Assembly (NCBI RefSeq): GCF_019668485.1
Contig: NZ_AP024619.1
Coordinates: forward strand, 2,263,757-2,287,756
Source: Gelria sp. Kuro-4
GTDB lineage: Bacteria > Bacillota > DTU030 > DUMP01
Length of the DNA stretch: 24,000 nucleotides
Direction of reading: 5' to 3'
Shown here: in pieces, positions 1 to 24,000 of the stretch
Layout: every line of letters begins with the position of its first letter
Position numbering within the stretch: the stretch's first letter is position 1
Notes under the pieces: generated by a model
Databases searched by the model: none
Seen by the model: only the letters and a program-made list of their open reading frames with translations
Told to the model about the DNA's origin: nothing
Position numbers and translations under genes: made by a program

Positions 1-510
1 TTCAAACGGTTCGCCGACATCGCTTTGAAGTACAACCCGGTGAACTTCGGCGACATGAAGAGCGGGAACATGTTCACCGTGGGGAAGGACGAGATTCTGG
101 GGAACTTCCGGGAGAACTCCATCGTCCACGCGGTGTTCACGGATAAAGAGACTGTCCTCAAGTGCCTGAAAGAGGTGAAGGAGGCGGACATCGGGCTTTC
201 CATCGTGGTCTCGGGCCTGGTGCACGAGGTGGGCGAGGCCTGCTGCGCCGCCGGGACGGCGGCGCACACGGTGGAGCACTCGCTGGGGATCCACGGGGCG
301 AGGGAGAAGCTCCCGGCCCCGGCGGTGCTCGACATCAGCACGATGTGCGGCCACGGCATGGTGGCCTTCTCGCTGGTGGAACACCTGGTGGACGAGGTGA
401 AGGCCGGGCGCACCACGGTGGAAAAGGCGGCCCAGGAGCTGGCCAAGCAGTGCGTCTGCGGGGTCTTTAACCCTGTGCGGGCGGCGGAGATCATCCAAAG
501 GCTGCTGTAG
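1..510 (+). CDS. Conserved hypothetical protein, C-terminal part (5' end probably outside the window)
   Basis: Frame 1 is open from nt 1, with no stop before the TTG at 25. Third codon positions are strongly G/C. Stop is TAG 508-510. I recognise no family. It has clustered cysteines (EACCAAG, TMCGHG, QCVCG). Confidence 0.6.
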   Translation, partial: FKRFADIALKYNPVNFGDMKSGNMFTVGKDEILGNFRENSIVHAVFTDKETVLKCLKEVKEADIGLSIVVSGLVHEVGEACCAAGTAAHTVEHSLGIHGAREKLPAPAVLDISTMCGHGMVAFSLVEHLVDEVKAGRTTVEKAAQELAKQCVCGVFNPVRAAEIIQRLL

Positions 511-558
511 GTAACGCCCCCACGGCCGTTGTACGCGGGCCCCACGCCGATAAATCTT

Positions 559-584
559 AAGGGCGGCCCTCACGGGCCGCCCTT
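559..584. terminator. Hairpin terminator between convergent genes
   Basis: aagggcggccc-tcac-gggccgccctt is a perfect 11-bp stem with a 4-nt loop, running into TTTTAT on the + strand. It lies between the stop at 508-510 (+) and the stop at 585-587 (-). Confidence 0.6.
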
Positions 585-1073
585 TTATCTACCCTCGGCA
601 TCGTCGCGCTGCTCGGGGTTCTTCTCTTCCTCAGAGCGCACCGCGATGCCGGCACCGGCCAAGGCGGCGGCCAGCACGCCCCGGCCAGGGCGCAGCCGGC
701 CGCTGAAGCTGCCGTCGTGGACAACCTTCACCCCGCAGGCCGGGCTGCGCTCCTTGAGAACGGCCTGCCGCACCTCCAGGCGCCGCGCCAGCTCGACGCC
801 CGCGCGGGCGCCGGCCAGGTAGGCGGCGGTAACGTCCTTCCCTTCCCGGTTCACCACGCGCGCCCGCCCTGCCAGCACGTCCGCCCCGTCGCCGCCCTGG
901 ATCTCGGCCGGCGGCCGGGGCGTGCTCAGGCCCCCCGCCACCTCCGGGCAAAACGGCACGGCCGCGCCCCGCGCCACCAGATCCTTGAGCGGCGGGCAGC
1001 CCTTCTCTTTCCCGTCGTAGCGGCAGCGCTGCCCGGCCAAGCAGGCGCTCACCAGGAGGGGCGCTTTTTTCAT
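585..1073 (-). CDS. DUF523 family protein (TudS-like, putative Fe-S thiouracil desulfurase family)
   Basis: Translation from the internal ATG at 1073 reads MKKAPLLVSACLAGQRCRYDG...FCPEVAGGLSTPRPPAEI...LKERSPACG, the DUF523 signature. ATGA overlap with the upstream transketolase stop (1070-1073). The longer ORF to 1220 gives a Pro/Gly/Arg-rich wrong-looking N-terminus. Confidence 0.8.
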   Translation of the reverse strand: MKKAPLLVSACLAGQRCRYDGKEKGCPPLKDLVARGAAVPFCPEVAGGLSTPRPPAEIQGGDGADVLAGRARVVNREGKDVTAAYLAGARAGVELARRLEVRQAVLKERSPACGVKVVHDGSFSGRLRPGRGVLAAALAGAGIAVRSEEEKNPEQRDDAEGR

Positions 1074-2020
1074 GCCCGCCCCGCCTTGCGCGCCAGGGCG
1101 CGCTCGGCCGCCGCCGCGATGTGCGCGGCGGTGAGGCCGTAGTGCTCCAGGAGTTCCGCCGGCTTGCCCGACTGGCCGAATACGTCCCGCACGCCGACCC
1201 GTTCCAGCGGCACAGGGCACTTTTCGCCCAGCACCTCGGCCACGGCGCTCCCCAGGCCGCCGATGATGTTGTGCTCTTCGCAGGTCACCACCGCCCCGGT
1301 TTGGCGGGCCAGTGCAACTACGGCTTCCTCGTCCAAGGGCTTGAGGGTGGACACGTTCAGCACGGCGGCCCGGATGCCCTTCTCCGCCAGTTGCCTCGCC
1401 GCCTGCAGGGCCTCGGCCACCAGGATGCCGCAGGCGAAAAGCGCCACATCCTCGCCCCGGCGCAGAACGGCCGCCCGCCCGATGGTGAACTCGTAATCCG
1501 CATCGAAGAGCACCGGCACGCTGGAACGTCCCAGCCGGATGTACACCGGCCCGTTGTGCGCCGCCGCCGCCCGCACGGCCTGTTTGGTCTCCGGCCCGTC
1601 CGCCGGGACGATCACCGTCATCCCGGGGAGGGCGCGCATGAGGGCGAGGTCCTCGATGGACTGGTGCGAGGCCCCGTCCTCGCCCACGGTGATGCCGGCG
1701 TGGGTGGCGCAGATCTTTACGTTGAGGTGCGGGTAGGCGATGGAGTTGCGCACCTGGTCGAAGGCGCGCCCGGCGGCGAAGACGGCGAAGGTGCTGACGA
1801 ACGGCACTTTGCCCGCCGCCGCCAGGCCGGCCGCCGTGCCCATCAGGTTGGCCTCGGCGATGCCCATGTTGAAGAAACGCTCGGGGAAGATCTTGGCGAA
1901 GCCGGCGGTCTTGGTGGACTTGGAGAGGTCGGCGTCCAGCACCACTATGTCTTTGCGCTCGCGCCCGAGCTCCACCAGGGCCTCGCCGTAAGCGTCGCGG
2001 GTAGCCACTTTTTGTGCCAT
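1070..2020 (-). CDS. Transketolase, C-terminal (pyrimidine-binding/C-terminal domain) subunit
   Basis: 316 aa: MAQKVATRDAYGEALVELG...FFNMGIAEANLMG...HAGITVGEDGASHQ, typical of split transketolase subunit B. RBS GAGGAGG lies 7 nt upstream of ATG 2020. Confidence 0.95.
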   Translation of the reverse strand: MAQKVATRDAYGEALVELGRERKDIVVLDADLSKSTKTAGFAKIFPERFFNMGIAEANLMGTAAGLAAAGKVPFVSTFAVFAAGRAFDQVRNSIAYPHLNVKICATHAGITVGEDGASHQSIEDLALMRALPGMTVIVPADGPETKQAVRAAAAHNGPVYIRLGRSSVPVLFDADYEFTIGRAAVLRRGEDVALFACGILVAEALQAARQLAEKGIRAAVLNVSTLKPLDEEAVVALARQTGAVVTCEEHNIIGGLGSAVAEVLGEKCPVPLERVGVRDVFGQSGKPAELLEHYGLTAAHIAAAAERALARKAGRA

Positions 2021-2032
2021 GTTACTGCCTCC

Positions 2033-2857
2033 TCACGCCAGTTCGGCCAGGGCGCGCTCGGTTTCTTCCGCGCCGGGCGCCTTGCCGTGCCAGTCGGCCT
2101 GGTTCTCCATGAAGGAGACGCCCTTGCCTTTGACTGTGTGGCAGATGATGATACTGGGCTGGCCGCTCACCGCCCGCGCTGCTTCGGTGGCTTCCAGGAT
2201 CTCTTTGAAGTTGTGCCCGTCCACGCTGAGGACGTTCCAGCCGAAGGCCTTCCATTTGTCCGCCAGGGGCTCGGGGTTCATGACGCTGCGGATGGGCCCG
2301 TCGATCTGCAGGCGGTTGTAGTCGAGATAAGCGGTGAGGTTGTCCAGGCGGTAGTGGGCCGCCGCCATGGCCGCTTCCCACACCTGACCCTCTTCGTTTT
2401 CGCCGTCGCCGAGAAGGACGTACACCCGCCAGTCGGCCTTGTCGAGCCGCGCCGCCAGGGCCATGCCGCAGGCGGCGGAAAGTCCCTGGCCCAGGGAGCC
2501 GGTGGACATCTCTACGCCGGGCACTTTCTTCATATCCGGGTGGCCCTGCAGGGGGCTGCCCAGCCGGCGAAGCGTGGTGAGCTCCGCCACGGGGAAGTAG
2601 CCGCGCTCGGCCAGCACGGCGTAGAGGGCCGGCGCCGCGTGTCCCTTGGAAAGGACGAAGCGGTCCCGCTCCGCCCAGTCCGGCCGCGCCGGGTCCAGCC
2701 GCATGACGTGCAAATAGAGCGCCGTCAGCACCTCCACGGCGGAAAGCGATCCGCCCGGGTGGCCGCTTCCGGCCGCCCCCACCATCCGGATGATGTCGCG
2801 CCGGATGGCCCGCGCCTTCTCTTCCAGGCGCGCTCTGATCTCTGCATCCAGGTCCAT
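2033..2857 (-). CDS. Transketolase, N-terminal (thiamine-diphosphate-binding) subunit
   Basis: GSGHPGGSLS, LSKGHAAPALYA and GDGENEEGQVWEA motifs. I place the start at ATG 2857 (MDLDAEIR...) because GAAGGAGGAAGG precedes it by ~5 nt. The ORF-track start at 2884 has no RBS. Confidence 0.92.
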   Translation of the reverse strand: MDLDAEIRARLEEKARAIRRDIIRMVGAAGSGHPGGSLSAVEVLTALYLHVMRLDPARPDWAERDRFVLSKGHAAPALYAVLAERGYFPVAELTTLRRLGSPLQGHPDMKKVPGVEMSTGSLGQGLSAACGMALAARLDKADWRVYVLLGDGENEEGQVWEAAMAAAHYRLDNLTAYLDYNRLQIDGPIRSVMNPEPLADKWKAFGWNVLSVDGHNFKEILEATEAARAVSGQPSIIICHTVKGKGVSFMENQADWHGKAPGAEETERALAELA

Positions 2858-2895
2858 TGACCTTCCTCCTTCGTTCGCGCTCATCCGCCTCTACT

Positions 2896-3648
2896 TTACT
2901 CCCGGCGCCGGCCTCCGGCCAAGGCCTCCCCCAGCACCGCCAGGACGAAGCGCGGCAATAACAGCGCCCGCCCTAGGCGGCGCGGCTGCCGGAGCAACCG
3001 GTAGAGCCACTCCAGCCCCAGGCCCCGGAAAAGCTGCGGCGCCCGCTCCACCCGGCCGGCGAAAACATCCAGGCTGCCGCCCACCCCCAGGGCCAGGCGC
3101 GCCGGCAGCTCCCGGCGGTGCCGGGTGAGCCAGAGCTCCTGCTTGGGCGCCCCCAGGGCCGCCACCAGTATGTCGGGAGCCGCCGCCTGGATCTCAGCCA
3201 GCACCGCCGGCTCTTCGGCCGCGCTGAAATACCCGTGGTGCGTGCCGGCCACCGGAAGCGTCGGCCAGCGTTCCTTGAGCCGCCGTGCCGCCTCTTCCGC
3301 CACCCCCGGGCGCCCGCCCAAAAAGTACACCGTAAAGCTCTCGCGGGCGGCCAGCGCCAGGACGGCCTCCAAAAGCTCAATGCCCGGGACGCGCTCAGGC
3401 ACCGGCGTACCCAAGAGGCGTGCCGCCCACACCACCCCGATGCCGTCCGGCACGGTAAGATCGGCCGCCGCCAGCGCCGCCTTGAGGGCCGGGTCCTGCT
3501 GGGCGCGGGCGATAATCTCGGCGTTGGGGGTGAAGATGAGGCGCGGCCCCGCACCGCTCTCCCGCAGCCAGCGCGCGGCCAGCGCCAGTGCCTCCCGGAG
3601 GCCCACCGGCCAGAGCGGCACCCCCAGCACCCACACCCGCTCCCTCAT
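2896..3648 (-). CDS. tagA: WecB/TagA/CpsF family glycosyltransferase (ManNAc transferase type)
   Basis: 250 aa with IFTPNAEII, TVPDGIGVVWAA, LGAPKQELW and GVGGSLDVFAG motifs of the TagA/WecG family. ATGA overlap with the csaB stop (3645-3648). Confidence 0.85.
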   Translation of the reverse strand: MRERVWVLGVPLWPVGLREALALAARWLRESGAGPRLIFTPNAEIIARAQQDPALKAALAAADLTVPDGIGVVWAARLLGTPVPERVPGIELLEAVLALAARESFTVYFLGGRPGVAEEAARRLKERWPTLPVAGTHHGYFSAAEEPAVLAEIQAAAPDILVAALGAPKQELWLTRHRRELPARLALGVGGSLDVFAGRVERAPQLFRGLGLEWLYRLLRQPRRLGRALLLPRFVLAVLGEALAGGRRRE

Positions 3649-4748
3649 GCCCGCCCCTCCCCCCTGAGAAGGGCCGCGGCCAGCTCCGCATTGCGCCAGG
3701 CGCGCTGCGCCAGGGCCGTCGAGACCTCGAGGAGGTGCGCGCGGGTGGCCTCATGCTCCCGCCATACCCGGGTGAGGGCTGCCGCCGCCCGCTCGGGATC
3801 CAGGTCTTCCACCGTGCCTGCCACCGGCTGGCCGGCGATTTGCAGGAAGCTCGCCACCTTCGGGTCGTAGACCACGCCCAGGTGAGGCACGCCCTGCAGC
3901 GCTGCAAAGATGAGGGCGTGCAGCCGCATACCCAGCACCAGGTCCATGGCTCCGTAGAGCGCCATCACCGTGGGTACAGCACAGCGCTCCGCCACCACCC
4001 AGGCAGGCCGCCGCATCAGCGCCGCCACCTCCCGCGACACCTCCAGGTCTCCCGGGTGTTGCATGGGAAGAAAGACCACCTCCACCCCTTCGGCGGCGGC
4101 AAACAGCTCCGCCGCCCGCGCCAGGGCCGCCTTGTAGCCCTCGAGGCGCTGCCAGGGCCGCACCGAGATGCCCAGGCGGGGTCGCCCGGCCGGCACCCCG
4201 GCCCGGGCCAGCACCGCCTCGGCCGCTTCCCGCCCCGCCGGCGCCAGGGTGAACACCGCGTCCGCCGTCACCTCAATGGGCGGGCGCGTCACCCCCAGCT
4301 CCGCCAGCACGGCCGCCGAGCCGGCGTCGCGCACCGTGATCTGGTCCACCAGGTTACCCAGGCAGCGCACCAGCAGGCGGTTCAGGCGCCCGCGCACCGG
4401 ACCAACTCCGTTGCCGTAAAGCATCACCTTTTTACCATATACCTTGGCCAGCGCCACAATTCCTAAGTAATACGGAATGGAGCGGTTGCTGGTGACATCC
4501 TGCAGCAGGCTCCCCCCGCCGCTCACCAGAAGATCCGCCTGCCTTAAGGCCTGCCGCACGGCGCTCAGGTTGCCCCGCTCCACCGCGGCCACGCCGTAGG
4601 CGGCTGCCGTTTCGGCCGGATTGCCGGAAAGGACGGTAATCTCTACCGCCGGCACCACCCGCCGCAGTGCCGCCACCGTTGCCGCCAGGATGGCCTCATC
4701 CCCGGCGTTACCGAACCCGAAGTAGCCGGACAGCACCACCTTAGGCAT
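3645..4748 (-). CDS. csaB: Polysaccharide pyruvyl transferase CsaB
   Basis: 367 aa. The N-terminus MPKVVLSGYFGFGNAGDEAIL, plus SGGGSLLQDVTS and MRLHALIFA, are typical of CsaB. It overlaps the upstream gene's stop by 8 nt. Confidence 0.88.
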   Translation of the reverse strand: MPKVVLSGYFGFGNAGDEAILAATVAALRRVVPAVEITVLSGNPAETAAAYGVAAVERGNLSAVRQALRQADLLVSGGGSLLQDVTSNRSIPYYLGIVALAKVYGKKVMLYGNGVGPVRGRLNRLLVRCLGNLVDQITVRDAGSAAVLAELGVTRPPIEVTADAVFTLAPAGREAAEAVLARAGVPAGRPRLGISVRPWQRLEGYKAALARAAELFAAAEGVEVVFLPMQHPGDLEVSREVAALMRRPAWVVAERCAVPTVMALYGAMDLVLGMRLHALIFAALQGVPHLGVVYDPKVASFLQIAGQPVAGTVEDLDPERAAAALTRVWREHEATRAHLLEVSTALAQRAWRNAELAAALLRGEGRA

Positions 4749-6696
4749 GCCGCTTCTTCCCTCCTCCCATCAACTGCCCGGCCACCGCCGCCAGGCAGCC
4801 CAGGACCCCGCCCAGCGCCAGGCCCAGCAGCGCCCGGGCCAGCGAGATAAGGAACGGGGTGTGCAGGTGAACGAAGGTATTAAGGAGCGAGGCAGGACCC
4901 ACTGCCGCCAGCGTCACCAGGTAGGGCCGCCACCAGCGCCCGCCTCCCCACCCGGCTGCCGCCAGGAAGAGGGCCGGGTGGCCCACGAGAAACTCCTTGG
5001 TGCGCGGCCGCACCAAAAGTGTGCTCTCAAGAAAACTGCGGGCTTTGAGCTCCCAGGCCGGGATGGGGATCACCGATACGTTGCCGCTGCGGTTAAATAG
5101 TACCCAGACAACCAGCGCCAAGCCAGCCAGGGCGAAGAGTTCCGCCGGGGCAAAGAACGGCCGCCGCCACCAGCCGGCCCGCATAAGGTCCGCGCGGCGC
5201 GCCCAGAGGAACACCGCTGCCAGGGTAAGGGCGTACGCCAGTTTAATCCCGGCGAAGGCATCCAGCTTCAGCAGAAAGCGCGTATCGCCCAGGAGGGCCT
5301 GGATGACGAGCGCCCCTGCGAGCGCCGGCCCCCCGGCCAGCACCAGCGCCGTAAGGCCGGCCGCCAGCGGGCGGCGTGCCCGCAGCTCTTCCGCCTCGGC
5401 CAGTCCCCAGACCACCCCTAGGGCCGGGGCCGCCCCGGCCACCCCCAGGGCCGCCGCCTTGCGCAGCAGCGTCAGATCCGCGGCAGGGAGCACCAGCGGA
5501 AAAATGAGGAGCAGGGTAACCGCCAGGATGACCGCTGTACGCTGTTTCCGGACATCCCAGGCCGCTGCGCTCACGGCCAGGCCCGCCAGTGCCGAAAAGA
5601 GCAGGGCCAGGAGGTGCCGGTCCACTTCATAGGGGCGAAACGGCTGGGGCGCGCCCAGCTGAAAACCCGCCGCCTGTACCGCCGCCACCGCGCGCGCCAG
5701 GTGTCCCAGGTTGCTGTCCGCCAGGGCCGCGTCGGCACCGCGGGTCGTCCAGGCGTGCGCCTTGGCCGGGGACGGCACCGGGTGCCAGAGGAGGTGCGGA
5801 ATCACCAGGCGCACATTGCGATCCCGCACGGCCAGGAGGTACTCCTGGTAAACCGTGTGGACCGGCCGCTCATAGACGCGCACCGCGCGGTAGCCCCCGG
5901 CAGCCGCCACCGCCTCTGCCCCGGGCGGCAGGTTGAACTCCGGCACCCCTTGGACAATGCCCTGGGCCCCCAGCCCCTCGCCGACGTATGTCCTGAGCGG
6001 CGCCGGCACCGGTCCGGGCAGCACCAGGTGCGCCCCAAACTCCTCCAGGGCCGCGATGTCCAGGGCGAATTCCGCCCGCGTTTTCGCCCCGTCCAGCCAG
6101 GCGGGGACCGGCTCGAAGCCCAAGCGTCGCACCGCAGCGACCTGGCGCGGGTCGACGCCCAGGCCCACGTGCTCCAGATCGGCCCAGCGCGCCGCCACCC
6201 CCAGCACATAGGTATTATCCCCGGCCCAGGTGTGCAACTTGCCCGGGTAGCGCAGTCTGAGGCGCTCCTCAAGCCGGGCGAACAGGCCTGCATCGTCCAG
6301 CACCAGGTACGTGTCCGCCCCGCGGAAGGCGGGGCCGGCCAGAACCGCCCGCACCGTCGGGTCGGCCGGCGCAAGCAGCCGCCCCGCCCGTGCCAGCTCC
6401 CAGCCGCTGAACGCCTGCAGCCGGCCCGTCTGGGCGAGCCGGCCCAGGGTGTCTTCGCGCAGCACAGCATAGCCTGCCCCTTCCTGGTGGAGGGCACTGG
6501 CCAGTTCCGACGCCGGCAGGCGCGCCGCCTGCGCCACTCCCTGAACCTCGTTCCAGTCGAGCGCCACCCCTACACGGTCACTGGCCTTGACGGCCACGGC
6601 ATTGCGGCCCACGATAAAAGCTGCCGCTAAGACGAGAGGAACCAAGAAAACCAGAGCCGCCCGCCTGCAACCGCGCCGCCTGCCCCGCTCGCTCAA
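4741..6696 (-). CDS. Large polytopic membrane protein, DUF5693-like (a csaB-associated family)
   Basis: 651 aa: N-terminal TM anchor, a ~330-aa soluble domain, then many hydrophobic helices. TTG start 6696 with GGAGGAGG 8 nt upstream and a TTGA overlap with the upstream stop. The DUF5693 assignment is from memory of family architecture and csaB adjacency and was not searched. Confidence 0.7.
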   Translation of the reverse strand: MSERGRRRGCRRAALVFLVPLVLAAAFIVGRNAVAVKASDRVGVALDWNEVQGVAQAARLPASELASALHQEGAGYAVLREDTLGRLAQTGRLQAFSGWELARAGRLLAPADPTVRAVLAGPAFRGADTYLVLDDAGLFARLEERLRLRYPGKLHTWAGDNTYVLGVAARWADLEHVGLGVDPRQVAAVRRLGFEPVPAWLDGAKTRAEFALDIAALEEFGAHLVLPGPVPAPLRTYVGEGLGAQGIVQGVPEFNLPPGAEAVAAAGGYRAVRVYERPVHTVYQEYLLAVRDRNVRLVIPHLLWHPVPSPAKAHAWTTRGADAALADSNLGHLARAVAAVQAAGFQLGAPQPFRPYEVDRHLLALLFSALAGLAVSAAAWDVRKQRTAVILAVTLLLIFPLVLPAADLTLLRKAAALGVAGAAPALGVVWGLAEAEELRARRPLAAGLTALVLAGGPALAGALVIQALLGDTRFLLKLDAFAGIKLAYALTLAAVFLWARRADLMRAGWWRRPFFAPAELFALAGLALVVWVLFNRSGNVSVIPIPAWELKARSFLESTLLVRPRTKEFLVGHPALFLAAAGWGGGRWWRPYLVTLAAVGPASLLNTFVHLHTPFLISLARALLGLALGGVLGCLAAVAGQLMGGGKKRHA

Positions 6697-7790
6697 GCCC
6701 TGCCCCTCCTCCGCTTCGCCAAGAGCTCCTCGTAAATCGCCGCCGTTTCCCTGGCCATGGCCGCCCGGGAAAAGCGGCTCCAGGCCAGCTGCTGCCCGGC
6801 GCGCCCCAGCTGGGCCGCGCGCTTGCGATCGCGCAGCAGCCGCTCCACGGCCGCCGCCACCTGCTCCGGCTCACCGGGCGGCACTAAAAGCCCCGTCACC
6901 TCCGGCTCCACCACCTCGGTGATGCCACCCACCGCCGTCGCCACCACGGGCTTGGCAGCCGCCATGGCTTCCAGGAGCACCAGCCCCAGGCCCTCCCGGT
7001 GCGAGGTGAGCACCGCCACATCCAGCGCGGCAGTAACGGCGGCCACGTCGCGCCGGTAGCCCAGGAAGTGAAACTCACTCCCCAGCCCAAGCCGGCTCGC
7101 CAGTTCCTTGAGCTCGCCGGCGGCCGGCCCGCTCCCGGCCAGCAAAAAGGCGGCTTCCGGGCAGCGGCGCTTCACCAGCGCCGCTGCTCGGATGAAATCC
7201 TGGGGCGCCTTTTCCGGCACCAGGCGCGCCACCATCCCCACCAGCGGGCGACCGCCCACCCCCAGTTCCAGGCGCACCGCCGCTCCGCTGGCGCGGGCGA
7301 ATTCATCCACGTCGATGCCGTTGGGCACCACCTCGATCTGCCGGACATCCACCCCTTCGGCCTGCACCTGGGCGGCCACCGCCTCCGAGATCGCGATCAC
7401 CGCATCCGTTAAGGCGTGGGCGGCCAAGCGGTTAAGCCGGCGTTTCCAGGCGGGCGCCGGGCGGCCGCCACCCAACCCGTGGCGCGTCAGCACCAGCACC
7501 GGCACCCGCGCCAGGCGCGCCGCCACCCGTCCCGCCAGGCTGGCATGGGTGTGCACCACATCGTAGCGGCCGCCGGCCAGAAAACCGTACACCTCGCGCA
7601 CCGCCGCCGCGCTGAAGGACACGTCGCCCCGGCTGAGGAGGAGCGGCCGCCAGCCCTGCCGCTTAAGTTCCGCCTCCAACTCGCCGCCGCCCGGGCAGGC
7701 TACCGCCACCTCCATCCCTTCTGCCGCCAGGCCGGGCAGCAGGTTGAGGAGGTAGCGCCCCGCCCCGCCCACGTTCCGGTCACTCACCAC
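6693..7790 (-). CDS. Glycosyltransferase family 4
   Basis: GT4/GT-B features: N-terminal ...SDRNVGGAGRYLL, a C-terminal EGLGLVLLEAMA catalytic region, and GGITEVV. The real start may be CTG at 7805 (see findings). Confidence 0.88.
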   Translation of the reverse strand: MVSDRNVGGAGRYLLNLLPGLAAEGMEVAVACPGGGELEAELKRQGWRPLLLSRGDVSFSAAAVREVYGFLAGGRYDVVHTHASLAGRVAARLARVPVLVLTRHGLGGGRPAPAWKRRLNRLAAHALTDAVIAISEAVAAQVQAEGVDVRQIEVVPNGIDVDEFARASGAAVRLELGVGGRPLVGMVARLVPEKAPQDFIRAAALVKRRCPEAAFLLAGSGPAAGELKELASRLGLGSEFHFLGYRRDVAAVTAALDVAVLTSHREGLGLVLLEAMAAAKPVVATAVGGITEVVEPEVTGLLVPPGEPEQVAAAVERLLRDRKRAAQLGRAGQQLAWSRFSRAAMARETAAIYEELLAKRRRGRA

Positions 7791-9138
7791 GTGCAGTACG
7801 CGCAGGGCCGCCCGCCTCCCTTCCCACGGCCAGCACCAGCCCGAGCGCGGCCCAGAAAAGCAGCGTCAGCTTGGGGCTGTACCAAACGTTATCCACCGCC
7901 CCGTGGAGGAGAAAACCGGCCAAGGAGGCCAGGAGCGCCGCCAGCAGCCCCTGCCGCCGCCCGGCCAGGCGCGGCAAGGCGCTCAGGGCGCGGGCGGCCA
8001 CCGCCCCAAGCAGCCATAAGAAGGCCACGAGGCCCGGCACGCCCAGCTCCAACGCCAGCTGCAGGTACAGGTTGTGGCTGTGCATGGCGGGCGTGCCCGC
8101 CAGCATAAACTGCGGGTAAACCTGGTTGAAGGCGGCGCTGCCCAGCCCGATGCCGGTGGACCAGTAGGCGGCGATCATCCGGAGCACCGCCAGCCAAATG
8201 GAAAGCCGGAAGGTATTGGAGCTGTCCTCCAGGCTCCCGATGCTGGCGGCCCGGGTAAGCACCTGGCCCGGGGCTGCGAGCGGCAAAAGCACCAGACCAA
8301 CCGCCACCAGGAGAAGCAGCCGCCGGTCCCAGAGGATGCCTAGCACCACGAGGGCCAGGCCCACCGCCAGCCACCCGCCGCGCGAAAAGGTGAGGATAAG
8401 CCCGGCCCCGGCGCAGGCCAGCACCAAAAGCCACACCAGGCGCGCGCCCCAGCGCCGCTCGCGCAGGAAAAACACCAGGGCCGGCGGGAGTACAAAGGTG
8501 AGGTACTCTGCAAAGATATTGGGGTTGTCAAAAGTGGAGAACACGCGGGTTTTGATATCTTCCGCCTGCCGGGCATCAATCCAGGAGAGAGACGTCTGGA
8601 CCCCGCTCCTGTACTGCGCCAAGGCCAGGAGCCCCGTGAGGGCGCCGGCGAGCAGCAGGCCGCCCAAGAGCCACCCCGCCTCTTTCGGGCGCGGCAGCAC
8701 CGCCATGAGGTAAAAAGCCAGGAAATCGAGCGCGTAAAGCGGCAGCACACTCAGGCTGGCCCGCCGCGTTACCGAAAAGGCCACGCCCATCAGCACAAAG
8801 AAGATGAAGGCAAACAGCGGCAGCTCCACTCCGGTGGCCGCAAGTACGCGCTCGCCCGCCAGCAGGCGCCGCAGCGCCCAGATTGCAGCCACGGCCAGGA
8901 GCAGCTCACCCGCCGACAGGGTAGGCAAAAAGGCCAGGCCTGCCAGGAAGAGGTAGAGGCCGGCAGCCGGCCGCTGCCAGATGAGCACCGCCGCTCCCAA
9001 CGCCGCCAGGTACTTGGCCGCCACCTGGGCCGGCAGCAGGCCGGGCAGGAGAGCGACCAAGAGCCCCGTCAAAAGGCCGGCGGTAAGCGGCGGCAGGTTC
9101 TTCTTCGGTTGTACAGCCATAAGGGTCGGTGTGCTCAC
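7780..9138 (-). CDS. O-antigen ligase/polymerase family (Wzy_C-like) polytopic membrane protein
   Basis: Multi-TM protein with SRGGWLA and HSHNLYLQLALELGVPG motifs. Start set at GTG 9138 (GGAGGAG upstream, GTGA overlap with the upstream stop), with ATG 9120 as the alternative. The ORF-track extension to 9501 is a Pro/Gly/Arg-rich out-of-frame artefact over the neighbouring gene. Confidence 0.8.
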   Translation of the reverse strand: MSTPTLMAVQPKKNLPPLTAGLLTGLLVALLPGLLPAQVAAKYLAALGAAVLIWQRPAAGLYLFLAGLAFLPTLSAGELLLAVAAIWALRRLLAGERVLAATGVELPLFAFIFFVLMGVAFSVTRRASLSVLPLYALDFLAFYLMAVLPRPKEAGWLLGGLLLAGALTGLLALAQYRSGVQTSLSWIDARQAEDIKTRVFSTFDNPNIFAEYLTFVLPPALVFFLRERRWGARLVWLLVLACAGAGLILTFSRGGWLAVGLALVVLGILWDRRLLLLVAVGLVLLPLAAPGQVLTRAASIGSLEDSSNTFRLSIWLAVLRMIAAYWSTGIGLGSAAFNQVYPQFMLAGTPAMHSHNLYLQLALELGVPGLVAFLWLLGAVAARALSALPRLAGRRQGLLAALLASLAGFLLHGAVDNVWYSPKLTLLFWAALGLVLAVGREAGGPARTARGE

Positions 9139-9707
9139 CTGGACTCCTCCTCGCCCCTCCCTAAGTTTACGAGCCAGCGGCCGAGGCGCACCGCCAGGCT
9201 CCCCTCCCACCAGCGGGCCGGCTCGCCGGGCGACACGGCCAGCACGCCGCCGGCAAGGGCCAGCAGGGCTGCCGCAGCCAGCCGGCGCGGGGTGAGCCCG
9301 CCCCGGGCCCAGCCCAGAAGCACCACGCCGGCGGAAAGGCCCAGCGCCCCGCCCGCCAGGAAAGCAGCGCCGCCGCGCACCGCGCTCGCTTTCAGCCCCC
9401 GGGCGGCCTCCGCCACCCGGGAAGAGGCCAGGGCCGCCCGGCCCCAGCGCCCGGCCGCCAGGGCTGCAGCCTCCAGCCGCCGCCCCCAGCGGCCGCTCCA
9501 CGCCGCCGCCCGGCTGCCTGCCAGGAGCCGGCTTCCCGCCAGGTCCTGCGCCAAGAACCGGCCGGCAAGGCTCCCCCGCCCGGCAGCCGTAAGGAAGCCG
9601 GCCGTCCCGGCGAGCAGCCGCGCCGTAACGCTCCCGGCCGCCCAGCGCATAAGCCCCTTAAGCAACCGGCCTGTCAAGCTGTCCTCCCAGCTGCGGGTTA
9701 CGTCCAC
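9135..9707 (-). CDS. Hypothetical Ala/Gly/Leu/Arg-rich membrane protein
   Basis: 190 aa with high GC3 in this frame. GTG start 9707 with GGTGGAGGAG upstream. Its position and its overlapping stop/start with both neighbours argue that it is real. No family recognised. Confidence 0.55.
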   Translation of the reverse strand: MDVTRSWEDSLTGRLLKGLMRWAAGSVTARLLAGTAGFLTAAGRGSLAGRFLAQDLAGSRLLAGSRAAAWSGRWGRRLEAAALAAGRWGRAALASSRVAEAARGLKASAVRGGAAFLAGGALGLSAGVVLLGWARGGLTPRRLAAAALLALAGGVLAVSPGEPARWWEGSLAVRLGRWLVNLGRGEEESR

Positions 9708-9708
9708 G

Positions 9709-10200
9709 TCACTCCTCCACCTTTACGCTCAGCACCGTGGTATTGACGGCAAATTTCAGTCCCTTCACGGCCAGGGAGGCACCCACCCGCATCTCGTAAC
9801 CGCCCATGAGGATCACGTTGGGCGTCACCTGCCCCGGCCCGCGGACGGTCAGGTACACGTCCTTCTTAAAAGGAGATTCCGCCTGGGCCAGGCGGCCGTC
9901 CGCGGTCTCTACTTCCTTGAGCGCCGGACGCACTTCCTTTTTCACCAGTTTCCCGAGCACGGCGTTGGACTTGGTATTAAGAACATTTTCCCCTTCCTGC
10001 ATGGCGTCCGCCGTGGCCTGGCGGACGTCCTCCACCACCAGCACCGCCTCCACCGGCTTGGCCGTGCTGGGATTCACCGCCCGAAGCAGCCGGGAGCGCA
10101 GCCCCAGCCGCGCCGCCACCAAGAGCACCAGGAGCAGCACCGCCAGGTCAATGATGTTGATGCGGCCGAACAGCCGTCCGCGGTCATCTAGCCAGGGCAT
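9709..10200 (-). CDS. DUF4330 family protein (N-terminally anchored)
   Basis: 163 aa: MPWLDDRGRLFGRINIIDLAVLLLVLLV..., then a beta-rich domain. This matches my memory of DUF4330. It overlaps the upstream GT4 stop by 17 nt. Confidence 0.7.
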   Translation of the reverse strand: MPWLDDRGRLFGRINIIDLAVLLLVLLVAARLGLRSRLLRAVNPSTAKPVEAVLVVEDVRQATADAMQEGENVLNTKSNAVLGKLVKKEVRPALKEVETADGRLAQAESPFKKDVYLTVRGPGQVTPNVILMGGYEMRVGASLAVKGLKFAVNTTVLSVKVEE

Positions 10201-11329
10201 CTGTAGACCTCCCTAAAACCTGGTAGTAAACCTTCTCCACCTCCGCCGCCATGCGCGGCAGGGAAAACTCCTCCAGGGCAACCCCGCGGCCGAACTCGCC
10301 CAGCTGCGCGGCATAGTTCGGGTTTTTCAGCACGCGCTCCACCGCCGCCGTGATCAGGTCCGCCCGCGTCGGCTGCTCTGTGCCCCGGCCGCTGAAGTTG
10401 TGCCGCTTGGCCAGGTCCAGGTTCTCCGGCGTAAGAAGCCCCATGAAGCCCGCCTCGCCCGCCACCACCACCGGCTTGGCCGAGGCCATCCCCTCCAGGA
10501 TCACCCGGCCCACGCCGATCACCACCGTCGCCGGAGCGATCAGGGCGGCCGTGTCGGTACGGGCACCCGTCACCAAGATAGCGCCCGTCTTAAAGTCCTG
10601 GTTCACCTTTTCCGCCCAGCGCCGCACCTCGGACAGCTTGTCGCCCTCGCCCACGATAAAGGTCTTCAGGTTGGGACAGCGGCGTAGCAGCTCCGGCACC
10701 GCCTCGATCACGCGCAGGGCAATCTCCCCGCGCGCCCCGCTCAGGCGGCTTATGTACACCACCTTCGGGTCGGCGGGCGCCAGGTGAAACTCCGTCAAAA
10801 CCGGCTCCGGATCGGCCGCGGGGGCAAAGCGCGCCGTGTCCACCCCGTTGGGGATCACGGTGACGCAGTCCGTTTCTACGCCGAAGTTTTTCACCAGGTG
10901 CGTTTTGACGTCGCTGCTCACCGCGATCACGTGCCGCCCCCAGGCGGTGAAGGCCCGCATGCCCAGGTTGGCGCTGTAGATCCCGTGGGCCGTGGTCACC
11001 AGGGGCCGCCGCGTCACCAGGGAGACAAAGTGCCCCACCCAAGCGGGAATGCGCGCGTGGGCGTGGATCACGTCGATCTTTTCCTCGTTCACCAGCCGCG
11101 CCATCAGGTGGAAACCCCGCAGCATGTCCCACGGGGCACGGCTGTGCAGCGGCACCTGGAAGTGTTTTATGCCGGCCTTCAGCAGCTCCTCCTCCAGGCA
11201 ACCGCCCTGGGAGGCCACCACCACCCGGTGGCCGCGCTTTTTCAGTTCCTGCGCCAAGCCTACCACGTGGGTCTCAGCGCCGCCCGTCTCCAAGGTCATC
11301 AGCGCCAGCAGCACGTTCAGCCCGGGCAT
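10184..11329 (-). CDS. Glycosyltransferase family 4
   Basis: LETGGAETHV N-terminal motif plus a GT-B C-terminal domain. Start set at ATG 11329 (MPGLNVLLAL...) with an AAAGGGGAA RBS. The track start at 11362 adds 11 unsupported residues. Confidence 0.88.
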   Translation of the reverse strand: MPGLNVLLALMTLETGGAETHVVGLAQELKKRGHRVVVASQGGCLEEELLKAGIKHFQVPLHSRAPWDMLRGFHLMARLVNEEKIDVIHAHARIPAWVGHFVSLVTRRPLVTTAHGIYSANLGMRAFTAWGRHVIAVSSDVKTHLVKNFGVETDCVTVIPNGVDTARFAPAADPEPVLTEFHLAPADPKVVYISRLSGARGEIALRVIEAVPELLRRCPNLKTFIVGEGDKLSEVRRWAEKVNQDFKTGAILVTGARTDTAALIAPATVVIGVGRVILEGMASAKPVVVAGEAGFMGLLTPENLDLAKRHNFSGRGTEQPTRADLITAAVERVLKNPNYAAQLGEFGRGVALEEFSLPRMAAEVEKVYYQVLGRSTDALAR

Positions 11330-11365
11330 CTTTGTTCCCCTTTCCTCGCCGCTTGCCACCATTAC

Positions 11366-11779
11366 TTACTCTACCGTCGCCCCGCCCCGCGCCAGGATGA
11401 CGGCCGGCGTCAGCGCCTTGAGGCCGCGCCCGTCCCCGCGCGGGATGAGGAGCAGGTGATTGACCGGCACCGCCTCGCCGGCCTGGATGTCCCGCCCGGC
11501 CGTCAGGTCGGCCAGGCCGCCCTGCGGGCTGGTCACCGCTGCAGCCCGGCCGGCCCGGAGGATAAGCTCCGTCCCGGCCGCGGCGCGCACCGTTTGCCCG
11601 CTCTCAAGCTCCAGCACCTGCAGCACCGCCAGCCTGTCCACGTAGCTTTTGGCCACCAGCGGGTCGGCATCGCTGCCCGGCTCGGGCGCCGCCGCCCCCA
11701 CCAGGTGCCCTGCGACCGTCCCCGCCCCGGCCAGGGCGGCTGCCAGGAGCAAAGCTCCCACCAGATACCAGCGTTTCAC
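11366..11779 (-). CDS. Small exported or membrane-anchored protein of unknown function
   Basis: 137 aa. The N-terminus MKRWYLVGALLLAAALAGAG is a signal/anchor-like segment. GTG start 11779 with AAGGAGG 7 nt upstream. It is the first gene of the cell-wall operon. Confidence 0.65.
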   Translation of the reverse strand: MKRWYLVGALLLAAALAGAGTVAGHLVGAAAPEPGSDADPLVAKSYVDRLAVLQVLELESGQTVRAAAGTELILRAGRAAAVTSPQGGLADLTAGRDIQAGEAVPVNHLLLIPRGDGRGLKALTPAVILARGGATVE

Positions 11780-11830
11780 CTTCCACCCTCCTTACGCCGT
11801 CGCCTGCATTCTGTGATCTCCCCACCCTCG

Positions 11831-12402
11831 GTACACCCGATCAGCGTGAGAAACGTACTTCGGGCTGCCAGGGGGACAGGTCGGGCATGGGGACGGGTTG
11901 GGCATGGGGACAGGTTGGGCCCTCATCTCAACCCTGGATTGCCAACCTGTCCCCCATTCCATCCTGGATTGCCGACCTGTCCTTCCTGCGCCGGTGATCC
12001 CAGCTTACACGGCACACCCACCTCCCGGCAGCAACGTCTCCCAGGTTGCCATGGGGACAGGTCGGGCATGGGGACAGGTTGGGCCCTCGCCTCAAACTCC
12101 GAATTGCCAACCTGTCCTTCCTGCGCCGGTGATCCCGGCCACACGGCACACCCGCCTCCCGAGACCGACGCCCCCCAAGGTTGCCATGGGGACAGGTCGG
12201 GCATGGGGACAGGTTGGGCCCTCATCTCAACTCTGGATTGCCAACCTGTCCCCCATTCCATCCTGGATTGCCAACCTGTCCTTCCTGCGCCGGTGATCCC
12301 AGCTTACACGGCACACCCACCTCCCGACAGCAACGTCTCCCAGGTTGCCATGGGGACAGGTTGGGCCCTCGCCTCAACTCCGAATTGCCAACCTGTCCCC
12401 AT
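11831..12402 (+). repeat. Repeat array A of the nested-palindrome family (8 heads, 6 tails, 3 linkers)
   Basis: Direct reading. Heads ATGGGGACAGGT(C/T)GGGC are at 11871, 11887 (degenerate), 11904, 12051, 12068, 12186, 12203 and 12350. Tails GCC(A/G)ACCTGTCC are at 11941, 11971, 12106, 12240, 12270 and 12387. Segment 12179-12402 is a near-duplicate of 11862-12117. Confidence 0.92.
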
Positions 12403-12404
12403 AC

Positions 12405-13509
12405 CTAATTAACCTGGCTTCTCAGATACGCCTTGATAAACGGGTCCAGCTCGCCGTCCATCACCGCCTGCACGTTGCCCATTTGCTCGCCGGTACGGTG
12501 GTCCTTCACCAAGGTATAGGGTTCGAAGATGTACGATCGGATCTGGCTCCCCCAGGCGATCTCCTGCTGCTCCCCGCGCAGGGCGTTGAGCTTGGCCTCT
12601 TCCTCCTTGCGCTTGAGGTCGAAGAGCCGGGCCTGCAGGATGCGCATGGCCGTGAGGCGGTTGGCGTGCTGGGAGCGCTCGTTCTGGCAGGTGACCACAA
12701 TCCCCGTGGGCAGGTGGGTGATGCGCACGGCGGAATCGGTCTTGTTCACGTGCTGGCCGCCCGCCCCGCCGGAGCGATAGGTGTCGATCTTCAGGTCCTC
12801 CGGCCGGATCTCCACCGCCATGTCCTGGTTTACTTCTGGGATCACGTCCAGGGAGGCAAAGGAGGTGTGGCGCCGGCCGGCCGCGTCGAAAGGCGAGTGG
12901 CGCACCAGCCGGTGCACCCCGCGCTCGCCCTTGAGGTACCCGTAGGCGTTGGGCCCGCTCACCAGGAAGGTGGCGCTCTTGATACCGGCCTCTTCGCCCG
13001 GGAGCACATCCCAGAGCTCCACCTTAAAGCCGCTCTTTTCCGCCCAGCGCGTGTACATCCTGAGCAGCATCTCCGCCCAGTCCTGGGCCTCGGTACCGCC
13101 GGCGCCGGCGTGGAGGGAGAGGATGGCGTTCAGGCGGTCGTAGGGGCCGGCCAGCAGCGCCTCCAGGTGCAAATCCTCGTAGTTCCGCTTGAGCTCGGCC
13201 AGCCCCGCCGCCACCTCGTGCGCCGTCTCGGCATCCTCCGCCTCCGCGCCCAGCTCGCAGAGGACGGCAAGGTCCTCTGCCTCTTTGGCCAGCGCCCGGT
13301 AGCGCTCCACCCTTTCCTTGAGGGCGGAAAGCTCCGGCATCACCTTCTCCGCCCGCGCCGGGTCGTCCCAGAAGCCAGGCTTGGCTATTTCCGCTTCCAG
13401 TTCGCGGATGCGGGCCTCTTTGCCTGCGATGTCAAAGAGAGACCCCCATTTCGCGGATGCTGTCCTCCAGCACGTTCAGCTCGCGCTTCAGGTCTTCATA
13501 AAGCAGCAT
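12405..13509 (-). CDS. prfB: Peptide chain release factor 2, two frames joined by a programmed +1 frameshift
   Basis: Frame 0 is ATG 13509 ... GTC TCT CTT TGA (MLLYEDLKRELNVLEDSIREMGVSL*). The +1 frame continues DIAGKEARIRELE... into the 312-aa ORF carrying SPF and GGQHVNKTDSAVRITH (GGQ) motifs. Total ~367 aa. Confidence 0.95.
13431..13447 (-). promoter_or_regulatory. prfB autoregulatory +1 frameshift site (GGGGG-N6-CTT TGA C)
   Basis: The minus strand reads ATGGGGGTCTCTCTTTGAC. The slippery CTT codon, an in-frame TGA followed by C, and an internal SD-like GGGGG upstream match the canonical RF2 frameshift cassette. Confidence 0.9.
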
Positions 13510-13564
13510 TACCATCACTCCCACTCGATCCTTCTTCGCAGGTTTGAGAAAAACAGTGAAAAGT

Positions 13565-16213
<2,649 letters not shown>

Positions 16214-16291
16214 CAAAACACCCTCTTTATGGGTCTCTCAGCGGCAGCAATGAAACCAGGGCGCCCCTTCCTCCGTAAGCGCCGTCTCTTT

Positions 16292-16320
16292 ATTTTAGCA
16301 TTTCGCCCGCGTCAAGACAA
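16292..16320 (-). promoter_or_regulatory. Putative sigma-A promoter of secA-prfB
   Basis: The minus strand reads TTGTCT-17 nt-TAAAAT with a TGC extended -10 (TGCTAAAAT), ~75 nt upstream of the secA start. Confidence 0.5.
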
Positions 16321-16328
16321 TAGAAAAG

Positions 16329-16345
16329 GCGCCCGCGCGGGGCGC
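16329..16345 (-). terminator. Putative intrinsic terminator of the 16414-17094 gene
   Basis: The minus strand reads GCGCCC-CGCGC-GGGCGC followed by CTTTTCTATT. Confidence 0.5.
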
Positions 16346-16391
16346 AGCTCCCAGGCACGCTCAATCACCGCCGCAAGCGGAGAGTGCGATC

Positions 16392-16448
16392 GCCATGGGG
16401 ACAGGTCGGGCCCTTATCTCAACTCCGGATTGCCGACCTGTCCCCCAC
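16392..16448 (+). repeat. Solo hairpin unit of the nested-palindrome family
   Basis: gccATGGGGACAGGTCGGGC-ccttatctcaactccggatt-GCCGACCTGTCCCCCac: one head, one loop and one tail. It overlaps the last ~12 codons and the stop of the minus-strand CDS. Confidence 0.88.
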
Positions 16449-17094
16449 TCCTATTAGCCCCAGGCAGGCATTTCTCCACCGCCTTGAGCGTGGCCTGCGC
16501 CACACCCATGGCCATGTCCCCCGGGATAAAGCTGGCCCCGGCCAGGCTCTCCTCGCGCGCCGGCGTCACCGCCGCCACGGTCACCACCGCCACCGGGCGC
16601 TCGCCCACGTCGAGGAGCCGCAGCCCCTCCAGCGCCAGCGCCACCTCGCCCTTCAGGTACTGCTCCACGGCGCTCAACGTCGCTACGGCCACCAGGCGCA
16701 GGCGGTTGTGCGTGGCCGCCGCCCCCTGCGCCTCGCCGGTAAAGAGCTCTCCCTCTATCTCCAGGCCCACGCTGCAGCTGGCGCGGGCCCCGCTCACCTT
16801 CACATTGACATCCACCACGCGCACCCAGGCGGCCGCCCCCGGCAGCCCCGCCTCCCAATCCAGCTGCGCGACACTCACCTTTTTGTGATCGATGGGAAGG
16901 TTAAAGTGCGCCATGAACGCGGATTCGATGTCCCGGACGATCTGCTTGGGGCTGCGCCCTGCCCCGGCCAGCACGTGGATCTCCTGAATGGCGCTTGTCT
17001 CGTCGAGAACCACACGGGCCGAGATTACGTCCCGTATCTGGCGCAGGATGCCCTCCAGCTCTGCTGCCGAAACCCCTTTTTTGATGTCGGGCAA
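16414..17094 (-). CDS. Uncharacterised protein (226 aa) in the hpf-secA interval
   Basis: High GC3. Start set at TTG 17094 (GGAGGA 6 nt upstream) rather than the track start at 17193. No family recognised. The C-terminal residues ...GGQVGNPELR* are encoded by the repeat unit. Confidence 0.62.
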   Translation of the reverse strand: MPDIKKGVSAAELEGILRQIRDVISARVVLDETSAIQEIHVLAGAGRSPKQIVRDIESAFMAHFNLPIDHKKVSVAQLDWEAGLPGAAAWVRVVDVNVKVSGARASCSVGLEIEGELFTGEAQGAAATHNRLRLVAVATLSAVEQYLKGEVALALEGLRLLDVGERPVAVVTVAAVTPAREESLAGASFIPGDMAMGVAQATLKAVEKCLPGANRSGGQVGNPELR

Positions 17095-17326
17095 AGTTCT
17101 TCCTCCATTCTCTTCTAAGTTGCAGGCATCATCCCCGGGCCGCGCACAAGAAAATGGTGGCATACAAACGGCTCTGGCATTGCTGTCGGACAAGGAGGGA
17201 GAAGCAAGAAAAAGGCCGAAGGAAACCCACGTACAGAATAATCCATGTAATTTACCTACCTGCTATTATTTTCGACCTCAGAGAGATTTTTCCTGCTATG
17301 CCTGTAACCCGGGACAGGCACGGGCC

Positions 17327-17355
17327 AATATATTTGTAGTGTTGTATAGTGTCAG
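17327..17355 (-). promoter_or_regulatory. Putative sigma-A promoter in the AT-rich island downstream of hpf
   Basis: The minus strand reads CTGACA-17 nt-TATATT. It lies immediately after the hpf terminator hairpin and ~230 nt upstream of the TTG start at 17094. Confidence 0.5.
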
Positions 17356-17363
17356 AAAGCAAG

Positions 17364-17399
17364 GCCGGCCCCGCGCCCCCGGGCGGCGCGGCGGCCGGC
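17364..17399 (-). terminator. Putative hpf terminator (GC-rich hairpin)
   Basis: GCCGGCCGCCGCGCC / GGCGCGGGGCCGGC arms (~14 bp with one bulge), followed on the minus strand by CTTGCTTTCTG. Confidence 0.55.
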
Positions 17400-17500
17400 T
17401 CGCCTACGTTCTTATCAAGTTAGGCCGGTCGTCACCGCCGTGCGGGAAACAGGCCGGCGGGTCGGCCTCGGCGGCCGTGCCGGGTGCCCGCACGAGCTTC

Positions 17501-18031
17501 TTAACGCAGCGGCTCGATGAGCCCGTAGTTCCCATCGCGCCGGCGGTAGACCACGTTCACCTCTTCCGTTTCGGCGTTGCGGAACACGAAGAAATCGTGA
17601 CCCAAAAGGTTCATCTGGAGGAGGGCCTCGTCCACCGGCATAGGCTTTACGGCGAAGCGCTTGGTGCGCACCAGGTGCGGCTCTTCTTCATCGGCCGGGC
17701 GCCCGCCGACTCCGGCGGCCAGGTCCAGGACGCTGCCGTTTTTCACTTTACGGGCGAGGCGGGTTTTATACTTTTCAATCTGCTTCTCCAGCTTTTCAAT
17801 CACCATGTCGATGGAGGCGTACATGTCGCCGCTGGCCACTTCGCCCCGGAGCAACCGGCCGCCCACCGGCACCGTCACCTCCACCATGTGCCGGTCCCGT
17901 TCCACCCCGAGCGTTACCGTGGCTTCTGTAATGTCGTCCAGGAGTTTCGGGAGCTTGCCCATTTTCTTTTCGACATAGTCGCGCAAGGCAGGCGTGATTT
18001 CGATGTTTTTCCCGCGGACAGTGATCCGCAT
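17501..18031 (-). CDS. hpf: Ribosome hibernation-promoting factor (long HPF, YvyD/RaiA family)
   Basis: MRITVRGKNIEITPALRDYVEKKMGKL..., plus the C-terminal dimerisation domain KRFAVKPMPVDEALLQMNLLGHDFFVFRNAETEEVNVVYRRRDGNYGLIEP. Start ATG 18031 with AAAGGAG 8 nt upstream. Confidence 0.93.
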   Translation of the reverse strand: MRITVRGKNIEITPALRDYVEKKMGKLPKLLDDITEATVTLGVERDRHMVEVTVPVGGRLLRGEVASGDMYASIDMVIEKLEKQIEKYKTRLARKVKNGSVLDLAAGVGGRPADEEEPHLVRTKRFAVKPMPVDEALLQMNLLGHDFFVFRNAETEEVNVVYRRRDGNYGLIEPLR

Positions 18032-18075
18032 CCTGACCACTCCTTTCTACGCGAAAGCCTGCGTGCGTGGGGCCG

Positions 18076-18616
18076 CACGGCAACCCGATTCCCGTAGGAA
18101 ACGTCTCCCGGGTTGCCATGGGGACAGGTCAGTCCTCACGGCAAACTCACCTGCCGGAAGAAACGTACCCTGGGTTGCCAGGGGGGACAGGTCGGGCCCT
18201 CGTCTCTACCCCGAATTGCCGACCTGTCCTGCTTGCGCCGGTCATCCCGGCTACACGGCACACCCACCTCCCGACAGAAACGTCTCCCGGGTTGCCATGG
18301 GGACAGGTCAGTCCTCACGGCAAACTCACCTGCCGGAAGAAACGTACCCTGGGTTGCCATGGGGACAGGTCGGGCCCTCGTCTCTACCCCGAATTGCCGA
18401 CCTGTCCTGCTTGCGCCGGTCATCCCGGCTACACGGCACACCCACCTCCCGACAGAAACGTCTCCCAGGGTTGCCATGGGGACAGGTCGGGCCTCACGGC
18501 AAACTCACCTGCCGGAAGAAACGTACCCTGGGTTGCCATGGGGACAGGTCGGGCCCTCGTCTCAACCCTGAATTGCCGACCTGTCCCCATACCGCTAAAC
18601 AGACCTGTCCCCATAC
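18076..18616 (+). repeat. Repeat array C: 179-bp higher-order tandem repeat (~2.8 units) of the nested-palindrome family
   Basis: GGTTGCCATG recurs at 18111, 18290 and 18469 (period 179). Units 1 and 2 differ at only a few positions. Each unit is a 62-bp head-only subunit plus a 117-bp head-loop-tail-linker subunit. An extra partial tail sits at 18601-18614. Confidence 0.93.
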
Positions 18617-18617
18617 A

Positions 18618-18646
18618 TTATTCCCCGCGCCCGAGGAAAATCCTTC
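18618..18646 (-). promoter_or_regulatory. Sigma-H-like promoter candidate upstream of array C and hpf
   Basis: The minus strand reads GAAGGATTT-11 nt-GGGGAATAA. This fits the Bacillus sigma-H consensus as I recall it (RNAGGAWWW-N11-12-RNNGAATWW) at every specified position. Confidence 0.4.
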
Positions 18647-18667
18647 CCGCCCCGCGCAAACCAAAAG

Positions 18668-18692
18668 GGCCTTCGGTGAGCTTCCGAAGGTC
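18668..18692 (-). terminator. Intrinsic terminator of the ABC transporter operon
   Basis: The minus strand reads CCTTCGG-AAGCTCA-CCGAAGG followed by CCCTTTTGGTTTG, 13 nt after the ATPase stop codon. Confidence 0.65.
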
Positions 18693-18704
18693 CGAAGGTC
18701 CAGC

Positions 18705-19427
18705 TTAGAGGATTTTGCTTAAAAACGCCTGGGTGCGCTCATTCTGCGGGTTCTGGAAGATGGCGGCCGGTTTGCCTTCCTCGACGATCTTCCCGTCGTC
18801 CATAAACAGCACCCGGTCACCCACCTCGCGGGCAAAGCCCATCTCGTGGGTCACCACCACCATCGTCATCCCGTCGCGGGCGAGCTGCTTCATCACATCC
18901 AGCACCTCGCCGATCATCTCCGGGTCGAGCGCCGACGTGGGCTCGTCAAAGAGCATCACCTTCGGCTGCATCGCCAGCGCCCGGGCGATGGCCACGCGCT
19001 GCTGCTGCCCCCCGGAAAGCTGCCGCGGGTAGGCGTCCGCCTTCTCGGAAAGCCCCACCTTCGCCAAGAGGTCGCGGGCGATCTCCTCCGACTCCGCTTT
19101 CCCCATTTTGCGCACCTTCTGCGGCGCCAGGGTGATGTTATCCAGCACCGTCATGTGCGGGAAGAGGTTGAAGGACTGGAACACCATCCCCACCTCCTGC
19201 CGCACCCGGTTGATGTTGGTGGCCGAGTGGTTGAGCTTGATCCCGTCCACCACAATCTCGCCCTCGCTCGGCTCCTCCAGGTAGTTGATGCAGCGAAGGA
19301 GCGTCGACTTGCCCGAACCGCTCGGGCCGATGATCACAACAACCTCGCCTTGGTCCACCTTATTCGTAATGCCTTTAAGGACGTGCAGGTGCCCGAAGTG
19401 CTTGTGCACATTCCTAAGCTCGATCAC
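18705..19427 (-). CDS. Polar amino-acid ABC transporter, ATP-binding protein
   Basis: 240 aa: Walker [25 protein letters not shown], Walker [12 protein letters not shown]. GlnQ/HisP-like. GTG start overlaps the permease stop by 14 nt. Confidence 0.95.
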
Positions 19428-20073
19428 CTGTACCCAACCTCCTCTCCGCCCGCCGCACCACTTGGCTGAGGGACAGCGTAAGGATTAGATAGATAACGCC
19501 TACGGTGATGTAAATAGGAAACGGCTCTACCTTGCGCCCCACCATCATCTGCCCGTAGCGCATGAGCTCCGGCACGGCGATGGTGGACATGAGGGCCGAA
19601 TCCTTAAGGAGCGTAATGAATTCGTTGCCCAAGGCCGGCATGATGTTGCGGAAGGCCTGGGGCAGGATAACGTAGCGCATGGACTGACCAAAGGTCATAC
19701 CCAGGGAACGTGCCGCCTCGCGCTGGCCGCGATCGATGGACTGGATGCCGGCGCGCACAATCTCCGAAACATAGGCGCCGCTGTTGATGCTGAAGGCCAG
19801 CCAGCCGGCGAGCTCCGGGGGGAGATTTACGCCCGTCACCTGCGGCAGCCCGTAATACACCAGGAAAAGCTGCACCATAAGCGGCGTGCCGCGGATAACC
19901 TCCACGTAAAAGGTGGCGATGCCATAGATTACGGAGTTCTTGGACAGGCGCGCCATGCCGCCGAAAGTACCGATCATAAGTCCAGTAAGAACGGAAAGAA
20001 ACGTGATCAGAATGGTGACGCGGACGCCGATCAAAAGGAGCGGCATTATCTGCGGGACTACTCCCCAATCCAT
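19414..20073 (-). CDS. Polar amino-acid ABC transporter permease (His/Glu/Gln/Arg/opine family)
   Basis: 219 aa with multiple TM segments and the EAA-type loop [23 protein letters not shown]. Confidence 0.93.
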
Positions 20074-20120
20074 ACCTTGTCAATTTCTCCTCTCCCCAGG
20101 ATGACAAAGAGACACACGAC

Positions 20121-20147
20121 GGCCGGCGGGCAAAGCGCCCGCTGGCC
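20121..20147 (-). promoter_or_regulatory. Intercistronic GC-rich hairpin between the binding-protein and permease genes
   Basis: The minus strand reads GGCCAGCGGGC-GCTTT-GCCCGCCGGCC (11 bp, one mismatch), followed by GTCGTGTGTCTCTTTGTC. Confidence 0.45.
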
Positions 20148-20175
20148 GCCACCTGTGCTCCCCGGTGGTAGTGCT

Positions 20176-21030
20176 TTACTTAAACCACTTATCGTAAATC
20201 TGCTGGTAGGTGCCGTCTTCCTTGAACTTCTTGAGGGCGGCGTTGATCTTGTTCAGGAGATCGGTGTCCTCCTTGCGCAGGGCGATACCGGTGTACTCGG
20301 CCACGAACGGCTTGTCGCTCACCAGCTTAACCTTGTCGGCGTGCTTGTTGGCGTAAGGCACGCCCACCGGCAGGTCCACCACCACGGCGTCCAGGTTCCC
20401 GTTCTGCAGGTCCAGGAACGCCTGCGGGTAGTTGTCGTAGCGCTTGATCTCCTTGATGTCCACCTTTTTGCCTGCGTACTCACCGGTGCCTTCCTGCATG
20501 CGGGTCAGGACCTCATCGGCGGTGGTGCTGATCTGCACGCCGAGCTTCTTGCCGGCGAAGTCCTTCTCACTCTTGATCCCATCGTAGTCCTTGCGAACCA
20601 TAATCACCTGGCCGGCCTCAAAGTACGGGTCCGAGAAGTTCATCTTCTCTTTGCGCTCGTCGGTGATCGTTACGCCGGAGATGATCACGTCGTACTTCTT
20701 GGCGAGCAGCCCGGCGAAGATCGTCTCCCAGGCCACATCGGTGAACTCCACCTTCATCCCCAGCTCCTTGCCCAGGGCGTTGGCCAGGTCGACATCGAAG
20801 CCTTCAAACTCTCCCTTGTCGTTCACACTTTCAAAGGGTGGGAACGCCGCGTTAAAACCTACCCGGAGCACCGGCTGCTCCGCCGGCTGCTGCGCCTGGC
20901 CCTGCTCCGCCGGCTGACCGCCCTCCGCCGGCTTTTGCGGCTCCGCCGCCGGCTTCGAGCTGCAACCCGTCACCAGAAGCGACACCGCCAGGAGAACAAC
21001 CAGGCCGAGAGTGAAGAACTTTTTCACCAC
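20176..21030 (-). CDS. Amino-acid ABC transporter substrate-binding lipoprotein
   Basis: 284 aa. Signal peptide with a lipobox (LLVTGCSS), a low-complexity PAEQ linker, then a type-2 periplasmic-binding fold (GFDVDLANALGKELG..., DVIISGVTITDERK). Confidence 0.92.
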   Translation of the reverse strand: MVKKFFTLGLVVLLAVSLLVTGCSSKPAAEPQKPAEGGQPAEQGQAQQPAEQPVLRVGFNAAFPPFESVNDKGEFEGFDVDLANALGKELGMKVEFTDVAWETIFAGLLAKKYDVIISGVTITDERKEKMNFSDPYFEAGQVIMVRKDYDGIKSEKDFAGKKLGVQISTTADEVLTRMQEGTGEYAGKKVDIKEIKRYDNYPQAFLDLQNGNLDAVVVDLPVGVPYANKHADKVKLVSDKPFVAEYTGIALRKEDTDLLNKINAALKKFKEDGTYQQIYDKWFK

Positions 21031-21072
21031 TTGAACCCCCTGTCCGCGTTATTGCCGTCCTTCATGTTCATC

Positions 21073-21101
21073 ATTATACACGCCGAGGCATAATGTTACA
21101 A
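21073..21101 (-). promoter_or_regulatory. Putative sigma-A promoter of the ABC operon
   Basis: The minus strand reads TTGTAA-17 nt-TATAAT (perfect -10), ~40 nt upstream of the GTG start at 21030. Confidence 0.55.
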
Positions 21102-21350
21102 GTCCCAATTTCAGCCGTGTTGTGCGCCTACGCTCCGCTGCCTCATCAGTATGCATCTTTATGCATATTTATGCCGGTGCCTCTCCCTGAGCTTCGACTC
21201 TCACCGGTCCCCGTTCGGCCCCGATGGCCCGCGTGTGCCGGCTGCCCGCTGCGCGGACAGGTGCAGCGCCTTATGTCACCTGCGGCACCGGCTACAGACC
21301 CGGTTGCATGCTCCTACGGTCCCTATGCCTGCACCGGCGGGCCACTTTCC

Positions 21351-21368
21351 TGTGGATAATGTGGATAA
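21351..21368 (+). promoter_or_regulatory. Two abutting perfect DnaA boxes
   Basis: TGTGGATAATGTGGATAA is two head-to-tail copies of the reverse complement of TTATCCACA. Two 7/9 matches lie nearby in the same orientation (21372-21380 TGTTGAAAA, 21403-21411 TGTGGGCAA). Confidence 0.7.
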
Positions 21369-21486
21369 ACCTGTTGAAAACTTCCGCCTCAGGGGCTTGT
21401 CCTGTGGGCAAACCTGGGGAGAGCTCCGCGCACCGTGTCGAAGTCCCACGAACGGTCCCGGTCCCTGTCGCCTATTGCCGTGGGAG

Positions 21487-21967
21487 TTGCCGACCTGTCC
21501 TATCCTGCGCCGGTCCCCACTGCGCACACGCACACCCACCTGCCGAGAGCAACGGATCCTGGGTTGCCATGGGGACAGGTCGGGCCTCACGGCACACCCA
21601 CCTTCCGACAGAAACGTACCCTGGGTTGCCATGGGGACAGGTCGGGCATGGGGACAGGTCGGGCCCTCAATGGTCACCCTGGATTGCCGACCTGTCCCCC
21701 ACTCCTATCCCCGAATTGCCGACCTGTCCCACCCTGCGCCAGTTCCTACTACGCACACGGCACACCTACCCGCCGAAAGTAACGGATCCTGGGTTGCCAT
21801 GGGGACAGGTCGGGCCCTCGTCTCCTCCCCAGATTGCCGACCTGTCACCTCTCCGGAAGCCTTTGTGCAACTCCACGGCACACCCGACTTCCAAAAGAAA
21901 CGCCTCCAGGGTTGCCATGGGGACAGGTCGGGCCCTCGTCTCTACCCAGAATTGCCGACCTGTCCCC
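21487..21967 (+). repeat. Repeat array D of the nested-palindrome family (5 heads, 5 tails, mosaic order)
   Basis: Orphan tail at 21489. Heads at 21569, 21631, 21648, 21799 and 21917. Tails at 21686, 21718, 21836 (degenerate) and 21954. One nested double hairpin at 21631-21730. Confidence 0.9.
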
Positions 21968-21985
21968 TCTCCTCTAATACAAAAA

Positions 21986-22006
21986 CCCGGGCACCACCTG
22001 CCCGGG
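21986..22006 (-). terminator. Intrinsic terminator of the zinc-ribbon gene
   Basis: The minus strand reads CCCGGGCA-GGTGG-TGCCCGGG followed by TTTTTGTATT, 20 nt after the stop codon. Confidence 0.7.
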
Positions 22007-22025
22007 TAATTTGTCCTTCGTCCGG

Positions 22026-22334
22026 TTACCTCACGTTGGCCGCCCGCATTGCTTCATAGCACTCGCGGCAGTACACAGGGCGGTCGTTGCGCGGCTTAAA
22101 GGGCACCTGGGTGGGCTGGCCGCAGTTCGCACACACAGCGTCGTACATCTCCCGCGGGGGCCTGCCAGCGCCAGTACGGTTGGCATTGGCCTGCTTGCGC
22201 GCCTGTCGGCATTCGCGGCAGCGCGAGGGCTCGTTGGTGAAGCCCTTCTCCGCATAAAACTCCTGCTCACCGGCCGTAAACACGAACTCTTTGCCGCAAT
22301 CCCGACAGGTTAGCACTTTGTCCTCAAAGGCCAT
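22026..22334 (-). CDS. Small zinc-ribbon protein (two CxxC...CxxC pairs)
   Basis: 102 aa from ATG 22334 (GAGGGGA RBS): MAFEDKVLTCRDCGKEFVFTAGEQEFYAEKGFTNEPSRCRECR...AVCANCGQPTQVPFKPRNDRPVYCRECY. This is a duplicated zinc-ribbon module. Confidence 0.8.
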   Translation of the reverse strand: MAFEDKVLTCRDCGKEFVFTAGEQEFYAEKGFTNEPSRCRECRQARKQANANRTGAGRPPREMYDAVCANCGQPTQVPFKPRNDRPVYCRECYEAMRAANVR

Positions 22335-22364
22335 GCGAAAAAATCCCCTCACTTTGGATTGATT

Positions 22365-22633
22365 ACCATAGCTTAGCTGACCTGGTCTTTGCCCCCACAC
22401 CCGCCTGCTGGAAGTCTCGCTCCGGGCCTTCGCCCCTCACTACTCCTTCTCTCCGGGCCGCTCGGAAAGCCCTGTTCAGAACCGGCCACCCTCCGGTCCT
22501 CAGGCCCCTCCCGCGCTCCCGGGCAGGACTTACCCCTAAGCCGCCCCATGCTCAGCAGTCCTTCAACTGCCTTACGTGGATCGTTTCGCCCGCGGCTGGC
22601 ATCGATTTGCAACCACAGACCTAAGCCATTGGT
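22365..22633 (-). ncRNA. Candidate structured RNA (long 5' leader of the zinc-ribbon gene or an independent ncRNA)
   Basis: ~269 nt, GC-rich and non-coding-looking, directly downstream of a near-consensus promoter. Its first ~25 nt (22633-22609) can pair with 22392-22365 (~20 bp in three segments). It has several internal hairpins (for example AGGACCGG-AGGGUGG-CCGGUUCU). I recognise no Rfam family. Confidence 0.4.
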
Positions 22634-22639
22634 AGCCTC

Positions 22640-22668
22640 ATTATAGAGCAGCTGGCAGAAAAAAGCAA
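22640..22668 (-). promoter_or_regulatory. Near-consensus sigma-A promoter
   Basis: The minus strand reads TTGCTT-17 nt-TATAAT. The predicted start is near A22633. Confidence 0.6.
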
Positions 22669-22705
22669 GCTGTTTTGGGAAGATTTTGAGCCTGACCCCT
22701 TCTTC

Positions 22706-23200
22706 TTATCCACGCGAATCGATGAAGCGTCCTTCGCCCGTTACATCCTTCGGCCGGTACTGGAAGGCTGTGTGCCGGAGCTTGACCAACTGTTCCATGT
22801 CTCCCTGGAGCTTGCGTTTAAAGCCTGTCAGTGCCTCTACCAACTCCGTGTTAAGAGCAAGTGCCCGTTCCAAGGCGCCGAGCCGCCCTTCATAGGCCGC
22901 CTTGAGTTCCTCTTTCCAAAGGGCCGGCGCTGCACCCAAAAGCCCGCCCGGCCCCGCAGCGGTGCGCCCCAGCGCCAGTCTAAGGGTCCCTGCCTGCTTC
23001 TCCAGCTGTTCTGACTCGGCCATCAGTTTAGCGCGATCGGCCAAGGCACCCAGAGCCGTCTCAAGGGCACCTTCCTTGATGGCGGTAAGCGCTGCTTCAG
23101 TACATGCGACCATCTGATCGGTAATAGTCTTCTGGTTATGCCAGAATTTAGCCAAGTTGCTCCAGCCGTCTTGGGCGGGAGCCGCTTCAGCGGCCGCCAA
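22706..23200 (-). CDS. Hypothetical helical protein in the FliT/FlgN position downstream of fliS
   Basis: ~164 aa from TTG 23200 (GGAGGAGG 8 nt upstream; 14-nt overlap with the fliS stop). Ala/Leu/Glu-rich. The link to FliT rests on gene order only. Confidence 0.5.
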   Translation of the reverse strand: MAAAEAAPAQDGWSNLAKFWHNQKTITDQMVACTEAALTAIKEGALETALGALADRAKLMAESEQLEKQAGTLRLALGRTAAGPGGLLGAAPALWKEELKAAYEGRLGALERALALNTELVEALTGFKRKLQGDMEQLVKLRHTAFQYRPKDVTGEGRFIDSRG

Positions 23201-23603
23201 CGTTGAGACCTCCTCCGGCAACAGGGCCAGCTACACCCTGGTGCATCACCTCAGCCCATGCTTCGCGTAAGCCGGATAGAAGCGTCACTACCTCGGCGGC
23301 CGGCTGGGGATCACGTTTGATGTTGGCTTCTATCAGGCGACGGGACATGTAGTCGTACAGGCGGTAGAGATTGAGCGCCACGCTCCCCGCATCGAGGTCC
23401 AAAGAACTCGTAAGTTCGGCCACCATATCCTGCGCCTTAAGCAAAGCCCGGTGGGCTTCCTCTGTCCGCCCGGCCTTCAGCGCCTCGCTTCCATCGCGCG
23501 CCAGTCGAATGGCTGCATCGTACAGCATGAGTAGCAACTGGCCCAGCGAGGCTGTATTCACCTGAGTCTCCTGATATCTGGCATAAGGGTTTTCCCCCAA
23601 CAC
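23187..23603 (-). CDS. fliS: Flagellar export chaperone FliS
   Basis: 138 aa: NPYARYQETQVNTASLGQLLLMLYDAAIRL...LNLYRLYDYMSRRLIEANIK is a typical FliS four-helix sequence. GTG start with GGAGGA 8 nt upstream. Confidence 0.9.
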   Translation of the reverse strand: MLGENPYARYQETQVNTASLGQLLLMLYDAAIRLARDGSEALKAGRTEEAHRALLKAQDMVAELTSSLDLDAGSVALNLYRLYDYMSRRLIEANIKRDPQPAAEVVTLLSGLREAWAEVMHQGVAGPVAGGGLNVGGR

Positions 23604-23722
23604 GTCTGCATTCCTCCAAATACACTGCTTGCCCGTTCAGTCGTCTCAACTGCATAATCCACCTGTTGACCAGTTCAACCCTGATATGCCGCCTGTCCGA
23701 GCGAACCCGCACGCCTTACCCA

Positions 23723-24000
23723 TCAACTCCCCAGGGTTTTGAGCTGTCCCGCCAGCCACTCTCCTTGGGCCTGCGCCTGGGACAGTATGACTTCCAGTTG
23801 CGTGAATTGCCGCCGCAGGTTGTCCTCCCGCAGTGCCAGCCGCTGATCCATCCGGTCGATTTGGTCTTGAAGGTCCTTGATTTGCGCGTCCAGTGAATTT
23901 TCGCGGGACGTGATGAGGCCGGTCGTGTCACTGGAGGTCACGCGCTGAAGGTAGCCATCCAAGCGGGTAGCTACACCGTCGGTCTGCGAGGTAAATAAAG
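23723..24000 (-). CDS. fliD: Flagellar filament capping protein FliD, C-terminal part (5' end outside the window)
   Basis: The frame is open to the right edge. The C-terminus ...GLITSRENSLDAQIKDLQDQIDRMDQRLALREDNLRRQFTQLEVILSQAQAQGEWLAGQL matches the conserved FliD C-terminal coiled coil. Confidence 0.85.
   Translation of the reverse strand, partial: LFTSQTDGVATRLDGYLQRVTSSDTTGLITSRENSLDAQIKDLQDQIDRMDQRLALREDNLRRQFTQLEVILSQAQAQGEWLAGQLKTLGS

What the first reader, a model, noticed from the sequence alone, without database searches (positions are those of the whole stretch)
11831..12402. Unassigned modular family of long, nested palindromes; array A abuts the prfB stop codon
Seen directly: the ~570 bp between the prfB stop (TAG 12405-12407) and the next gene is built almost entirely from recurring modules, all in one orientation. 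The modules are a head ATGGGGACAGGTYGGGC, a 20-21 nt loop (CCTC...G[A/G]ATT), a tail GCCRACCTGTCC(CCAT), and a ~68-nt linker (TTCCTGCGCCGGTGATCCC.GC..ACACGGCACACCCACCTCCCG.CAGCAACGTCTCCCAGGTTGCC). Head and tail are reverse complements (up to 16 bp with one bulged G), so each unit is a long hairpin. At 11871-11982 and 12186-12281 a complete hairpin sits inside the loop of another (head-head-loop-tail-spacer-tail). That layout looks like self-targeted insertion or templated expansion. The same modules recur at 16392-16448, 18076-18616 and 21487-21967. By my count there are 20 heads and 16 tails in 24 kb, always intergenic and always in the same orientation. There is compensatory variation: all four inner hairpins of array A have head GGTTGG paired with tail CCAACC, whereas elsewhere GGTCGG pairs with CCGACC. 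The caveat is that the array A units are duplicates of each other, so this may be only one or two independent events. In 12186-12281 the outer pair is C opposite A on the + strand, which is a G-U wobble in the gene-sense (minus) transcript. No U-tract terminator follows prfB; the tail ends 2 nt from its stop. I do not recognise this as REP/BIME, BOX, RUP, ERIC, Correia, CRISPR or an attC array. Candidate roles, all inferred: a REP/BIME-like 3'-end stabiliser or transcription barrier; a hairpin MITE mobilised by an IS200/IS605- or RAYT-type enzyme encoded elsewhere; or a protein-binding array.
Basis: partly seen in the sequence, partly recalled or inferred. Interest (0 to 1): 0.85.

Follow-up and report, generated by a model that had tools for sequence, protein, structure and literature searches.

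The report
Lineage-specific palindromic intergenic repeat arrays
The stretch after prfB is a real, previously undescribed family of small hairpin-forming repeats that invaded gene-end positions in one thermophilic Clostridia lineage (Gelria sp. Kuro-4 and close kin) and then multiplied locally; it resembles the REP/BIME-type "junk-or-regulator" repeats long known from other bacteria and is not a new kind of system.

Summary
The window (Gelria sp. Kuro-4) has 20 heads and 16 tails of an 11-15-nt arm. They form 13-17-bp GC-rich hairpins with conserved loops and linkers at five sites, all in the sense orientation of the flanking genes.

I found two more sites in the glycine-reductase operon of the same lineage. 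Close relatives carry arrays at the same sites with different unit numbers. A sister lineage (SecA 90% identical) and two outgroups have empty sites; prfB is followed by the next gene after only 17-20 nt.

So this is a recent, lineage-restricted insertion that was then amplified locally in tandem. Arrays start next to TAA/TAG-type sequence, usually no more than 8 nt after a stop codon. One copy supplies the stop codon of a gene. Another sits between a conserved sigH-like promoter and hpf.

Unequal head and tail counts argue for slippage of arm modules and against hairpin-into-hairpin insertion. I found no Rfam, phage, plasmid or other-genome match, no covariation beyond one column pair, and no coding signal.

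Best reading: a new REP/BIME/REPIN-like (possibly IS200/IS605-type) non-autonomous element that is co-transcribed with host operons. The mobilising enzyme and any RNA role remain untested. Interest is moderate.

The parts
11800..12404 (-). Array A. Four units lie between the prfB stop codon and the ribosome-binding site of the next gene (RBS/GTG at 11777-11793). In gene sense the order is FR (12350-12402), FFRR (12186-12284), FRR (about 12050-12120) and FFRRR (about 11872-11985). A degenerate terminal L1/L2 follows (L1-like 11827-11869).
   Evidence: The orthologous gap is 17-20 nt in the sister lineage and outgroups.
12405..13343 (-). prfB (RF2, PCRF + RF-1 domains), main reading frame. Its TAG stop at 12405-12407 is 2 nt from the first hairpin.
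16354..16450 (-). A single unit: hairpin at 16397-16446 plus a diverged L1-like stretch at 16354-16396. The hairpin encodes the C-terminal ~9 residues and the TAA stop of the 226-aa hypothetical gene (16414-17094). A canonical terminator follows at 16319-16345.
18076..18616 (-). Array C. It has three hairpin units plus extra 62-nt R+L1 modules. It is inserted directly after the -10 element of the conserved sigH-like hpf promoter (18618-18646) and ends about 30 nt before the hpf RBS (18029-18047). It is therefore predicted to be the hpf 5' leader.
21460..21975 (-). Array D (FR, variant FR, FFRR, lone R+L1, terminal lone F). It starts 8 nt after the intrinsic terminator of the zf_Tbcl gene (21976-22007).
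18618..18646 (-). Conserved sigH-type promoter-like motif GAAGGATTT-N11-GGGGAATAA upstream of hpf. It is present and close to hpf in the outgroups.
   Evidence: sequence comparison. The consensus is recalled from B. subtilis literature.

Best explanation
This is a lineage-specific, non-autonomous palindromic mosaic element. Functionally it belongs to the same class as REP/BIME/REPIN elements and the hairpin-ended derivatives of IS200/IS605.

Unit structure. In gene sense (the window's minus strand) the basic unit is about 120-135 nt: TA(A/G) | GGTRTGG-[5' arm GGACAGGTYGG]-23-nt loop CAATYC..GAGGGC-[3' arm CCRACCTGTCCCCATGG]-L1 (CAACC..CGTTTCT..GGGTGTGCCGTG)-L2 (about 25 nt, with a few variants shared between loci).

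Shown:
- The unit was inserted after the split from a sister lineage, at AT-rich TAA/TAG-type positions. In a 62-66% GC genome these positions are mostly stop codons.
- Insertion is always in one polarity relative to the flanking genes.
- Each insertion then expanded or contracted in place by tandem duplication of whole units and of arm modules (17-nt and 30-33-nt). This produces the 'nested' look.

Inferred:
- Dispersal used a strand-specific single-stranded-DNA mechanism (a Y1/HUH transposase encoded elsewhere).
- The arrays are passively co-transcribed as 3'-UTR, intercistronic or 5'-leader RNA and must allow read-through.
- Their -31 to -35 kcal/mol hairpins may incidentally protect upstream mRNA from 3' exonucleases, as REPs do.
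For: - Real repeats far above chance.
- Source identified as Gelria sp. Kuro-4.
- Same sites but different unit numbers in close relatives. The prfB gap is 625, 340, 309 and 474 nt. The hpf array has 1 to 4 hairpin units. The two grd-operon sites carry 1 to 3 units (G1) and 1 to 4 hairpin clusters (G2).
- Empty sites in the sister lineage (SecA 90% identical) and in outgroups (80% and 76%): the prfB-to-next-gene gap is 20, 19 and 17 nt, and a unit HMM gives no hit at E<=10.
- Two further sites in the grd operon of the same organism; its thioredoxin is identical to BCV23806. One of them is also occupied in a lineage only ~89-91% identical at the DNA level.
- All 7 sites lie between co-directional genes in sense orientation. 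Four of the 7 start no more than 8 nt after the upstream stop, and a fifth supplies the stop codon itself. All left junctions read T-W-A-R followed by GGTRTGG or a close variant.
- In L051 two complete units lie head to tail with a TAG-GGTGTGG junction, which delimits a unit of about 122 nt.
- Unbalanced arm counts support slippage.
- Canonical terminators exist next to the arrays, so the hairpins are not the terminators.
Against: - No transposase could be looked for, because the Kuro-4 genome is not in any searchable collection here. None is annotated in the roughly 100 kb of relatives' sequence inspected.
- No target-site duplication or clean empty-versus-filled junction could be defined. 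The sister lineage's prfB 3' end has itself diverged.
- No presence/absence polymorphism was seen among the closest strains, so ongoing transposition is not shown.
- Orientation bias cannot be separated from replication direction or from selection at the RNA level.
- Unit counts come partly from short-read metagenome assemblies and may be collapsed.
Confidence: 0.6

Rival explanations
1. The element is a host-selected cis-acting RNA. The hairpins would act as intercistronic or 3'-UTR stabilisers or as RNase processing sites that set the relative expression of flanking genes. Polarity and stop-codon adjacency would then be maintained by selection.
For: - All 7 sites are in sense orientation and inside transcription units.
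- The hairpins are very stable.
- The arrays are retained at every site in all close relatives.
Against: - The RNAalifold covariation term is -0.12, and only one stem column pair varies on both sides.
- Mismatches show no strand bias.
- Unit number is highly variable.
- The sites are empty in the sister lineage with 17-20 nt gene spacing, so the ancestral operons worked without the element.
- There is no Rfam family match.
Confidence: 0.2
2. The element is a DNA-level protein-binding array, for example for a nucleoid-associated protein, gyrase or IHF-like factor as at E. coli BIMEs, or for an unknown sequence-specific binder of GGACAGGTCGG. Arrays would organise local supercoiling or the chromosome.
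For: - The arms, loop ends and L1 blocks (CGTTTCT, GGGTGTGCCGTG) are strongly conserved across loci.
- Spacing is regular, at 17, 30-33 and 117-179 nt.
Against: - The high conservation is equally explained by recent origin.
- No binding protein is known, and none could be tested here.
- A purely DNA-level binding site would not require the strict polarity seen relative to genes.
Confidence: 0.1
3. No transposition occurred. One ancestral intergenic hairpin region spread to a handful of sites by ectopic recombination or gene conversion, and everything else is local tandem duplication.
For: - Only 7 sites are known.
- There is no site polymorphism among close strains.
- L2 linker variants are shared between loci, and the first prfB hairpin differs between strains as if replaced by another copy.
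Against: - Ectopic recombination needs pre-existing homology at the target, and the empty sites in outgroups show none.
- The consistent T-W-A-R / GGTRTGG left junction at all sites points to a defined insertion end.
Confidence: 0.07

Closest known systems
REP/BIME of enterobacteria and pseudomonads (RAYT-associated)
   Same: Extragenic position, arms in alternating orientation separated by two classes of conserved linker, tandem amplification with strain-to-strain copy variation, location at gene 3' ends and inside operons, and co-transcription. BIME definition taken from PMC2817692 and PMC3333891 (abstracts).
   Different: - The repeated arm (11-15 nt) is not itself a palindrome.
- There is no GTAG or CGTC tag (PMC3733652).
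- The hairpin is long (13-17 bp) with a 23-nt conserved loop.
- Polarity relative to genes is strict.
- The host is a member of the Clostridia, which the word search of that REP survey did not find mentioned.
- No RAYT has been demonstrated.
REPINs (Pseudomonas fluorescens)
   Same: Two inverted short repeats plus a spacer form one long hairpin that behaves as the mobile unit. Singlets and clusters both occur (PMC3116915, PMC3337134).
   Different: - Here an additional ~70-nt conserved non-palindromic tail (L1-L2) belongs to the unit.
- Arm modules duplicate in tandem.
- The associated transposase is unknown.
IS200/IS605 family ends and their miniature derivatives (PATEs)
   Same: Hairpin near the end, no terminal inverted repeats at the element boundaries, no detectable target duplication, insertion next to a short specific sequence, and single-strand polarity (PMC6006769 abstract).
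   Different: - The flank motif (T-W-A-R) is loose.
- The hairpin foot lies only 2-8 nt from the junction.
- No TnpA or TnpB gene has been linked to the element.
MIRU (mycobacterial interspersed repetitive units); recalled from Supply et al. 1997, not read here
   Same: Tandem 50-180-nt units in intergenic regions of operons, same orientation as the genes, and variable number between strains.
   Different: MIRUs are not long palindromes and were proposed to carry small ORFs coupled to the flanking genes. No array-spanning frame is kept here.
Correia/NEMIS elements of Neisseria (recalled)
   Same: Small, abundant, co-transcribed inverted-repeat elements that alter mRNA processing and promoters.
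   Different: Correia elements have 26-nt terminal inverted repeats and a TA duplication. That architecture is absent here.

Membership tests
REP/BIME (RAYT-associated) | The unit is a 20-40-nt imperfect palindrome. | tested here: not met
   The conserved arm GGACAGGTYGG is not self-complementary. The palindrome needs two arms plus a 23-nt loop, about 55 nt in all.
REP/BIME (RAYT-associated) | A conserved GTAG (or CGTC) tetranucleotide at one end of the stem (PMC3733652). | tested here: not met
   The arms are preceded by GTAT/GTGT only at array-proximal copies. Internal copies have AATG, AGTG, GGAA and similar.
REP/BIME (RAYT-associated) | Repeats in alternating orientation separated by conserved linkers; tandem amplification. 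| tested here: met
   F and R arms alternate, with a 23-nt loop and a 68-75-nt L1-L2 linker. Arrays hold 1-4 units and the number varies between strains.
REP/BIME (RAYT-associated) | A cognate RAYT (Y1 transposase) gene, typically flanked by REPs. | not testable with these tools
   The Kuro-4 genome (AP024619) is absent from the searchable collections. No Y1_Tnp is listed in the Pfam annotation of the relatives' loci.
REP/BIME (RAYT-associated) | High copy number (more than 100 per genome). | not testable with these tools
   Only 7 sites were seen in about 75 kb of lineage sequence, and this sample is biased towards the element.
MITE (TIR/TSD type) | Terminal inverted repeats at the element ends, flanked by a target-site duplication. 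| tested here: not met
   The inverted arms enclose the loop, not the element. No direct repeat flanks the arrays.
IS200/IS605-derived miniature element (PATE) | Subterminal hairpin, insertion 3' of a short conserved sequence, single polarity. | tested here: inconclusive
   All 7 left junctions read T-W-A-R followed by GGTRTGG or a variant, and all 7 elements have the same polarity. The motif is loose, and polarity is confounded with gene direction.
MIRU-like operon VNTR | Small ORFs in the unit, translationally coupled to the flanking genes. | tested here: not met
   Stop codons occur in all three sense frames in most arrays, and the unit periods are not multiples of 3.
CRISPR array | Identical repeats separated by unique spacers. 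| tested here: not met
   The 'spacers' (L1-L2) are themselves conserved repeats.
Intrinsic terminator | A GC-rich hairpin immediately followed by a U-tract. | tested here: not met
   No U-tract follows the large hairpins. Separate canonical terminators lie at 16319-16345, 18658-18690 and 21976-22007.
Any Rfam family | A covariance-model match at the gathering score. | tested here: not met
   Only raiA (RF03072), which lies elsewhere in the window, passes. The array region gives sub-threshold miRNA/lncRNA noise.

The most novel reading that the evidence does not exclude
The element is an active or recently active single-strand-DNA (HUH/Y1-type) mobilised hairpin element of Clostridia. It specifically targets stop-codon sequence (TAA/TAG), brings its own TAA/TAG-GG left end (so it can replace a gene's stop codon and C-terminus), and is tolerated inside essential operons. 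This would be a REPIN-like system with a new recognition hairpin and a new target rule in a phylum where such systems are essentially undescribed.
Probability: 0.25. Interest if true: 0.55.

Novelty: new member of a known kind. Interest (0 to 1): 0.38.

Why it matters
- It adds a Clostridia example to a repeat class known mainly from Proteobacteria.
- It gives a clean natural experiment: filled versus empty operon junctions within about 10-17% DNA divergence. This can be used to ask how 0.3-0.8 kb of strong hairpins inserted between prfB and its downstream gene, in the grd operon, and between a promoter and hpf affects expression.
- It explains why short-read assemblies of this lineage break at these positions.
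- The arrays are ready-made VNTR markers for strain typing in anaerobic digesters.
- It does not change any general concept.

Tried and rejected
- Rfam at gathering and permissive thresholds gave nothing for the arrays.
- A hairpin-pattern scan of one genome per species returned 18 singleton palindromes in unrelated taxa with unrelated loops. These are chance or terminator hairpins. The source genome is evidently not in that collection.
- The viral contig scan gave 0 matches. The metagenome scan returned only Kuro-4-like contigs. Phage and plasmid BLAST gave no match.
- A literature string search for the core 11-mers returned only unrelated primers and constructs. The genome announcement does not mention repeats.
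- I tried to census arrays through spurious ORFs in the protein database. Only two hits came back, both already known loci.
- L1 secondary structure: RNAalifold finds essentially nothing, and there is no covariation.
- The G-U versus C-A strand test showed no bias.
- MIRU-type coupled small ORFs were rejected, although in some G1 alleles (L037, L042) one frame happens to stay open across the array.
- Self-insertion of one hairpin into another was rejected on arm-count imbalance.
- GC skew, used to infer replication direction, is confounded by gene orientation.
It was partly circumvented through cluster look-ups. All look-ups are now spent.

Full report
**Source and layout**

Exact protein look-ups identify the window as Gelria sp. 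Kuro-4 (BCV25482-86; 2.88-Mb genome AP024619) (genome paper PMC8375477). The window is 66% GC. Essentially all of its genes are on the minus strand: transketolase halves, a cell-wall polysaccharide cluster, a 137-aa gene, prfB, secA, a 226-aa hypothetical gene, hpf, an amino-acid ABC transporter, a zf_Tbcl gene behind a raiA RNA, and fliS.

- There are 20 heads and 16 tails on the + strand, at 11831-12402, 16392-16448, 18076-18616 and 21464-21967.
- The hairpin pattern occurs 17 times in the window and 0 times in shuffles.
- Single hairpins fold at -31 to -35 kcal/mol as RNA (z about -4 to -6) and about -18 kcal/mol as DNA.

**Anatomy, read in gene sense (minus strand)**

A unit has the following parts, in order:
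- TA(A/G), followed by GGTRTGG or a variant.
- The 5' arm F (GGACAGGTYGG).
- A 23-nt loop (CAATYC...GAGGGC).
- The 3' arm R (CCRACCTGTCCCCATGG).
- L1, about 42 nt (CAACC...CGTTTCT...GGGTGTGCCGTG).
- L2, about 25 nt. Two or three L2 variants are shared between loci.

Three smaller modules repeat in tandem:
- R alone, with a 17-nt period.
- F plus half a loop, with a 30-33-nt period.
- R plus L1, with a 62-nt period.

The start of L1 is itself a degenerate R.

The 'nested palindromes' are runs of F followed by runs of R. Among distinct clusters I count FR 17, FFRR 8, FFR 5, FRR 4, FFFRR 2 and FFRRR 1. Arms therefore duplicate independently. The outer loop is not reconstituted around an inner hairpin. 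Slippage fits the data and hairpin-into-hairpin insertion does not.

**Comparative evidence**

Syntenic contigs from close relatives carry arrays at the same sites but with different unit numbers. These relatives come from JGI, ENA, NCBI MAGs and Logan assemblies, with ~95-99% DNA identity outside the arrays.
- The prfB-to-next-gene gap is 625, 340, 309 and 474 nt.
- The hpf array has 1 to 4 hairpin units.

A caveat applies: short-read assemblies can collapse such arrays. The strain's own Logan contig ends inside arrays on both sides.

A metagenome scan plus a thioredoxin identical to Kuro-4 BCV23806 revealed two further sites in the glycine-reductase operon. G1 lies between the grdE-like gene and grdA. 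G2 lies after the plsX-like gene. Both are sense-oriented, both start 7 nt after the stop codon in the contigs read, and both vary in unit number. A lineage only ~89-91% identical at the DNA level in this region also has the element at G1. There, two complete units of about 122 nt are joined head to tail through ...TTTTCG-TAG-GGTGTGG....

The sister lineage (SecA 90% identical; ~83% DNA identity) and two outgroups (80% and 76%) show the opposite. They have no copy in 13-22 kb of the same synteny. A unit HMM gives no hit at E<=10. The prfB-to-next-gene spacers are only 20, 19 and 17 nt.

The arrays are therefore recent insertions into previously tight junctions.

**Insertion contexts**

- All seven sites lie between co-directional genes, with the element in sense orientation.
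- Four arrays begin no more than 8 nt after the upstream stop codon, and a fifth overlaps it.
- At the 226-aa gene the element supplies the last codons and the stop. As a result the protein is 224, 226 or 236 aa in different strains.
- Array D begins 8 nt after a canonical terminator.
- Array C begins immediately after the -10 element of a promoter-like motif, GAAGGATTT-N11-GGGGAATAA. This motif is conserved in the outgroups, where it lies just upstream of hpf with only a short leader. It matches the B. subtilis sigH consensus as I recall it. hpf must therefore be transcribed through about 540 nt of array.
- grdA and the gene after prfB likewise depend on read-through.
- Canonical terminators sit beside the arrays. 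The hairpins are not the terminators and cannot be strong barriers.

**What it is not**

- It matches no Rfam family.
- It matches no phage, plasmid or viral sequence.
- It has no other-species match beyond chance palindromes.
- It is not a CRISPR array, because the linkers are conserved.
- It is not MIRU-type coupled coding, because all frames carry stops.
- There is no supported RNA structure beyond the main stem. The covariation term is -0.12 and only the Y/R column pair changes on both sides.
- Wobble mismatches show no strand bias.

**Mechanism**

Shown: recent lineage-restricted insertion, a defined left junction next to T-W-A-R, uniform polarity, and local tandem expansion and contraction.

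Inferred: mobilisation by a strand-specific single-strand-DNA enzyme (Y1/HUH, as for REPs/REPINs and IS200/IS605; abstracts), passive co-transcription, and possible REP-like protection of upstream mRNA.

The enzyme could not be sought, because the genome is not searchable here. Replication-versus-transcription polarity could not be separated.

**Verdict**

This is a genuine, previously undescribed, lineage-specific family of REP/BIME/REPIN-like mosaic palindromic repeats. It fails the strict REP criteria (no GTAG tag; the arm is not a palindrome), so I do not file it as a REP. Its kind is nonetheless well known. Interest is moderate.

Noticed in passing
window 21351-21368 (minus strand): Two perfect, adjacent DnaA-box nonamers (TTATCCACATTATCCACA) lie in the long intergenic region upstream of the amino-acid ABC binding-protein gene. 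The same pair is conserved in all relatives, including the 76-80% outgroups; L036 has a third box.
   Followed up: partly
window 22368-22629 (minus strand): A raiA RNA motif (RF03072, 166 bits) lies directly upstream of a 102-aa zf_Tbcl gene. The arrangement appears to be kept in outgroup L036, judged only by inspecting its sequence.
   Followed up: no
window 18618-18646 (minus strand): A sigH-type promoter-like motif (GAAGGATTT-N11-GGGGAATAA) lies upstream of hpf and is conserved in the outgroups. In this lineage it is separated from hpf by the roughly 540-nt repeat array.
   Followed up: partly
window 16414-17094 (minus strand): The 226-aa hypothetical protein has no Pfam domain. Its C-terminus and stop codon are encoded by the repeat hairpin, and the ends differ between strains (224, 226 or 236 aa).
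   Followed up: yes
window ~13343-13440 (minus strand): The prfB ORF layout is a short upstream ORF ending ...GVSL* followed by the main frame. This looks like the usual programmed +1 frameshift. Some gene callers fuse the two into 363-367 aa.
   Followed up: no
L020 (Logan DRR264974 contig, equivalent to window 12349-18127): The short-read assembly of the strain's own reads breaks inside the arrays at both ends. These repeats fragment assemblies of this lineage.
   Followed up: partly
L005 6783-6835, L018 1759-1812 (one Actinomycetes MAG) and L027 1370-1423: Unrelated genomes carry intergenic hairpins with the same 13-15-nt stem (CCGGGGACAGGTCGG...CCGACCTGTCCCCGG) but different loops, located at or near gene ends. 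No transposase lies nearby. This is probably chance or convergence.
   Followed up: partly
L035 ~5610-5650 and L036 ~6715-6750: In the outgroups the terminator hairpins of the zf_Tbcl gene contain GGGGACAG...CTG(C/T)CCC-like stems, which faintly resemble the element's arm. This is possibly a coincidence.
   Followed up: no

What the first reader, a model, noticed from the sequence alone, without database searches (positions are those of the whole stretch)
18076..18616. 179-bp higher-order tandem repeat fills almost the whole hpf upstream region
Seen directly: units 18111-18289 and 18290-18468 are each 179 bp and differ at only a few positions (for example CCAGGGGGG versus CCATGGGG, and CCCGGG versus CCCAGGG). 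The third unit (18469-18616) is slightly diverged and ends with two tails (18575-18590 and a partial one at 18601-18614). Each 179-bp unit combines two subunits. The 62-bp subunit has a head but no loop or tail (ATGGGGACAGGTCAGTCCTCACGGCAAACTCACCTGCCGGAAGAAACGTACCCTGGGTTGCC). The 117-bp subunit is a full head-loop-tail-linker. 179 is not a multiple of 3, which argues against coding. The linker core CCCACCTCCCG and its variant CTCACCTGCCG resemble a degenerate tail (CCGACCTGTCC), so the whole array may derive from hairpin arms. Near-identity of units implies recent duplication or concerted evolution. The array occupies ~540 of the 673 bp between the ABC operon terminator and the hpf start codon, so it either is the hpf leader or separates hpf from its promoter.
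Basis: seen in the sequence. Interest (0 to 1): 0.75.

Follow-up and report, generated by a model that had tools for sequence, protein, structure and literature searches.

The report
Variable repeat array inside hpf leader
The 179-bp tandem repeat is real, but it is one local array of a hairpin-plus-linker repeat family found in many intergenic regions of this Gelria lineage; it sits between a conserved sigma-H-type promoter and the hpf ribosome-binding site and differs in copy number between near-identical strains, so it is an ordinary kind of bacterial repeat in a notable position.

Summary
Observation confirmed. TRF finds a 179-bp period, 2.7 copies, 97% matches at 18098-18586. Units 18111-18289 and 18290-18468 differ at 3 positions.

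The window is Gelria sp. Kuro-4, assembled from ONT plus short reads. The array is not specific to hpf. The same modules fill three other intergenic regions of the window and a glycine-reductase operon on a metagenome contig, always co-oriented with the flanking genes. The modules are a 13-bp-stem hairpin with a conserved 23-nt loop, a 45-nt linker and a small variable hairpin.

Strains with 99.6% identical hpf DNA have 328, 673 or 808 bp between the ABC gene and hpf. The window equals the short allele plus exactly 2 x 179 bp.

Relatives with 73-88% HPF identity have no repeats. They keep an invariant sigma-H-type promoter 33-42 nt upstream of the hpf ATG. In Kuro-4 that promoter (18618-18646, the only perfect match in 24 kb) lies 5 nt upstream of the array. 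So the array is an insertion into the leader and is probably transcribed as a ~580-nt structured 5' UTR.

Most likely it is a lineage-specific REP/BIME/BOX-like repeat, expanded by recombination or slippage and tolerated rather than purpose-built. It is a new member of a known kind, of moderate interest.

The parts
18618..18646 (-). Sigma-H-type promoter of hpf: GAAGGATTT (-35), 11-nt spacer, GGGGAATAA (-10). The predicted transcription start is about 18610-18614, at the first bases of the repeat.
   Evidence: It is the only perfect match to RNAGGAWWW-N11-RNNGAATWW in 24 kb on both strands, with 0 expected. The consensus is taken from PMC8510167. The motif is invariant upstream of hpf in six lineages down to 73% HPF identity. 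B. subtilis hpf needs sigma-H (PMC12421865).
18589..18616 (-). 5'-terminal module of the array (gene orientation): an orphan 5' arm GGGGACAGGTC (18602-18612) plus a 13-nt spacer.
   Evidence: This 24-nt piece is absent from allele L040.
18540..18588 (-). Hairpin 1: GGGGACAGGTCGG, 23-nt loop, CCGACCTGTCCCC.
18478..18539 (-). 62-nt subunit 1: linker A (ATGGCAACCC...TTTGCCGTG), then AGG, then a 3' arm only.
18361..18477 (-). 117-nt unit: linker B, small hairpin K2 (GCCGG-GATGA-CCGGC), hairpin 2.
18299..18360 (-). 62-nt subunit 2, with the derived arm variant ACTGACCTGTCC.
18182..18298 (-). 117-nt unit with hairpin 3.
18120..18181 (-). 62-nt subunit 3.
18076..18119 (-). Terminal linker variant (ATGGCAACCCGGGAGACGTTTCCTACGGGAATCGGGTTGCCGTG). 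The same ...AATCGGGTKTGCCGTG type closes other arrays.
18032..18075 (-). Unique proximal leader with the hpf Shine-Dalgarno sequence (AAAGGAGTGG).
   Evidence: Identical in all close alleles.
17501..18031 (-). hpf (long HPF, 176 aa).
   Evidence: Pfam PF02482 + PF16321. Exact match to BCV25484.1 of Gelria sp. Kuro-4.
18660..18690 (-). Intrinsic terminator of the amino-acid ABC operon.
11797..12404 (-). Second array of the same family, between the prfB stop and the next gene. It has nested extra arms, and its stem variant is T:A instead of C:G.
16350..16456 (-). Single element (hairpin plus diverged terminal linker) between the 226-aa gene and the secA terminator/promoter. The stop codon of the 226-aa ORF lies in the hairpin loop.
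21464..21977 (-). Fourth site: an array starting right after the terminator of the zinc-ribbon gene, upstream of the ABC binding-protein gene.

Best explanation
The 179-bp repeat is a local tandem expansion of a lineage-specific, non-coding, modular intergenic repeat family of the Gelria sp. Kuro-4 lineage.

Read in the direction of the genes, the basic element has four parts. The first is a perfect 13-bp GC-rich stem with a conserved 23-nt loop. The second is a 45-nt conserved linker (ATGGCAACC..CGTTTCT..GGGTGTGCCGTG). The third, inside arrays, is a small variable hairpin. The fourth is the next stem-loop.

An ancestral element landed in the hpf leader, 5-7 nt downstream of the -10 box of a conserved sigma-H-type promoter and upstream of the ribosome-binding site (shown by comparison with repeat-free relatives). 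Direct repeats of '3' arm + linker' then allowed unequal recombination or replication slippage. This added or removed whole blocks of 117 + 62 = 179 bp (inferred from alleles that differ by exactly 358 and 480 bp).

When hpf is transcribed from that promoter, the array becomes a ~580-nt, very stably folded 5' UTR (inferred; the transcription start is not mapped). Its effect is most likely incidental. It is tolerated, and at most it changes mRNA stability or yield with copy number. It is probably not a dedicated hpf regulator, because the same modules sit in unrelated intergenic and intercistronic sites.
For: The tandem structure is confirmed.

The family is dispersed. The window has 11 complete hairpins and 29 core matches at four intergenic sites. 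A fifth site lies between the glycine reductase B and grdA genes on contig L025. All sites have the same orientation as the flanking genes.

Alleles at the hpf locus measure 328 bp (L036, L038, L039), 673 bp (window) and 808 bp (L034, L035). hpf DNA is 529/531 identical and the ABC ATPase is 235-241/241 identical across them. The window equals L036 plus one 358-bp gap (2 x 179). L034 equals the window plus a 122-bp unit.

Relatives with 88% and 82% HPF identity have no family member in 10 kb of the syntenic region. Their ABC-hpf spacers are only 212-219 bp.

The promoter match is unique in the window and invariant in six lineages. In four of these it lies 33-42 nt from the ATG. B. subtilis hpf depends on sigma-H.

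The element is non-coding. Unit lengths are 117, 118, 119, 122, 135, 136, 151, 164 and 168 nt.

The stem is 93% paired over 25 distinct copies, with one C:G to T:A double change. The sense RNA of one unit folds at -90.3 kcal/mol (z -4.7). The whole leader folds at -316 kcal/mol (z -8.4).

There is no Rfam family, no similarity to plasmids or phages and no viral contig.
Against: The transcription start is not mapped. The promoter is a consensus and conservation inference, and the presence of sigH in this genome was not checked.

The one-unit alleles come from short-read metagenome assemblies, which could collapse near-identical 179-bp units. The polymorphism is safest for window versus L034/L035/L040/L002.

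No transposase, target-site duplication or donor element was found, so how the family spreads is unknown.

The loop and the '3' arm + linker start' are more conserved than neutrality would suggest. This hints at recognition by some factor. Consistent orientation at 5 of 5 sites could also mean selection at the RNA level.
Confidence: 0.7

Rival explanations
1. The array is a selected cis-regulatory leader. Its stacked stem-loops would control hpf mRNA stability, processing or translation, for example as a 5' stabiliser against RNase J/Y or as a thermosensor in this 55 C organism. Copy number would act as a tuning knob.
For: It lies entirely between the predicted transcription start and the ribosome-binding site. 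The sense strand folds better than the antisense strand (z -4.7 versus -2.2). Two of the small K2 hairpin variants keep pairing through G-U pairs only on the sense strand (by inspection). Orientation is fixed relative to transcription at 5 of 5 sites.
Against: The same modules occur downstream of prfB, upstream of secA, after a zinc-ribbon gene and inside a grd operon, so nothing ties them to hpf. Relatives regulate hpf with a ~35-nt leader. RNAalifold on 13 diverged units supports only the main stem and a local linker stem, with similar energies on both strands. One-sided changes in the main stem give A-C mismatches on the sense strand. The hpf SD/AUG region is not sequestered by the array in the MFE fold.
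Confidence: 0.12
2. The array insulates hpf from the old sigma-H promoter, by termination or a roadblock inside the repeats. hpf would then be transcribed from a new promoter inside or downstream of the repeat.
For: About 580 nt of untranslated, structured RNA is a long way to read through. The terminal linker carries a GGGAAT motif close to hpf.
Against: No sigma-70-like promoter was found in 17900-18800. There is no second sigma-H match. The only terminator-like hit inside the array is a weak 6-bp stem in a single mutated copy. The hairpins lack U-tracts. The same elements sit between probably co-transcribed genes (prfB and its downstream gene; grdB and grdA), so read-through is evidently tolerated.
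Confidence: 0.08
3. The repeats work at the DNA level. They would be clustered binding sites for a nucleoid, topoisomerase or recombinase protein, as BIMEs bind gyrase and IHF, or recognition hairpins of a Y1/HUH transposase that mobilises them.
For: The most invariant part is a 27-nt block (GGGCCCGACCTGTCCCCATGGCAACC) rather than the pairing itself. The loop sequence is conserved. Arrays have defined 5'-terminal (TAGGNNNGGGG...) and 3'-terminal (..AATCGGGTKTGCCGTG) modules. The family is absent from sister lineages, which implies a recent spread.
Against: No candidate protein or transposase gene was seen in the 24-kb window or the fetched loci. There is no GTAG motif and no inverted doublets as in REP/REPIN. 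Target duplications could not be recognised.
Confidence: 0.1
4. Assembly artefact: the tandem structure or its copy number was created by mis-assembly.
For: Short-read contigs from DRR264974 break at both ends of the array. The differences between units include homopolymer lengths.
Against: The assembly is hybrid ONT plus short reads, and the array is only 540 bp. Independent MAG and ENA assemblies carry three- and four-hairpin arrays with the same 117 + 62 architecture at the same locus.
Confidence: 0.03

Closest known systems
REP elements and BIME clusters of Escherichia coli and pseudomonads
   Same: They are short GC-rich palindromes confined to transcribed intergenic regions. They are combined with conserved linker motifs into mosaic clusters whose copy number varies between strains, and they form stable stem-loops in mRNA.
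   Different: The copies here are all in direct orientation, not alternating or inverted doublets. The stem is perfect and 13 bp long, with a large conserved 23-nt loop. There is no 5' GTAG. An association with a RAYT transposase could not be examined. There is no sequence similarity.
BOX elements of Streptococcus pneumoniae (boxA-boxB(n)-boxC)
   Same: The build is modular, with distinct terminal modules and an internal module repeated a variable number of times. The elements are intergenic, co-transcribed with neighbouring genes and strongly folded as RNA. (From general knowledge.)
   Different: The sequence and modules are unrelated. Here the amplified block is a compound of 117 + 62 nt, and extra half-arms occur in 17- and 30-nt steps.
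MIRU-VNTR loci of Mycobacterium tuberculosis
   Same: They are tandem units of tens to about 100 bp in intergenic or intercistronic positions. They have a fixed orientation relative to the operon, and whole-unit copy number differs between very close strains.
   Different: MIRUs carry short ORFs that overlap the neighbouring genes' stop and start codons. Here the unit lengths (117, 118, 119, 122, 135 nt and so on) rule out a conserved reading frame.
Bacterial MITEs (Correia, ERIC, RPE, bcr1)
   Same: The size is about 100-120 bp with inverted-repeat arms. Distribution is lineage-specific, and empty orthologous sites exist in relatives. Insertion can occur into promoters or leaders.
   Different: The inverted repeats are 23 nt apart at one end of the unit, not at its termini. 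No target-site duplication or parent IS was identified.
Sigma-H/sigma-B-dependent hpf (yvyD) promoter of Bacillus subtilis
   Same: An hpf gene followed by secA and prfB is preceded by a perfect sigma-H-type -35/-10 pair. B. subtilis hpf transcription needs sigma-H.
   Different: In Kuro-4 about 540 bp of repeats separate the promoter from the gene. No sigma-B-like motif was recognised by eye.

Membership tests
Tandem repeat / VNTR locus | Head-to-tail copies of one unit with high identity | tested here: met
   Period 179, 2.7 copies, 97% matches. Three differences between units 1 and 2.
Tandem repeat / VNTR locus | Whole-unit copy-number differences between close strains at the same locus | tested here: met
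   Gaps of 358 bp (2 x 179) and 480 bp between alleles with 99.6% identical hpf. Caveat: the short alleles come from short-read assemblies.
Dispersed intergenic repeat family (REP/BIME/BOX-like) | Many copies at unlinked intergenic sites and none inside genes | tested here: met
   Four sites in the window plus the grd operon site on L025. Only the last codons of one ORF overlap a copy. Whole-genome count not possible, because the genome is not in the searchable collections.
REP / REPIN with RAYT transposase | Conserved GTAG 5' of the palindrome and inverted REP doublets | tested here: not met
   There is no GTAG next to the stems. All 40+ copies inspected are in direct orientation.
REP / REPIN with RAYT transposase | A RAYT (IS200/IS605-like TnpA) gene flanked by the repeats | not testable with these tools
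   Only 24 kb of the genome is available. None of the window ORFs scanned against Pfam matched a transposase.
MITE | Terminal inverted repeats, a target-site duplication, and empty sites in relatives | tested here: inconclusive
   Empty orthologous sites exist (L041, L044). The flanks are too diverged to define boundaries or duplications. The inverted repeats are not at the termini of the unit.
CRISPR array | Identical repeats separated by unique spacers of similar length | tested here: not met
   The sequence between hairpins is itself conserved across sites.
Known structured RNA family (Rfam 15) | A match at the family's gathering score | tested here: not met
   Only raiA at 22368-22629 passes. 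In the array there are only sub-threshold miRNA/lncRNA chance hits.
Protein-coding repeat | Unit length a multiple of 3 and a frame kept open across copies | tested here: not met
   Units of 62, 117, 118, 119, 122, 135, 136, 151, 164, 168 and 179 nt.
Sigma-H-dependent promoter | RNAGGAWWW, 11-12 nt spacer, RNNGAATWW | tested here: met
   Perfect match at 18618-18646(-), unique in the window, 0 expected.
Sigma-H-dependent promoter | Conservation upstream of orthologous genes | tested here: met
   Both boxes are invariant in six lineages with 73-100% HPF identity, including one with a different upstream gene.
Sigma-H-dependent promoter | A mapped transcription start, and dependence on sigH | not testable with these tools
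   Needs 5' RACE or dRNA-seq and genetics. Presence of sigH in AP024619 was not checked.

The most novel reading that the evidence does not exclude
The family could be a previously undescribed class of orientation-specific, transcribed RNA module that bacteria of this lineage carry in leaders and intercistronic regions. Its hairpin-plus-linker units would be recognised by a dedicated factor, such as a nuclease, a chaperone or a mobilising enzyme. At hpf, unit number would then act as a heritable rheostat for ribosome-hibernation capacity. Alternatively, it could be a new non-autonomous mobile element that targets transcript boundaries, landing just after -10 boxes, stop codons or terminators.
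Probability: 0.12. Interest if true: 0.6.

Novelty: new member of a known kind. Interest (0 to 1): 0.35.

Why it matters
The finding gives a clean natural series of 0, 1, 3 and 4 repeat units between an identifiable stationary-phase promoter and the hpf ribosome-binding site, in otherwise near-identical genomes. This makes it easy to test how bacterial interspersed repeats affect expression of the gene they invade. It also documents a repeat family, apparently undescribed, that appeared after this Gelria lineage split from relatives with 88% identical HPF. On the practical side, the arrays break short-read assemblies and generate spurious ORFs of 150-300 aa on both strands, so annotators of these genomes should mask them.

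Tried and rejected
**Coding.** Long ORFs cross the array on both strands, and a 111-aa ORF spans the L025 array. Unit lengths are not multiples of 3 and vary between sites, so coding is rejected.

**CRISPR-like array.** Rejected, because the 'spacers' are conserved.

**Known RNA families.** None found.

**Public genome scan with an 18-mer of the hairpin.** It returned 11 single chance hits in unrelated high-GC genomes. The source genome is evidently not searchable there, so no genome-wide census was possible.

**Metagenome scan.** 19 stretches were found and only four carry real members, three of them orthologous to window sites. The viral scan gave 0. Plasmid and phage blastn gave no match.

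**Literature search for the core motif.** Only unrelated eukaryotic primer hits.

**Long-range RNA helices.** A helix between successive linkers is predicted in single-sequence folds. It is not recovered by RNAalifold on 13 diverged units.

**Assigning the functional strand from G-U pairs.** The evidence conflicts: the K2 variants favour the sense strand, while one-sided changes in the main stem favour the antisense strand.

**Target-site duplications.** Comparison with repeat-free relatives failed because the flanks are too diverged.

**Other promoters.** No sigma-70-type promoter was found. Searching by eye for a sigma-B-type promoter in or below the array found nothing.

**hpf start codon.** The first look-up with the GTG start at 18040 failed. 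The true start is the ATG at 18031.

Full report
**Source and layout**

The HPF protein encoded at 17501-18031(-) is identical to BCV25484.1 of Gelria sp. Kuro-4. This is a thermophilic anaerobe. Its 2.88-Mb genome was assembled with Unicycler from ONT reads (corrected-read N50 11.6 kb) and 2x200 short reads (PMC8375477).

All genes around the finding are on the minus strand. In order they are:
- a zinc-ribbon gene preceded by a raiA RNA;
- an amino-acid ABC transporter (binding protein, permease, and ATPase at 18705-19427);
- hpf;
- a 226-aa gene of unknown function;
- secA;
- prfB.

The hpf start is the ATG at 18031, so the ABC-hpf spacer is 673 bp.

**Check of the observation**

- TRF reports 18098-18586 with period 179, 2.7 copies and 97% matches, plus a nested 62-nt period.
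The third unit differs at 4 of 118 positions before it ends.
- The core 11-mer occurs 29 times in the window, against 0.8 expected.

The description is accurate.

**What the unit is made of**

I describe it in gene orientation (the minus strand), where the logic is clearer.

- **Hairpin.** GGGGACAGGTCGG, a 23-nt loop (CAATYCRGRGTTGAGAYGAGGGC), then CCGACCTGTCCCC.
- **Linker.** A 45-nt conserved stretch follows: ATGGCAACC..CGTTTCT..GGGTGTGCCGTG.
- **K2.** A ~24-nt variable segment that usually forms a small hairpin comes next, and then the next hairpin.
- **117-nt unit.** Linker + K2 + hairpin = 117 nt.
- **62-nt subunit.** This is a linker plus only the 3' arm.
- **179-nt block.** 117 + 62 = 179.
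- **Extra arms.** Elsewhere, extra 5' arms (in 30-nt steps) and extra 3' arms (in 17-nt steps) are stacked on either side of a hairpin.
- **Array ends.** Arrays start with a TAGGNNNGGGG-type junction and often end with a distinctive linker (..AATCGGGTKTGCCGTG).
- **Not coding.** Unit lengths of 117, 118, 119, 122, 135, 136, 151, 164 and 168 nt exclude a conserved reading frame.

**It is a dispersed family, not an hpf feature**

The same modules form arrays at 11797-12404 (after prfB) and 21464-21977 (after the zinc-ribbon gene's terminator). A single copy lies at about 16350-16456, between the 226-aa gene and the secA terminator/promoter.

A metagenome contig (L025) carries three 117-nt units between the glycine reductase B and grdA genes.

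All five sites have the same orientation relative to the flanking co-directional genes.

Nothing similar turned up in Rfam, plasmids or phages, or viral contigs. A scan of species-representative genomes returned only chance singletons.

**Comparison of the hpf locus across relatives**

This is the most informative result. Contigs carrying identical or near-identical ABC ATPase and HPF genes give the following spacers:

| Locus | Spacer |
|---|---|
| L036, L038, L039 | 328 bp |
| Window | 673 bp |
| L034, L035 | 808 bp |
| L040, L002, L003 | further variants |

- hpf DNA is 529/531 identical among these strains.
- The window aligns to L036 with a single 358-bp gap, exactly 2 x 179.
- L034 has one further 122-nt unit.
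- The two 179-bp blocks of Kuro-4 share derived variants (loop CGGGGTAGAGACG, arm ACTGACC) that the L034 units do not share. At least one duplication is therefore recent and lineage-specific.
- Caveat: the one-unit alleles come from short-read assemblies and could be collapsed. The differences among the window, L034/L035, L040 and L002 cannot be explained that way.
- A lineage with 91% HPF identity (L046) has a diverged one-hairpin version.
- Lineages at 88% (L041-43) and 82% (L044/45) have no family member anywhere in 10 kb of syntenic sequence. Their spacers are 212-219 bp.

The family therefore spread after these lineages split.

**Promoter**

Between the ABC terminator (18670-18690) and the array lies GAAGGATTT-N11-GGGGAATAA (18618-18646).

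- This is a perfect match to the sigma-H consensus RNAGGAWWW / RNNGAATWW (PMC8510167).
- It is the only match in the window on either strand, with none in 100 shuffles.
- Both boxes are invariant upstream of hpf in six lineages down to 73% HPF identity, including one where the upstream gene is different.
- In the four repeat-free lineages the -10 box is 33-42 nt from the ATG.
- In B. subtilis, hpf transcription requires sigma-H (PMC12421865).
- In Kuro-4 the repeat begins 5 nt after the -10 box.

The array is thus an insertion between promoter and ribosome-binding site. The predicted transcript starts at about 18610-18614 and carries the whole array as a ~580-nt leader. This step is inferred, not shown.

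No sigma-70-type promoter and no second sigma-H site exists in or below the array.

**Structure**

- The main stem is 93% paired over 25 distinct copies. It has one pair with a double change (C:G to T:A), confined to the prfB array, so probably a single event.
- As RNA, one unit folds at -90.3 kcal/mol on the sense strand (z -4.7). On the antisense strand it folds at -71.3 kcal/mol (z -2.2). The whole leader folds at -316 kcal/mol (z -8.4).
- RNAalifold on 13 diverged units keeps only the main stem and a local linker stem, and does not favour either strand.
- The most invariant segment is the 3' arm plus the start of the linker, and the loop sequence is also conserved. This could reflect recognition by a protein or simply the youth of the family.

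**Mechanism proposed**

1. A ~100-nt element (hairpin plus linker) inserted into the leader.
2. Direct repeats of '3' arm + linker' (27 nt identical, about 80% identity over 62 nt), flanking a strong hairpin, favoured slipped mispairing or unequal recombination. This changed the array by whole 179-bp blocks.
3. The transcribed array is tolerated. The same elements sit between probably co-transcribed genes (prfB and its downstream gene; grdB and grdA), so they neither terminate transcription nor block downstream expression.

A dedicated regulatory role at hpf is possible but unsupported.

**Verdict**

The object is a new, lineage-specific member of the well-known class of bacterial interspersed intergenic repeats (REP/BIME, BOX, MIRU-like). 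It forms a variable-number array in a well-defined position. It is of moderate interest, mainly as a natural experiment on how such repeats affect a stationary-phase gene.

Noticed in passing
window 22368-22629 (-) and 22026-22334 (-): A raiA RNA motif (RF03072, 166 bits) lies directly upstream of a 102-aa treble-clef zinc-ribbon gene (PF13451 + PF23477). The gene is present at the same position in all the relatives that were fetched. The function of raiA RNA is unknown, so a conserved downstream gene may be a useful clue.
   Followed up: partly
window ~13425-13441 (-): The classical prfB programmed +1 frameshift site (GGGGGT..CTT TGA C) splits RF2 into a short upstream ORF and the 312-aa ORF at 12405-13343.
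   Followed up: partly
window 16414-16456 (-): The 226-aa ORF of unknown function (no Pfam match) runs into the repeat hairpin and stops at a TAA inside its loop. Its last ~10 codons are therefore supplied by the repeat. Relatives have different C-termini and lengths (224-284 aa called).
   Followed up: partly
window 18683-18701: There is a short tandem GACCTTCGG just after the ABC ATPase stop and overlapping the terminator stem. Kuro-4 has two copies, while L034-L040 carry an extra 14-nt stretch with a third copy. This is a second small length polymorphism in the same spacer.
   Followed up: partly
window ~16290-16320 (-): A secA promoter (TTGACG-N17-TAAAAT, with the preceding terminator GGGCGCCTTTTC) is nearly identical in Kuro-4 and in the 82-88% relatives, although the surrounding spacer is not alignable.
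   Followed up: no
window 21150-21174 and 21351-21368: Direct repeats TATGCATNTT (2.5 copies) and TGTGGATAA (2 copies) lie in the unique AT-richer region upstream of the ABC binding-protein gene. They may be operator sites.
   Followed up: no
window 11797-12404; L038 16676-17015: The array downstream of prfB carries nested hairpins: extra 5' arms upstream and extra 3' arms downstream of a complete hairpin. It also carries the T:A stem variant. It measures 608 bp in Kuro-4 and about 330 bp in L038, so this site is also length-polymorphic.
   Followed up: partly
L025 840-1172: Three 117-nt units of the family sit between the glycine reductase component B gene and the selenoprotein gene grdA, that is, inside an operon whose downstream gene needs a UGA-Sec recoding signal.
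   Followed up: no
L001, L037 (Logan assembly of DRR264974): Short-read contigs identical to the window stop inside the array from both sides. This repeat family will fragment short-read assemblies of these organisms.
   Followed up: no
window 17095-17500: The 405-bp spacer between hpf and the 226-aa gene has no repeat. It has a GC-rich hairpin after hpf and then an AT-rich stretch. A 61-aa antisense ORF is called there in L038. Not analysed.
   Followed up: no

Follow-up and report, generated by a model that had tools for sequence, protein, structure and literature searches.

We find that array D, an intergenic array of palindromes in the genome of Gelria sp. Kuro-4, is probably a hypervariable cluster of tandem copies of a palindromic repeat that is non-coding and restricted to its lineage; the array was inserted after the lineage split from its relatives, evolves in the manner of a minisatellite and has stems that may be read by a protein. 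It is not a new kind of system; it is an ordinary bacterial repeat in a new form. The array lies in a 24,000-nt stretch of contig NZ_AP024619.1 (the window, to whose positions the coordinates below refer unless marked as genomic), and its sequence can be trusted because the Kuro-4 genome (G000) is a hybrid assembly of ONT and short reads. Read on the minus strand of the window, the direction of the neighbouring genes, the array runs from a terminator and a lead sequence through two canonical units and one expanded unit to an orphan left arm, as laid out here.

21985-22007, minus strand: intrinsic terminator of the zinc-ribbon gene (stem-loop and T-run), the left border of array D, fixed in all strains.
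21968-21978, minus strand: lead TTAGAGGAGAG, with the motif TA(A/G)..AGGWGWG, which stands before the first left arm at every locus.
21850-21967, minus strand: canonical unit 1, with left arm L at 21955-21967, loop l1, right arm R at 21919-21931, hairpin S at 21874-21918 and linker X1 at 21850-21873.
21732-21849, minus strand: canonical unit 2, with a degenerate left arm GGTGACAGGTCGG at 21837-21849, R at 21801-21813, S at 21756-21800 and linker X2 at 21732-21755.
21503-21731, minus strand: expanded unit 3, left part, with L at 21719-21731, a short loop, L at 21687-21699, loop l2, R at 21650-21662, ATGC, R at 21633-21645 and S at 21588-21632.
Within 21503-21731, minus strand: remainder of unit 3, with a junction, an extra R at 21571-21583, a second S with a degenerate 3' base, and a linker with a TGCGC..GCGCA stem.
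21490-21502, minus strand: orphan left arm (the orphan tail of an earlier note on this DNA), the right border of array D in every strain, with point changes in some other strains.
21441-21489, minus strand: right junction; about 25 nt are missing in congeners, and the ancestral sequence, which is arm-like, restarts at GACAGGGACCGGGACCG beside the orphan arm.

Every feature that the earlier note had picked out was recovered at its stated position, among them the orphan arm gccgacctgtcc (21489-21500), a subunit of head and linker without loop or tail (21569-21630), two single hairpins (21799-21847 and 21917-21967) and a degenerate arm ending in ...GTCA (21836-21847). The array was also rightly placed directly after the zinc-ribbon terminator (22007-21985, minus strand), which immediately precedes it. 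Unit 3 owes its expansion to one additional copy each of L, R and the R-S block. The small stem that had been proposed as a retained feature of the linker is present as TGCGC-N11-GCGCA at 21506-21526 but is broken in the second copy, and it remains a weak hint. The array as a whole folds more stably as RNA than shuffled sequences (z = -4.0).

The repeat unit measures about 115-120 nt and combines a hairpin with a 13-bp stem, a second hairpin S and a variable linker X. The main hairpin consists of GGGGACAGGTCGG, a loop of 23 nt (23-24 nt among copies) and CCGACCTGTCCCC. On the minus strand, the unit is read as the lead TA(A/G)..AGGWGWG, the left arm L (GGGGACAGGTYGG), the loop, R followed by ATG, S and X. 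Hairpin S has a conserved base, ATGGCAACC / GGTGTGCCGTG, and an interior that varies around CGTTTCT. Across the ten parsed loci of Kuro-4 and all strain alleles, every array follows a shared colinear grammar, (L-sl)n L loop R (ATGC-R)n S (j-R-S)n X, and no permuted or inverted module was found among them.

Chance alone would give about 1.7 copies of the 11-nt arm core on each strand of the 2.88-Mb genome (62% GC), against the 37 and 27 that were observed; the arm clusters therefore lie far beyond chance. Nearly all of these matches fall into about 11 clusters, four of them within the window. The family census stands at 33 left arms, 34 right arms and 23 complete hairpins, distributed over ten loci and one variant locus. 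Between arrays, the arms and the base of S are conserved at 0.90-0.95, the loops at 0.74, the S interior at 0.60 and linker X at 0.50, values which for the cores are partly bounded by the search pattern that located them; this ranking agrees with the earlier reading that head and tail cores are better conserved than loops and linkers. Only one compensatory change was seen in the arms (GGTTGG/CCAACC in array A). Covariation in hairpin S was considered as evidence and set aside, since its base stem is conserved and its interior varies without a consistent helix. Open reading frames that cross the arrays were likewise rejected as genes, because loops of 23 and 24 nt in different copies break the frame.

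The family appears to be confined to this species. It was not found in 40 relatives, its 22-nt core had no match among GTDB representatives, and the right-flank pattern had none among metagenome contigs, a set that may omit records very near the genome of the window. The family motifs gave no match in the literature searched. No known RNA or tRNA lies inside array D, where Rfam 15 returned chance-level matches only (E at least 0.27, none at the gathering score). The sole match in the window that passes the gathering score is a raiA RNA (22368-22629), which precedes the zinc-ribbon gene.

The insertion of array D, immediately 3' of the zinc-ribbon terminator, postdates the split of the Kuro-4 lineage from its congeners. 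Two species of the same genus share the gene order around site D and have the site empty, with the terminator followed almost directly by a region of DnaA boxes, and sites A, B and C are likewise empty in both. Insertion at site A has left prfB about 17 codons shorter, with AAT-TAG contributed by the element; in a comparison of window positions 12405-12470 with one congener (G001), the repeat lead forms the new stop codon of the Kuro-4 prfB. At site B an open frame continues into the hairpin loop. Target-site duplications, which the earlier note proposed to look for beside solo copies, were not recognisable when occupied sites (solo B and arrays A, C and D) were compared with their empty counterparts. 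The elements have inverted arms, and their ends are not sharply definable.

Two further observations concern the neighbourhood of the array. Arrays C and D flank an ABC operon (window 18076-21967), and since this operon sits at the same place in both array-free congeners, it did not arrive with the arrays. At 21351-21368 lies a pair of abutting perfect DnaA boxes, out of 14 perfect boxes in the genome, three more of which are found close to the minimum of the skew (about 0.52 Mb). Both congeners and all strains have this pair at the corresponding position, and it is thus older than, and independent of, array D. DnaA boxes were rejected as a landing pad for the repeats, given that only 14 perfect boxes exist genome-wide and none is near any other array.

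The repeats show a marked relation to gene ends. At 10 of the 11 loci they share the orientation of the upstream gene, at eight of the 11 they start no more than 8 nt from its stop codon or overlap it, and often the repeat itself supplies that stop codon. GC skew places the origin near 0.5 Mb and the terminus near 1.84 Mb. The locus at 961k lies among lagging-strand genes and points in the direction of those genes, so orientation appears to track transcription or gene ends and not replication; a replication-direction rule was discarded on the strength of this single case, which transcription direction fits better.

A selected role at the RNA level would likewise be compatible with the orientation rule and with repeats that begin no further than 8 nt from stop codons: as hairpins of 3' UTRs or leaders, the repeats would stabilise the upstream mRNA, act in transcription termination or attenuation or give rise to small RNAs, with array size tuning expression. 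Both hairpins are predicted to be stable on folding, the inclusion of the lagging-strand locus 961k is in keeping with such a role, and REPs are reported as 3' UTR regulators. Yet array D sits between the strong intrinsic terminator of the zinc-ribbon gene and the promoter of the ABC operon (21101-21073, minus strand), and it should therefore be poorly transcribed; placed there, it probably has little effect on its neighbours. The stems, moreover, are invariant and do not covary, the S interior lacks a consistent helix, no Rfam family matches, copy number is free to vary between strains, and the congeners live without the repeats. We consider a selected RNA role unlikely.

Ten further contigs encode a zinc-ribbon protein identical to that of Kuro-4, and six of them span the spacer that holds array D. 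Spacers at this site measure 795, 915, 995 (Kuro-4) and 1185 nt. The flanks are near-identical across alleles, with the orphan arm as the constant right border. Between these fixed edges we found five distinct module strings, with L008 as a sixth allele that the contig end cuts short; strings are given below with slashes between units.

Kuro-4 (G000): l1S1X1 / l1S2X2 / sl-l2-RR-S3-j-R-S-Xd
L001 (= L004): l3S2X2 / l4S1X1 / l2-RR-S4-Xd
L002: l3S1X1 / sl-l2-S1X1 / l2-RR-S2X2 / l4S1X1 / l1S4Xd
L003 (= L005 = L009): l1S5X1 / l1-RR-S2X2
L008: l3S1X1 / sl-l2-S5X2, cut by the contig end soon after the array

Since strains carry other strings of the same modules between near-identical flanks, decay of a single fixed element does not account for array D. 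Loops l1 and l2 occur with S types S1 and S2 in all four combinations across the alleles, which requires exchange inside the core formed by R and ATGGCAACC. Once the stretch between its first and fourth R is taken out, L002 gives allele L001, apart from differences within one hairpin block; this deletion runs from one right arm to another. The modular shuffling proposed in the earlier note thus stands as far as reassortment at the cores is concerned, on the evidence of the four loop/S combinations and of the L001/L002 deletion, but the different order of modules that it invoked does not, all arrays being colinear. Site B tells of similar change: it holds a solo hairpin in Kuro-4 and a multi-unit array in another strain, and the Kuro-4 lead at this site matches the product of a deletion between two ATAGG words.

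The stretch at 21631-21730, made up of two heads, a loop and two tails, had been described as a nested double hairpin. Its arms are all present, but nesting by insertion of one hairpin into another does not hold. The l2 hairpin occurs in three forms, L l2 RR, L sl L l2 R and L sl L l2 RR; because the extra L and the extra R occur separately or together, the nested form represents two independent tandem duplications. The extra arms are exact tandem duplications of either a 17-nt R block or a block of about 33 nt comprising lead and L.

These observations also bear on a model in which the modules are separately mobile, with hairpins or arm pairs acting as miniature transposons that insert in or beside existing copies, so that nesting reflects self-insertion and the mosaic repeated transposition. 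The arms are inverted repeats, as such a model would have them, about 11 loci have been reached that are empty in the congeners, the loci are clumped (four within 10 kb of the window, and 557k and 562k only 5 kb apart), and Y1 transposase genes are present in the genome. Set against this are the unbalanced arm counts (1L+2R, 2L+1R, 2L+3R and 3L+1R), on which, together with the independence of extra L and extra R, the self-insertion account of the nested hairpin was rejected; the exact tandem nature of the extra arms; and, at the level of whole loci, the want of any target-site duplication and the constant order of modules. Separate mobility of the modules is accordingly quite improbable. That the allelic diversity is an assembly artefact, with one array everywhere and short-read assemblers collapsing or mis-joining it at the cores, is highly improbable: every allele apart from that of Kuro-4 comes from metagenome or MAG assemblies built from short reads, in which repeat collapse or chimerism would mimic recombination at the cores, and L002 holds three near-identical stretches of about 90-100 nt able to confuse de Bruijn graphs, but identical structures came from independent samples and pipelines (L001, an NCBI MAG, equals L004, an ENA biogas assembly; L003, L005 and L009 are the same; L006 and L007 agree with L002), the cores, at most about 31 nt, fall below the k of 127/141 in the contig names, and module variants and flank SNPs differ between alleles in ways that collapse cannot create.

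The comparison of alleles supports an array that varies by tandem duplication and deletion of contiguous sub-blocks together with in-register reassortment, much as a minisatellite does. In mechanistic terms, replication slippage or unequal homologous exchange between near-identical stems duplicates, deletes and reassorts sub-blocks, and yields the extra left arms, the extra right arms, the R-S subunits and the orphan border arm; loops and linkers are free to drift. The stems, for their part, may be invariant in sequence, and not merely complementary, because they are read by a protein. The likeliest reader would be a Y1 transposase of the RAYT type, which may have seeded the few loci.

In behaviour, the family is of the REP/BIME or MIRU sort, yet it fails the tests that define REPs and BIMEs. 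[quoted passage not shown] Like the REPs and BIMEs of enterobacteria, pseudomonads and Stenotrophomonas, the Gelria elements are GC-rich intergenic palindromes that lie mostly downstream of genes, form composite arrays with variable linkers, have stems better conserved than loops and share their genome with homologues of Y1 (IS200-like) transposases. Unlike REPs, the Gelria arms have no GTAG or CGTC head, being preceded by CATG/GTATG and followed by ATGG. The Gelria stem of 13 bp encloses a loop of 23-24 nt in a hairpin of about 50 nt, whereas the interruption of a REP stem is 2-4 nt, and Gelria has about 33 arms of each type at 10-11 loci in place of more than 100 copies. The Gelria units are direct tandem repeats, asymmetric in loop, S and X and all pointing one way, in contrast to the alternating arrangement of BIMEs, and they include a second hairpin.

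BOX elements of Streptococcus pneumoniae are composed of boxA, a variable number of boxB modules and boxC in fixed order, and are intergenic with predicted stable folds. Array D resembles this general description in being a fixed-order modular mosaic with a variable count of an internal module; it differs in that sequences and host are unrelated and that BOX has distinct end modules. With tandem units at a fixed locus, a number of units that varies between strains and constant flanks, as seen in the metagenome-assembled alleles, array D has the make-up of a minisatellite or VNTR. MIRUs reportedly share the orientation of their flanking genes and overlap the stop and start codons of those genes. 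In Mycobacterium tuberculosis, MIRU-VNTR units, which measure from tens of bp to about 100 bp, are arranged in tandem at a few dozen intergenic loci, and strains differ in the number of copies (PMC3914561). The intergenic tandem units of Gelria and their strain-dependent copy number are alike in kind, but MIRUs lack a long perfect palindrome and a two-hairpin unit, and in Gelria single-arm blocks vary as well.

The candidate reader of the stems leads to the two long Y1_Tnp genes of Kuro-4. The first (genomic positions 761515-762480; L011:1016-1981) encodes a protein of 321 aa with a Y1_Tnp (IS200-like) domain and a Bac_DnaA_C HTH. In the REP/RAYT system the cognate Y1 gene is flanked by two inverted copies of the repeat, and RAYT genes have also been described whose bounding long terminal inverted repeats form moderately abundant families as well (Di Nocera et al. 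2013, PMC3733652). The first Kuro-4 gene, which is RAYT1-like, resembles the latter: it is bounded by perfect 20-nt inverted repeats that start with GGGGTCAGGT and contain a 16-mer found about 53 times in the genome. Over its first ten bases this bounding repeat has one mismatch to the array arm, and past 10 nt the similarity is weak; a variant locus at 82 kb is intermediate between the two. The second gene (255 aa; genomic positions 778729-779496, in the region 778000-786000, L012) is ringed by about eight copies of a hairpin repeat, GCTGCCATGGGGACGGTTCTTGTGGCAGGTC, which has the 12-mer TGCCATGGGGAC in common with the array family. This 12-mer occurs 21 times in the genome, 19 times in the array family and twice near the second Y1 gene.

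The array family itself, in distinction from both RAYT arrangements, flanks neither gene, other repeats doing so in each case, and no array arm with up to three mismatches was found in the 3-kb loci of either. This counts against mobilisation of the family by a RAYT, which is proposed by analogy. No homologue of the Kuro-4 Y1 genes was found in the two congeners, which are MAGs only 90-92% complete.

The repeat that bounds the first Y1 gene contains a DnaA-box-like word, TTTCCAC. The units of this second repeat family, each about 45 nt long, begin with the invariant 16-mer GGGGTCAGGTATCAAC; Kuro-4 has about 53 copies, often directly after stop codons. Two copies in inverted orientation, at genomic positions 761323 and 762577, bound the first Y1 gene, and a copy in the window (13563-13578, minus strand) supplies the last codons of secA and its TAA stop. 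This second family was not found in 25 relatives.

Outside the genus, exact 13-nt arms with unrelated loops of about 30 nt occur after stop codons in soil metagenome contigs and in an Actinomycetes MAG. These hairpins (L019, L021 and L022-L057) carry GTTGACC/GGTCAAC extensions and lie between convergent genes. A RAYT gene between paired soil hairpins was considered and rejected: the intervening gene in L022 is aminopeptidase-like, and tblastn detected no RAYT in 40 contigs. In a Gemmatimonadales MAG (G042; L072-L079), about 140 copies of the 13-mer, allowing up to one mismatch, are organised in composite repeats. These repeats also hold GGGGACGTGTCCCC palindromes and 15-nt tandem runs. Two of the repeat units lie about 70 nt downstream of the stop of the only Y1 gene in that MAG, a proximity whose chance probability we estimate roughly at 2%, and the encoded protein is 33-39% identical to the Gelria Y1 proteins.

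We take the cross-phylum arm as a lead toward sequence-specific recognition by a subfamily of Y1 transposases, not as a demonstration of it. A broader and rather doubtful proposal is that the arm GGGGACAGGTCGG and the GGGGTCAGGT end mark cross-phylum, non-GTAG palindromes read by one long-Y1 subfamily in Gelria (Bacillota), soil Actinomycetes and Gemmatimonadales, with the Gelria arrays as active substrates, directed to the ends of genes and equipped with stop codons of their own.

Nothing in array D itself suggests a new mechanism. Site D offers a clean natural series of palindromic array evolution, with fixed borders, a reshuffled interior and all breakpoints within conserved stems. As markers, the arrays would allow Gelria strains in anaerobic digesters to be typed, and, if confirmed, the identity of the arm in three phyla, in one case beside a Y1 gene, would extend REP/RAYT biology past the GTAG and CGTC classes.

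What the first reader, a model, noticed from the sequence alone, without database searches (positions are those of the whole stretch)
22365..22668. Near-consensus promoter driving a ~270-nt closed, GC-rich structured RNA upstream of a zinc-ribbon gene
Seen: TTGCTT-17-TATAAT (22668-22640, minus strand) is the best sigma-A promoter in the window. The ~269 nt that follow have no convincing ORF. The predicted 5' end (ACCAAUGGCUUAGGUCUGUGGUUGC, 22633-22609) can pair with GCAAAGACCAGGUCAGCUAAGCUAUGGU (22392-22365) over ~20 bp in three helical segments. That closes the whole region into one domain ending 15 nt before the GAGGGGA RBS of the zinc-ribbon gene. Internal hairpins include AGGACCGG-AGGGUGG-CCGGUUCU and GCAGU-UGAAGG-ACUGC. 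I could not match it to SRP RNA, RNase P, 6S, tmRNA or the riboswitch classes I can recall. Inference: it is a novel cis-regulatory leader, or an ncRNA. One candidate is the raiA-motif RNA class, which I recall being described in Bacillota near hpf/raiA; relative to Bacillus gene order, this is the slot upstream of hpf.
Basis: partly seen in the sequence, partly recalled or inferred. Interest (0 to 1): 0.65.

Follow-up and report, generated by a model that had tools for sequence, protein, structure and literature searches.

The report
raiA-motif RNA fused to zinc-ribbon gene
The structured RNA is a textbook copy of the already-described raiA-motif (ModT) non-coding RNA, so it is not new; the only fresh point is that here, and in many Clostridia, it is transcribed together with a small zinc-ribbon protein gene of unknown function.

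Summary
Window 22629-22368 (minus strand) matches Rfam RF03072 (raiA RNA) end to end at 166.4 bits (gathering score 101.3, E 2e-42). Every element of the published cryo-EM architecture maps onto it with canonical pairs: P1a/b/c with GU and GGU bulges, P3a/b, PK1, PK2, P4-P8 and the UUAGNNGUAA linker. The only peculiarity is a long (70-nt) P7 arm. On 76 relatives the mapped structure is 96% paired (32-42% when partners are slid), and 30 of 46 pairs show compensatory changes. The TTGCTT-17-TATAAT box is position-conserved in relatives, but it is not the best promoter match in the window, and the RNA is not GC-enriched over background. The added finding: no terminator separates the RNA from the zf_Tbcl zinc-ribbon gene 33 nt downstream. 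The same same-strand, ~38-nt arrangement recurs in 20/44 Bacillota raiA loci and 28/77 zf-homolog loci, including Thermosediminibacter oceani. I found no mention of this linkage in searchable literature. Verdict: new member of a known family; interest is low to moderate.

The parts
22663..22668 (-). -35 box TTGCTT (3 of 6 matches to TTGACA; the TTG is kept)
   Evidence: Read directly from the sequence. TTGCnn -35 boxes recur at the same position in zf-linked raiA loci.
22640..22645 (-). -10 box TATAAT (6 of 6), 17 nt after the -35 box; predicted transcription start is A22633
   Evidence: A TATAAT ending 8-13 nt before P1 is present in 34/38 zf-linked and 16/21 unlinked Bacillota raiA loci. C. 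difficile ModT is likewise driven by a single SigA promoter (PMC11706538).
22368..22629 (-). raiA-motif (ModT) non-coding RNA, 262 nt; subtype without P2 and with P7/P8
   Evidence: Rfam RF03072, 166.4 bits, gathering score 101.3, E 2.2e-42, model positions 1-209 of 209. Architecture mapped; covariation.
22612..22629 (-). P1 5' strand: P1a (RNA positions 1-9), GU bulge (10-11), P1b (12-14), P1c (15-18)
   Evidence: All 16 pairs are canonical. All 9 P1a pairs show compensatory change in relatives.
22581..22605 (-). P3a/P3b hairpin with AU/GAAA internal loop; its apical loop AGCCGC (22597-22592) forms the 5' strand of PK1
   Evidence: In one search, P3a has 3 of 3 pairs compensatory and PK1 has 4 of 6.
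22554..22571 (-). P5 hairpin (7 bp, GAAG loop)
   Evidence: Six of seven pairs covary cleanly. The U65C change in near-relatives turns a G-U pair into G-C.
22530..22548 (-). PK-L strand: PK2 5' side (U82, G83), PK1 3' strand (22544-22539) and the conserved single-stranded linker UUAGGGGUAA
   Evidence: The linker matches the UUAGA(C/A)GUAA consensus that He et al. 2026 propose as the KhpA/KhpB site.
22453..22522 (-). Extended P7 arm, 70 nt (the 58-nt 'insertion' relative to the Rfam model)
   Evidence: Comparable long P7 arms occur in L048, L077, L143, L145 and L152. Three substitutions in near-relatives fall here, and two of them preserve pairing.
22411..22449 (-). P8 arm with E-loop-like AGUA / GAGA internal loop
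   Evidence: The 3' strand differs at one position from the GAA consensus.
22368..22408 (-). 3' strands of P6 (22408-22404) and P4 (22398-22395), the 8-nt linker GGGCAAAG containing PK2 (22394-22387), P1c, the GGU bulge, P1b and P1a
22335..22367 (-). 33-nt A/U-rich unstructured spacer carrying the RBS GAGGGGA (22350-22344); no terminator
   Evidence: It is 58% A+T against 34% for the window. The median spacer in 45 linked loci is 38 nt.
22026..22334 (-). zf_Tbcl + zf_Tbcl_2 zinc-ribbon protein gene (102 aa, two CxxC...CxxC modules), function unknown
   Evidence: Pfam PF13451 (6e-26) and PF23477 (6e-21); NCBIfam TIGR04272. Homologs lie at the same place after raiA in 20/44 Bacillota loci.
21985..22007 (-). 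Intrinsic terminator (9-bp stem with 7 G-C pairs, then a run of T) that ends the RNA-zf transcription unit
   Evidence: Equivalent terminators follow zf in most linked loci.

Best explanation
Window 22629-22368 (minus strand) encodes a raiA-motif (ModT) non-coding RNA. This is a compact, pseudoknotted RNA closed by a three-part P1 helix. It is transcribed from its own sigma-A-type promoter (TTGCTT-17-TATAAT, predicted start near 22633). No terminator follows the RNA, so transcription most likely continues through a 33-nt A/U-rich spacer into the 102-aa zinc-ribbon gene and stops at the terminator at 22007-21985. That would give a primary transcript of about 650 nt. What is shown here: family identity, architecture, covariation, positional conservation of the promoter, absence of a terminator, and conservation of the RNA-zf arrangement. 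What is inferred: the stable ~265-nt RNA is released from, or outlives, the zf message, probably by cleavage in the single-stranded spacer. It then acts in trans as in Clostridium acetobutylicum and C. difficile, where the RNA is very abundant, its loss disturbs the transition to stationary phase, sporulation and aggregation, and it binds KhpA/KhpB in vitro. Its biochemical activity is still unknown in any organism. Co-transcription would give the zf protein the same expression programme as the RNA.
For: Family: Rfam RF03072 at 166.4 bits against a gathering score of 101.3, E 2.2e-42, full-length match, and the only Rfam hit in the window. Architecture: P1a/b/c with GU and GGU bulges, P3a/b, PK1 (6 bp), PK2, P4, P5, P6, P7, P8, the linker UUAGGGGUAA and the 3' linker GGGCAAAG are all present with canonical pairs, in the numbering used for the cryo-EM structures (PMC12968392). 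Covariation: on a MAFFT alignment of 76 distinct raiA RNAs, 96.0% of cells are paired against 32-42% with slid partners, and 30 of 46 pairs change on both sides, including pairs in PK1 and PK2. No shuffle out of 500 reaches the observed values. Promoter: a TTGnnn-16/17-TATAAT box lies at a fixed distance 5' of P1 in 34/38 zf-linked and 16/21 unlinked loci. Homology to near-identical digester contigs begins at about 22699, just 5' of the -35 box. C. difficile ModT also has a single SigA promoter. Co-transcription: there is no terminator-like site between 22368 and 22334. A terminator-like hairpin lies within 90 nt of the RNA end in 1/41 linked loci against 9/24 unlinked ones. The spacer stays unpaired in the full-length fold, and terminators follow zf. 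Linkage: zf is at +1, on the same strand, in 20/44 Bacillota raiA loci and 0/70 Actinomycetota or other loci. raiA lies directly upstream of 28/77 zf-homolog metagenome loci. The same arrangement is found in T. oceani and a Fervidicola-like contig with the minimal 113-nt raiA. Function in trans: PMC10861870 and PMC11706538.
Against: No expression data exist for this organism, so the transcription start, read-through and processing are all predicted. The -35 box is weak (3 of 6), and read-through from the upstream fliS-orf171 genes cannot be excluded because no terminator lies between 22706 and the promoter. Published work describes raiA genes as usually free-standing, hundreds of nt from the next ORF, so this arrangement departs from the described norm. 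The zf gene is not tied to raiA: 49/77 close zf homologs have no raiA upstream.
Confidence: 0.85

Rival explanations
1. The zinc-ribbon protein is a dedicated partner of raiA RNA, either a ribonucleoprotein subunit or a factor working in the same pathway. Co-transcription would then exist to couple their synthesis.
For: Orientation is strictly conserved and the spacing is narrow (median 38 nt; 43 of 45 spacers are 62 nt or less) across diverged lineages whose zf proteins are only 57-75% identical. The arrangement persists even where the RNA is reduced to the 113-nt core. The protein has two highly conserved Cys4 modules and basic tails. Soares et al. state that they found no strong candidate partner protein.
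Against: 49/77 close zf homologs lie elsewhere with no raiA nearby, for example in Sporomusa ovata and Desulfosporosinus acidiphilus. No Actinomycetota raiA locus has zf, nor do the studied Clostridium-type loci in my sample. Linked zf proteins mostly form one clade, so vertical inheritance could explain much of the conservation. There is no structural or sequence link to known RNA-binding proteins. The proteins found so far with raiA are KhpA/KhpB.
Confidence: 0.2
2. The RNA is a cis-acting leader (riboswitch-like) that controls the zinc-ribbon gene, as the reader first proposed and as Rfam's type label 'Cis-reg; riboswitch' suggests.
For: It lies on the same strand, 33 nt upstream, with no intervening terminator or promoter, and this is conserved in dozens of loci. 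Rfam labels the family this way.
Against: There is no expression platform. No terminator or anti-terminator is present, the RBS lies in an unpaired A/U-rich spacer, and it is not predicted to pair with the RNA. The same RNA class stands alone with its own terminator, or precedes unrelated genes (hpf, secA, SBP), in other lineages. It complements in trans in two species (PMC10861870, PMC11706538). In vitro tests gave no evidence of small-molecule binding (PMC5737381).
Confidence: 0.07
3. There is no functional link. The zf gene simply uses the strong promoter of a stable RNA gene, and the arrangement persists by descent.
For: Linked zf proteins cluster largely in one clade. In another clade, unlinked zf homologs sit about 40 nt downstream of a different compact, tRNA-like element that has its own TATAT box. 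This suggests a general habit of riding behind stable-RNA promoters rather than a raiA-specific tie.
Against: Linkage appears on several separate branches of the zf tree and in taxonomically distant carriers: Christensenellales, Oscillospiraceae-type MAGs, T. oceani, and this high-GC digester organism. Spacer length is tightly constrained.
Confidence: 0.35
4. The region is a decayed coding sequence, or a chance GC-rich fold.
For: Mechanical ORFs of 79 and 85 aa overlap it. High-GC sequence folds stably by chance, and the shuffled mean energy is already -105 kcal/mol.
Against: Rfam E is 2e-42. Covariation includes both pseudoknots. 59 positions are invariant across 76 sequences, although some of these lie inside my search anchors.
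Confidence: 0.01

Closest known systems
raiA motif RNA / ModT (Rfam RF03072; Weinberg 2017, Soares 2024, Lence 2024, He 2026)
   Same: Full-length covariance-model match. All helices, both pseudoknots, both P1 bulges and the conserved linkers are present. It has a single sigma-A-type promoter immediately 5' of P1, as in C. difficile. It lies in the neighbourhood of hpf (raiA), secA, prfB and a solute-binding-protein gene, with flagellar genes upstream as noted in 2017.
   Different: The P7 arm is unusually long (70 nt). There is no dedicated terminator. A zinc-ribbon ORF starts 33 nt after P1, whereas published descriptions stress free-standing genes far from the next ORF. hpf is 4.3 kb away, and comFC is not upstream.
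To-raiA, the minimal 113-nt raiA of Thermosediminibacter oceani (cryo-EM target in PMC12968392)
   Same: Same local synteny: raiA, about 40 nt, zf_Tbcl gene, SBP_bac_3, permease, ABC ATPase. The zf proteins are 70% identical.
   Different: To-raiA lacks P5-P8 and scores below the Rfam gathering threshold (57 bits). The window copy has the full set of peripheral arms.
E. coli 6S RNA (ssrS) co-transcribed with ygfA (comparison from my own knowledge, not tested here)
   Same: An abundant, stable regulatory RNA made from the 5' part of a transcript that continues into a small protein-coding gene, and released by processing.
   Different: The RNA family, structure and function are unrelated. Processing of the raiA-zf transcript is only inferred.
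OLE RNA with adjacent oapA and related partner genes (cited in PMC10861870)
   Same: A large, conserved, orphan Bacillota RNA whose neighbouring gene encodes a small protein. For OLE, that neighbour turned out to be a partner protein.
   Different: For raiA and zf no interaction has been shown, and the linkage is present in only part of the family.

Membership tests
raiA motif RNA (RF03072) | Covariance-model score at or above the curated gathering score | tested here: met
   166.4 bits against 101.3; E 2.2e-42; model positions 1-209 of 209; not truncated.
raiA motif RNA (RF03072) | Closing P1 made of P1a (9 bp), a GU bulge, P1b, a GGU bulge and P1c, with G10, G14 and the C of the base triple | tested here: met
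   All are present at the published numbering. P1a has 9 of 9 compensatory pairs. P1b and P1c are invariant, partly because they lie inside my search anchors.
raiA motif RNA (RF03072) | Core: P3a-P3b with an A-rich asymmetric loop, P4, and pseudoknots PK1 and PK2 | tested here: met
   The P3 loop is AU/GAAA. PK1 is 6 bp, PK2 is U-A and G-C, and P4 is 4 bp. P3a, PK1 and PK2 covary in 76 relatives.
raiA motif RNA (RF03072) | Conserved single-stranded linker UUAGNNGUAA between PK1 and P6, and the 8-nt 3' linker GGNCRAAG | tested here: met
   UUAGGGGUAA and GGGCAAAG.
raiA motif RNA (RF03072) | Peripheral P5, P6 and the P7/P8 domain, with an E-loop in P8 (the 68% subtype) | tested here: met
   P5, P6, P7 and P8 all form. 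The E-loop 5' strand AGUA is present, but the 3' strand reads GAGA instead of GAA, a one-position deviation.
raiA motif RNA (RF03072) | Typical neighbourhood: raiA/hpf downstream (66%) and comFC upstream (74%) | tested here: inconclusive
   hpf is downstream on the same strand but 4.3 kb away. Upstream are fliD, fliS and orf171, with no comFC in the window. Flagellar genes upstream, and SBP, secA and prfB downstream, are documented variants.
raiA motif RNA (RF03072) | Abundant, stable, discrete transcript that acts in trans; single copy per genome | not testable with these tools
   Needs RNA-seq or Northern blots and genetics. Only one copy is present in the 24-kb window.
Riboswitch / cis-regulatory leader | An expression platform (terminator/anti-terminator, or RBS sequestration) coupled to the aptamer | tested here: not met
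   No terminator lies between the RNA and the ATG. The RBS sits in an unpaired A/U-rich spacer. A terminator-like site follows the RNA in only 1/41 linked loci.
Other housekeeping RNAs (tmRNA, SRP, RNase P, 6S, tRNA) | A match to the respective Rfam model | tested here: not met
   raiA is the only family reaching its gathering score in the window.

The most novel reading that the evidence does not exclude
In a large subset of Bacillota, including this organism, Christensenellales/Oscillospiraceae-type gut and rumen bacteria, and Thermosediminibacter oceani, the small two-module zinc-ribbon protein (zf_Tbcl + zf_Tbcl_2) encoded about 38 nt downstream of raiA RNA and co-transcribed with it is a physical or functional partner of the RNA. 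If so, it would be the first gene-neighbourhood handle on the still unknown biochemical function of raiA/ModT.
Probability: 0.2. Interest if true: 0.65.

Novelty: new member of a known kind. Interest (0 to 1): 0.3.

Why it matters
On its own, this locus adds one more copy to a family already catalogued in more than 2,700 species, so it changes nothing. [quoted passage not shown] This work found a recurrent, tightly spaced, terminator-less raiA-zf_Tbcl unit. It occurs in 20 of 44 sampled Bacillota raiA loci and in the organism whose raiA structure has been solved. That gives a cheap, direct experiment: test whether the zf protein binds raiA RNA, and whether a zf deletion phenocopies a raiA deletion. 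It also shows that some raiA RNAs are probably made as the 5' part of an mRNA. If the linkage proves to be mere promoter sharing, the locus is ordinary.

Tried and rejected
(1) Function of the zf protein. A PDB sequence-profile search gave only weak LIM/C2H2 hits (best E 0.014). The AlphaFold2 model (pLDDT 84) had no significant Foldseek match in PDB (best E 0.11). The only literature hit concerns archaeal CxxC-x17-CxxC small proteins that bind zinc. None of this gives a functional lead. (3) Other known RNAs upstream of the unlinked zf genes: the Rfam gathering scan of 20 loci found only one borderline tRNA hit, and ARAGORN found no tRNA. (4) Hidden minimal raiA copies in the 'no raiA' loci: excluded by anchor search, after a sensitivity check of nhmmer on the T. 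oceani copy. (5) RBS sequestration by the RNA: the full-length fold shows only a weak local hairpin rich in G-U pairs, and it is not conserved in other loci. (6) The supplementary gene table of Soares et al. is not held, so I could not check whether zinc-ribbon genes appear there. (7) The organism's class could not be determined. The exact zf protein is found only in anaerobic-digester and biogas assemblies. The 58-73% G+C suggests a high-GC Bacillota lineage, but that is a guess. (8) Six of the 120 genome loci were chance pattern matches and were discarded.

Full report
1. Observation.
On the minus strand, TTGCTT (22668-22663) is followed after 17 nt by TATAAT (22645-22640). An A at 22633 is at the expected start distance. 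The 269-nt stretch folds into one closed domain with an energy z-score of -3.12, and none of 200 shuffles folds as well.

Three details need correcting:
- The -35 hexamer matches TTGACA at only 3 of 6 positions. The consensus scanner therefore does not list the site, and two other sites in the window score higher: 10/12 at 21101-21073 and at 17355-17327.
- The RNA's 64% G+C equals the local background of 58-73%.
- hpf is not the next gene.

2. Identity.
A scan of the whole window against Rfam 15 at gathering thresholds returns a single hit. It is RF03072 (raiA RNA) at 22629-22368 on the minus strand, with 166.4 bits against a gathering score of 101.3, E 2.2e-42, and all 209 model positions matched. 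It contains a 58-nt insertion in one hairpin.

I then mapped the architecture defined by the 2024 consensus and the 2026 cryo-EM structures (PMC10861870, PMC12968392) onto this copy. Numbering from 22629 reproduces the published numbering (G10, G14, U19, G20). The elements are:
- P1a, 9 bp
- GU bulge
- P1b, 3 bp
- GGU bulge
- P1c, 4 bp
- a GCAA turn in place of P2
- P3a/P3b with an AU/GAAA internal loop
- PK1, 6 bp, between the P3b loop and the strand after P5
- P4, 4 bp
- P5, 7 bp
- PK2 (U-A, G-C)
- the linker UUAGGGGUAA
- P6, 5 bp
- a 70-nt P7
- P8 with an AGUA/GAGA internal loop
- the 3' linker GGGCAAAG

Every assigned pair is canonical. The copy belongs to the subtype without P2 and with P7/P8. 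Its only peculiarity is the long P7, a peripheral arm that published work describes as variable in length.

3. Independent test with relatives.
Of these, 114 contain raiA by nhmmer and 6 were chance matches.

A MAFFT alignment of 76 distinct full-length RNAs was scored against my hand-mapped structure, pseudoknots included:
- 96.0% of cells form standard pairs, against 32-42% when the 3' partners are slid by 1-3 columns.
- 30 of 46 pairs show changes on both sides.
- None of 500 shuffles reaches the observed values.
- P1a (9 of 9 pairs), P3a, PK1, P5, P6 and one PK2 pair all covary.

Caveat: P1b, P1c and part of P4 lie inside my search anchors, so their invariance says nothing either way.

Five near-identical contigs from anaerobic digesters differ from the window RNA at four positions. 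All four are in P5 or P7, and three preserve pairing.

4. Promoter and transcript ends, tested comparatively.
A TTGnnn-16/17-TATAAT box ending 8-13 nt before P1 is present in 34/38 zf-linked and 16/21 unlinked Bacillota raiA loci. It often has the same TTGCnn form as here. Homology between the window and the near-identical digester contigs starts at about 22699, just 5' of the -35 box. Upstream of that point the flagellar genes differ. This agrees with the single SigA promoter mapped for C. difficile ModT.

Downstream, no terminator-like site lies between the RNA and the ATG at 22334. The first one is at 22007-21985, after the zinc-ribbon ORF. A terminator-like hairpin within 90 nt of the RNA end occurs in 1/41 zf-linked loci but in 9/24 unlinked ones. 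The spacer is short, A/U-rich and unpaired:
- 33 nt here; median 38 nt across 45 linked loci, with 43 of the 45 at 62 nt or less
- 58% A+T here, against 34% for the window as a whole

5. Genomic context.
On the minus strand the order is: fliD, fliS, orf171, raiA RNA, zf_Tbcl/zf_Tbcl_2 gene, repeat field, SBP_bac_3, permease, ABC ATPase, hpf, orf259, secA, prfB.

In the sampled loci, hpf, secA/prfB and an SBP_bac_3 homolog are the recurrent downstream neighbours. Coriobacteriia have SBP about 250 nt downstream and hpf about 1.4 kb downstream. Acidimicrobiia have secA 40-100 nt downstream. This matches the associations published in 2017 and 2024. The window therefore carries the union of the known neighbours, with zf inserted directly after the RNA.

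6. The raiA-zf unit.
A tblastn search with the window's zf protein hits 20 of the 120 genome loci. The hit is always on the RNA's strand and always begins 38-116 nt after the 3' anchor. That is 20 of 44 Bacillota raiA loci and none of 70 Actinomycetota or other loci.

In the reverse direction, I took the 80 best zf-homolog loci from metagenomes (59-75% identical to the window protein). Of the 77 that could be evaluated, 28 have raiA directly upstream on the same strand. The other 49 have none, and a sensitivity check showed that minimal variants would have been detected.

Named genomes show both states:
- Thermosediminibacter oceani, whose 113-nt minimal raiA was a cryo-EM target, has that RNA 40 nt upstream of zf, followed by SBP, permease and ATPase exactly as in the window.
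- A Fervidicola-like contig shares even the upstream fliD-fliS-fliT genes.
- In Sporomusa ovata and Desulfosporosinus acidiphilus, zf has no raiA nearby.

In a neighbour-joining tree, the linked zf proteins form one large clade plus a few small groups.

The main texts of the raiA papers do not mention a zinc-ribbon gene. No paper in the searchable library contains both 'raiA motif' and 'zinc'. Soares et al. state that the next ORF is commonly hundreds of nt away and that they detected no strong candidate partner protein. Their supplementary gene table is not available to me.

7. Mechanism.
Shown: this is a raiA-class RNA gene with its own promoter-like box, no terminator, a conserved short spacer, a strong RBS, and a terminator after zf.

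Inferred: a raiA-zf primary transcript of about 650 nt, from which the compact RNA survives or is cut out. The RNA would then act in trans as in C. acetobutylicum and C. difficile. There it is highly abundant, it affects entry into stationary phase, sporulation and aggregation, it is linked to c-di-GMP levels, and it binds KhpA/KhpB at about 2 uM in vitro.

A cis-regulatory role is unlikely because there is no expression platform and the RBS is free.

Whether zf is a partner, a co-regulated passenger or a mere promoter-sharer is open. The partial linkage and the clade structure argue for caution. The tight spacing across distant lineages argues for some selective value.

The zf protein gives no functional clue. 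Pfam and NCBIfam place it in domain families of unknown function. No relative has a solved structure. The confident AlphaFold2 model has no significant PDB neighbour.

8. Novelty and verdict.
The RNA is a new member of a known, curated and structurally solved family. The raiA-zf co-transcription unit is a context variant that I could not find described. It is a modest but testable lead into the unknown function of raiA. Interest 0.3. The partner hypothesis has probability about 0.2 and would merit about 0.65 if true.

Limitations:
- Taxon labels come from record titles, and at least three look mis-binned.
- All transcript features are predictions.

Noticed in passing
window 21276-21980; also about 18137-18588 and about 11946-12400: An intergenic repeat family with units of about 118 nt containing the palindrome GGGGACAGGTCGG...CCGACCTGTCCCC. 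It fills the gap between the zf terminator and the SBP gene and recurs at two other intergenic sites in the window. Copy number in the zf-SBP gap differs among otherwise 98-99% identical digester contigs (gap 796-1186 nt). It looks like a REP/MITE-like element.
   Followed up: partly
loci L134, L150, L166, L173, L176, L183, L192/L196, L201, L186/L190/L195 (about 35-120 nt upstream of the zf start): zf homologs that lack raiA are preceded by a conserved element of about 75 nt, TATAT|GCCCGGGTAGCTTAA..AGAGCGTTG..CAAAGGTGTCGG-TCCGAAT-CCGTC-GCAGGGCA. It has a tRNA-like layout: a closing stem plus D-arm-like and T-arm-like hairpins. Rfam gives only one borderline tRNA hit (29.3 bits, L183), ARAGORN finds no tRNA, and only 3 pairs covary. 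It may be an undescribed tRNA-like leader.
   Followed up: partly
L207:2348-2460 (T. oceani) and L210:2351-2463: Minimal 113-nt raiA RNAs score 57 and 50 bits, well below the Rfam gathering score of 101.3, so routine Rfam annotation misses this subtype.
   Followed up: yes
window about 22699 (compared with L121-L126): Near-identical digester contigs (about 99% over promoter, RNA and zf) lose homology to the window just 5' of the -35 box. They carry flagellin(-), FlaG and a 133-aa FliS upstream. The window instead carries fliD, a 138-aa FliS and orf171. This points to a recombination breakpoint at the promoter edge.
   Followed up: partly
window 13437-13431 (minus strand): The canonical prfB programmed +1 frameshift site is present: GGGGGUCUCUCUUUGAC (CUU UGA C preceded by an SD-like GGGGG). 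This explains why the prfB ORF at 13343-12405 starts inside the PCRF domain.
   Followed up: yes
window 22706-23221 (minus strand): A 171-aa ORF between fliS and the raiA promoter has no Pfam or NCBIfam hit. It occupies the position of fliT; the Fervidicola-like contig has a weak FliT hit there, plus an SLT-domain gene.
   Followed up: no
window 1-12000 compared with 12001-24000: G+C is 67-73% in the first half (glycosyltransferase-rich genes) and drops to 58-65% in the half that holds prfB, secA, hpf, the ABC transporter, raiA and the flagellar genes.
   Followed up: no
loci L012, L063, L096: Contigs labelled Alloprevotella or Bacteroidaceae carry Clostridia-type raiA. L012 and L063 also carry the zf gene, and L096 has an hpf homolog downstream instead. 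These are probably binning errors in the source assemblies.
   Followed up: no
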